A DNA stretch of 64,000 nucleotides from Octopus sinensis (Eukaryota), in contig NC_043005.1 in assembly GCF_006345805.1 (NCBI RefSeq), positions 13,764,001 through 13,828,000 on the forward strand. Direction: 5' to 3'. A program made the position numbers and the translations under genes. The notes below the pieces were generated by a model, which saw only the letters and a list, made by a program, of their open reading frames with translations, was not told the origin of the DNA and did not search any database. This document shows, one piece after another, positions 1-64,000 of this stretch; the first letter of the stretch is position 1; the number at the start of each line of letters is the position of its first letter.

Positions 1-920
1 GTGGCCATGCTGGGGCACCGCCATTTGGTTTGCTACACGGGTTTACCTCACGGATGCTTTTTAGCAAAGCCATCTGATGCATGAGAGAGTTCGATGCAGC
101 TGCCCTCATCTGCACCTCATGCCGTGAAGTGGTTCATCCGGGACACCTGACAGGAAGAGATCCAGTCCTACTTTAAAGACATCCGCATCTACACCATGCA
201 GGTCCCTCAGGTTCTTCGGGAGGACATTGAAGAGCCGTGGGCCTCTGAAGCCCAGGCTATCACAATATCTTGTCCTACATCTTGATGGCAAATTTGGAGT
301 CCTTGGTACTACGTAGTGGCGTCCGGTTCTGGCGTTTGTGTGACTCTCGATGCCAAGGTCTGGGACAAGACCTTCCAGGATCTTCCAGATATATATTATG
401 GCATATCTTTCTCGCCTACGCTCCAGGGAATAGAGCTTTAATCTCTTGAGTCTCTCCCAGTAGCTCGTATGCTGCACAGAGGCTATCTTCTTCGTGTAGC
501 TTCGTTGGATCGCCTCAAGTTCTGTGATCAACTTGACACTGGATGGTGACCATAGCTGAGAGCAATAGTCAAAATGGCTTAGGACAAGTGTCTTCCAGAG
601 GACCATCATGGTTTCTTGTTCTCTTGTTCTAAAAGTTCTAAGAATCCATCCAGCCAGCCGTCTGCATTTCATTATCAGTTTAGCAACATGTACATGAAAG
701 GTCGCGTCATCACTCATGTGAATACCCAGGTCACGCACTGATTGTGCCTCTGGGATTGCAATCCCTCTGGGTCCAGTGTATTCATTGGGTATTGCATTCA
801 GTTTTGCATGCTGATAGTATAAAGCTTGAAACTTTTCAGCATTGAACTACATGCTATTCTTTTCAGCCCACTTGTATATTTCGTCTAGCTCACATTGCAG
901 GTGTTTAGTGTCTTCAGTGT
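1..920 (-). mobile_element. CR1-clade LINE, 5'-truncated 3' fragment (RT C-terminus and 3' UTR)
   Basis: ORF 106-738 has CR1 C-terminal motifs (GWILRTFRTRE, DYCSQLWSP, SLERRRERY, FKVGLDLFL). The same frame continues through one stop to ~920 (ELDEIYKWAEKNSM*FNAEKF). Confidence 0.9.
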
Positions 921-934
921 ATATATATATATAT

Positions 935-1100
935 ACGATGGGCTTCTTTCAGTTTCTGTCTACCAAATCCACTCACAAGGCTTTGGTCGGCTTGAAGCTA
1001 CAGTAGAAGACACTTGTCCAAGATACCACGCAGTGGGACTGAAGCCGGAAACATGTGGTTGGTAAGCAAGCTACTTACCACACAGCCACTCCTACACCTA
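935..1100 (-). mobile_element. tRNA-derived SINE, head half (bipartite family, full copy at 22488-22895)
   Basis: Reverse complement reads ggagtggctgtgtggtaagtagcttgcttaccaaccacatg...ggaaactgaaagaagccc, matching the copies at 22488, 25448 and 53250. Confidence 0.85.
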
Positions 1101-1134
1101 TCACAGCCACTTGTTTGTTAGTTTTATTCTTTTC

Positions 1135-1675
1135 TTTCTAATTTTGGCACAAGACTAGCAATTTTTAGGAGTGGGGTAACTCGGTTATATCCACCTCAGT
1201 ACTTGGCTGGTATTCCGTTTTATCGTCTCCGAAAAGATGAAAAACAGAGTCGATATCGGCGTCATTTGAACTCAGAACGCAATGCCGCGAAGCATTTTGT
1301 TGGTCGTATTAAATTTTCTGCTAGCTTGCTCACTTGAACCTGATGGAATAATACTGGTTTCTAAATTTTCGGCACAGGGCTATCGGAGGAGAGTGTAAGT
1401 CGATTACATCGACCCCTGTGCTCAACTGGCACTTACGTTTATCGACCACGACAGGACGAAAAGGGAAATCGACCTCGGCGGAATTTGAACTCCGAACGTA
1501 GCAACGGGCGAAATATCGCTAAGCCTTTCGTCCAGCGCGCTAACGATTCTGCCAGCTCGCCGCTTCGGCTGGAAAAATAATACTGATTTCAAATTTTAGC
1601 AAAAGGCCAGTAATTTTGCAGGAAATACCGTTAAACATTTTGCCCGTGTGCTAACGATTCTGCCAGCTCGCCGTC
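1135..1675 (-). mobile_element. Cluster of 2-3 tRNA-derived SINE copies (gtcgacctcggcggaatttgaactcagaacg family)
   Basis: The motif with A/B-box-like head (RC ggcgagctggcagaa...gttctgagttcaaattcc) recurs more than 15 times in the window, e.g. ~7.4, 8.3, 11.6, 14.4, 15.7, 19.8, 20.9, 41.3 and 45.0 kb. Confidence 0.85.
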
Positions 1676-1690
1676 TTGAACATATTGAAT

Positions 1691-1753
<63 letters not shown>

Positions 1754-2789
1754 TAATGATAATAATAATAATAAAATAAGCTTGCACTGAATAACAACAG
1801 AAAAAGAAGCCCGTACTGAATAACAACATGGATGGACTAAACCGGGCTCTCCATTCAAAAACAAATCTAATCCAATAACATCGGTGGAATTGGATAAAGG
1901 AACCTGGGGAAAACTTGAAGGAAGCGACCTTGTAACGAAGATACTAAGAAAAAAAAACGAAATTTTACTGCAATACAAAGTACAGCTTCTCCTACGCACG
2001 GTGTCTCAATGAAACGTGCGAAACACACGTGCGATATCAACCCCGGAAAGTTTACATAGAATAAAATAGAAACGGAACAAAATAAAAAAATAGTGAGTAC
2101 ATAAATTTAGTAATTACGCATACACTCGAATGTCTACACAATCATATATACACTCTGATACCCATAGGACTACACATACATCCCAAAGTTGAACACACTA
2201 AGTGAAATTTACAGGACACACACTCACGCACATGAAAAAACGTGTCACAGACCAAGCAAAAACAAAATCAAAACTTTCTTTGTTTTTCTTTCATATTTTA
2301 TTCTCATATTTCGAACTACCACAGACAAAGTGAACCTTTCATATGGGTAAAAAAAACACCACAAAAAAACTAGGCGATCCTTCGTTATAGGTACACACGT
2401 GACTTTGTTTACATTTCTGAAGATAAGAGAAACCCTTTTCCGCCACACCTAACCCTAACCCTAACCCAAACCCTAACAAACTATATATAAATAAAACACT
2501 TTCTTGAAATGTATCCGGTACTTCCGGTACCTACACCGGTACTTATTTCGAAGTTACGCCAAAAACTATGTCCGAAGGTAAACCTAAATAAATTTTAAAA
2601 ATGCAGACGAATACAGATCTGCCAGCCTTAAGAAATTACGCTACGAACGATATTTACATGCAGAGGCGGTGTCGTCGCAAAAACTTAACCCTAAACTGAC
2701 AGATCCGACTCCTAATGTAAGAACCGAAGCTCGTCATGCCTCAATGTCAACAAAACAAATTACAAACCGCAATGGTCATCGATCGGTTT

Positions 2790-5620
2790 AGAAAAGACCA
2801 CAAACCAGAATATTGAACCAAATTCTGATTGAAAAATCAGCTACTGGTTCAAATCTTCCCGACACACAAGAGCTAGACGTACCCCACAGCCGGAATATTC
2901 CAACAGATGGCCACCCATGCCCGTCACCAAATAACCAAAAGAAAAAAAATGAAAAATGGTCTAGGGAAGATAATAAGGAAGTTCTTACGGCCTTCTACCA
3001 TGCCATATATTTCCCAACAGATAAATCTAACATTGTACAAACCTACATAAACTGGAGACAGAAACACCCTAAAGTAAGACCCTACATAGACAGTAACAAA
3101 CTTACCAACGTCAGAAGAAACATTATAAAAGAATTACTGACTGAAGTAGAGATTGACCAAATCAAACAAGCAGTAACGGATAAAAACAACGAAGCTGCAG
3201 CTAAAGAAGATAATACAGAGGGAATAATTATAGACCAGCCCAGGGCTGATAAAAATGCAGTAAGGATTGAAAGAGTTAGTATAACTGATAGGCAAAGTTA
3301 AATACTCACTGAACCAATCATAAACACTAAAGACAGATGAACATCAAACAGAAGGAGAACGTCACACAAATATTGGCCCAACTGAACTACATGAGCTAAA
3401 GAATCAAATCATGATTGAATGGCTGAAAATTAAATAAACCAGTATGGGTGAACGTGATACACTCCCCAGAATCCGCAACTCCAACCAAAACATGAAAATA
3501 ATTGGTAAAATCCGCCTTGCACTTAAGGATATAATTTCAGCTAATGATGTTAATATCACAGATCTCAACCACCTGTAATATGCATCCACGAAAATCTCAA
3601 CGATTCTACATGGTGAAAAGATTAGAAAACGGCAACATTCCCACAAAAAGCCTTCTTAGCAAGAGCGTATCCAACATCAAATTAATCTACTTAGGTCTGA
3701 CATTGAATGTTTGAAAAACCTTAAGGTAGACAAGACTACCAAGCCTACAGAAACCCAAAAATTAAAGAAAAAATATAATATGAAAACTATACTTGATATT
3801 GATGTCACCATAGAAACTATCAAGCAAAAGTGTCTGCTAAAGCTGCCCGCATAGCGAGGTATGAAAAGCGTGTTATATTCTTCAAGGACAACAACATGTT
3901 CAAAAATAACACCAAAACTTTTTACAGGAAGATAGGGAAAACACCAGTTACTGTAAAGTCTGTACCATCAAAAGAAAAAGTGCAGGGTTTTTGGAATAAA
4001 ATTTGGGCAGAAGAAAAAACACAAATAGTGAGTACATAAATTGAAAGAATAGCTACGTACTTGTACTCCTTAGAGGAGCAAAAGTGGGAGGGTGTCAAGG
4101 TAGAAGATGTAAGATCTGCTCTCAGGAGTTCAAGCAAATGGAAGTCTCCAGCAAAGGATAAAATTCCTAACTTCTGGTTGAATGCCTTCCCAGAGAGCCA
4201 TGAACTGCTAACAGAACTTTGCAATAATGTTTGCAACACCCTAGTTTGATGCCTGCTTGGCTAGTTAATGGTTTAACATTCCTGCTCCCCAAAAGGGAAG
4301 AAACAAATGAACCAAAAAAACGATAGACCCATAACCTGCTTAACAACTATGTATAAAACGCAAGCATCTGTCCTGACGGAATATACCTATAGTTTTTTAA
4401 CAGACAGCAGCATATTCCCTAATGAACAGAAAGGATGTAAACGTGGATCCTATGGTTGTAAAGATCAGCTACTCATCAATAAGATGATCTTAGAAGATTG
4501 TCACAAACGACACAAAAACTTATCAATAGCCTGGATAGACCATAAAAAGGCTTTTGATAGCCTACCACATAGCTTGATTAAGAAATACCTGGAAATGTAT
4601 AAAATAGCGCCTACTCTGCGAAACCTTTTGTCTGTAAGTATGAAATCATGGAGAACCACACTAACTTTGAACAGTAACGATGAATCTCTAAATGCTGGTG
4701 ATGTAAAAATTTCATGTGGCATTTTCCAGAGCGACTCACTATTACCACTCTCTCAAAATTGCTCAATGACGCACAGTTCGGATATAAAATGTTGGATAAA
4801 AATATAAATCATCTCATTTATATGGATGATTTAAAGCTCTTTGCAAAAAATGACCAAAAGCTCAAGGGCTTACTAACGATTTTTAAACAATTCAGTGATA
4901 ACATCAGAATGCAATTTGGCCTCGATAAATGTGCAAAAGCTACATTTATCAAAGGAAAAATGACAGAAACATCTAACATTTACCTGGACCAGCAGAATAT
5001 CATAAAAGAGTTAGACCCAGCAGAGAGCTACAAGTACCTAGTGGTAATTGAAGGGGATGGAATAAGGCATTCAGTGATGAAGGAAAGGATCAGGAGAGAA
5101 TGTTATCGCAGAGTAAAAGCAATACTCAAGACAGAGCTGAATGCGAGAAACAGGATCGAAGCGATCAATGCTTTAGCCATACCAGTCGTGACTTACAGTT
5201 TCAATATCGTTAACTGGTCAAGTACTGAAATAAGTAATCTTGACAGAAAAATACGAAAACTGTTGACAATGCATAGAATGCACCACCCTAAGGCAGATAC
5301 AGAACGACTTTATCTGCCAAGAAAAGAGGGAGGCCGTGGACTTTTACAACTGGCAATAACAATGAAGATTGCTACAATTGGCCTAGACATCTACCTGAAA
5401 AACTCTGGGGACTGGATGTTAAAACTGGTCTCAAAACATGAAAACAAGAAAGCATCATACTCAGTAACAAAACAGGCAAAGGAATATCTAAGTGAATTCC
5501 GAATACAACAAATTTCGGACTTAGACATATAAGAAACAAGCACAGAAAAAGCTAAGCGCATGAAAACCCGTGCTAAAACTGCTGCCTTAGATATTCTGAA
5601 TGATAAATGGCAAGAAAAAG
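2790..5620 (+). mobile_element. R4/Dong-clade non-LTR retrotransposon, degenerate, 3' end (REL endonuclease) missing
   Basis: KWSREDNKEVL N-terminal motif (2813-3301). RT motifs YGCKDQLLINKMIL, AWIDHKKAFDS, HLIYMDDLKLF, FGLDKCAK and HHPKADTERLYLPRKEGGRGL across ORFs 4307-4807 and 4714-5532. Several stops and frameshifts. Confidence 0.85.
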
Positions 5621-5928
5621 GGCAATTAGGTATATCTTATATTATGTATCGTTAAGTATTGAATAGGGTGATGTATTTTTTTTCTCAGGGATGTTTTGCA
5701 GCTGCGTCTAACAGGTTGAACAAGTTATATTCTTGAAACCACAGTTTAATTCAAATACGGTACAATTTTTGCCAAGCATTAGGAAGGCCTGACCAATTCT
5801 TTGTTAACGTATTGGGAGGATTTCAAAAATCCCCTTAATTGATTCCGATTGCATATGCAACAGAATGACGGGCGATTACATATTTGATGTCACTGAGGTG
5901 AACCACTTAAAAGCAATGATTAGATAGT

Positions 5929-6309
5929 TCGGATCTTTTAGGTTTGAACGGTAGTTTTTTCTAGCGGTGTCATATGAAATTGTCACCCATAATTATGACT
6001 CTAGTATCGATCTATTGCATTTCAATCTGTTAGGGTTAGGGTATCTTTTTTCTTCACAAATGTAAATAAACCTAATCTGTTTCTTAAACGAGGGACATAT
6101 TCATACGGCACAGAATGTTTTTACCTCAATGGACGTCATCGATTAGTTGAAATTGCAGAAATTGAAGAAAAAAAACAACAAGTATCTTACAAACTATAGA
6201 ATTTTCTCAATAAAGCCAAGAGAAAAAGATGTTTTATAACCACAGTTTAAAATTTTTTAGTTACCTAGAAATTATGTTAAAAATTGACGTTCAAACCGAA
6301 AAGATCCGA
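5929..6309. mobile_element. MITE with ~22-bp terminal inverted repeats
   Basis: Left end tcggatcttttaggtttgaacg; right end cgttcaaaccgaaaagatccga (one mismatch). No coding capacity; internal gttagggttaggg. Confidence 0.75.
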
Positions 6310-6626
6310 TATTTCTTACAATCTCCAACAACAAACTATTCTTAACAGACTTCTTTTCTTCTTCTTTGTATTCTAGTTTTTTTTTAACGATAGGTGATAG
6401 TCCAGAGTGTTCTGGCTTTCACTGAAGTCTTGTTTGTCGACCTTGGTTTCGCCAATATAAAAGCGTAATTTAGAGGTAGAGCACAAATAGAACGCAACCT
6501 AAATTTATCATCTCTCCTTCATGAATAATCTAAATATTACCTTTTAAATAGATTCCTCGTCGTCGATTATAAATATATATATATATAAACACACACACAT
6601 ACATACACACGCACACATGTGCATAT

Positions 6627-6675
<49 letters not shown>

Positions 6676-6684
6676 CATACACAC

Positions 6685-7252
6685 AAAGTACTACCGCACT
6701 TTACGAGGACTCACTTTACGAGAACCCAAGTTTCTGAGTTTTATTTTATTATAAGTTTTTCAAGCACAAGATCCAAATTTTGAATAATGAGCAAAAGTTA
6801 TTACTTCTACAACAAATGCTTCAGCGTGTAATGAGAAATTTATAGAGAGCGAGAAAAAATGATTTTAAGCAAACAACTCTAGACTTGCTTTTCAAAAAGA
6901 AATCTACAAGTCCGTCTACGGGTACTTGTGAATCGGTGATCGCCTCTACAAGTGATGGCGTGTGCGAATTTAGTGCAAGTGAAAGTGTTTCTGAAAACGA
7001 CAATAATAATTAAAATATTGTTTATTATAAATGATCTTGACATTCTTTTTGCTTTACATGAAATATTCCTTACATTCTACTGCTGCTTTATTGCCATTTA
7101 TTTACAAGTAATATAAATTTTATAGGTAAAAATACTTTTCTAGGAACGAATTATGATTTATATGGGTAATTATTGCTCTGCTTTACGAGTTTTCGCCTGA
7201 CAAACTGTGTCTAGGAACAAATAATGAACTCGTATGTCGAGGTGTTACTCTG
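6685..7252. mobile_element. Tigger/pogo-like non-autonomous DNA element
   Basis: Imperfect TIR-like ends (tactaccgcactttacgag ... ctcgtatgtcgaggtgttac). Its 3' half recurs at ~15835-16050. Confidence 0.55.
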
Positions 7253-7539
7253 TGTGTATGTGTTTGTGTACTCTGATGGATGAGACTAAAGGAAAAGGGG
7301 GAACTTCCAAATATAATGATCCAGCAAAAAATAGCTGAAAACAGAAGTGAGAATAGAAACAATTCTTCGAAAAAACCGACTTTAGAAATACTCCTGAAAT
7401 TTGGTGGAGGAGAGTGGTCGATATCATCGATCTCACTGATTAGCTAGTATTTAATTTATCGACCCTGAATGGATGAAAGACAAAGTCGACCTCGACGGAA
7501 TTCGGACTCAGAACGTAGCGACGGACGAAATACCTAGTT

Positions 7540-7765
7540 CTTTACTACCCACAAGGGGCTAAACACAGAGAGGACAAACAAGGACAGACAAAAGGATTAA
7601 GTCGATTATATCGACACCAGTGCATAACTGGTACTTAATTTATCGTCCCCGAAAGGATGAAAGGCAAAGTCGACCTTCACGGAATTTGAACTCAGAACGT
7701 AACGGCAGACGAAATACGGCTACGCATTTCGCCCGGCGTGCTAACGTTTCTGCCAGCTCGCCGCC
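7540..7765 (-). mobile_element. tRNA-derived SINE with cccacaaggggctaaacacagagagg tail
   Basis: Closely similar to the copy at 41320-41547, including the tail. Confidence 0.85.
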
Positions 7766-9009
7766 TTTTCCGACTTTAGGAATGATGATAGGAAAAAGAA
7801 AATATATATATATAACCAGAACACACATTCTTTCAAGCATACAAAATATTTGGTGCAGAGGGAGGGGCTAAGATATAGCAATAAAAGTTATATTTATGTC
7901 TCATTAGATAATGTAAAAAAATAAGATTAATTGGTTATGGTAGTAGATGTTAGTCTCTCGTTTCGTTTATTTTTGTCGGCAGGTGGATACAAGAAAACTG
8001 ATTTAGTGAAGCTAAAATTAGACGTACCATTTCTGTTTTGAGTTAAATATTTGTCAGGTAGTATTGGTCTTCATACTGGAACTTGTCCTGTCTTGTAAGT
8101 CCGGTAGTATTTTGGAATAGAAAGATGATCATTTCTGTTTGTTTGTTTTCTTTTTAGTTAAGTTTGGACATTAGGTGATGATGAAGATGATGAAGATGAT
8201 GATGATGATGATGATGATGATGCTGATAATGAGGAGGAGGAGGAGGAGAATCCTTTCGACTATAGGAGCAAGGTCTGACATTATAGGGGGCGCATTAGTC
8301 CATTACATCGAGCTCAATGCTCAACTGCTACATATGTTAATAATCCCAAATGGATGAACAGTGAAGTCCGACCTAGGCGGAATTTTGAACTCCAGGATGG
8401 ACAAAAGGTCGCTGAGAATTTTATCCAGTTCATAACGATTATATCAGATCGCCACCCTAATAATAATCCTTTCTACTTTAGACACAAGGCCTGAAAGTTT
8501 GAGGGAGGGGGATAGTCGATTACATCGACCCCAGTACATAATTTATCGACCCCAAACGGATGAAAGACAATGTCGACCTCGACGGATTTTGAACTCAGAA
8601 CATACTGACGAAATTCCGCTAAGCATTTTGTCCGGCCCTCTAACGAATCTGCTAGTTTGCCGCCTTAATAATAATAATTATTATTTCATTTATCAGCCAC
8701 TAGGGCCGGCATATAGACAGTACAGTATATATGGACAGTGGGGATTTTACGCAGAAACAACGAGTGCTCAAAACAATAACAATGATATCCAGCAAAAGAT
8801 TCTGCCAGCTCGCCGCCTTAATAAGTATATTAATAATAAAGGATTTTGAGATTGGTAGTTGAATGTTGAATATCTCTCACGATAAGTAACATCTAAGCTT
8901 ATAATGTGCAGAAAGAGACCCTGTGGGTCCCCTCACAGCAGGCTATTGTGCGCTCTCACGGAATCTACCAAAACAAACATGACCAAACTTTCAGAGAAGT
9001 AAAACAATA

Positions 9010-10715
9010 GTTATAATAATTCTTTCTTTATTCAGTAATAAGGGTTCACAAAGAGAAAAAAAATTGGATAAGGTACTGGATAATACAATGCGGAGCTAGA
9101 AGCATGGAACGAAGATAATATAAATTCTAATGGTGAATAATTTCCCAAATGAGAGAGACTACTTTACAGGAGCAGATTTAGAATAGGTTCATTCAATCGG
9201 GCCATACTTGTCACATTGACCCACCTTTCAACAAAATTGCTGGGAGGAAGCACTTTCTCCTTCATACTCACATTTTGTTTTTCAAATTACGTTGAAAAAG
9301 TTGATGAGGAGAAAAACGTCTTCAGCTTTTTCAATCTGGTCCACCACACAACTTCTTTCGCTAAGGCTACCAGATATATAAATACAGCCTGCCATTCCCT
9401 AACATAGAAATGTAGCTCGGCGTTCTTCACAATTGGTTCGTCCTACACGCGAGAGCAGGTGTTCGACATAAACCATCGAGTTTGCAACGCTCGGGCCCTG
9501 GAATAGAGCGTGCAGCAAAGTTTCATCGCTCGTTGCGGATGTTGGACAATCCCGACTAATGCTACTTGCATGCCTGTAGACTTTATCCCGAACAGGCAAT
9601 GTCACTCCTGTAGCACTGCCAAGTGAAGGATTTCTGGAAATTGTCCTTGGGCCCTGGCCATAAAGTCCTCCGGATCAGATGAGCCAATTAATTCTCATCG
9701 GCACCCCGAGTTTCCTCGAAGACGTCACCACATTTGACCGCCGCTAATTCTCGATAAAACGCTAAAGTGGTATTCCACCTACTGTATTGCCTAACCGACA
9801 GAGGACTGTGAGCACCTGGCGACACTGTAGGCGTCAGACGCCCTGCCTAGATCTACGCTTGATTCTGGATTGCAGCTTAGTGAAAAAGAGGAGTTGCGGA
9901 AAAGCGAGTCTGACAAACAGCGACTGCACCTGCACACTATCAAGAAAGCGTTGGAAATGTCGCAACCTCAGCACATGTCTGCGCATCATTAGCCATGGCA
10001 TGCTCAGTCCTTCATTCGACGGGTGTTGACAACAAATGGAGTGCCTAAAGACTCCCTTCCATATAAAGTGGAAGAATATTCTCTTCAATTTGGTCAGACG
10101 TAAACTAGGGCAAGACACGACGGTCAAGTGGTGCATGAATTTGCCACCTCTACCCGACCTTTCAGAGATGTTTTCTCTCGGCCCATTTCTATGTGAAATT
10201 AGCCACCCAGCTCGTCACTTTGTCCCAATTTTTCTCCAGGAGATCTGGACCAAACCTGACCCCAAGTAATTCATTCGGTCCTTTCGTCCAGCATCATTGA
10301 CCTGCCTCTCTAGGTGCCGAACTGCAGGCTCACTGACTTTTTTGGTTAGTTTTTACTCCTGTCATCGCCTCGAATTCTCCGAGAGCAATGCCGATTAGGT
10401 CTATGTGCCTGGTGTGCAACACTATAATGTTTACTTCGTTTACGTATGTCAATACAGCTTACCCACGTCTTAGCTCGCGTAGGATGTCTCTGAACGTATC
10501 CAGTTTCCGAAGTAGTGGCTCTCTAGAGCCAGTACATTAAAAAAAGACGAGAGGGGACAGCGTTGATGGACCGAACACATGATGCTGAATAGTTCCGATT
10601 GGTAACCATTCACCCGAACTACCGATCAGATATCGCTCTACATTGCTGCAATCCAGCCATGGAGAACGGGACCGAAACAAGCCGCCGTAAGAACGACCGC
10701 CACTTTCTCACTTTC
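9010..10715 (-). mobile_element. Tx1/L1-clade LINE ORF2 3' fragment, degenerate
   Basis: Minus-strand translation gives FGPVLHGWIAAM*SDI*SVVRVNG, SVHQRCPLSSFFNVLALEPLLRKL (RT domain 4), IFFHFIWKG...GLSMP, and a decayed C-terminal zinc knuckle (DCPTSATSDETLLHALFQG). Confidence 0.8.
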
Positions 10716-11799
10716 AGCATTGCTGTTGAGTGTTTTATCGCTTCTTCTATTGGATATCTCACCTCTACCATACCATAATTTCTTCTCCTAGCAACGTAAC
10801 TCTTAATAATCCAGACTTGTTTTAGATATTTTTCTATCTTTATGTATCGCCTGCCCATTTATTTATTTATTCTTTTTTTTCCATACTAATTGTTCTAAAA
10901 GTAACCATTTTGAAATTTGCTTCCTGTTGGACGAAAAACGGGATAGCTAAATTTATATCTTCCTTGTGTCATCAACGTGTGTTTTTCCTGTTTTAACTCG
11001 TCGGCTAGGATGATAATTTTTCTTGCATTCGGCGGGCAATGTTAACGAAGGCAGCGACGGGTAAGTTCTCTATTGTGTTTCTTTTTTATTGCGTGTGTGG
11101 TAACAACTGCAGAGGTGTAAATTGTTGGCGTGTTGGCCATGGTCGGACAGTTTAAAATTTTGTTCATGTCGTTTCCATGTTTGTTATGACTTCCGCAGAT
11201 GTTGTTGTCGATATCATGCACTTTCTTATTTATCAAGTTGTTGCTTTTGTTGGTTTTGTTGTTGTTGATGTTGCTGTTATTTCGCTTGGTACTGGCTGTA
11301 GCACTGGTGGTGCTGCTGATTTGAGACAACGGCGAAAAAAAGCTGCATCAACATTTTCCGCTCCTTTTTCCTTCATCTCGGCGTTTGTCGAAAAATTCCA
11401 GATCATGATTTGTGACCTCAAAGAGCTGAAATAGAGTGAAACTAAGTTCACAAATGATTGCTTGTTAACTTGTTAAAACCGACATGGGACAGCAAAATAT
11501 AAGATTAATCTTTTCGAAACAAACCCAATTTTTTTTTTTATGTTTGCTGAGGGTCTTCTCTTTTCAAGTATTAATATTATAATAATAAGCCTTTCTACTA
11601 AAGGCGCAAGATCTGAAATTTCGTGGGAGGAGACTAGTCGATTACACCGATCCCTGTGTTTCACTGGCACTTATTTTACCGACCCCGAAAATATGAAAGG
11701 CAAAGTCGACGTCGGCGGAATTCGAATTCAGAACGTAAAGAGGGACGAAGTGCCGCTGAGGATTTTGTCCGATGTACTTACAATTCTGTCAGCTCGCCC

Positions 11800-12260
11800 A
11801 GAATGGAAAGAGATTGGCAAGGATTTACAAAACCAAATTACGATTCAATTGGCGTTTACCTAATAATGAAAAAGAAAAACATGAAGACAAAAAAAAAAAA
11901 AGAAGAAAAGGAAATGAAATGAGACCTTTCAGAAAGTTTACCTCCGAATATACAAGCACATATTCAAATAAATCTTATACTCGCAATGTATGTTCATTAT
12001 TTGCATCCAAAAAATGAGCTCATTTAACTGGGGTGGGATATAAAGCTTCCCTTGAAAGAGTGAGAAAAACCAGATCTCAATTCCCTCTGTCGTACCCATC
12101 ACACTTTCACTTTCATTTTGGGGGATCATACAGAGGAAGACTATATGTCACTCCTTGCCAAAAAAGAGAGAAGTAAGGTATCTTCACGATGATGTTGGTT
12201 GGCAATTGGATCCATCGCACATATTAGAACAAGATTTCAACGTTGTTGCTCAAGTGTGCA
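11800..12260. repeat. Unclassified interspersed repeat; inverted homolog at ~19170-19690
   Basis: gaaagagattggcaaggatttacaaaacc and catacagaggaagactatatgtcactccttgcc blocks occur reverse-complemented at 19.2-19.7 kb. Confidence 0.7.
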
Positions 12261-13429
12261 ATGTTTAAATCGTGACGAATTTCCGCTATACGGTTTCATC
12301 GATTTCTGCAATACTGGAGAAACTATGACAATGTGTATGACTTCCATACTGCAATTTACAGATTTTTGAATCCACAAGGATGTACAAATTATCAAAACAA
12401 AACTGTGGGATTTATGAAAAGTGGCATGCCAAAATGCAAGACAAATATAGTGCTAAATCAAAGGCCAGATATTCTACAATCTGGCACAATTCAAAGTGTT
12501 GTATACTGGGCTGTGCAATCATATTTATCACGTCGAGTGACCAATTCTCTTTATAGACAATGTGGGAAAAATCCCGTTGGGGTGTGAATGACGTCATCCA
12601 ATCGTAGGATGAATGCATTGGATTGTCGTTGCTTGTTGTCAGTCACAGATACCGAGTCGTCCTTCAGAGCCACCGAAACATGTTGTTCTTATGTTAAAAC
12701 CTTGCTACATGTGCTATTGTGCGCAAAGATTTTAAAAGCTGAAATTAATTAGAGACGCACAACGCAGTATTGAATGAAATATAGCTAAAATTTTATCTTT
12801 TACTTGTTTCAGTCATTAGACTGCGACCATGCTGGAGCACAGCATTGAAGACTTTTTTTTGCAGAATGAATCGAAAACAGTACTTAATCTTTTAAAGTCT
12901 GGTACTTATTCTATCGGTTTGATTTGCCGCACCGCTAACTTACGGGGTCACAAACACACAAACACCAGTTGTCAATCAGTGGTGAGGGGACAAGTGCAGT
13001 CAAACACACACGCAAACACACACACACACACACACTCACACACACACACAAATACACAGAGACAAAAACACACACAGACACACACGCGCACACACACACG
13101 AACACGAACATACAAGCACACACGCACAAACTCACATACGCACGCACATGTGCACACACACACACACGCACAAGCACACACACACACAAACACACGCATA
13201 TACACATAGACACACAGACACATTCACACACAAATCTCCACCGTGCTAAATTGCAGCCTACTGGTGAACAATTAAAGGATATACATTCAGTATGTGTGCT
13301 CAATAATGTTTATAACACTAACACTGCTTCTAATTCATATTTGAATATATACATACATACATACATACATACCCACAAACAAAAACACACACAAGCACAC
13401 ACACATATATCTGTGTGTGCATGTGTGTG

Positions 13430-13553
<124 letters not shown>

Positions 13554-15217
13554 TTGACTGCTTTCTTTTCAGCTTCTGCCTACCAAATCCATTGACAAGG
13601 CTTTGGTCGGCCCAAAGTGCCACGGACTGGGATTGAACCCGGATCCATGTGGTTGGAAGCAAACTTCTTGCCACGCAGGTATGCCTGCGCCTGAAGAATC
13701 AGATTTATGATATTTGCGTACATTCAGTGTTGGAAAGACATACATGCAGAATTGACACTCGACGCAGAAACGCATGCGTCCGACTGTCTGATGACGTAAT
13801 TCATAGCCCTATGGTGTGTTTTTTACGCAATATGTCAATAGGGAAATTTTCTGCCGAGACGAGTCTTGCAATCTTTCCATGTCCGAATGTACACGAACAT
13901 GTTAAATATCACTGTATAATTATGTATAATTATTACATTTTTTTTAAATGTTCTCTGTATGAAACATATAAGCCTTTCAACTTTTTGCCTGTTCTGTATA
14001 TGATATTTGTTACGCAGGACAAAATTCTCTGGCGTCCATGCATCATATATGATACACATTCCCAATTTTGTTCAACCACTAGAATAACTTGTGACTTATT
14101 AAAGGAAAGCTTTATATATTATTCAGAATGTATGAAACAAGGATTAACTAGAAGTCTTAAAACAAACATGGACGTTTAGGACAAACTTAAAAAATACTAT
14201 CTTGATTTGCAAAGAGTTAACATTACTTCGCTAAGTTTCTTTCATTTGCTTCTTGTCCCCACTGATGTGTACACAGGCTATAACAGAGTTGTTAGTGAAT
14301 TTGTTATTCTAAAACAGATGTTCAACCTTTTTCTAGAATCCTATTATATTAAAATCAGGTGATTTGTCACGGTGTCTCTCCACAACTAGTAGCAACTTTG
14401 GAAATAATCCTTTCCACTATAGGCAAAAGGGCTGAAATTTTGTTGGGTGGGGTAAGTCGACTACATCGACCCCAGTGTTTCACTGGTATTTAGTTTATCG
14501 GACCCAAAAGGATAAAAGGCAAAGTCGACCTCGGCGGAATTTGAACTCAGAACATGAAGACGGACGAAATACCGCTAAGCATTTTTTTCCCGTCGTGCTA
14601 ACGATTCTTTTCTTGTATAGGCACAAGGCCTGAAATTTTGGGGGAGGTAACTGGTCGATTACATCCACCCCAGTGTTTGAGTGGTACTTAATTTATCGAC
14701 TCCGAAAGGATGAAAGGCAAAGTCGACCGCGGCGAAATTTGAACTCAAATTGCAGCGACGGGCGAAATACTGCTAAGTATTTTGCCCGGCACGCTAACGA
14801 TACTGCCAGCTCGCTGCCTTCAGTTTTAGATATAATAACAACATTGTTTATAGTACCAGTACTAGAAAAACCCGTGCACGTCTTTCTAACTTACTAAAGA
14901 TCAAGTTTGAAATACATGAAAGACGATGGACATAACATCGTTTCTTTTATATATTGTTATTAAATGATGGAGAAAATTAGCGTGTTATACAACTTTCATT
15001 GAAATTTCATTGAAATATTTGATTTTACAGTTTTAGTTCTCTTTTCCTGACATTCCATGCCGGATTTTACATCATGGACAACATTTCCAAAAATATTACC
15101 GCCTCCTACTATTAATACCGCCAGCACTATGATCAACCACCACTAAAACTACTACTACTACTACTACTATTGTTGTTGTTGTTGCTGTTGCTGCTACAGT
15201 TAGCTAAATCACAAAGC

Positions 15218-15611
15218 TGGATTGATGGAAGCACTCCGTCGGTTACGACGATGAGGGTTCCGGTTGATCCGAATCAACGGAACAGCCTGCTCGTGAAATT
15301 AACGTGTAAGTGGCTGAGCACTCCACAGACACGTGCACCCTTAACGTAGTTCTCGGGGATATTCAGCGTGACACAGAGAGTGACAAGGCCGGCCCTTTGA
15401 AATACAGGTACAACAGAAACAGGAAGAAAGAGTGAGAGAAAGTTGTGGTGAAAGAGTACAGCAGGGATCACCACCATCCCCTGCCGGAGCCTCGTGGAGC
15501 TTTTCAGGTGTTTTCGCTCAATAAACACTCACAACGCCCGGTCTGGGAATCGAAACCGCGATCCTACGACCGCGAGTCCGCTACCCTAACCACTGGGCCA
15601 TTGCGCCTCCA
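15218..15611 (-). mobile_element. Full-length tRNA-derived SINE with 14-bp TSD
   Basis: TSD ctaaatcacaaagc at 15204-15217 and 15612-15625. RC head gtggaggcgcaatggcccagtggttaggg...ggtttcgattccc (A/B boxes). Confidence 0.9.
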
Positions 15612-17029
15612 CTAAATCACAAAGCATCACTTCAGTCAATATTAGATCATTTTTTTAAGGCAGCGAGCTGGTAGAAACGTTCCGAGTTCAAATTCCGCCG
15701 AGGTCGACTTTGCCTGTCATCCTTTCGGGGTCTATAAATTAAGTACCAGTTGCGTACTGAGGTCGATCTTATCGACTGGTCGTCCCCTCCCCCAAAATTT
15801 CGGGCCTTGTGTACCTAGAGTAGGAAAGAATATAGTTTATTATAAATGATCTTGACATTCTCTTTATTTTGCATAAAATATTCTTTACATTTACAATTGT
15901 TTTATTGCCATTTTTTAACGATTATTATAAGTTTCATAGGTAAAATATTTTTCTGGGAACGAATTACGATTGATAACATTGCTACTATTTACGAATTTTC
16001 ACTTTACGAGCGATCTCCGGGAACAAATTAACTCGTATATTGAGACATTAATGTATACACCAATGTATACGTAGTTAGTTACTTCACAGAACAGATGGAC
16101 ATAATTAATGACAAAAATAATAAAATAAAAACTAATAATGGCTAACATCAAACACTGCATATTTCATAAACAAAATTCAATACTTAAAGTATTGCTTTCC
16201 TGACACTGGAATCTATTTATTCTGTAGATGTAAAGCTTCATTGTCAATAAACTACTTGAAGTTAAGTATTTGTAAGTATATTATTTCGACATATGCGTCC
16301 GGCTTTACCAAATTTACTTACATTTAAACTACTCCCAGACACATGTTAACACTTAATCCATGATTGCATCACATTGAATCAAATTTAACAATTAAAGTGT
16401 GTCTTATTTTTTATTTTGAAAGTTATACTCTGCGGATAAATGAGAATAAGAAACAAATTAGAATAAAACCTTTCTGGAAACAGGAACAATGTTAGAAGGC
16501 AAATATCAACTGTTGTGTGTTTATTTATGTAGTAGCGTTAGTGTCAATATATCTAACACCGTGAGCATTAAAAAAAATTCATTAGAAATAATTAATCTAT
16601 AAGAAAAAAGATCTATTTAGACAATGTCAAATAATACATCGATTCTTCTTGACGAATGGGTGTATTGGAGAAGTTTCCATCTCATTAGATCCATGCGCCT
16701 CAATATAGCATTAGTCTTCTCCAATCTCCAGAATATTCCAAAACAAATATTTTGGTAGCTTCTTGGGAGACAACAATGATTCCCCTACCACCAGCACCAC
16801 CACCAAAGAAATATATAGCAGCAGACAAGCCGTTTAACTACATTTGCTTGGTTTTTAAAAGAATTCTGCTAGATTGTAGAATAACTAGTTTCTGATTTAG
16901 TACCACGTTTATTTTGTATTTTGGCATACTCGTTTTCATGAATCCTGCAATCACTTTTAATCATCTTAATTGATTCAAAGATCTATGAGTGCATAGACAT
17001 TTTATAGTATATCCAGTAATCTAATCATA

Positions 17030-19070
17030 ACCCTGGGCAACAAAAACAATTTTTTGTCTGGTGCCTGGAATATTTCAATGAATTTTTGAGTGATTTTGCT
17101 TGCTAAATTCAAATATAACTTCAGTTTTTCCATATCAGAGGTAGTTTTCTGACTAGACTTGATAAAGTAAGTATTTTATTTATACAAAAGGTGCATAGTA
17201 TGAATCAATAAAGAAAGCGTAACTCAAAATAAAACGAAGACGAATAAAAATTCAAAATTGAAAATGCACATTGGCAAAGATTTTTGGCAGAAAATTCAAG
17301 GAATATATTTGCGCTTCTTTGTGAACCGTGAATGTTGAGCAACAGGAGGATCTCGTTTTAAACACCATCATCGCAGTTTCCATCTCCTTAATTTCTTGAT
17401 GGTATCGTTCGCCTTGTTCATCGCTAACATCTCTGAGATTTTCAGGAAAAGAATCAAGATAACTAAAAAGATAATGCATTTTGATGCTCATATTCGCGCC
17501 AGTATCACGAAAAGGTGATATCAAGTTGGTAACAAGGTCTTTATAGTTTTCACTTTTGTGTTTACCAAGGAAATTTTGCACTATTTCTGCAAAGGCTAGC
17601 CAAGCTAATGCAGCATTTTCGCTCATTACTGACACGAAATTTGTGTCCTTCAAGGGCTTACGGATCTGTGGTCCATCAAAAATCCCTGCTTTTAGTTTTT
17701 CAATCGTCAAGTCTGGAAATACCCTGCGGATATACTTGAAGCCATCCCCATTTTTCTCAAGAGCGTTGACGAATTGCTTGATCAATCCGAGTTTGATGAG
17801 CAAAGGGAGAAAAATGATCTCATCTCGCCCAACTAAAGATTCTTCCAATATATTGGTAATTCCACATCTAGTTTCTGATTTAGTACCATATTTATTCGAG
17901 GCGGCCAGTCTCTCTTAACATAGTGGTTTCCTTGGTCTCTTCTGTCCCACATTCAAAGAAAGCATGGGTATTTGGTATAACCAGATTGCTGTCCCATGAG
18001 AAAATTCACCATCTTTAAGTCAACGCGGATGACCCATTTATGGTCATGATACAGTATCTTCTCTAAAACCAACTTAATTTCTTCATATTTTTCCTTCAGA
18101 GTTGTTGAGTGGCCGAGTGGGACAGAGCTGTACACATTCCTGTTGTACAATACACACTTTAAGCTACGCTTAGAGCTGTCTATGAAAAGACACCATTCCT
18201 CTGATTTGTATTCCTCAATGCCAAGTTTATTAAGAAGCCCACTGACACCTCTGCAATAAACTAGTTCTTCCTCTTTTGTGAAAAAAGAAAGGAACATTTC
18301 ATGCTGACTTCAATAGAATGTTATACGGACACCATTCTCTAGAAGATTCTTCTTTTTCAGTCGAGATGCCAACAGTTCTGAAGAAGTTTTTGGGAGGCTC
18401 AAGTCACGAACTAGATCATTGAACTCTACCTGGGAGAATAGCTGGAATAAAGTCTCACCTGAAAGTCTTGATCTCTAGTCTCTTCTTCAGGTGATGAATC
18501 TTCTTTGGTTGAGGATAGAGGTATCTAATGCAAGATTTTGATGACAGGAACAGGAAGCTCTTCACTGTGTGGAAACAGTCTAATAGCAGAGGCAAGATTA
18601 GGATAGACAAGTGTTTGTCGATTTTTCAAATTTAGGTTACGTGATTATAAGGCTCACGCCATACCATTGGTATTACAAACCTCATACTTTTCCTTGTCTC
18701 TTTAGTCCATTGTCGCAAATGTTCTGTACATTGTTTGCAGACGCTATGCGGTGCCCAGTATTTATCTCGGTCTCCAAGCTTGACCCCAAAATATTCTATA
18801 TACGCTCTTTTAACAAAATCAATAATGTTTATTCGATTTTCAAGTAATGTGTATTCTCCATAAACATAAAACACATTTGGAGAATTAATGGAACACTTTC
18901 TTGAAGTGGAAATCTTGCTCATTTTCTATTGCTTAGTTCACCACATCTGAAAAGTATGGAAAAAGACAAAAACTTAGAATTAGAATAAGGTAACGAACAC
19001 TGCGTATTGGACGTACACACATAAAAAACTAGATCTGATAGGCCAAAAAGAAGGTTATACTTGGATTCAG
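17030..19070 (-). mobile_element. Chapaev3-type (CMC superfamily) DNA transposon with fragmented transposase
   Basis: ORFs 18632-18922 (YFGVKLGDRDKYWAPH..CKQC..PMVWREP), 17953-18297 (FIDSSKRSLKCVL, GQQSGYTKYPCF) and 17252-17848 (LLIKLGLIKQFV, GIFDGPQIR, VSDEQGERYHQ). Family name recalled from these motifs. Confidence 0.8.
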
Positions 19071-21244
19071 GAGACCGATTTTGTATAGGAATGATGTCTA
19101 TTTCCTAAACACCAAAACCCTTGTAGACCAGTGTAATCTAAACATTGCAAACTTGTACAGCCATATTGAACATCTTGTTCTAACATGTGGCATGGATCTG
19201 ATAGCCAGCCGACCTCATCGTGAAGATACCCTACTTCTCTCTCTCTTTTTTTTTTTGGCAAGGAGTGACATATAGTCTTCCTCTGTATGCTCACTAAAGA
19301 GAAAGTGAAAGTGTGATGGGTGCAACTGAGGGAATTAAGGACAGGTTTTTCTTTCTCGCTCAAGCTTTCACTAACGTTTTAAGAATCACTACTGAAGATG
19401 TATATCATGTTGAAGTGGGAATCTCTACATCTCACCCTAGTAGATGTGCTAATTTGGGGGATGCAAATGACGAACGTGCATTGAGTGTATAAGATTTCTT
19501 TGAAAATATGCTTGTATATTCGGATATAAAATTTCAGAAAGGTCTCATGTCTGTCGTAGGCCAAGGATTTTGTGATTTATGTCGGGTCACCAGTTTGAAT
19601 TAAAGTTGGAACATATTTCATTTCCTTTTTTTTTTTGTTTTCATCCTAATTGAATCGTAATTCGGTTTTGTAAATCCCTGCCAATCTCTTTTCCTTCTGG
19701 GAATAAAATGAACTATTATATTAAGGCGGTGAAGTAGCAGAATCGTTGGCAAGGTGGACAAAATGCTTAGTAGCATTTCGTCCATCTTTACGTTCTGAGA
19801 TCTAATTTCGCCGGAGTCGACTTTGCTTTCTAAGGTCAATAAGATAAGTACTATTTGAGTATGGTGTTCGATATAGCTGAAGTATTAGACACTATTAGAC
19901 CTTCATTTTCGGGGGCGATAAGTTAAGTAACAGTTGTGTACTGGGGTCGATCCAATCGACTGCCCCACTCATAAAAAAAAATTCGGGCCTTGTGCCTAGA
20001 GTAAAAAAAGAACATAAAATACTGCTCAAAAACTGTATCTCATAATCGACTATGACTTTCATTAAAGTATGTGACCTATGTATTAATAGTGAATATAAAA
20101 GAACAATAATTTACATAAATTAACGGCGGTGCATCAGCATGGCTGCAACTATGAGCCGAAGCTACAGCAAAAACAAAAAAAAAACTTTTAGCATGAAACA
20201 CTTATCAGGTGGGTGTGGTATTTTAGACAAAGAATTTATAGAAAAAATTAATTTGAATAGAGGATTGGTACATGAGTAGATGCTACTTAATTTATGATTG
20301 TCTCATCTTTTAAATGCCACTTGAAATTTGGGTGGGAAGAGGAGATATAAGGAAACAACTAAACTTTAAAATGTAATTGACTAAATTTAAAGCTACATAA
20401 AGAACTACTAAGCACAGCATGCTATAAGTCAAGTCTGCGGCAAACAACATAAAGGTAAGAATAGTTTTACTTCGATTTGTTTTATGACTTATTAACCACA
20501 CTGATTTAAAGATAGCATAAATTACTTAAATCAACATAATATAGGACAATTATATGTTGAATCGTATACAATTCGAGCATTTCTTATATCTCTGAAAATA
20601 CCACCGCATCATACACTGAAAATATATTTTCTTAAAATTTCATTTGCTCTTCTTCGTGTTAAAGCGTACTATTACAAGAAACTGAGTGCAAAATGCATTA
20701 TACTGAGACATGTTAAATATATTAACAAAATAATAATGTTGGTCTCAAATTTTGGCACAAGACCAGCAGTTTAAGGGGAAAGGGTAAGTCGATTACATCT
20801 ACCCCAGTGTTTAACTAGTACTTAATTTATTGACCCCAACATCATTGGATTTCAGAAATGTCACTCAACATTTTTTCTGCCGTGGTAAAAATTCTTACAG
20901 CTCTCATAATCGCAATAATAATTATTTCTGGTGGAAGCACAAGGCCTCAGATTTGGAGAAAATGATCAAGTCGATTGCATAAACCCAGTGTATAACTGAT
21001 ATTTATTTAATCAACCCCAAAAGGATGAAAGGCAAAATTAAACCCGGTGGAACGTAGTGACAGACGAAATACTGCTAAGCATTTCGCCCGGCGTGGTAAC
21101 GACTCTGCCTGCTCGCTGCCTTAATAATAATAATAATAATAATAATAATGATAATAATAATAATAATAATAAGGCTGTTGTGGCTTTTGATCTTAACAGC
21201 TTGGAAGCATTATCATGTACATTGTTTTGTCTTTGTATAAAAGA

Positions 21245-22150
21245 TGGGCTACAGCAAATTTTCTGCTCAATACCACAGTTTTACTTGTCAGTTGTTTGAC
21301 CATAACCATTTGAGTTTGTCCCTTGGTGGCTGACGATATGTGTATCTCTGATCATGAGCAGAAGTAGTAGGGGAGCATCATAGCCATATGTTGAGAGGAA
21401 TTCTTTGGGGGTTTGAATAATTCACCCCTGGAAACATGGTTCTTTCGTTCAACATCCTTAAACAACTCTTATTATGAGTGGGATGCGCTACACGACCTGA
21501 ACTAGACCCCATATGCAAGATCATACACTGTTAATCTTGATATGAAGTCACTATTTCGTGCATATATGTTTGTGATGCATGTGCCTGGTGTAACCTTGTC
21601 AGACGGGTAGCAACGTTGTGTATACTAGGCTTTGTATATTTTACCTCAGTGTCACTTTGATGGTATTCCCTGCTCACACACATGATAATAATAAAAGGCT
21701 ACAGCAAATATTCTGCTCAATACCACAGATGTGCTTGTCACTTGTTTGACCTTAACCAGTTGAGCATGTCCCTTAGTGGCTGACGATATGTGCATCTCTT
21801 ATCACGAGCAGAAATAGTTGGGGAGCATCACAGCCGTATGTTGAGTGCGATTCTTTGGGGTTTGAATAATTCACCTTTGGAAACATGGGTGTTTCGTTCA
21901 ATATCCTTAAACACCTCTTATTCAGGGACTTTTTGAGCGGGATGGGCTACTCGACTAGAAGAAAATTCTTACTGGGCCCCACCAGCAAGATCATGTGCTG
22001 TTTATCTTGATATGAGATCCCCATGTCACGCACATATGGTTGTGATGCATGTGCCTAGTGTACCTTTATCAGACGGGTAGTCGTGATGGGTATACTGAGC
22101 TTCGTATATTTTACCCCAATGTCACTTTGATGGCATGCACTGCTCTCTCA
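21245..22150. repeat. Two head-to-tail diverged copies (~450 bp) of an interspersed repeat, probably a LINE/SINE 3' region
   Basis: ggctacagcaaat..ctgctcaataccacag...gtcactttgatgg block at ~21245 and again at ~21695; flanked by (AAT)n. Confidence 0.75.
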
Positions 22151-22157
22151 CTCAATA

Positions 22158-22218
<61 letters not shown>

Positions 22219-22402
22219 TAGTAATGGCTTAATATTTTGCCAGAAGGTCAGCAGTTTGGGGGGAGGGGATTACATTGGGCCAGTGTTTAACTAGTACTTA
22301 TTTTACCTACCTCAAATGCATGAAATCAGAACGTAGTGACGATATGATGCTTAGTGGATTTTGCTCGGCATGCTAGAGAATCTGCCAGCTTGCAACCTTA
22401 AT

Positions 22403-22471
<69 letters not shown>

Positions 22472-22487
22472 AGTATTAGGTAAAATA

Positions 22488-22895
22488 GGCGGAGGAGTGG
22501 CTGTGTGGTAAGTAGCTTGCTAACCAGCCACATGGTTCCGGGTTCAGTCCCACTGCGTGGCATCTTGGGCAAGTGTCTTCTGCTATAGCCCCGGGCCGAC
22601 CAATGCCTTGTCAATGATTTGGTAGACGGAAACTGAAAGAAGCCCGTCGTATATATGTATATATATATATATGTGTGTGTGTGTGTTTGTGTGTCTGTGT
22701 TTGTCCCCCTAGCATTGCTTGACAACCGATGCTGGTGTGTTTACATCCCCGTCACATAGTGGTTCGGCAAAAGAGACCGATAGAATAAGTACTGGGCTTA
22801 CAAAGATTAAGTCCCGGGGTCGAGTTGCTCGACTAAAGGCGGTGCTCCAGCATGGCCGCAGTCAAATGACTGAAACAAGTAAAAGAAAAGAAAGA
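22488..22895 (+). mobile_element. Full-length bipartite tRNA-derived SINE with internal (TA)/(TG) microsatellite
   Basis: Head, microsatellite and 3' half (gcttgacaaccgatgctggtg...ggccgcagtcaaatgactgaaac). Homologs at 25448 and 53250. Confidence 0.85.
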
Positions 22896-22908
22896 AATTA
22901 TTATTATT

Positions 22909-22977
<69 letters not shown>

Positions 22978-23199
22978 GCTGCTGCTGCTGCTGCTGTTGC
23001 TGTTATCATCTTTCTAGTACAGAACGAAAGACCTAAAGCATAAATGTTTTAAAGTAATTTGATACTAATAATGTACTTACCGCACATATTAACTACTCTT
23101 TCTGCTAGTCGTTTGTTTCAACATACGCCATGTTGATTCGTTAGCTACTGCACGCATTTTTTTTCTCTCCTTCTTTCTGTGTTTTTCTCTCTCTGTGTA

Positions 23200-23237
23200 T
23201 CTTTCTGTTGAAGAGCGTAGGCTCGAAACGTTAAAGA
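23200..23237 (+). ncRNA. Minimal type-I hammerhead ribozyme-like motif (Penelope-type, variant core) within a ~240-bp repeat
   Basis: tcttt-CTGTTGA-a-GAGC(gtag)GCTC-GAAAC-GTT-aaaga: stem I, stem II and GAAA core are in the right order. Core position 6 is U instead of A. Confidence 0.6.
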
Positions 23238-23334
23238 CTTGTTTTATTTATATTTCCTGAGCGCCATACTAATACAATTGTTCGTTTGTTTTCCACCTGC
23301 CTTCGTCTTTTGTTTATTTTCATAAAGCTTCCCG

Positions 23335-23406
<72 letters not shown>

Positions 23407-23529
23407 CCAGGCTATAACTAATACATAAATACACCAGTGCATCCTGAGGCTATTTTTCTGTTTTTATTATTATTATTAACGGGTCCAACTTAATCCTACA
23501 AATTTTAAGATATCTTCATTAAAAATAAG

Positions 23530-23572
<43 letters not shown>

Positions 23573-23581
23573 ATATATATA

Positions 23582-24658
23582 TTATATAAAAGGGCTTAGT
23601 AAAATAAATTACTTTGCCGCATACTGAACTCATTAGAAATAGTAGCTAAAAAAACTTTTTTAAAACTATTTCTAATACTTAAAGAAAACCTCTCTCATAT
23701 AGTGTTTGCTCAATTCAATTCACGAAAGTATGGGGGTAAAGACATTAAAAAATCAAATGCAAAGGTTATTTGAGAACGTACGTTTCAAGATTAGTCAACT
23801 CGACATTTCTATCATCAGCTCAGAACTCCTTGGTTTGGATTTGAAAACACTGAAAGTGGGAGCATACCCTTTCGGCTTCTTATCGCTTCTGAAGATCTGC
23901 TCGAAACTAACAGTGCCAGCAAACTCAAATATGCAAGCGAAGAATTTCTGCTCTCCCCTTTCCACCAGCGCAAAGTAATTTATTTTACTAAGCCCTTTTA
24001 TATAATGTAATAATTTGAATTCGCCTTAAATGGTCCCTTTGCATACTGAATACTTGGTGAAATTGATTAATAATTAATTAATTTTACCCTCAATTGTTGA
24101 AATTATAATTCATCTCTCTCTATTTAATGCCTCGGATTTTACCGAAAAAGCATAGTGTTTACTGATTTTAGCCCACGCTGGTGGAAAGGGGAGAGCAGAA
24201 ATTCTTCGCTTGCATATTTGAGTTTGCTGGCACTGTTAGTTTCGAGCAGATCTTCAGAAGCGATAAGAAGCCGAAAGGGTATGCTCCCACTTTCAGTGTT
24301 TTCAAATCCAAACCAAGGAGTTCTGAGCTGATGATAGAAATGTCGAGTTGACTAATCTTGAAACGTACGTTCTCAAATAACCTTTGCATTTGATTTTTTA
24401 ATGTCTTTACCCCCATACTTTCGTGAGTTGAATTGAGCAAACACTATATGAGAGAGGTTTTCTTTAAGTATTAGAAATAGTTTTAAAAAAGTTTTTTTAG
24501 CTACTATTTCTAATGAGTTCAGTATGCGGCAAAGTAATTTATTTTACTAAGCCCTTTTATATAATGTAATAATTTGAATTCGCCTTAAATGGTCCCTTTG
24601 CATACTGAATACTTGGTGAAATTGATTAATAATTAATTAATTTTACCCTCAATTGTTG

Positions 24659-24666
<8 letters not shown>
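23582..24666. repeat. Fold-back structure: ~389-bp near-perfect inverted repeat plus 137-bp direct repeat
   Basis: 23582-23970 is the reverse complement of 24176-24564. 23971-24107 is directly repeated at 24530-24666 (period 559). Confidence 0.9.
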
Positions 24667-24697
<31 letters not shown>

Positions 24698-24953
24698 CTT
24701 CCAAATATATTTTTACAAAATTTAGAAGATTTAAAAAATTAGAAAATTTTAAAGATTCATAAAAATTTAATAAAATAAAATTTAAACACCTAAAAATACA
24801 ATAGCGGTATATATATATATATACAATTGATAAAAGGTGTTTTTTTCTAATTTTATATATGTATATTATATTGTGTGAAATTTGATTTAGTATTTCTAAA
24901 TTGAATTTTTTGCCTTGTAAGTTTGGATTTTATTCCCTCAAATAATAATAATA

Positions 24954-25002
<49 letters not shown>

Positions 25003-25032
25003 TAATTATTATTATTATTATTGTTATTATTA

Positions 25033-25078
<46 letters not shown>

Positions 25079-25447
25079 ATTTGTCTGCAATTATTTTCTC
25101 TACGTCTGTCCCTAGAGAGCGCGCCCGCATCTCACTAAGCGCAAACACTCCCAGTTATTGATTTCAACTGTAAAACCTGTAAAACCCGTTTCTAGCGATA
25201 GTTATCATTGATTTACTAGCGTCCTATTGTGGTATTATCCACCCTATTTTTAGCTATAGAACCCATGGTTAATGCTTTAATAAAAAGTTCTGTCACAAAT
25301 AGTGTTCTGTTCGGTTGTACGTTTTGGTCTCGGTTACAACAGTTCACTTTCAGGAATACACGAGAAAGCATCTTTGTTGTAATATCCCGTATCAAAGAAA
25401 TACAAAGAAATGAAATAAGAGAAAATTTTACAAGAAAATTTAACAAG

Positions 25448-26070
25448 CATGGCTGTGTGGTAAGAACCTTGCTTCCCAACCACACGGTTCTGGGTTCAAT
25501 CCCACTGCATGGCACCTTGGGAAAGTGTCTTCTACTGTAGCCTAGGGCTGACTAAAACCTTGTGAGTGGATTTGGTAGACGGAAACTGCAAGAAGCTCGT
25601 CGTGTAAATATATATATATGCTCTATCTTAAAAGCCGCCCGATATGGTAACTTTTAAGCTTGCTCCTGTGGAGGTCACGTGTTATGGTTAAATTACGTGA
25701 TACAATTACAAGTTTCATTGAATAGTGAGAGAGGGGTAAAGCATGAGGAATAGTAGAAGTGTCACTGAATAGCGAGAGAGGGGGTCGGAAAAGTAAAGTT
25801 GAAACAGTGAGACACACTGACTCTCGCTTTCGCATTTATTATTATAGATATATTTGTGTGTGTGTGTGTGTCTGTGTTTGTTCCTCTACCATCGTTTGAC
25901 AACTGATGTTGGTGTGTTTACCTCCTTGTAACTTAGCGGTTCGGCAAAGAGACCGATAAAATAAGTACTAGGCTTACAAAGACTAAGTCTTGGGTTTGAT
26001 TTGTTCGACTAAAGGCGGTGCTCCAGCATGGCCGCAGTCAAATGACTGAGACAAGTAATAGAATAAAAGA
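25448..26070 (+). mobile_element. Bipartite SINE interrupted by a ~230-bp non-autonomous DNA element (25621-25848) in its microsatellite
   Basis: SINE head and 3' half match 22488-22895. The insert has ends tctatctta.../...ttattatagat. Confidence 0.75.
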
Positions 26071-26149
26071 GTGAAAGGATAAAAGAACTGGGTCCATACA
26101 CAACAAGGTGGGAAGAGGACGCTGAAGGACAGTATGTAACAGTACTGAA

Positions 26150-26830
26150 CATGTATTCGAAGTACTGCTCGCTTCAGTTAGGGTGGCTCAACATATCCAT
26201 GGAGACTCAACATATCCATGACAACATTTCTTAGAATTTTGCGTCCGACACAAAAGGCTTATCCCATTCGATTACTGCATGCCCTAAATGAAGAGGATTA
26301 TTCAAATAGAGCAAGCGAGGTGTACAGAAATTGTCAATCAAATCGAAAACAAACGTTTATTGGATAACATTTTATTCAGTGATGAGGCGACTTTCCACAC
26401 GTGTAGTAAAGTCAAGCTACACAATTGTTGTGTCTGGTCCAATGAAAAACTATCTGAATTTAGTAGAATGGCAAAGTGACTCTCCAAACCTTAACGTGTG
26501 GCTTGGAATGAATAAATCAAAAATTTATGGCCCATTCTTCTTTGAGGAAGGCACCATCTATCTTGATATGCTTTAGCAGTTTCTCGAGACAAAGCTTCTA
26601 GAAGATGGCATTCTTGATAATGTGTTTCAACAAGATGGAACACCTTGTCATTATACTCTAATTGTTCGAAAATATCTCAACAGACGCTTTCCAAATCGGT
26701 GGATAGGATGTGGGAGACCTCGACTTGGCCTTCGCGTTCTCTGGATTTGACCTACCTGCGTTGCCTTGCTTGAGGTTTCATACAAGGAAAAAGGTTTATC
26801 ACCAAAGGATCAATAATTTAGCTGAAATTA
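26150..26830 (+). mobile_element. Tc1/mariner-superfamily transposase fragment (DDxD type), degenerate
   Basis: ILFSDEATFH, NVWLGMNKSKIYGPFFFEE and FQQDGTPCHY..VRKYLNRRFPNRWIG across frameshifts. Confidence 0.8.
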
Positions 26831-26899
26831 ACGCATTCGGTCAGGGGTGCAGGTGGTAATTAAGTCGTGTGTGTGTGTGTGTGTGTGTGTGTGAAAAAC

Positions 26900-29800
26900 A
26901 AAGGGATCTCGAAACATAATCTATCAGGAAGGAGAGGAAAGATTTGGACTTGAAACGGGGAATAGAGAATCATCTGCAAAAGGCGGACCATCGAGGAGAG
27001 AAAGAGGGATCGCAAAGATACGAGAAGAGAAGAAAAAACTCAGAACCAGATGGAGGGATGCAAAGGAGGAGGAAAGAGAAGGGTTAAAACAACTATATGA
27101 AGAGATAAAAAGGAGACATCGAAAACAACTAAGAAAGGAAAGAAGGAAGAACAGAGGAAAGGAGAGAGAGAAAAAAACTATCGTAGTTTTATAAACAACC
27201 CATATCAATACACTAACCGTTTGTTTACTGAAAGTAAGAGCGGAAGTTTGGATTGCACTAAAGAAGAGCTCGAACACCATCTTAAATGGACATACAACGA
27301 TGCTGATAGGAAATACTAGGGCCGAAGAAACTACCTGAACCAAGAGTACCATTCGATTTGAGTGACATCAGGCGGAAAGAAATTGATGAGTTCATTACAA
27401 AAGCAAGACCAAAAAGTTCACCTGAGAACAACGGAGTTAACTATAAGGTTTATAAGTATTGCCCGAAATTGCTTTTACTACTATTTGCCTTGATAAAAGA
27501 AATGTAGAAGAAGAAAGAAGTAGCCGAGCGATGGTGTATAGTTGAAGGTATCTGTTTACTTAAAGAGGAGGCAAAAACACTAGGACCATTCTCTGCTAAA
27601 TATCGATAGGAAGATCGTGTTTGGAATTATTGCCAGCCGAATCACAAGATTCGTACAGCATAACGGATATGTTAATGAAACAATCCAAAAGGCAGGGATC
27701 TGTAGATGCATATATTATGCATTTCCTATCTGGGAAGCTATCAACGGTGCAAAACAACTGAAGAAAAAACCTGTAAATTGTATGGTTAAATCTTGCCAGT
27801 GCATATGGATCTGTTCCATGCGCACTGATTTAAACAGCTGTGGACTTCTTTTGAATTCAACGAATGCTGATGTGTTACTACGATAAACTGAGAGGATGAG
27901 ATTTACCGCAGGAAAGTTCACAACGGAGTAGCAACGGCTTTCAGTAGGTATTGCAGCTGGATGCACGATATCAGTCAACTTATTTGTGCTATTCATGGAG
28001 ATGTTACTAAGATCAACAAAAAGTGAGAAAGCTGATTCAAAGAACCGTTAAGGGCTTTTATGGACGACATAAAGTATAGAATCAGAAAGTATAGAAGCGG
28101 CAGACGGAACGTTAGAGCGGTTGGTCGAACTAATAGGATGGGTGGGAATGAAATTCAAAGCCAAAACATCTCGAAGCGTGTCTTTCGTGAAAGGAGTCCA
28201 AAATTCAGGATAGGAGGTGAAGATATATTAACGGGGAAAAACAACCTGTAAAGAGTCTTAGCAAATGATACAGAGAGATTTACTAAATGATAAGAAGAAA
28301 AGCAAAAAAAAAAAAAAACATGATTTAGTAGAACAGTGACTAAAGGCAATTGACAGAACAACATTACCGGGGGAATTCAAATGCTGGATACTGCAATTTG
28401 GACTGTAACCAAGGATAATGTGGCCATTGCAAATGTACGAAATAGCCTCGAGTAGAGTAGAAAGGATGGAACAAAGATGCAGTGTATTTATCAGAAAATG
28501 GCTTGGTCTTCCAAAACCACTGAATACAACTGCACTATATGGAAGACCCATGCTGCAACTATCTATAACATCAATCGCCGAATAATATAAAGCAGGAAAG
28601 TCAAGGACAGTAATGATGCTAAAGTATTCAAAAGATCAGAACAATCGAGAAAACCCCCCAAAGTACGAACAAGGAGGAAATGGAAAGCCGAAGAAGCAGT
28701 AAACAACGCGATCGGAAAACTAAGGTATGCCGATATTGTGGGAGCGGTTTTGGGTTGCACAATTTCAAGCCATTTTGCATGAGCAGTATAAAACAGATGA
28801 AAGAGGCAGCGGTACACGAAGTGAGAAAGGAGAAAGAAGGCGAAATGTACATTTAGTGCAATGTAGTCAACAGGGACAGTGCCTGAGATGGGAGGAATAC
28901 GTGGTCAGTCGCCGAATCTCATGGAAGGAACTTTGGGCTTGGGAACAAGCAATATCATCCTTCCTGATCAAGTCTACCTTCGACGTTTTACTTTCACCGT
29001 CCAATTTAGTCCGGTGGAACATACAAACGACTGATGAATGTAGATATGGAGAGAGAGCGACGGTGTGACATGTTCTGTAAAACTGCAGGCTAGAACTAGA
29101 CAGATATACATGGCGTCACAGTCAAGTACTCGGTGTCATAAGTGCGGCACTCAAGGAGAAGATCGAGGGATATAATAAGGGAGAGTGCCCAAAACTGGAA
29201 AAGCGCGGAAGGATACACTTCCAGAAGAAGGGAAAAGGACATGAGACCAGGCTTTTAAATAAAGTATACGAGACAGACGAAAGATGGAAGCTGGGAGCTG
29301 GCTGCAGATTTGGAAAGACTGTTAATATTTCCACTCATAAAAACGACAAAAAGACCGGACTTAATCCTGTGGAACACAGAATGAAGAATTGGAATTTTGC
29401 TAGAGCTGACAGTGCCATGGGAAGAGAACATCGCTAATGCAGAGCAACGGAAGGAGAAGATGTATGAGAAATTAATCGAAGAGTGTGAAGAATATGGATG
29501 GACTGTCGAGTATTACCACCTCTCTCCATATCTACATTCAATGAAAGGAAAAAGTTATTTAAAAGCTGGTTTGCATTTTCGACCTCAGAGCTGAGAAAAT
29601 TAATAAGGAGGATACAGGAGGCAGTCGACAAAGCCAGCTTCTATATATAGCTGAAACGAGAAGATGCAATATGTCTCAAAAGCCATAACATGCCATCTGG
29701 GAAATAGCGTCGCTAGGTGAGGCTGGCAGGCACTTAAGCAGCATTGCTGATTAACAGCTGGGCTCTCTTCCTGGTTCGAAGGCTTGTACCACCAAACATC

Positions 29801-29950
29801 TAATCGGTGCTGGCTGCTGGAGCTGAAACTAACACGATACTGTTGCAAGGTTGGTTTAGAGAGGGCGCGGGACAAAACTACGCACCCTTCCTTTCCATTG
29901 GTCAGTTGAAGCTTAGATACTGTCATGTGACAATTAGCTGATGCTGGCTG
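26900..29950 (+). mobile_element. HERO-clade (REL-endonuclease) non-LTR retrotransposon, 5'-truncated, degenerate
   Basis: RRERGIAKIREEKKKLRTRWRDAKEEEREGLKQL; CWILQFGL..IMWPLQMYEIASSRVE..FIRKWLGLP; RYTWRHSQVL after a decayed CCHC; KRPDLILW..LELTVPWEENI (PD-(D/E)xK REL). The homology is not captured by the listed ORFs except 29397-29594. Confidence 0.8.
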
Positions 29951-30099
29951 CTAGAGCCTAACGGCGTGTATTGAAGGGAAATTTGATAGGATGATCATTC
30001 GCCCACTGCCGTTCGTTGATACTGCATCGAAGAAACCAAAGAACAATAAAAAAAAAAAGGAGAAAGAAAAAACGCACTCGACACTAGAGCTGAAGACAC

Positions 30100-30610
30100 C
30101 TCTGAAAGGAGGGAGACCGTCACGTTAAAACGGTAGAGAAGTAGGGTCGAGAAGTAGGACGTGGTTCCTCCTGATGATGTCCTTAGCTACTGGATCCTAT
30201 AAAGGAGCTGTGAGATAGCGAAACGTGGTTGGAATTCCTCCTCGGGGAATGTATTTGCAATGTAACTTTCCGAGGTGAAGCGAAAAGGACAAACATTTAT
30301 GTGTTGAAAATAAAATCATTAAACCTGTTTGGCACGGTTAAAAGTTCGAATGAAGTCGAACTGAGACAAACATTTTAAAAATTATATCCAATTTTTTTTT
30401 TTTTTTTTTTGGAAGATTAAACTGTTGCACTAAACAAAAGCAAGAATCGAGGTAAAAGAAGAGGCAACAGCTGCTTTCAGGCCCAAACGGAACTTGCCGT
30501 TTGCGGCGTTGGACAAGGTCAATAAAAAGCTGGAAAGACTAGAAAGTCTAAATTTGATTGAAAAAGTCGACCATTCAGACTGGGTAGTTTATGTAAAGAA
30601 AAAAAATAAT
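30100..30610 (+). mobile_element. Ty3/Gypsy pol fragment (protease C-terminus to RT start)
   Basis: CICNVTFRGEAKRTNIYVLKIKSLNLFGT followed by FRPKRNLPFAALDKVNKKLERLESLNLIEKVDHSDW..VYVKKKN. Confidence 0.75.
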
Positions 30611-30800
30611 ATTTTTTATTATAAATTATTTAGTTATTAATCCTTTCTTCCAAAATTTGTTGTAAATAATCAACATGCTTTAAAGTATACACAATAAAAA
30701 ATCCATTCCCCAAAATGAACTAGAAATGTAAATATCTTTATTATATATTTTTGTTCTCTAAATTTGGCTACTATTGTGTGTATATATATGTATATATATA

Positions 30801-30842
<42 letters not shown>

Positions 30843-30896
30843 GTGACCTCATGAGCACCGCCAGCAATTTTTTTCCTCTGTCTTCCCTTCTCCTTT

Positions 30897-30931
30897 GTTT
30901 CCGACGAAGAGCTCCGCTCGAAACTTTAAAC
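30897..30931 (+). ncRNA. Minimal hammerhead ribozyme-like motif, second variant family, degenerate
   Basis: gttt-CCGACGA-a-GAGC(tcc)GCTC-GAAAC-ttt-aaac. Core position 4 is C and the cleavage triplet region is mutated. Confidence 0.5.
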
Positions 30932-31028
30932 CCTCCTTCTTCCCTTCTTTCCTGAGCGTCCAATAATACTTTATTTGTTCCACATCCTGGTGTTGCTGTG
31001 TTTTTTTTGTTTTTTTTCTTGTTTGGAT

Positions 31029-31074
<46 letters not shown>

Positions 31075-31656
31075 TACATACACTGGTTGAAAAAATGTTC
31101 AACGGCTTGGAAGTAGATTTCTCTATTGAAGTAAAGTGCAAGGTGAACTAAATGTTCAAACTATACAGACTGATATAAATCATTTATATGAGCTAAAGGT
31201 ATGTTTCTGCCAGTGCTTACTTTTCCTATGATCTGTCTTTGACGTCGGATGTACTAACGGTTGTTTTAAAAATACTTAATAGCGTTCTGTTTATCATTTA
31301 TGCAGTCATCAAAATTGTTATAATGTCTTGTTGTTGACATAGGTTCTCTTTCTTTCCTGATGAGAAGATTACATTATTTTACACCGTTTATTCCTTTGGA
31401 ATAAAACCAATGTTGTCTTCGAAACATATGTCGAAAGTAAAGGAATTTGAATAACACCTGCATTCAACTCTACTTATTTATTTATACTATACAAATTACT
31501 GCACATTAACCCGGAGTTTCTACCTTTGAATAGGTCACTACATCCTTGTTACTCGCGTGAATTTTGCTTCCCTGGTAACTGTTTATTGAATTTTCCGTGT
31601 TAACTGTAAATGAAGGATAATTCATTCATCCATCTGTCTGTCTATCTATCTATCTA

Positions 31657-31707
<51 letters not shown>

Positions 31708-32231
31708 TATATATACCGTTATGTATTGTCTGTCTACACACACACACGCACACACACATATATATATATATGTGTGTGTTTTATTTGGTTTTGTTTTTTG
31801 TTTGTATGTGTGTGCACGCGCACGCTGATGTTCTAGATGATCTCAAGTTTTCATTCGACATTTTCACTTATCAAATAAATAATTTTTCTAATTTTTGGCA
31901 CTAGGCCAGGAATTGTGATGAGAGGAGAAGTTGATTACATCGATCCGGATGCTCAACTGGCTCTCATTCTATCGTATTTGAGGTGAAGAAAAACAAAGTC
32001 AAAGAACCTAACGTATCGTATCTCAACACCGAATGAATTTATTATTACAGGGAACAGGTTAAATATTTTCTCCTCAAAGTATTAGGAAGGCGAAAGGAAT
32101 AATATTCAAACTTTTAATACTTTGAAACATTTTCTTTTGCAGATTAATTTATGCGAGCTCAGTTAAACACCCTAGAAAGTATTTCGATCGAGTAAATAGA
32201 ATTGAGAAGACAGTTGATATATTTTATAAAG

Positions 32232-32416
32232 ATGTTCTGTGTTATTCAAGCACAGCTAAAATTTTTGCTGATTTCTGTATGTATTCTGTTAGTATATGCC
32301 AATCAAACAGATGTATGTGAAGCAATCTGCAAATGTTCGAAACATAGTACTATAAATTGTACTAATCAGAACTTGACTTCGATTCCTCAAGCAATTCCGG
32401 CAGATGTCGTAACTTT
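32232..32416 (+). CDS. LRR gene coding exon 1: signal peptide and LRRNT (MFCVIQAQLKFLLISVCILLVYA...CEAICKCSKHSTINCTNQNLTSIPQAIPADVVT)
   Basis: ATG at 32232 with in-frame TAA at 32193; hydrophobic leader; CxxxCxC..C..LTSIP cap; donor TT|gtaagt. Confidence 0.9.
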
Positions 32417-33608
32417 GTAAGTATTAGACAATTTTTGTAGATTTTCACATACAATGTTTCGTGTTATCATTACTCATCAGCTATTTCTCCTTTATAATCC
32501 TATGCCATTCAGCTCACGGCTTCAGACAACGAAATTTCAGAATAAATAAATCAATACAATGTTTCTCAGTGCATATTAATTTAAATTGATTTTTATAAAA
32601 TAAAGCATTTGACATAACGATCGTATCTAACATGTATTATAACTTTGATTATATATATTTAATACCTGTTCAGTTCAAAATGATAAGAAAGTACGCAAAA
32701 TTTTGTTACTACTGAAATATTTCCTAAATTCGTTGGACATAATTACTTAGTTAATGGAATCATCTAGTCACAGGTGTCTGAAAATTAGACATCTGTCACA
32801 CTCACAAAGTTCCACTTAACTATGCAAATAGTTTAAATTACCAGATTGATTATATGACAAGAAAATATAAAATGGTAATGTATAGAAAATTATTTTTAAT
32901 ATTTTAATTATGGTGGTCAGCATTGAAATTTTCGGATTAATCAACAACACAGAATGTCATAGAGATAAACGCATTCTATTAATTATCAATCCCATAACTT
33001 CACATTTCTGTTGCCCGATCTGTTCCAAGTTACTTGACAACTGAACAAAGTTTTATTTGATTCATTTACTCGCGGTAGTCGGTTCAACTGCTACCAACTG
33101 TTACCATTCATACAGTCTATGGTAGACAACGGTACTGAAGGAACAATTTTTGCAAACATCAAGCACCTTAAAAAGGTGTGATGAAATATAATTTGGAGTC
33201 GTATTAGTTTGGCAAGTGATACGAGATGAATTTAAATTGTATCAGTGATTAAGTTGCAAAATTGCAACAAAAATTTTCACACCTAAATAAATAGATGAAA
33301 AATAAAACTCTCTGTTTAAGACGATATCTCATATTAACAAGTTTCTTAATAAGTTAACAGGTATGTTAACTTTTGAGATACATGTCACCATGTGAATTCT
33401 ATAAATTAGAGTTTAGAGTTTAGTTTTTGCGATTAAGCTGACGTTTGCAATTACTCGATCAAGCTGAGTTAAGATATTTTATTTATTTCTACAATAGTCA
33501 TAATTTTTATTTGTTCAGTTATGTTATATTGGTAAGATATTACATAACATTAAGATTAACCACGATAACCTATAACTCATGTAAAAGTAAATCTCCTTTT
33601 TGACACAG

Positions 33609-33680
33609 ACTCCTGGAAGGAAATAAAATTGCAAATATTGAAAATGGTTCCTTGGAAGGACTCGACACATTAAAGACTTT
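33609..33680 (+). CDS. LRR exon 2 (LLEGNKIANIENGSLEGLDTLKTL)
   Basis: 72 bp, gacacag|...|gtaagt, phase 2-2. Confidence 0.9.
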
Positions 33681-34234
33681 GTAAGTTGGATATATATACA
33701 TATACATATATAAATTGGACGTGCGTGTGTCTGTATGTATGTGTGTTTGTTTTCATGCGCGTGTGTCTAGCAGAGATGCGTCATACGTTTTTACTCTAAT
33801 ACTGATCCTAATCTTGTTTCATACACAAATCTCTCATCCAGCCACCACTCTATAATGTGTTCTGAACGTGAATAAATATGAAAACATAACATTCATTTTC
33901 ACTTTAACTCATATTTAACACAAACATCTCCGTAATATTGACTAGTAACTATTCTCTTTCAAAGAAACTTTTCTTTAATGTTTTACGACACCTCAAAATC
34001 AAAGAAACATTGTAAGATGCGATGAAATTAATTAACTCTTACGTCGAGCAACATATCTCAATTTGCTGCCCTCTAAATTCATTCTTCTGGGTGACTCTGT
34101 GTGTGCAATATATATATATATATAATATAATAATAAGAGTAAATAATTTCTATAAAGGCTTTTAAAAAAAACCCAATTAGTAATATAATAATAAGAGTAA
34201 ATATAATAATAAGAGTAATATAATAATAACGAAT

Positions 34235-34266
<32 letters not shown>

Positions 34267-34277
34267 CGTATACAGAC

Positions 34278-34620
<343 letters not shown>

Positions 34621-35087
34621 CCCTGACAGCTGTGGATAAATTATATTCTGGAAGAAACTCCAAGCAGAAACCATTACTATAAAGGGATAGGAAAAGAGTA
34701 TGGAGTCAGTCTCGAAAATAGATCAAATTGTAGAGTCTGTCAGGCTGGTGGCTGCCTTCTTTGATATTTTTCTACCAATTCCAGGACAGGTGAAGCTTTT
34801 CGCCCCTGTAAAGCAATTCACTCCATTGTTAAACCGATTTTCGGATGGTCACATCAGACATGTTAGCCTGGCGAGTTATTCTGCTCAGGGCTCTAAGTCT
34901 AAACAATGGGATCATATCGCGCACTATGCACAAACAAGATGGACAGCCCTGCAGCTTCAAGGATCTCTTTACATAGCCATCTGAGTGCTTGCAGCTCTTG
35001 TATTTAATCTTCGGACACAAAGAAACTGCTATCGTCATCATGTGCAAATATATACGCACAGGTATATATGTATGCATATATGCATGG

Positions 35088-35162
<75 letters not shown>

Positions 35163-35379
35163 TCGATAGATAGATATAGATATACATAGATAGATATATG
35201 TATGCATGCATATGTGTGTGTGTGTGTGTGTTTTGTGTACTGTGCATATATATAGAATTTAGAATACAAAGCCAATAGTTGTTGAGGTTGTTAAACATAT
35301 TTAGATGTAGAAAATATCATTGAAATTAACACATCCGCAAGTCCATGTTAGCACAACGTTTTCAAGAAGATCCAAAATT

Positions 35380-35512
35380 ATATTATATATACCAACAAGA
35401 TAAATTTATGCAAACCCACTTCTGAATGTTAGAGACATAAGACATCTATAAATTGTACTAATCGGAATTTGACTTCGATTTCTCAAGCAATTTCAGCAAT
35501 TGCAATAGATTT
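35380..35512 (+). pseudogene. Degenerate duplicate of exon 1 (LRRNT pseudoexon)
   Basis: YTNKINLCKPTSEC*RHKTSINCTNRNLTSISQAISAIAIDL versus exon 1 YANQTDVCEAICKCSKHSTINCTNQNLTSIPQAIPADVVTL. In-frame TAG at 35430-35432; donor gtaagt retained. Confidence 0.8.
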
Positions 35513-37081
35513 GTAAGTATTAGACAATTTTTGTAGATTTTCACATACAATGTTTCGTGTTATCATTACTCATCAGCTATTTCTCCTTTATAATCCTATG
35601 CCGTTCAGCTCACGGCTTCAGACAACGCAATTTCAGAATAAATAAATCAATACAATGTTTCTCAGTGCATATTGATTTAAATTGATTTTTATAAAATAAA
35701 GCATTTGACATAACGGTCGTATCTAACATGTATTATAACTTTGATTATATATATTTAATACCTGTTCAGTTCAAAATGATAAGAAAGTACGCAAAATTTT
35801 GTTACTACTGAAATATTTCCTAAATTCGTTGGACATAATTACTTAGTTAATGGAATCATCTAGTCACAGGTGTCTGAAAATTAGACATCTGTCACACTCA
35901 CAAAGTTCCACTTAACTATGCAAATAGTTTAAATTACCAGATTGATTATATGACAAGAAAATATAAAATGGTAATGTATAGAAAATTATTTTTTAATATT
36001 TTAATTATGGTGGTCAGCATTGAAATTTTCGGATTAATCAACAACACAGAATGTCATAGAGATAAACGCATTCTATTAATTATCAATCCCATAACTTCAC
36101 ATTTCTGTTGCCCGATCTGTTCCAAGTTACTTGACAACTGAACAAAGTTTTATTTGATTCATTTACTCGCGGTAGTCGGTTCAACTGCTACCAACTGTTA
36201 CCATTCATACAGTCTATGGTAGACAACGGTACTGAAGGAACAATTTTTGCAAACATCAAGCACCTTAAAAAGGTGTGATGAAATATAATTTGGAGTCGTA
36301 TTAGTTTGGCAAGTGATACGAGATGAATTTAAATTGTATCAATAATTAAGATGCAGAATTGCAACAAAAATTTTCACACCTAAATAAATAGATGAAAAAT
36401 GAAACTAAAATATCAATAAATATATATAAATAAAATGTATTTCTAATAAATTTTACTTGGTGATCATATCTGTCCTATGTTCTCTGGAATTATTTCAACA
36501 ATAACCGAATGGATACTAAACCTTTTCTCCGTTTCATCTAAAAGGGCGGATTAAATACCTTTACATTATTGCATTCTGACCGAATAAAATTTCAGTTTAA
36601 TTTAAATATACCAAAACTATGGTGGATTGATTCAATCAGTTACTGGAATGAGAAGTCATTACCTAAAACAGTGTTTTAGTTCTCAATTTAGATTATTAAA
36701 TAAGTCTCGTATATCGAAGTCCGGTATAATGTTTTAGTTGTTTCGCTCATTTAATGAATTCATCGCTGAATGAATTCACATATCTCCACTCTCTGTTTAA
36801 AACAAATTTGAGCTCTTTTTAGGAGAACAATACCTCAATTATTTACTTTTGACATACCTGTCGCCATATATTTCTATAAATTAGTGTTTATTTTTTGTGA
36901 TTATGCTGACGTTTGAAATTACTTACTCGATCAAGCTGAGTTAAGATATTTTATTTATTTGTACGAGAGACATGTTTTTTAATTTCTTCAGTTATGTTAT
37001 ATTGGTAAGATATTACACAACATTAAGATAAACAACGATAACCGAAAACTCATGCAAAAATAAATCTCCTGTCTGATACAG

Positions 37082-37153
37082 ATTCCTGGGAAATAATATG
37101 ATTACAAATATTGAAGATGGTTCCTGGAAAGGACTCAGCAAGTTACAGAATTT
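37082..37153 (+). CDS. LRR exon 3 (FLGNNMITNIEDGSWKGLSKLQNL), paralog of exon 2
   Basis: 72 bp, gatacag|...|gtaagt; flanking introns homologous to those of exon 2. Confidence 0.85.
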
Positions 37154-37247
37154 GTAAGTCGGGTATATTATTCACTAACACAGTATTACATATGTGTGGG
37201 GGGCGGGTGCGTGCGTGTGTGTGTGCCTGTGTTTGTGTGTGTGTGCC

Positions 37248-37294
<47 letters not shown>

Positions 37295-37947
37295 TTTCAC
37301 GCGCGTGTGTCTAGCAGAGACACGTCATACACTTTTAATCTGATACCGATTCTAATCGTGTTTCATACACAAATCTTTCATTCAGCCAGCACTATATCTT
37401 TCTCAAGATATTCCTAATTTCTTTCTTACATTCTACCCCAACCGTACACTGCCATTTAATCCTGCGGTCGCTCTCTAATCAAAGCAATAAATCTGACATC
37501 TTTTTGCACCTGCATACCCTTTGACAATTTAAATCACCTAATTAGTCGCAGCTAATATACCATCTGACACACCAAACGCGTCTCAGTGTCATAATAAACT
37601 ATTGCGACCAGGATCTTCCCATCCGCCACCTAATCAAAGCCATAATTCCATAAAACTCAGTTATAGTTGGACACTCAAGTAGTTCTGGAAAACAACTCTC
37701 TTTAACACTTGAAGAATATTACTTACTACAACACAGATTCACTGTACACGACCGTAAAGCACGCGAGACTATTGTCAGAAAATCAATGGACAACGCTGCA
37801 ATGGAGATATCAAGCATTATCCCGTGTCCCACCATCTTTTGTTTCAGCAAGTTGCCCGGACCAAAGACACTCTTTCTCTCTGACTATTCCCGTCTTCTAC
37901 AACATTTTGATATCATAAAACAGTTTTCGCTAAATAGTTAGCACAGT

Positions 37948-38290
37948 GAGAATGGGGGGACCCCCTTCGGTCATGAATGACCATGGGATTGCACCTAGAA
38001 AGTTACCTTCCGAGGTACAAGTCCGGACAAGGTTGTTATATGAAAGGCCAGCAGTCGCCCATGCATACCAGCAAGCCTTCTCTCTCCACACCACTGATGT
38101 TATCCAAGGGAACGGTAAAGACCGATACAGCTTGGCACCAGTGACGTCGCAACTACAGCTGAATTAACTGGAGCAATGTGAATTAAAGTGTCTTGTTCAA
38201 GAACACAACACACATCCCGGTCCGGGAATCAAACTCACAACCTCACGATCGTAAGCTCGATGCTCTAACCACTGAGCCATGCGCCTTCAC
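37948..38290 (-). mobile_element. Full-length tRNA-derived SINE with 12-bp TSD
   Basis: TSD agttagcacagt at 37936-37947 and 38291-38302; RC head gtgaaggcgcatggctcagtggttagagc. Confidence 0.9.
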
Positions 38291-38690
38291 AGTTAGCACA
38301 GTAAATATAGCCGTAACAGACACAAAACGTAACGTAAAGTAAGGCTCAATAACTGGTGAAATTTGACACGCACAATAGACATAATAGATACTGACTGTCT
38401 GACTTTATAGTGGCCTCTCATACTGCTTTATCACGTGGGAAGAGGAGTACCATTTTCACTACAACAAATCCGCATCAATATATTAATGAGGTGTGTATAA
38501 TTTCCGCACATCTCCGTCTACAGACGTCCATCTACATAAATATTTTCATTAATATCAATATTTATGATGATTTCTTGTTTTGTATTAAGCTTTTCTTTTT
38601 CTTTGAGACAAATTGTTTAGGCTTAACATTTTACATTTTATCACATATCTGCTTTATATCATGTCTTGTGAACTCACTTTCATATTGCAG

Positions 38691-38759
38691 ATACCTGGAA
38701 GATAATAAAATCAACAATATAGACAGAGCTTTCAAAGGCTTGGACAATTTACATATCTT
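38691..38759 (+). CDS. LRR exon 4 (YLEDNKINNIDRAFKGLDNLHIL), 69 bp
   Basis: attgcag|...|gtaagt, 23-aa repeat, phase 2-2. Confidence 0.9.
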
Positions 38760-38853
38760 GTAAGTGAGCTCAGAATTGTCAACATATTTTCATTAACATT
38801 ACTTTTTACCATTTAAAATCTGTTTTCTCTCTTTCCCTCTCAGCCTTTCATTC

Positions 38854-38934
<81 letters not shown>

Positions 38935-38936
38935 CC

Positions 38937-39370
38937 GTTCAGATATAGTGAAAGTATGGTCCATCTTTATCCGAGCTTTAACAAATTGCTTCATAATGCC
39001 AAGTTTGAGAAGGAATGGAGGTAGGATAATTTCTCCCGGTTGAACTAAAGATTCTTCAACCACATTAAAAGACCCTCGAACTAATGATCGCTCTGGTCAT
39101 TCTTTGATCACCCAGTATCTTCCCTGTTTGGCCATTTTACTGAAAAACGCATGGAAATTTGGTGCGTCTACTTTGTTGCCCAAGGAGAAAATTAACCTTG
39201 TTAAAGTTCACACATATCAGCCCCTGACGATTGCAGTGCTTAATTCTCTCTGGCACTGCTTTTACCACTTCATATTTATCTGCTATTTTTGCAGAGTGAG
39301 CAACTGGAACAGCAGCCAATATATTTTCATTATGAAGCACATAGTATTTCAAATTCTATCACATTTACAT
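38937..39370 (-). mobile_element. Intronic Chapaev3-like transposase fragment (partial second copy at ~39700-39830)
   Basis: LPPFLLKLGIMKQFVKA and VPVAHSAK..FLLGQQSRRTKFPC match the element at 17-19 kb. Confidence 0.7.
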
Positions 39371-39436
39371 GACTGAGTGTGTAAAAGATTGTAAAATTGT
39401 TACTTCAAATGTTATATAATTACTTTTGTATTACAG

Positions 39437-39508
39437 AGAACTGAGAAACAATAAAATTACAACCATTGATGAACGGTCCTTCCAGTTCCTTTCCAATTTA
39501 AAAGAAAT
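39437..39508 (+). CDS. LRR exon 5 (ELRNNKITTIDERSFQFLSNLKEI)
   Basis: 72 bp, ttacag|...|gtaagt. Confidence 0.9.
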
Positions 39509-39849
39509 GTAAGTTAAATGCACCTATGTTTTTCTTTTCTCATAATACTGATATTCATTAGCTTGATCACTTTCTTTCACATCTCCCTCACAATAAAAAT
39601 TCCGTGTCTGTCTTCAGTCCTCCAGCTGCTGATTTTCCCGTAGCTGCGCTACAGCTTGTATGGACAATGCCATGAGAATCTCGCTCACTCTTCAAAACTG
39701 GATGGCGTTTATCCAGCTTTGCAACTTCTACTTTCACCAGTTCGTATTTATCTGCTAGTTTTGCAGAATGAGCAACTGAAACAATATCCAATACATTTTC
39801 ATTATGAAGCAGATAATATTTTGTCCAGTGTGCGAAAGGTACCTTCGAG

Positions 39850-41800
39850 CATTACACGGCCTTTAAGATTTCCCGTCTCCCAAAACCCAACCGGATTTCT
39901 TGTCCCTTGCCAAATGGTTTTCCGCCAACTTCATGGATACCTCTTTACCTCTCTTTCAGTACAATGTAGTTATCCCATGGGAAAAACTATTACTATCATT
40001 GCTGTATTGTATCTGATTACAAACCACGTTCTCTTGACCAATTCTCTCCAAATCTATCCCTATTCCACTACGATAGTGTCTTCTTTCCTCACACAGCATG
40101 CCAAATGCTACTTTAATACAAACAAGGCCTCTCCAATTATAATTAAATATTGCACCTCAGTTCGTGCTTCCACACTCTGTGACTTTCAATCTGGATAAGG
40201 GGATATACCGTGATATTTGGATGCCAGCTTCAGTGTCTCATTCTAAAATAAGAGGTACACCCTCCGAACCCACCATATTACTCTCATTTCTAATCTCTCC
40301 AAGGTTATGAAAGTGACAGTCATAAACGATGTTGATCTCTCCCTTTCACTCTCTTTCTCTCTTTCTCTTTCTCTCTCATTCTTTCACTTTATATCTCATC
40401 CTTTCCCTTTCTTTTCCCTGAATGACCACAGTACTGCTTCTGCAGAGCCAGATCTACTGGTTGCTTACCCTTTTAAGTCATTCGTCCGTGGCACCTAGCT
40501 TTAGAGAAGTTCAGTAAAAGCAACGTTATTGCTCTTAACATCACCAAAGCCTTCCAAAGTGCCAGACATGAAAATCTTCACTCATAACTTTCAGCTTGCG
40601 AACTGAACATTTCTTTCATCTTGGATCGGTAGCTTCCAATCTGATCGCACAATTGTGGAATGTACTAAAGGAGCTCTACCTGTTATATTCTCAAACAACA
40701 CAGTTGTTTCCTAGGATCCCGTCCTGTTACCTACTTTATTCTTTCTGTACATCTAGCAACGTTCACTCTTAAGAAGATGTTACGATCCTTCTCTCCTTTC
40801 TAACTTCCATTGACTTTGCATCATCCACACCACATGCAACTTACATACCACATGCTAAACTTGCTTTGATTCCATAAACGAAGGCTTGGGGTGTATCCCT
40901 CACTGAGGCCATGCCAAATTTACCTTTTAACAGCAGAAAAATTCAAGTACTGCACATACCAATAAGCACCACCGCATCACAAACCCTTTAAATACGTGTG
41001 GGACTCAGTTAAAGCTGAGTTGCTCGAAATGCCTGGTCTCGCTATCGTCGGGGATCTCTCCTGGTAAAGCATATGTTCCGTGTAGACAGGAATGCATCCC
41101 CAAAGACAAGGTCGACTCTTCAGGGTCAAAAGGTATTTCAGCTTCCAGCGTTTGTAAACACTCTACAAGTCTCAGGAAAAGCCCACATGGAGATGATGTG
41201 CGCCCGCATCTGGGACAGTGCTGCTGCTCTGCACACATCCAGTGAAGGGTCACTCACCCAACAGGTATTCAATCACTAACAGAAACACTCCAGCTTCTGG
41301 TGCACAGGTATACTTATTTCTTTATTGCCCACAAGGGGCTAAACACAGAGAGGACAAACAAGGACAGACAAACGAATTAAGTCGATTACATCGATCCCAG
41401 TGCGTAACTGGTACTTAATTTATCGACCCCGAACGGATGAAAGGCGAAGTCGACCTCGGCGGAATTTGAACTCAGAACGTAACGGCAGACGAAATACGGC
41501 TACACATTTCGCCCGGCGCGCTAACGTTTCTGCCAGCTCGCCGCCTTGCACAGGCATACTGGCATACTGACACCTCCCTCTGTCTTTTTTATCGCCACTA
41601 TAATGTACTCTATTCCTTGGAGCTAACTGGATTTGTACATCTACTGTCAATATACATCATCTCTCGTTATACTTGTTGCATCCAACTTCTCGGCTTAATG
41701 CAAACCACGATCCCTAGTCTTTTCTTACCATCATATTTCCGCTAATGTCTTCCCTGTAACTGTTGACCTGTAACAGTTAGTTTAACGGCGCCTACTCCAC
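39850..41800 (+). mobile_element. Highly degenerate CR1/L2/Jockey-group LINE RT fragment
   Basis: Decayed motifs VIALNITKAF, SWIGSFQSDRTIV and TLYKSQ..PTW at 40.5-41.2 kb; interrupted by a SINE. Confidence 0.55.
41320..41547 (-). mobile_element. tRNA-derived SINE, intronic
   Basis: Same family and tail as 7540-7765. Confidence 0.85.
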
Positions 41801-42016
41801 CGGCCTCCTCGGAGAGAGACAACAAGCATTATTGGCTCTGCCTCTTACTACTGTGACTCAGCAAGTAAAAAAATTCCTTGACACTTCTATTGCTGTAAAT
41901 AAATGTTTTTCTTTTCTATTAAACTCTTTAATTTGAAACAAGATTATTGATGAATATTTATATTTTCCATAGACCTGCACAACATCATCTATTATAAATC
42001 CTCTTTCTTACTACAG

Positions 42017-42088
42017 ATATTTGGACAGTAATAACATCACATATATTGAAAAAGAAGCTTTCAAAGGCCTTTACAATTTAAAGGAGCT
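42017..42088 (+). CDS. LRR exon 6 (YLDSNNITYIEKEAFKGLYNLKEL)
   Basis: 72 bp, ctacag|...|gtaagt. Confidence 0.9.
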
Positions 42089-43125
42089 GTAAGTAGGATC
42101 AGACTTAACACATTTTAATTTATAATGTTTTAGTAAAATATCTATGTATATGTCTCCGTCTTACTCTCTCTCTCTCACACACACTCTCTCCTTTGTTTGT
42201 TTATTTCTTTCTTTTTTCTGTCATTGTATGTACGTGTATGTATGTCTATGAGCATGTAAATATAAAAAATGTATTTGCTTGTCCACCAAACACATGTCTC
42301 TGTAAGTCATTTTTATTGTTTAGCACTATATCAGCGCTGAAGGAGAAGGGCTATACTCAGACGCTTTTTAGTCATGATGATCACAACATATCTAAAACAG
42401 ATAATATTTCTAGGTAATAAAGAGACTCATGGCGCCGTTCTCTTATCTGTTCCTGGTCGATTTATTTACTAAATATTCGTGATGGCAACGATATTGTGTG
42501 GGGAAATCGGTAACAACTTTTAGTTAATTTTGACTGACAAAGTAAAAAGACACTGTGACGTGTGTTTGTCTCGCAAAACAATGTAAATATACCGAATTTT
42601 CTTAAAATAATTTTAATAAAATTATTTATCTACAGTTAACCTTCACAGGAGTTTCTCTCTGTTTTGGTAGGAGCAGTAATGCTAGGTACATCATACACAA
42701 TTTTATCTATGCATATATACATATATATATATATATACATACTTAAATGTATGTATACATACGTATACCTGTATATATACGCACTCATGTATGTTTACGT
42801 ATAGGATCAAGTCATATTTGTAGAACTTACAAAAGCACAGTCACGTACATACAGCCAAATGATAAGTATCCGTATTTTTGGAAAAAGTTACCAATAGGAG
42901 CCTCACTACATTTGTTTAGAAAGCTGATTCTCATAATTTTAGGATCTTTAGAAGATTTCATTTTCCAAAACTTGTCATAATATCTCAACAGATGACAGGT
43001 GCTTGTCGATTTATATTGATTACTATAGAACAAATTTTTAATCCCATCACAAATATGTTAATAAATGTCTAAAAAATTGTCAAGCTGAATTTCATCTAAA
43101 GTATATACCCTTTTTTATGTAACAG

Positions 43126-43197
43126 GCGTCTCCCATCAAATCATATTGTAACTATTGATGAAAGTTGGTTCCAGGACCTTACTAATTTAACAAGCTT
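43126..43197 (+). CDS. LRR exon 7 (RLPSNHIVTIDESWFQDLTNLTSL)
   Basis: 72 bp, taacag|...|gtaagt. Confidence 0.9.
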
Positions 43198-43307
43198 GTA
43201 AGTTGCATGTATTTTTCAATTATACTGATTTTGTTTTTCATTGTATGTTATATGTGTGATTGTAAATGTGTTTGTAAGAGTAAATAGATTTCTTTTTGTG
43301 TTTATAA

Positions 43308-44330
43308 TAACAGAAATACCGGCGTTATCCGGGTTAAAGAAAATAATGAAATTTTAAAACGTTGTCTAGATTACATAGGTCTCAACTGCTAGTAGCTGAG
43401 GTACCAACTTTCTACGTAACTCTGCATCTCATGCCAACATGGAATATAGACGTTAAGTAAATTGTGAAAAGAAAGTTTTCAACTCATATATGTATATGAA
43501 GTAAATACACGTTTACTAACCTATTTCGTCACCAAAAATAGATACAGATTATAAACAATGAAAGGCCTTGCGTAGAGTACACACATCCACACACAATCAG
43601 ACAGCGAATATATCTTATTGTTTCACTTTTACACACACAGATATACATTCATGTCAATCGAAAAGTGAAAGTGTAATATTAATACTTTAATACTCAATGT
43701 ATTACACTTCTGAATTTGACATGGACTTACTATTCATGTTAGTGCTTCTTCATATACTGTGTTTTCTGTTTTACCCTGTTTATCACTGAGAATGTAGTGG
43801 TTCTTTTCATCTCCAACTCTTGAACATCCAACATACAGCTGACCATGTGAGAAGCAAGGTTGAAAGAGGTTAAGTCCCACCACCTTTAGAGATTGACCTT
43901 GTGCTTTGTTGATAGACATTGCAAAGCTAAGTTTGACAGGAAACTGTTGTCCGTTGAACTGAAAGGGGTGATCATTTGAGATTAGAGGTATCCTTGGAAT
44001 GAATGCACTCTCACCCATCATGTTGCCATGATGGAGAAGAATTTTCTCACCTGCATAGCTGCATTTGTGCCTCTGTCAGAGTGGCATCCCAGTGTGAGTC
44101 ATCTTCCAGAAGACCGCTGAGATGGCAAGGATACCCTCCCCCCGTTTCACTACCTCACTGCATCTTCCTACTTTACGCTACATGTCCTTACATTTCCTTA
44201 AAGTCATTGTTCCTCCCATCCTCTCGTCTTTAACGATGACTCCAATTCTTGTCCCGAACTATTAGAAAGTGCTAATGTCCATACCTACCTGTATCCCTGA
44301 CAACCATACAGACACACCAAATATTGTCAA
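43308..44330 (-). mobile_element. Helitron remnant with RepHel (PIF1 helicase) C-terminus, internally deleted
   Basis: ORF 43734-44021 QFPVKLSFAMSINKAQGQSL...SHGQLYVGCSRV; upstream GLLEDDSHWDATLTEA; 3' hairpin ccggataacgccgg near 43320. Confidence 0.85.
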
Positions 44331-44662
44331 TGCATTTCTCAGGATTTGCCGTCTATGAACCAATTTGATTATCGGATCACTTTCAAATTATCTTAACCAA
44401 ACTCACTTACTTGGGCTATACAACACATCTTCACGCCAAAGAAATCTCTTTGGGAATTTAAATCAGCTAACTTGTCCGAGTTCTGCCGGCTCTATTACAA
44501 CTACATTTGACAACAAGTGTACTTCAACATTGAAATACAGTTTATGTAACCGACAGTTTGATCGAATCTATCCAGCAAGGTATATCTGTTTTCAGGTTCA
44601 TTATACTAAAGTCTAATTTCCAAGACATCCAAATAATTGTTTTAAAAGTAAAATATTTTATA

Positions 44663-44980
44663 CTAGCTGACCTTGTGCCGTCAAAAATGACGGCTAATTG
44701 TAGTATTTTATATATATAAATAAGGTACAAAACAAGCTACATAATAATCACACATACAAACATTCACATACTTCTCTTGTACATGCACACGCATACACAC
44801 TTCCTTCCCCTCACTACTTCTCCTTCACTGAATTACATTTTTCACTCCTCTCCCTTCACTTATACTACTCTTTCTCCTACTCCATCCTACTCCTACTCCG
44901 TGATTTTGGACAAATAAATATATATACACATATATACAAATATATAAAAAAAAAATTACGCTCATTATTATATTAGGAGA
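44663..44980 (-). mobile_element. Non-autonomous Helitron
   Basis: On the minus strand: A|TC start at 44980, hairpin gccgtca...tgacggc, then CTAG|T end at 44663. Confidence 0.8.
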
Positions 44981-44985
44981 TTGTA

Positions 44986-45200
44986 AGGGCGACGAGCAGG
45001 CAGAAACGTTAGCACGCTAGGCAAAATGCGTAGCGGTATTTCGTTTGTCTTTACGTTCTGAGTTCAAATTCTACCGAGGTCGACTTTGACTTTCATCCTT
45101 TCGGGGTCGATAAATTAACTAGCAGTTGCGTACTGGGGTCGATCTAATCGACTGGCCCACTCCTCCAAAATTTCGGGCTTTGTGCCTAGAGTAGAAAAAT
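44986..45200 (+). mobile_element. tRNA-derived SINE with 16-bp TSD
   Basis: TSD atattaggagattgta at 44970-44985 and 45201-45216. Confidence 0.9.
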
Positions 45201-45271
45201 ATATTAGGAGATTGTATTTCACTTCTGTTTGCCTTTATGTCGTCTTTTATGATCTGTCTTTTATTTTTCAG

Positions 45272-45343
45272 ACACCTTGCTTACAATGAAATAAGGAATA
45301 TTGAAAACGGTAGCTTCAAAAACCTTGACCAATTAGAGAAGCT
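45272..45343 (+). CDS. LRR exon 8, A-type (HLAYNEIRNIENGSFKNLDQLEKL)
   Basis: 72 bp, tttttcag|...|gtaagt. Confidence 0.9.
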
Positions 45344-46319
45344 GTAAGTTGAATCAAACTTGTATATAAGTATATATTGTATTATATATATGTACAGTAA
45401 ATTCCCTCATATTTATTACCGCTGGGCCCTGAGAGTTGCTGAATAACTGAATTTTCCAGATTTCTGATCATCACTTATTAGATGGTCCAAAGCCCCTTAT
45501 AAAGCTTATTAAATCTTTATATATCCATCAGTATTATCAGTAATATTTTGTACACTGTAGAGAGGAGAAAATGGGAGAAAATATTAGTATAATTTGCGTA
45601 AAGAACAAGTTTTATTAATCTTATGAAATACAGTTATATATAGTAAATGCTGTAAAATAAAATACTGTATTTTGAAAAGCATCACTCTATCTTAAATATA
45701 GTAGAAAGTTTCCTTCTTTGCACTATTAATTAATACAAATTAGCACAACTTCTCTTGACTAAAGGAGAACACATATTCTTTTCTTTCTTTCTGGGTATCA
45801 GTTTCCTGGGGAACGATACCCAGTGGGTGCATATGCCTTTGTATGTCATTGAGATTATAAGAGTGTATCTGGAAGCAGCCGCAAGTAGATACCCTGTCAT
45901 AATCTATAGCATGCTGCTTATCTGTAGCCCTAGACAAGCGCTGGTGGAATTTTGCTCTTGAACGGGCTTTTTAATCTTGACCATCACATGTAATTGTGTA
46001 CATATTTTATATATAGCTGTATTATCCGACGTGTTCTTGCTTTTTTATACTTTGTGCAATCTTTGGCAAATTTAGCTGTTATATTTAGTGATTTAAGACA
46101 GCGTTATATATACTGTAAAAAAGACAAGGACACCGGACAGGAAAAAAATAAGAAAAAACGTTCCAAAAAAAGGAACGGAAAAAGAAACGAAATCCAGAAA
46201 GCTATGGTCCTTGACTTCTATAATTACAGAAAACTCATTAAATACAAATGATTTAAAACAAAATAACAGAAAAATATGTTAAAAATCTGCGAAACAGCAA
46301 CTCAATCCGGGGTGACCTC

Positions 46320-46680
46320 AAATTCAGTAAACAAAAAAATGGTCCATGCGTCTACAACTGCTAGAAATGTCAGATCACGAATTAAGTGGTGTAATGGAAT
46401 TGCTGGATCTAAGAAGAATATAAGATCCTTTTACTACTCATAAGTAGCATTTCTTAGATCCATTAACATTTGGCTTGGATTTCTCAACAATTTTCCATTG
46501 TATGTGGTGTTGAGTTGCTCTGAAAATTCCGTACGTGGTTTTCCAAATTGGTTGCACTACATTTATTGATGTGCCAGAACGAAGATAGGTGGTTTGCATA
46601 ACTTATCTTGAATTTGCATTCACATAACCCGATGTAATTCTTATTTTCAATTGATTTGTCTTGGAGTTTATTATACACGC
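46320..46680 (-). mobile_element. Penelope-like element GIY-YIG endonuclease fragment
   Basis: NYIGLCECKFKISYANHLSSF followed by KIVEKSKP..KKCYL. Confidence 0.75.
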
Positions 46681-47159
46681 ATGGTCAAGTGGACAAGCTT
46701 CGAGGTTTCGACATTATACCTCTAAGAGACCACTCTTAGTTGTAACTATCGAGACCCTGAAACTTGCCCGCTTGATCAGGTGTTTTTAATAAACTCCATC
46801 AAATAGAAGGCTGAAGTAACAGCTACGCTCCAAGAAAAATATTGAATTAAAGATTAAAGCCTCAAGTATATAAGTAGCGAATAGCTTATGATTTACGATA
46901 AGATTAATATAATTTAGTATTCTAGATTAGGATAGATTAAAGCATATAAGGTAATTATAAGGAAAAATGATATTAATATTCATACATAAATTATTGTTTA
47001 AAATATATAATTATAGTTATAATACATGTAGATACACTAAAATATATTTTCATACCTAAATATTGTATAAACATAATTAGTAACTGAATGATTTCAAAAT
47101 ATGAATTATCATTATATTGAAGGTGGCGGAATTGACCATATAAATAGTTAAATACAATT

Positions 47160-47487
47160 ACCCAGTCTGATCAATAAGTATCCAGATCGTTGCCCTAGTA
47201 ACAAAAGTAGAGCACGCAGACAAAAACCGCTTGGTACAGATTGACCTTAAACTCTGCTGTGCATGCGCACTAAGTTTTAACGTTCTAGTTCACTTCCGTT
47301 GTTTACAGCAGTGCTTTGAAGCAAGGTGTGCAGCGTGTAATCCTCCCATTGACCATGACAAAGCAAGTTGAGCAGAGAATCTGCATCAACTGTTCAGTTG
47401 GTCGAATCAGCTGGGACCCTCATCGTCGTAACTGACGGAGCACTCCTGACACACACACACACACAGAAACACACACACACACACACA

Positions 47488-47530
<43 letters not shown>

Positions 47531-48280
47531 TTAGCAACTACACACATTTTTTCTCTCGTTGTTTTTTCTGTGTCCCTTTCTGTAGAAGAGCGTAGGCTCG
47601 AAACGTAAAAGACTTTTTCTATTCCTGAGCATTATACTAATACATCTGTTTGTTTTGTACACCACCTGTCTTCGTCTTTTGTTGTTTTTTTTTGTTGTTT
47701 TTTTTTGTAAACTCCCTATATATAAATATATATATATATACACACATATACATATATACAGACACACAGAGATGTATATGTAAGTGTATGTGTGTATAGG
47801 TACTGATCTACGAATATGGGTGTATGCATGTGTATGCATGTGCGATACCTACACAGGAGCATACGCAAAGTTTTGAAAAAGTTTTCATAGTTCTCTATAC
47901 AATTAAGGATATCTTGTTCAACTGAAAACCAAGTGTCTTTTTGGTCGGCTGAAAACAGTTTTGGTGCAAACTTGGCAGACACGCGTCTAATATCCAAATC
48001 TTCAATGATAATGGGTTAAACTGTACCGTAAATAATCTGCACATCTTCTGATAACTCACGGATGGGGACTCGATGATTTCCCCCTCACAGCTGCGATGTT
48101 TTTCTCCGTTCTGCTGGTTGCAGGTCTCCCAGAACATTCGTCAATACCGACAATTTTCGGCCATCTTGGAAACGTCTGAACAACTCGTACACTTGTGTGT
48201 GGCTCATACACTCTTCTCCATACACTTTCTGCAATGTTACGCGGGCCACTGAGCAGGTATCGTCACGACAACTTTCTCTT
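47160..48280. mobile_element. Mariner element 5' portion split into opposite orientations (47160-47390 +; ~47870-48280 -)
   Basis: Plus strand: TIR-like gtctgatcaataagtatcc and MTKQVEQRICI. Minus strand continues DTCSV..LQKVYGEECMSHTQVYELFRRFQDGR...RRVSAKFAPKL. Confidence 0.75.
47576..47611 (+). ncRNA. Minimal hammerhead ribozyme-like motif, same family as 23200, sense orientation in LRR intron 8
   Basis: cttt-CTGTAGA-a-GAGC(gtag)GCTC-GAAAC-GTA-aaag. The flanking ~170 bp is homologous to 23150-23340. Confidence 0.6.
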
Positions 48281-49152
48281 TGGTTTTATGTATGCATTTT
48301 ACGTATGCATACTCATACGTATACTTGCAGGTCTAGACATGTGTATATGTATTTATATATTACATCTTTAGAAACTATTGTACATTTTTGATAATGTCAT
48401 TCATTGCTTGTATCTGTAGTTCTCTAATCAGTATTCCCTGTCCTCTTTTGGACGTATCAATGAACGTATGTATGTGCTCGCTACGGATTCTGAAAGAAAA
48501 CTTCATTTAATCAAGACACCCTTGGCCGGAAGAGTAGCCTATGATATACACCTTGCTTCGATATTTACCACTTCCGAGCTTACACTCGCTATGAAGCATA
48601 TCCATTCCTTAACTCTTAGATTTTTATACAGATACCTAGCAACCATGGCTGCCAGCGGTGAAATATAAAATAATTCTTTACAGCCTCTCGTACTTCAATG
48701 GGGAAAATATCCATCCATACCCTTCCACCTCAGTAAACCACCATTGTTCTTGATGATTGTGTTATATTTTATTTTCTACGGATTGTTTCAAGTTTACTTA
48801 CTTTCTGCACCTCGGTTCATGGGCCCTACATTTGTTTATATACCTGATTATTTATCTAACTATTTATCTATCTATACATGTGTGTGTGTGTGTGTGTGTG
48901 CGTGTGTGTGCGTGTGTGTGCATATATTTATGTACGAGACCATGTATGTATGAAAATACACACACACACACAAACACCTACACACACACACGCACACACA
49001 CACACATACATATATACGCATTCATAAAAATATACAAATGCATACTAACATGTACATAAACACGAAATTCTTTCATCCCATATATATAAGTGAACGTCTA
49101 AAAACCGGTCCATTTCAATTGCATTTGTTACATATATTCTTACATTTTTCAG

Positions 49153-49224
49153 AGGCCTCGAAGGCAATGGAATCACGAACATCGGAAACGGTTTTTGGCA
49201 ACACCTTCAGAATTTAAAGACATT
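49153..49224 (+). CDS. LRR exon 9, B-type (GLEGNGITNIGNGFWQHLQNLKTL)
   Basis: 72 bp, tttttcag|...|gtgagt. Confidence 0.9.
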
Positions 49225-49424
49225 GTGAGTTGGGTATATTTTGCTTGTGATTCTATATTTATTAGATTTAATATGTTTCAACGCACGTTCACACATAGAT
49301 ATACATTTATTTTTATATGTCATTATTCAGTTTAATTTCAAAATTTCTCGTCAGTAGGGACAGAGCTGGTTTCTAGATTCAAGGCTCATGTGTATGTTTA
49401 TATGCATGTATATATGTTTGTATA

Positions 49425-51600
49425 GATAAACTTAGATATGTTTCGACCAAAGATTGGTCCAGGCCATGTCTAGCTTAATAGCACCACCTGATATGATTAT
49501 TCGAATCCTGTTTAAGGCAAGTTTTGTTTAAGTCAAGTTTTGTTCAAGTAGTGAGTTCTTGTTGGGTGAGTTGTATCAAGCTTTGTTCAAGTAGTGTGTT
49601 CTTGTTGGGTGAGTTGTATCCAATTATGGGTGGCTTATCTGGTATTCTTTGAAGGAATCTATCCAGACTCCGTTTAAAGTTGATGGGATCCTTTTCCTCT
49701 TTGATCTCCTTCAGGACAATGTTAAATAGGGCAGGGCCTGTTGAGGAAAAGAAATTATGTTGCAGTGTACATGTATGTTGTGATCTTAAATTGAGCAGGG
49801 GTCGTATGGCCCGTGGTCCCAGTCTTGGATGAACCTTGAAGCTAATGTTAAGGTCGTTTGGGCAAAGTTGGTGGTATATTCTCCACATCGTACAAATGAT
49901 GTACCGCTCACGGCGACGCTGGAGGGAGTAAAGTTTCAAGGCTTTAAGGCGATCCCAATAATCGAGAGCAGCCATGCCTTCAATTTGTTTAGTGAGTGCC
50001 CTCTGGGGAGACTCAATTCTGGAGATGTTTTGTCTTGTATGGGGAGACCACAGTGGGCAGCAGTATTCAAGGTGTGGCCGTACAAGGGAGGAAAAAAGTG
50101 GTATGATGACACCTTGTTCTCTGGACCGGAAAGTTCTTAAGATCCAGGAACTCATCCTACGAGCTATATCGACCTTCTTGTTGATGTGTGCACTCCAACT
50201 GAGATCGTCATCAACAATTACACCCAGGTCTCTGATATTGTTAGAGGCTGTGAGCGGTTCCCCTGAAGGAAGAGAGTATGGTTGTTTTAGTGAGGAATTT
50301 CTTCCAAAATGCATCAGCTCAAATTTTCCCTCGTTCAGTTGCATTTTGTTTCTGTCTGCCCGTTAACTCACGGCATATAGATCAGACTGGAGTTGTGATC
50401 GGTCTGCTTCTTCATTGACGATTTGCTGGAGCTTAGTGTCATCAGCAAATATTTCCACTTTGCAGTAATGTACGACACTGGAAAAGTGGTTTATGTAAAT
50501 TATGAAGAGTAGCGGATCGAAAACAGTCCCCTGGGGAACACCGCTGGTGACTTTTGCTGGGCTTGAGTGGACTCCATCAACTACAACATGTTGTGTTCTA
50601 TTCGCCAGGAAATACTTAATCCAGTGTAGAACTTTTCCACGGATTCCAACATTTGCCAATTTTGAGAGTAGGATATTATGGTCTACCCTGTCGAACGCTT
50701 TACTGAAGTCAAGATATATGACGTCAGAGTTCGAACCTGTTCCCAAGGCTTTGAGTACATCTTCAATGTGGTGTAAGAGCAGTGTTAGACAGTCCCTGCC
50801 ACAGCGAAAGTCATGCTTAGTTGTATTTATGAGTTTGTGGGTCTCCAGGAAGTCAGCTATCCTTGATCTTAGCACTCTTTCAAACACTTTAATGATGTGG
50901 GAGGTGAGTGAGATTGGGCGATAGTTGACTGCGAGGGATCTGTTTCCCTGTTTGAAAACCGGGATGACCGACTGGGATAGAAACTGTTTCGGTATATAAC
51001 CTGCGTCTAACGAATTTCTCCAGAGGTTGGTCAGAGGGACTCCAAGTTGGTGTCTACATTCCTTCAGGAGACTAGCGGTGAATCTATCAGGGCCTACAGC
51101 AGTGTAATATTTGACCTCATTTATTGCTGCTACGATGTCGGTGGCAGTGAAGGTTATGTCTGCGATTTTGTGTTGGGAATCAACTTCGTTCGTTTCCTTC
51201 ACGTCAATATCAGTGGGAACACTGAAGACAGAGCAGTATTGTTTCTGCAGTATTTCTGCCATTTCTTTAGCATCGTGTTGGGGAATGCCGTTATCATCAA
51301 TCAATGGCCCAATGGGTGAGACAGTGGTTCTATGCTTATTTGCATAAGAATAGAACACTTTTGGGTTCTGTTTGATGTTTTTGATAACCCACTGTTCCTC
51401 CTCAGCTCTTTGATTTTCAATGGAGGTTTTCATGTTGGTCTGCAGATGAAGTTTTTCCATCTCTAGTCTTTTCATTGTTGTTGAATGTGGATGTTGTGTG
51501 TGGGAATATTTCAATTGGTTGATTTTTTGTTGAGTCTTTTGATGCGCCTGATGAGTGTTTTTTTTCTTTTTAGGGAGCCGGTTTCTGTTTGTGTTAGTAG
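49425..51600 (-). mobile_element. CR1-clade LINE, 5'-truncated, RT nearly intact (single in-frame stop at 50363-50365)
   Basis: YLDFSKAFDRVDH, SGVPQGT, FADDTK and RPHLEYCCPLWSP. ORFs 50363-51793 and 49544-50344 are in the same frame. The N-terminal part of the long ORF is microsatellite read-through. Confidence 0.92.
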
Positions 51601-51645
51601 ATTTCGTGGGAGCGTGTTTAGAGCATGTATAGGTGACAATGTTTT

Positions 51646-51736
<91 letters not shown>

Positions 51737-51856
51737 TGTATATACAGGCGTGTATAAGTGTGTATCGTTGTATTGAAGGATGTAGGTATACATATTATAT
51801 TCTTCTACTTACACATGTCTTTCATTTATTCTTATATATAGATACTTATATATAGA

Positions 51857-51905
<49 letters not shown>

Positions 51906-51909
51906 GTGC

Positions 51910-51968
<59 letters not shown>

Positions 51969-52473
51969 GATAGACATGCACGCATGCACATACATATGCA
52001 ATTATACACACACATTCACACATACACACACATACAGAGTCAAAGATACAAATATACGTACATAAATATAGATTTTATGTTTCCACACACATACGTACAT
52101 ATACATATATTTTTATACGTCATTCAGTTCAAAATTTCTTACCAATAGAAAAGGAGCTTGTTTCTAACCTAGATCCAAGGTTCGTGTGTATGCATGTTTG
52201 TATGCGTGTATATATGTTTGTATATATAATATATATATATATATATATATGCGTGTATATGTGTGTATGATGAGAAAGATGCATTTGTGGCGATGGGCGT
52301 GTGTGTACATATATTCTTCTACTTACCTTATCTCAGGCCTCCAGGCTCCTCTCAGCTATTCCTTTTCTATACAACCCACTTTTCCTACCAAAATCTCAAT
52401 AACTCTTCTTCACACTTTAATGTCCTCTAATGATCTGTCTTTTCATTTTATGGTTTGTCTTTTCATTTTTCAG

Positions 52474-52545
52474 AAACCTTGCTTATAATGAAATATCGAA
52501 CATTGAAGAAGGTGAATTCGAAAACCTTGACAGTTTAGAGAAGCT
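52474..52545 (+). CDS. LRR exon 10, A-type (NLAYNEISNIEEGEFENLDSLEKL)
   Basis: 72 bp, tttttcag|...|gtaagt. Confidence 0.9.
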
Positions 52546-53017
52546 GTAAGTTGAATCAGACTTGTTGTGTATGTTTATGAATTTTATATATGTATAGTAA
52601 ACTCCCTCATATTCAACACCAACAGGGTCCAGAGAGTTGCTGAATAGCAACTTTTCCAGATATAGGATCATTTATTAAATGGTACAAAGCACCTTACAGA
52701 ACTCACTAAAACTCTAAATATCCAGTGCGCGGAATCGCCCTTGTGTGTCATTGTGACATACAAAATGGAGTGTTGCTTTTCAAACTAGAGTATTTTGTTT
52801 TACTGCACTTATTGCATGTACGTGTATTTTTAAGATTAGTAAACCTTATTTCTTACTCAAACTATACTTGTATTTTCCCCTATTTCCCTCATTTCTACTA
52901 TTTTCAAAATATCACTAATAGATATATAAAGTTTTAATGAATTTTGTAAGCTGCTTTGAACTATTTGATAAGTGATAATCAGTTATCAGGAACATTCAGT
53001 ATATATATATATATATA

Positions 53018-53064
<47 letters not shown>

Positions 53065-53249
53065 GGCAAGAAATAATTTTTATTTCTTGTTATAGAAACA
53101 AAAGGGTTTATAGGACTGCAAAAAAAGTGCTCAAATGTAATTGAGACAGAGATAAAAAAAAAACATTGATCATAGAACAAACATCAAATTCGAGTCAACG
53201 ACTTTATATATAACACCATACCTCGAAATATTTGATCATATATAAATAT

Positions 53250-53426
53250 TACCGTGGCTGTGTGGCAAGTAGCTTGCTTACCAACCACATGGTTCCGGGT
53301 TCAGTCCCACTGCGTGGCACTTTCGGCCAAGTGTCTTCTACTATAGCCTCAGACCGACCAAATCCTTGGGAGTGAACTTCGTAGACGGAAACTGAAAGAA
53401 GCCCGACGTAAATATATATATGTATG

Positions 53427-53458
<32 letters not shown>

Positions 53459-53715
53459 TATGAAATGATTTTTTTTTGACGAACTCTTTTGTTTGAGTGG
53501 AGTAAGAAAATATTTTTAGTCGAGTGTTTTTATATATATATATATATGTTTGTGTGTCTGAGTTTGTCCCACCACCATCGCTTGACAACCGATGTCGGTG
53601 TGTTTACGTCCCCGTAACTTAGCGTTTGGCAAAGAAGACCGATAGATTGATTCCTGGGATGGATTTGTTCGACTAAAGGTGGTGCTCCATCATGTCCTCA
53701 GTTAAATGACTGACA
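53250..53715 (+). mobile_element. Bipartite SINE, intronic
   Basis: Head and 3' half match 22488-22895. Confidence 0.8.
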
Positions 53716-54103
53716 AAAATATAGGAATATAAAGTATACATATATAAAAAAAAACACTCGACTAAAAATATTTTCTTACTCCACTCAAACAAAAGAGTAC
53801 GTCAAAAAAAAATCATTTCATGAAAATCATGGTAGGTTGGAGTCCAGGAGCAAAAAGTTTCACAGAATCAAGTCAAACACACCTATGGACATTTCGGGAG
53901 TTCATTGCCGCTGTTCGGTTACGAGTTAAAGTGCAATGAGCCCCCTCTTCACCACGATGAACAGGAAACTCAACAAAAAGTTTTTTTTATTCTTTTGTTG
54001 AGTTTCCAGCTCATCCTGATGAGGGTTCATTGCCGAGATGAAGGGATCATTCCTGCATCTCGATCCTTTGACCTTACATTTATCTATCTATTTATCTAAT
54101 ATA

Positions 54104-55066
54104 CGAGGGGCGTTCAATAAGTAATGCCCCTGACCCACTTCCCATAGCAGTAGAGCAACGAAACTTGGCACAGTTATTAGTCTTTTTCTACATAGGAACC
54201 ACCCAGAGTTACGCATTTCTCCCATCGTTTGATGCGGCTCTGGAGACCGTTTTTGTAGATGAACCCAGCTTGGTCCTCCAACCTCAACGTGACTTCAGAA
54301 ATCAAGGCTGCATCATCTGGAAAACGCTTTCCTTTCAAAAACAACTTCATGACTGGGAAGAGGTGAAAATCAGAGGGTGCAAGGTCAGGAGAGTAGGGGG
54401 ATGGGGGAGGAGTTCATAGCCGCACGCCTATGCTTCTGATCTGGCGACAAGCGAGTTGTGGACCGGAGCGTTGTCCTGCAGGAGGAGGATGCCTTTGCTG
54501 ATCTAGCCCCGCCTCTTGATTTTGATAACTTCTCTTAATTTCCTCAAAAGTGAAGCATAATAGGCTCCTGTAATTGTGGTACCCTTTGCCAGGAAATCTG
54601 TCATCACTACTCCGTCCTGGTCCCAGAAGACTGTGAGCATGACCTTGCCAGCGGAGGGCTGCACCCTTGCCTTCTTTGGAGAGGGTGAGTCATGGTGCTT
54701 CCACTGCATTGACTGGGCTTTGGTCTCTGGATCATCGTGATGGACCCAGGTTTCATTCTTTGTAATCAGTCTTTTGAAAAATTTTGACTCATCTTCTTGG
54801 CACATCTCCAAATTCATCCTCGAGCACTCGACGCGTTCTTGCTTCTGGAAAGGTGTGAGCAACCTGGGAATCCATCTGGCAGACACCGTTTGCATATGCA
54901 AATGGTCATGAATGATAGTTTGTACAGACCCGGTACTAATCTTGACCTCATGGGCTATTTGGCGAGTAATTATGCGTCGATCTTCCAAAATGGCACCCTC
55001 AACTTGACGGACAGATGCCTCATCAATGGCAGAAGCGGAGCGACCAGATCTGGGAGCTGTTTCCAC
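54104..55066 (-). mobile_element. Mariner (DD34D-type) element, 3' two-thirds with one TIR; 5' end lost
   Basis: TA|CGAGGGGCGTTCAATAAGTAATGCCC TIR at 54104. ORF 54503-55066 (SARWIPRLL, ETWVHH), then LQDNAP and HPPYSPDLAPSDFHLF through stops; terminal TAA at 54177. Confidence 0.92.
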
Positions 55067-56755
55067 AGGTAATCAGAAGATCGGATGGTTCATATTTATA
55101 GATATTTATTTATATATTACATTTTTTACATATATATATCATATCATTCAGATCATATCATTCGGATTATTAGCGCTTTCTCCCATTCCAGTGGGGTTTT
55201 CAAATCAAATCAATTCCTTTGTGGGGAATTTGGTCATTTTATAGAGTTTCGTAGTAGTGAGGAGGAACAAGATAGTATAAGAGGGTGAGGTGGGTGAGGA
55301 GGAAGTGAGAGAGAGAACATGTGTGTGTGTATGTGTGTGTGTGTGTGTGTGTGCGTTTGTATCTGAGGCTAAAGAGAAAAAGGGGAGGGGAGAGGGAAGA
55401 AGAAGTATTTCTTTTGGCCTGCTGGACCCCCTAGGGTTTTCTAAGAATTTTAGCTCTCTGTCCATTCTGGTGTCACTGAGTGTGTGTTGGTGGGTAGGCT
55501 GGCCGGTCAAATGTCATTTGGGGTCATACTTTCTATGATCGTTTTGTGGAGGTGTGTGTGTGTGTGTGTGTGTGTCTGTATATGTTACCTGTTATATACA
55601 TTATATTGTTTTTGTAATTTACTTGATCTTTACTTGCCAATTGTCATTCTAATTTTAACCTTCCTATGATATGCAATTTTCAAGATGGTGTAATTTGATT
55701 GTTCATTTTGATTCGATAGAAGGTGGGTTTTTCTCTAATATTTCATGTGTAAGCATGTATATATATATATAGTGACATTGAAGGACGCATCTTTTTTACA
55801 ATCTATATAGTAGAACATTTAGTATATGTCTGTATGTGATATATATATATATATATATATATATCTGTGTATGTATATATGTATATTGCCTGTTATATAC
55901 ATTATATTATTATCTTTATAATTTACTTCCATCTTTACCTTTTAATTGTCACTTTAATTTTAACTTTCCTATATATACAATTTTCAAGATGGTGTAATTT
56001 GGTTTGTTCATTTTGAACCGATAAAAGGGTTTTTTCAAATATTTTATGTATAAGTCTGTGTGTATATATGTATTGGTATAAATATCAACACACAAAAATA
56101 TTTTTTTCTTCTTCTCCATTTCCTCCCTTATTTTTATTTATTTTTTTAGTTTTTGGTTTTATATTTATTTTTATTTTCCCTTTTCTCTTTTTGTCTCTCT
56201 CCCCTTCTCCAAACACACAGAGACACACACACACGCACACAAACACACACGGACACACAGACACACACACACACCTCCACAAAACGATCATAGAAAGTAT
56301 GACCCCAAATGACATTTGTCCGGCCAGCCTACCCACCAACACACACTCAGTGACACCAGAATGGACAGAGAAAACCCAGGCCAAAGGAAATACTTCTTCT
56401 TCCCTCTCCCCTCCCCTTTTTCTCTTTAGCCTCAGATACAAACGCACACACACACACACACACATACACACACACACATACACACACATACACATACACA
56501 CATGTTCTCTCTCTCACTTCCTCCTCACCCACCTCACCCTCTTATACTATCTTGTTCCTCCTCACTACTACGAAACTCTATAAAATGACCAAATTCCCCA
56601 CAAAGGAATTGACTTGATTTGAAAACCCCACTGGAATGGGAGAAAGCGCTAATAATCCGAATGATATGATCTGAATGATATGATATATATATGTAAAAAA
56701 TGTAATATATAAAAAAATATCTATAAATATGAACCATCCAATCTTCTGATTACCT
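55067..56755. repeat. ~500-bp inverted repeat (55067-~55579 and ~56257-56755) around a ~680-bp spacer containing a ~160-bp direct repeat
   Basis: Mirror ORFs 55085+ and 56534- are nearly identical. Spacer repeats at ~55590-55750 and ~55880-56040. Confidence 0.9.
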
Positions 56756-56798
56756 CATTTCTTCTAATATATAATACCTGTACATCATCTCCAAACCT

Positions 56799-56841
<43 letters not shown>

Positions 56842-57102
56842 ATATATATATAAATGCGTGTATATGTGTGTATGATGAGAAAGATCCATTTGTGGTGATG
56901 GGTGTATATGTACATATATTCTTCTACTTATCCATGTCTCTCATTTATCCTTAGCTTATCTCAGGTCTTCAGGCTCCTCTCAGCTATTCTAATTCTATAC
57001 AACCTCACCTTTCCTACAACAATCTCAGTAACTCTTGTTCATACTTTAATGTCCTCTAAAGGTCTGTCTTTTCATTTTATGGTTTGTCTTTTCATTTTTC
57101 AG

Positions 57103-57174
57103 AAACCTTGCTTATAATGAAATATCGAATATTGAAGAAAGTAGCTTCAAAAACCTCGGCAGTTTGGAGGAGCT
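57103..57174 (+). CDS. LRR exon 11, A-type (NLAYNEISNIEESSFKNLGSLEEL)
   Basis: 72 bp; donor is gtaaat, weaker than the gtaagt of its homologs. Confidence 0.85.
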
Positions 57175-57202
57175 GTAAATTGAATCAAACTTGTGTGTGT
57201 GT

Positions 57203-57244
<42 letters not shown>

Positions 57245-57366
57245 TGGTGTGTTTTGTGTGTGTGTGCGTGTGTGTGTGTGTGCGTGTGTGTGTGCGTTTT
57301 GGTGTGTGTTTGTGCGTGCGTGTGTGTGTGTGTGCGTGTGTATGTGCGTGTGCGTGTGTGTGTGTA

Positions 57367-57415
<49 letters not shown>

Positions 57416-57575
57416 ATGTATGCGTAGTATATATGTACAGTAAATTCCCTCACATTCAGTACCAACGGGTCCTCAAGGTTGTGGAATAACTCAAGTTTCC
57501 AAGTATCTGATTATCATTTATCAAAACCCGGTGCATTTCAATTGCATCTGCTACATATACCCTTACATTTTTCAG

Positions 57576-57647
57576 AGACCTGAGCAAAAACAGAATTAAG
57601 AAAATCGGAGATGATTCTTGGCAACACCTTCAGAATTTAAAGAAATT
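57576..57647 (+). CDS. LRR exon 12, B-type (DLSKNRIKKIGDDSWQHLQNLKKL)
   Basis: 72 bp, tttttcag|...|gtgagt. Confidence 0.9.
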
Positions 57648-57867
57648 GTGAGTTGGGTATATTTTGCCTCTCATTCTATATTTATTAGATTTTATATGTT
57701 TGTACGCACATTCACCACACATATAATATACATATATTTTTATATGACCTTATTCAGTTTTATTTCAAAATTTCTCGTCGTCAGTAGAGAAAGAGCTGAT
57801 ATCTGACCTAGATTCAAGGCTCATGTGTATGTTTATATGCATGTATATATATTTGTGTATATATATA

Positions 57868-57911
<44 letters not shown>

Positions 57912-57918
57912 GTATATA

Positions 57919-57982
<64 letters not shown>

Positions 57983-58274
57983 TGTATGTATGTATGTATG
58001 TATGTATGTATGTATGTATGTATGTATGTATGTATGTATAGGCGTGTATATGTGTGTATCGTTTTATGATGGATGTAGGTGTACATATTATATTCTTCTA
58101 CTTACACATGTCATTCATTATTCTTAGCTTATCTCAGGTCTTCAGACTCTTCTCAATTACTCCTTATCTATACTGCCCACCATTCCTACCAAAATCTCAA
58201 TAACTCTTCTTCACACTTTAATGTCCTCTAATGATCTGTCTTTTCATTTTATTGTTTGTCTTTTCATTTTTCAG

Positions 58275-58346
58275 AATCCTTTCTAGGAATCAAATATCGA
58301 ATATTGAAGAAAGTAGCTTCAAAAACCTCGTCAATTTGGAGGAACT
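58275..58346 (+). CDS. LRR exon 13, A-type (ILSRNQISNIEESSFKNLVNLEEL)
   Basis: 72 bp, AG/GT, phase 2-2. Confidence 0.9.
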
Positions 58347-58845
58347 GTAAGTTGAATTAGACTTGTATATATAAACGCATGGTATATATGTACAGTACAC
58401 TCCCTCATATTCAACACCAATAGGTTCTGAGGTCTACTGAAAAACGTAATTTTCCAGATATCTGATCATCACTTATCAAGTAGTCCAAAGCACGATAAAA
58501 ACTGATTAGAATTCTATATATCCAGTGGGCGCATTCGCCTTTGTATGTAATTTTGACATACAAAATGGAGTGTCCCTTCTCAAATACAGCATTTTATTTT
58601 ACTGCATTTACTGTATATACCCGTATTTTATAAGATTAATAAAACCTGTTCTTTATGCAAATTATGCTTATATTTTCCGCTACTCTCCCTCCTTTCTACT
58701 GTGTTCGAGATATTATTGATAGTACTGATGGATATATAGAGTTTTAATGTGTTTTGTAAGGTGATTTGGAACCATCTAATAAACGATGGTCAGATATCTG
58801 GAAAATTCAGTTATTGAGCAATCCTCAGGTCCCATTGGTATTTTC

Positions 58846-58889
<44 letters not shown>

Positions 58890-58896
58890 CTGTGTG

Positions 58897-58928
<32 letters not shown>

Positions 58929-59410
58929 ATGTGTTGTTGAAAATGCAACTAAATTTCAAAAACTCGTAAATGTTTAAAATATATTCATTTACATAAATAC
59001 CAAACTAGTTTCAGCAATATTTTTTGTTTATTAATGGTAAAAGTTTAAAATCAGAAAAAAGCATCTTTAAAAGTTTCAATGTTGACAAACTAAAACGTTT
59101 CACTGTTGACAAATTAAAATGTTTCAATGTTGATAAATTATCATGTTCAAAACAGAAGGTGTAAGTTTTTCGAAGAACTTAGTCTATGTTCTTAGATGTG
59201 GTGGTGACTACATTGGTCAAACCAGCTTAACTTTGAGGGATAGACTTACGGTCCACAAGCAACAACCCGGGATCCCACCACTAGGAAAATTCCCGTAAGC
59301 ATGCAGCTAGACATACACCCTAGATACCAAATCTCCATCTCTATCATGCAATGCACTAAAAACCGGTGCATTTCAATTGCATCTGCTACATATACCCTTA
59401 CATTTTTCAG

Positions 59411-59482
59411 AGACCTGAGCAAAAACAGAATTAAGAAAATCGGAGATGATTCTTGGCAACACCTTCAGAATTTAAGAGAATT
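59411..59482 (+). CDS. LRR exon 14, B-type (DLSKNRIKKIGDDSWQHLQNLREL)
   Basis: 72 bp, AG/GT, phase 2-2. Confidence 0.88.
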
Positions 59483-59685
59483 GTGAGTTGGGTAATTTTG
59501 CCTCTCATTCTATATTTATTAGATTTTATATGTTTGTACGCACATTCACACACACATATATATATACATATATTTTTATATGACCTTATTCAGTTTTATT
59601 TCAAAATTTCTCGTCAGTAGAGAAAGAGCTGATATCTGACCTAGATTCAAGGCTCATGTGTATGTTTATATGCATGTATATATAT

Positions 59686-59754
<69 letters not shown>

Positions 59755-59758
59755 TATA

Positions 59759-59820
<62 letters not shown>

Positions 59821-60108
59821 TGTAGTATGTATGTATGTATGTATGTATGTATGTATGTATGTATGTATGTATAGGCGTGTATATGTGTGTATCGTTGTAT
59901 TGATGGATGTAGGTGTACATATTATATTCTTCTACTTACACATGTCATTCATTATTCTTAGCTTATCTCAGGTCTTCAGACTCTTCTCAATTACTCCTTA
60001 TCTATACTGCCCACCATTCCTACCAAAATCTCAATAACTCTTCTTCACACTTTAATGTCCTCTAATGATCTGTCTTTTCATTTTATTGTTTGTCTTTTCA
60101 TTTTTCAG

Positions 60109-60180
60109 AATCCTTTCTAGGAATCAAATATCGAATATTGAAGAAAGTAGCTTCAAAAACCTCGTCAATTTGGAGGAACT
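60109..60180 (+). CDS. LRR exon 15, A-type, identical to exon 13
   Basis: 72 bp, AG/GT, phase 2-2. Confidence 0.88.
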
Positions 60181-60677
60181 GTAAGTTGAATTAGACTTGT
60201 ATATATAAACGCATGGTATATATGTACAGTACACTCCCTCATATTCAACACCAATAGGTTCTGAGGTCTACTGAAAAACGTAATTTTCCAGATATCTGAT
60301 CATCACTTATCAAGTGGTCCAAAGCACGATAAAAACTGATTAGAATTCTATATATCCAGTGGGCGCATTCGCCTTTGTATGTAATTTTGACATACAAAAT
60401 GGAGTGTCCCTTCTCAAATACAGCATTTTATTTTACTGCATTTACTGTATATACCCGTATTTTATAAGATTAATAAAACCTGTTCTTTATGCAAATTATG
60501 CTTATATTTTCCGCTACTTCCCTCCTTTCTACTGTGTTCGAGATATTATTGATAGTACTGATGGATATATAGAGTTTTAATGTGTTTTGTAAGGTGATTT
60601 GGACCATCTAATAAACGATGGTCAGATATCTGGAAAATTCAGTTATTGAGCAATCCTCAGGTCCCATTGGTATTTTC

Positions 60678-60755
<78 letters not shown>

Positions 60756-61233
60756 ATGTGTTGTTGAAAATGCAACTAAATTTCAAAAACTCGTAAATGT
60801 TTAAAATATATTCATTTACATAAATACCAAACTAGTTTCAGCAATATTTTTTGTTTTTAATGGTAAAAGTTTAAAATCAGAAAAAAGCATCTTTAAAAGT
60901 TTCAATGTTGACAAACTAAAACGTTTCACTGTTGACAAATTAAAATGTTTCAATGTTGATAAATTATCATGTTCAAAACAGAAGGTGTAAGTTTTTCGAA
61001 GAACTTAGTCTATGTTCTTAGATGTGGTGGTGACTACATTGGTCAAACCAGCTTAACTTTGAGGGATAGACTTACGGTCCACAAGCAACAACCCGGGATC
61101 CCACCACTAGGAAAATTCCCGTAAGCATGCAGCTAGACATACACCCTAGATACCAAATCTTCCATCTCTATCAATGCACTAAAAACCGGTGCATTTCAAT
61201 TGCATCTGCTACATATACCCTTACATTTTTCAG

Positions 61234-61305
61234 AGACCTGAGCGAAAACAGAATTAAGAAAATCGGAGATGATTCTTGGCAACACCTTCAGAATTTAACG
61301 AAATT
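61234..61305 (+). CDS. LRR exon 16, B-type (DLSENRIKKIGDDSWQHLQNLTKL)
   Basis: 72 bp, AG/GT, phase 2-2. Confidence 0.88.
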
Positions 61306-61510
61306 GTGAGTTGGGTATATTTTGCCTCTCATTCTATATTTATTAGATTTTATATGTTTGTACGCACATTCACACACACATATATATATACATATATTTT
61401 TATATGACCTTATTCAGTTTTATTTCAAAATTTCTCGTCAGTAGAGAAAGAGCTGATATCTGACCTAGATTCAAGGCTCATGTGTATGTTTATATGCATG
61501 TATATCTATT

Positions 61511-61551
<41 letters not shown>

Positions 61552-61588
61552 ATATATTATGTATATATATATATGTATATATAATATA

Positions 61589-61621
<33 letters not shown>

Positions 61622-61901
61622 TGATGTATGTAGTATGTATGTATGTATGTATGTATGTATGTATAGGCGTGTATATGTGTGTATCGTTGTATTGATGGAT
61701 GTAGGTGTACATATTATATTCTTCTACTTACAACATGTCATTCATTATTCTTAGGCTTATCTCAGGTCTTCAGACTCTTCTCAATTACCCTTATCTATAC
61801 TGCCCACCATTCCTACCAAAATCTCAATAACTCTTCTTCACACTTTAATGTCCTCTAATGATCTGTCTTTCTTTTTTATTGTTTGTCTTTTCATTTTTCA
61901 G

Positions 61902-61973
61902 AATCCTTTCTAGGAATCAAATATCGAATATTGAAGAAAGTAGCTTCAAAAACCTCGTCAATTTGGAGGAACT
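61902..61973 (+). CDS. LRR exon 17, A-type, identical to exon 13
   Basis: 72 bp, AG/GT, phase 2-2. Confidence 0.88.
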
Positions 61974-63080
61974 GTAAGTTGAATTAGACTTGTATTATAA
62001 AACGCATGGTATATATGTACAGTACACTCCCTCATATTCAACACCAATAGGTTCTGAGGTCTACTGAAAAACGTAATTTTCCAGATATCTGATCATCACT
62101 TATCAAGTGGTCCAAAGCACGATAAAAACTGATTAGAATTCTATATATCCAGTGGGCGCATTCGCCTTTGTATGTAATTTTGACATACAAAATGGAGTGT
62201 CCCTTCTCAAATACAGCATTTTATTTTACTGCATTTACTGTATTACCCGTATTTTATAAGATTAATAAAACCTGTTCTTTATGCAAATATGCTTATATTT
62301 TCCGCTACTTCCCTCCTTTCTACTGTGTTCGAGATATTATTGATAGTACTGATGGATATATAGAGTTTTAATGTGTTTTGTAGGTGATTTGGACCATCTA
62401 ATAAACGATGGTCAGATATCTGGAAAATTCAGTTATTGAGCAATCCTCAGGTCCCATTGGTATTTTCATATATATATATATTATATATAATATATATATA
62501 TATATATATAATATATATGTGTGTGTGTGTGTGTGTGTTGTGTGTGTGTGTGTGTGTGTGTGTCTGTGTGTGTCTGTGTGTGTGTGTGTGTGTGTGTGAA
62601 AATGTGTTGTTGAAAATGCAACTAAATTTCAAAAACTCGTAAATGTTTAAAATATATTCATTTACATAAATACCAAACTAGTTTCAGCAATATTTTTTTG
62701 TTATTAATGGTAAAAGTTTAAAATCAGAAAAAAGCATCTTAAAAAGTTTCAATGTTGAACAACTAAAACGTTTCACTGTTGACAAATTAAAATGTTTCAA
62801 TGTTGATAAATTACCATGTTCAAAACAGAAGGTGTAAGTTTTTCGAAGAACGTAGTCTATGTTCTTAGATGTGGTGGTGACTACATTGGTCAAACCAGCT
62901 TAACTTTGAGGGATAGACTTACGGTCCACAAGCAACAACCCGGGATCCCACCACTAGGAAAATTCCCGTAAGCATGCAGCTAGACATACACCCTAGATAC
63001 CAAATCTTCCATCTTTATCAATGCACTAAAAACCGGTGCATTTCAATTGCATCTGCTACATATACCCTTACATTTTTCAG

Positions 63081-63152
63081 AGACCTGAGCGAAAACAGAA
63101 TTAAGAAAATCGGAGATGATTCTTGGCAACACCTTCAGAATTTAAAGAAATT
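63081..63152 (+). CDS. LRR exon 18, B-type (DLSENRIKKIGDDSWQHLQNLKKL)
   Basis: 72 bp, AG/GT, phase 2-2. Confidence 0.9.
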
Positions 63153-63324
63153 GTGAGTTGGGTATATTTTGCCTCTCATTCTATATTTATGAGATTTTAT
63201 ATGTTTCTACGCCCATGCACACATAGATATACATATATTTTTATATGTCATTATTCAGTTTAATTTCAAAATTTCTCGTCAGTAGAGAAAGAGCTGATAT
63301 CTGACCTAGCTCCAAGGCTCGTAT

Positions 63325-64000
63325 GTATGAATGTGCGGGTAGGGGTGAGGATGTAGGATGAGGGGAAGATGTGGGGTGGGGTGGGGTGAGGGTGTAGGGT
63401 GAGGATGTGCGAGTAGGGGTGAGTATGTGGGGTGGGGGATGTTCGGGTATGTGGGAGTGATATTAGGAAAGTGTCTGTGGACCAGGAGGTCACATATGTT
63501 GTGGGCTCGTTTGAAGGAGGGAAGGGGCAGGTTGGGGAAGATGTGCGAAGTGGAAGGGTCGGAGTGGAGTCGCCGGAAGGCTCGGAGAATGGTTCGTTGG
63601 AGGGGCAGGGTGGAGTGATAGTAGGTGAGGAGAAACGGGAGACGGGCAACGGCGGGACGCGTGCGTGAAGAGAGAGAGCAGAGGCACGATCCACGGAAGT
63701 GCTCTGGCAAGGACGGTGTGAATAGTGGTCAGAGGAGATCCAAGCAGGATGAACTGTTGAGGAGTTGAGACTGAGTCTCAAAGTCATGGTTGTCACTGCA
63801 GAGCCTGCGCAGAGGAATTGGGAGTAGAGGATGGAGAGCTTGGTGCGTGTAGGGTGGGTGCAGGATAATTTGAGTTATGAGTGTGAGTCGGTGTGTTTGT
63901 TGTGGGTGGAGGTAGTGAGAGCAGAGTTGTGTATGTTGACCGAAATGGCGAGAAAGGCGACGGAAGTGTTGGAAATGATGCAGGAGAATTCCAGGGAGGG
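63325..64000 (-). mobile_element. Penelope-like element RT C-terminal/thumb fragment running off the window; GIY-YIG replaced by C-rich low-complexity sequence
   Basis: Minus strand PSLEFSCII...HTDSHS*L..SCTHP..SILYSQF/LRRLCSDNHDFETQS and LPFLLTYY..LHSDPSTSHIFPNLPLPSFKRAHNICDLLV. Confidence 0.85.

Follow-up and report, generated by a model that had tools for sequence, protein, structure and literature searches.

On its + strand, the 64-kb window (the whole stretch of DNA analysed here) contains the 5' region of a single octopod gene, with a signal peptide, an LRRNT and at least 17 LRRs. The full explanation that we favour, with reasonable though not high confidence, is the recent amplification of a two-exon (A+B) cassette in an octopus LRR gene, probably of the adhesion-GPCR family.

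Eighteen exons of this gene were visible (exon 1 and 17 LRR exons). The LRR exons were identified by a scan for splice-flanked exons, and exon 1 was located by tblastn with Octopus homologues (E=1.5e-6 for Octopus P0002), after which its sequence was read directly. The 5' exons are:

32232..32416, + strand: exon 1, with ATG, signal peptide and LRRNT cysteine cap (MFCVIQAQLKFLLISVCILLVYANQTDVCEAICKCSKHSTINCTNQNLTSIPQAIPADVVT), donor TT/GTAAGT, phase 2
33609..33680, + strand: exon 2, LRR, 72 bp, phase 2
37082..37153, + strand: exon 3, LRR, 72 bp, duplicate of exon 2
38691..38759, + strand: exon 4, LRR, 69 bp (a 23-residue repeat), phase 2
39437..39508, + strand: exon 5, LRR, 72 bp
42017..42088, + strand: exon 6, LRR, 72 bp
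43126..43197, + strand: exon 7, LRR, 72 bp

All 17 LRR exons are preceded by a pyrimidine tract and AG, and the donor is GT(A/G)AGT in 16 of them (the exception, at 57103, is GTAAAT). All introns are in phase 2: each LRR exon reads open once its first base completes the preceding codon. The original prediction, that every repeat is a symmetric phase-2 exon of 72 bp, was borne out, with 16 of the 17 exons at 72 bp and exon 4 at 69 bp. Its numbering of exons 8-18 is right, since exon 1 was found at 32232-32416. When the - strand of the window was scanned in the same way, the sole comparable match was one non-LRR chance match. Pfam recognised the LRRNT in exon 1 at 28.8 bits (cutoff 25.8) and LRR_8 on the predicted protein at 364 bits. 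The final visible exon is exon 18, and the gene continues past the window end at 64000; no LRRCT, Cys-rich, GPS or 7TM exons were found within the 64 kb.

Exons 12-18 lie in a tandem array:

57523..63329, + strand: tandem array, 5.8 kb, 3.17 units of ~1.83 kb
57576..57647, + strand: exon 12, A-type (DLSKNRIKKIGDDSWQHLQNLKK)
58275..58346, + strand: exon 13, B-type (ILSRNQISNIEESSFKNLVNLEE)
59411..59482, + strand: exon 14, A-type, ending in ...LQNLRE
60109..60180, + strand: exon 15, B-type, same DNA as exon 13
61234..61305, + strand: exon 16, A-type (DLSEN...LQNLTK)
61902..61973, + strand: exon 17, B-type, same DNA as exons 13 and 15
63081..63152, + strand: exon 18, A-type (DLSEN...LQNLKK)

The units are arranged head to tail, each in the order A exon, 627-bp intron, B exon, ~1.06-kb intron; they measure 1835, 1823 and 1847 bp, followed by a partial fourth. 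By self-BLASTN, 57523-60752 matched 59358-62546 at 96.9% over 3247 bp, and 57523-59664 matched 61181-63329 at 93.5%. In MAFFT alignments, unit pairs were separated by 18-37 substitutions per ~1.8 kb (1.0-2.2%), aligned positions being 98-99% identical, and the remaining difference was microsatellite length. Inside the units are (TA)n and (TG)n tracts and a 24-bp minisatellite. The array that had been foreseen, of about 3.2 near-identical 1.8-kb units holding exons 12-18, was thus recovered, and because the units differ by just 1-2% in substitutions, its amplification is very recent.

The array is known from a single assembly, and microsatellite-rich units of 98-99% identity are the kind of sequence that assemblers handle worst. 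The true locus might accordingly hold one A+B unit (or fewer than three), which the assembler expanded or which was multiplied by concatenation of haplotypes. We judge this very improbable: the three full units are separated by substitutions and by distinct microsatellite lengths, the four A exons contain different codons, and 3.17 tandem copies cannot arise from two haplotypes. Older, clearly independent copies of the A/B module also lie upstream, and protein-level duplication of the same kind occurs in paralogues of other species.

The three B exons of the array are identical in DNA. The four A exons differ by 1-4 nt. All of these differences are nonsynonymous, and each alters an x residue of LxxLxLxxN: position 8 is K or E, and positions 2-3 of the following repeat are KK, RE or TK. 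Changes in the A exons were in weak excess over changes in the introns, with Fisher p = 0.035, 0.39 and 0.066 in three unit pairs and about three mutational events in all.

Further copies of the module are found upstream of the array:

45272..45343, + strand: exon 8, old B-type LRR (HLAYNEIRNIENGSFKNLDQLEK), with 19/72 nt differing from the array B exons
49153..49224, + strand: exon 9, old A-type LRR (GLEGNGITNIGNGFWQHLQNLKT), homology including flanks 49098-49428
52474..52545, + strand: exon 10, old B-type LRR, homology including flanks 52184-53058
57103..57174, + strand: exon 11, B-type LRR of intermediate age, with the weaker donor GTAAAT

Exon 9 and its flanks showed 84-86% identity to the array A regions. 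Among the B-type copies, exon 10 showed 77-80% identity across 700-900 bp and exon 11 ~81% across 390 bp, and exons 8 and 10 were ~80% identical to each other. Exon 11 differs from the array B exons at 9/72 nt and interrupts the A/B alternation. These exons had been described as older, diverged copies of the same module; the homology stands, and A and B do not strictly alternate, the sequence being B, A, B, B. Between 52474 and 57103 there is neither an A-type exon nor an A-type pseudo-exon, and the LRR sequences in the window are confined to the exons listed here. In the older copies, 12-26% of exon nucleotides differ, similar to the flanking introns, and the open frame and splice sites have been kept. 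The copies are therefore maintained exons, being open and spliceable despite intron-like divergence.

Exon 3 lies within another, older intragenic duplication of 3.1-3.5 kb that was detected by self-BLASTN and includes the copy of exon 2. Intron 2 also contains:

35403..35510, + strand: pseudo-copy of exon 1 (its 3' portion), lacking ATG and signal peptide and interrupted by an in-frame stop

This pseudo-copy was left behind when exon 1, intron 1 and exon 2 were duplicated.

We propose that a 1.83-kb unit comprising two consecutive LRR exons (A and B) and their introns was amplified in tandem to 3.17 copies, likely by unequal homologous recombination or replication slippage, probably with the assistance of the microsatellites in the unit. 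Each extra unit would add exactly 48 residues, i.e. two solenoid turns, with frame and repeat register intact. Exons 8-11, 10-25% diverged, would be the products of earlier rounds of the same process, and exons 2 and 3 would come from a separate duplication. The expectation that whole units can be gained or lost in frame was confirmed, as any whole number of A+B units preserves the reading frame. All array exons are presumably included in the mRNA, and copy-number (length) variation between alleles is plausible.

No identical or near-identical protein to the gene product was present in the protein collection. The top database matches were O. bimaculoides XP_014776846 and O. sinensis XP_036369232, at 44% protein identity. 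At the nucleotide level, a B exon with ~15 bp of flank was 79-83% identical to exons of the O. bimaculoides gene, and an O. bimaculoides locus (L002) is also composed of 72-bp phase-2 exons. Interspersed repeats are common to the window, O. sinensis and O. bimaculoides (87-96%).

The closest Octopus relatives contain LRRs, an LRRCT and a Cys-rich module, and their models stop inside a splice donor; the stop codon of the 617-residue O. bimaculoides model at L002 (P0145), for instance, falls within the donor CAG/GTAAAA. GAIN/GPS/7tm_2 exons lie downstream of these models on the same strand. The P0145 tail is overlapped by the N-terminus of P0167, which runs on through GAIN-GPS-7TM, and three models (P0129, P0133 and P0136) combine ectodomain exons with the AETNF motif of the receptor C-terminus. 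The Octopus 7TM parts are named ADGRG2/G6-like by NCBI. The Cys-rich module had no Pfam match and its AlphaFold model was unusable (pLDDT 43.6); its cysteine pattern and one NCBI name suggest a Ly6/uPAR-like module. LRRs have been reported in 5/22 members of an octopus-specific adhesion-GPCR expansion, as 'group 3' (Ritschard et al., 2019; PMC6408891). The family of the window gene is most likely such an octopus-specific adhesion-GPCR family, in the order LRR, LRRCT, Cys-rich, HormR/GAIN-GPS, 7tm_2; the corresponding 3' end of the window gene itself is predicted from homologues at 44% identity.

If the product were a soluble or lipid-anchored LRR protein without a 7TM, the short Octopus models that stop after the LRRs and the Cys-rich module would represent real proteins and the neighbouring adhesion GPCRs would be separate genes; NCBI annotates the LRR and 7TM parts as separate in three Octopus genomes. 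We regard this as unlikely, because the C-termini of the short models begin precisely where an exon ends and continue into intron sequence (with the P0145 stop within a GTAA donor), the tail of P0145 shares homology with the beginning of the P0167 GAIN region, some Octopus models join the ectodomain exons to the receptor's last exon, and the octopus adhesion-GPCR group is reported to include members with LRRs (PMC6408891). Several alternative C-termini occur among the short Octopus models, and truncated secreted isoforms may well be made.

The original prediction had pointed to an LGR or glycoprotein-hormone receptor, with the LRR ectodomain on a rhodopsin-family 7TM. LGR genes typically have one or a few LRRs per exon and phase-2 introns, and the 17 exons of the window gene, at one LRR each, resemble this design; in-frame skipping of LRR exons is also documented in LGR5 (PMC11678308). 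This hint is probably wrong, and an LGR is highly improbable. No LGR was present among the best 120 matches, where the top matches were Octopus proteins with LRRs and the Cys-rich module, from a family that continues into GAIN/GPS and a secretin/adhesion-type 7tm_2. The design of one LRR per phase-2 exon is moreover found outside LGRs, in the Octopus family and in Tetrahymena LRR genes.

Changes in LRR number are seen at the family level, between paralogues and species: paralogues of other Octopus species have ~8-15 LRRs, against at least 17 in the window gene. Period-2 duplicates occur in these paralogues (in P0002, LRR3 equals LRR5 at 24/24 residues; in P0145, LRR10 and LRR12 match at 21/24). 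Repeat number appears evolutionarily labile across the gene family, because the same process would have acted earlier here and independently in the paralogues of other Octopus species. Isoforms of paralogues in NCBI step by exactly 24 residues, or one LRR exon (525/501/477 and 617/593/593). Annotations show such skipping of one LRR exon in Octopus paralogues, not in the window gene.

Could the array be part of a programmed system, in which allelic copy-number variation and combinatorial or mutually exclusive cassette splicing generate a receptor repertoire? Repeats of 1.8 kb that are nearly identical lend themselves to unequal recombination, and the A-exon differences all lie on predicted ligand-facing x positions. 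An O. sinensis paralogue also has at least seven predicted isoforms using different LRR exons, two of which match in length but differ in the exon used at one position, although these isoforms are computational models. A VLR gene is incomplete in the germline and is filled in somatically with cassettes that flank it, and Dscam uses mutually exclusive exon clusters. Nothing of the VLR kind is seen in the window, neither donor cassettes at the flanks nor a partial germline gene with LRR cassettes lacking splice signals; its exons are complete and colinear, with canonical AG/GT. Unlike Dscam, no cluster appears to compete for one slot: read from genomic sequence alone, the A and B exons are successive solenoid turns with strong constitutive-type splice sites and look additive. 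The three identical B exons would add length and no sequence diversity. Nothing in the window shows a programmed diversity system, and we give this possibility very little credence; the analogy to VLR and Dscam that had been drawn is not sustained for these ordinary colinear exons.

Cassette duplication is a clear but ordinary growth route for such genes, in which the binding domain is lengthened in frame. Both the probable gene family (LRR-bearing octopus adhesion GPCRs, PMC6408891) and the mechanism (in other LRR genes, PMC6564038) have already been published. Within the literature searched, no description of such an expanding cassette array was found for a cephalopod LRR gene, in agreement with what had been supposed.

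Among known systems, VLR and Dscam1 share with the window gene only the idea that modular cassettes could give many receptor forms. In LGRs the 7TM is of the rhodopsin type and the number of LRRs is fixed and conserved, whereas the nearest homologues of the window gene have GPS and 7tm_2. ADGRA2 and ADGRA3 (GPR124/125) are adhesion GPCRs with N-terminal LRRs, in the order LRR, LRRCT, modules, HormR, GAIN, 7TM2. The domain logic of the Octopus proteins would be the same, but ADGRA has only ~4 LRRs and an Ig domain, and the Octopus 7TM parts are named otherwise.

Tetrahymena LRR genes carry one LRR per symmetric exon with an extreme phase-2 bias, exon number ranges widely between genes, and the authors explain the clonal expansion of intron-plus-exon units by unequal crossing-over (PMC6564038). 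The symmetric same-phase exons inside near-identical intron-plus-exon units are the same here. The window gene differs in its exons of 72 bp instead of 90 bp, in belonging to an animal and not a ciliate, in being one gene or a small family and not thousands, and in the two-exon cassette as amplified unit; no retrotransposon association of the 1.83-kb unit itself was seen.

The closest likeness is to group 3, whose NCBI models include XP_014776846/XP_014776848 (O. bimaculoides) and XP_036369232-238 (O. sinensis). The window gene has a signal peptide and LRRNT followed by LRRs of 24 residues encoded one per 72-bp phase-2 exon, and its best similarity is to this group (44% protein identity; 79-83% nucleotide identity for B-type exons), which also has period-2 near-identical LRRs and an LRR number that varies among paralogues. 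Exon cassettes are not described in the group 3 paper (PMC6408891). As a probable member of the group, the window gene would also have an LRRCT/Cys-rich/GAIN/7TM part, located outside the window. Compared with group 3, LRRs are more numerous in the window gene (at least 17 vs ~8-15), its introns are much longer and transposon-loaded, and its array is far younger (1-2% divergence).

The exons of the window gene were located as follows: the whole window was scanned for open exons of 66-78 bp between AG and GT, in the frame in which the first base completes the previous codon. This phase-specific scan returned 17 LRR exons on the + strand and a single non-LRR chance match on the - strand. A strict LRR motif scan had missed the LRR exons because the motif spans the exon junctions, and a relaxed motif scan was drowned in noise. 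Exon 1 was located via the Octopus homologues. With these 18 exons in place, the numbering and coordinates originally proposed for exons 8-18 proved correct.

Exons of the window gene
32232-32416, + strand: exon 1, carrying the ATG, a hydrophobic signal sequence and a CxxxCxC...C LRRNT cap; donor TT/GTAAGT, phase 2
Starts 33609, 37082, 38691 (69 bp), 39437, 42017 and 43126, + strand: LRR exons 2-7
Starts 45272, 49153, 52474 and 57103, + strand: LRR exons 8-11
Starts 57576, 58275, 59411, 60109, 61234, 61902 and 63081, + strand: LRR exons 12-18

The LRR exons are preceded by a pyrimidine tract and a CAG acceptor and followed by a GTAAGT or GTGAGT donor, except for the exon at 57103. When concatenated, the 17 exons encode an unbroken series of 24-residue LRRs. 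Exon 4 (38691-38759) is the sole LRR exon that is not 72 bp in length (69 bp, encoding a 23-residue LRR). In a Pfam search, the predicted 468-residue product matched LRR_8 (364 bits) and LRRNT (28.8 bits, cutoff 25.8).

Self-comparison of the window identified a head-to-tail repeat of two exon types, A and B, in which 57523-60752 matches 59358-62546 (96.9% over 3247 bp) and 57523-59664 matches 61181-63329 (93.5%). The array (57523-63329) has a period of ~1.83 kb and 3.17 copies, and units cut at the A-exon starts measure 1835, 1823 and 1847 bp. Aligned with MAFFT, they differed by 18, 32 and 37 substitutions (1.0-2.2%) and otherwise in the length of their (TA)n, (TATG)n and (TG)n tracts, in agreement with the recent amplification of an A+B intron-plus-exon unit that had been proposed. 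It is unlikely that the array is an assembly artefact, because its copies are mutually distinct. The most economical reading would be tandem amplification of the intron-plus-exon cassette through unequal recombination or slippage, with both exons copied together with their introns. Because the phase-2 exons are symmetric and one repeat long, added cassettes would leave the reading frame and the solenoid register intact and so be tolerated by the protein.

All three B exons (58275, 60109 and 61902) are identical at the DNA level. The four A exons are 1-4 nt apart and all changes are nonsynonymous: K/E at position 8 of the LxxLxLxxN motif, and KK/RE/TK at positions 2-3 of the next repeat. The varied residues occupy x positions of the motif whose strands make up the concave face, a location that is suggestive, with about three mutational events behind the pattern. 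A-exon divergence lay above intron divergence (Fisher p = 0.035, 0.39 and 0.066). This excess is too weak, and the events are too few, for a claim of positive selection on the A exons.

Several sequence features accompany the units. A 24-bp minisatellite (TTAAAATGTTTCAATGTTGACAAA, 3.4 copies) is kept in the B-to-A intron of every unit (59067-59147, 60893-60973 and 62739-62820). Tracts of (TG)n and (TATA)n, which are possible recombination substrates, lie close to the unit boundaries. Beyond 63329, the partial fourth unit is replaced by a G-rich sequence with degenerate 33-bp repeats (63330-64000), at the point that a (TATA)n tract occupies in the other units; no second copy of this sequence was found in the window or among the three Octopus loci compared, and it may represent an insertion or mark where the array truly ends.

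The older, diverged copies of the module noted upstream (exons 8-11) were also recovered. The A-type exon at 49153 and its flanks (49098-49428) are 84-86% identical to the A regions of the array, and the B-type exon at 52474 (52184-53058) is 77-80% identical to the B regions. The B-type exon at 57103 matches at ~81% over 390 bp (~90% around the exon), and the B-type exon at 45272 is ~80% identical to that at 52474. Nucleotide differences between old and young exons (12-26%) are mainly nonsynonymous and similar to those of the flanking introns. In the old exons the frame is still open, and both the scaffold residues (L, N, I, F/W, L) and the splice sites are retained, a pattern that fits maintained exons whose exposed positions are free to evolve.

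From 45272 onward, the exon order is B, A, B, B, then (A, B) three times, then A. Exon 11 (57103-57182 including the donor), which has a weaker donor (GTAAAT instead of GTAAGT), interrupts the A/B alternation; its skipping would restore the alternation, and it is therefore a candidate alternative or decaying exon. No A-type exon, remnant or pseudo-exon was found between 52474 and 57103 by blastn-short and tblastn. This intron, the expected place of an A-type exon, carries a mariner-type transposase fragment on the - strand (54503-55066; Pfam Transposase_1, E=3e-23), adjoined by an inverted repeat of ~500 bp (55067-55573 vs 56755-56253, 89%). The intron that separates exon 9 from exon 10 contains a LINE-type reverse-transcriptase ORF (49544-51793, - strand; Pfam RVT_1, E=3e-21), ~71% identical to a copy in the O. 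sinensis locus L001.

A separate duplication of the 3' part of exon 1, intron 1 and exon 2 produced exon 3, and left behind, within intron 2, a pseudo-copy of exon 1 that contains a stop codon (~35403-35510). Its identity is mosaic: 97% in the first kb (32332-33309 vs 35425-36406) and 82% near the exon (33362-33695 vs 36840-37168), which suggests that gene conversion came later or that the sequence around the exon changed faster. As this duplication exists besides the array, intragenic tandem duplication is recurrent in the window gene. Upstream of the gene, an inverted repeat of ~400 bp (23574-23970 vs 24571-24176, 99%) and a direct repeat of 138 bp (23970-24107 vs 24529-24666, 100%) are probably a young transposon or foldback structure.

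The best protein matches of the window gene, both at 44% identity, were XP_014776846 of O. bimaculoides (named IGFALS-like) and XP_036369232 of O. sinensis (named LRRC15-like), followed by generic LRR proteins at ~30%; no near-identical protein was present in the collection searched. A B exon with ~15 bp of intron matches two exons of the O. bimaculoides gene (79-83%). Judged by these alignments, the window gene is a putative paralogue or distant orthologue of the homologous genes in the two species. Interspersed repeats common to the window, O. sinensis and O. bimaculoides are 87-96% identical; a short one, at 7530-7767, 41310-41547 and 44985-45153, has 80-94% copies in loci of both species, in keeping with an octopod origin of the window.

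The Octopus homologues start with a signal peptide and LRRNT, followed by 8-15 LRRs, an LRRCT and a conserved Cys-rich module whose end reads CC.G..CNKNDF. No Pfam family was found for the Cys-rich module, and the AlphaFold2 model of the homologue P0134 (14-sequence alignment, pLDDT 43.6) was too poor for a fold search; 'Ly6/uPAR-like' is therefore a pattern-level label, backed by a single NCBI name, 'ly6/PLAUR domain-containing', given to one paralogue. A matching design of 72-bp phase-2 exons was found in the O. bimaculoides locus L002 (CM046629.1 745661-781358, reversed; relevant parts 25450-25700 and 26324-35698), and few LRR exons in the O. sinensis loci L001 and L003.

In L002, the 617-residue LRR model ends at a TAA stop codon within a CAG/GTAAAA donor, and exons for GAIN, GPS (containing CSCYHLTSFAILM) and 7tm_2 lie downstream on the same strand, so that LRR ectodomain and adhesion GPCR probably belong to a single gene that the annotation has divided. 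The GPS and 7tm_2 exons match XP_014776848 ('GPR126-like'). An assembly gap (25871-26324) is located at the junction of the two parts. P0167, another O. bimaculoides model, which runs through GAIN, GPS and 7TM, has an N-terminus homologous to the tail of the LRR protein; in several O. sinensis models, ectodomain exons are joined to the receptor C-terminal AETNF motif, and LRR/Cys-rich models share scaffolds with short adhesion-GPCR models. Taken together, these observations indicate that the Octopus homologue LRR genes are 5' halves of adhesion GPCRs. This is consistent with the octopus-specific, co-localised adhesion-GPCR expansion whose expression covers axial nerve cord, suckers, skin and gills, and in which LRRs were detected in 5/22 members (Ritschard et al., 2019; PMC6408891).

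The window gene is probably an adhesion GPCR of this octopus-specific group, which is more likely than the LGR first hinted at, given that the Octopus homologues by which it is judged lead into GPS and 7tm_2, its own 3' end being outside the window. Peptides of the O. bimaculoides homologue that represent the LRRCT, the Cys-rich module, the GAIN linker, GPS and 7TM had no match in the window, which therefore contains no paralogue tail in the upstream 32 kb and lacks the 3' part of the gene.

Near-identical LRRs also occur in other genes and species of the family: in O. sinensis P0002, LRR3 equals LRR5 at 24/24 residues and several further repeats match at 20-22/24, and in O. bimaculoides P0145, LRR10 matches LRR12 at 21/24. 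These are independent cassette duplications. LRR number is labile between paralogues and species of the Octopus family, which is therefore suited to a search for copy-number polymorphism and exon-skipping isoforms. The computational isoform models of NCBI differ by steps of exactly 24 residues, both in O. sinensis (525, 525, 501, 501, 477 and 477 residues) and in O. bimaculoides (617, 593 and 593 residues). Alignment of the models showed entire LRR exons to be present or absent, and two models of equal length used different exons at one position.

Further unequal exchange in the array is plausible, given 98-99% identity over 1.8 kb. It is a long shot that the LRR ectodomain of an octopus-specific adhesion GPCR varies in length in the germline, as A+B cassettes are gained and lost, and is also diversified by combinatorial skipping of single-LRR exons. 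If true, graded receptor forms would occur across individuals and cells and, with the published expression in sucker, skin and axial nerve cord, would point to a system of diversified recognition, in parallel with the expansion of octopus protocadherins.

The array is a clean, very young case of growth of an animal LRR receptor ectodomain, in which the cassette was copied with its introns and frame and solenoid register stayed intact automatically. Current Octopus annotations appear to place the LRR ectodomains and 7TM halves of a lineage-specific adhesion-GPCR family in separate gene models, and domain surveys would therefore undercount LRR-bearing members. The main value of the case lies in this split annotation and in the diversification route of an octopus receptor family.

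The original interpretation held for cassette amplification and in-frame modularity; its LGR hint is probably wrong, and its immune-like analogies found no support. The likeness to VLRs was not sustained, as the window has no donor cassettes beside the gene and the visible part of the germline gene is a complete, colinear exon series. Nor does the exon arrangement look like that of Dscam: exon clusters of the mutually exclusive type were not seen, and three identical B exons add length without sequence diversity. In the literature searched, nothing specific came up on LRR exon arrays of cephalopods or on LRR exons of 72 bp. For LGR5, skipping of LRR exons in frame is documented (PMC11678308). 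The closest documented parallel to the array is found in the LRR gene families of Tetrahymena, in which exons of exactly 90 bp form arrays, >96% of the introns are phase 2, expansion is clonal and the number of exons varies, all of it ascribed to unequal crossing-over (PMC6564038); the window array is an instance of a known evolutionary mechanism and not a new kind of system.
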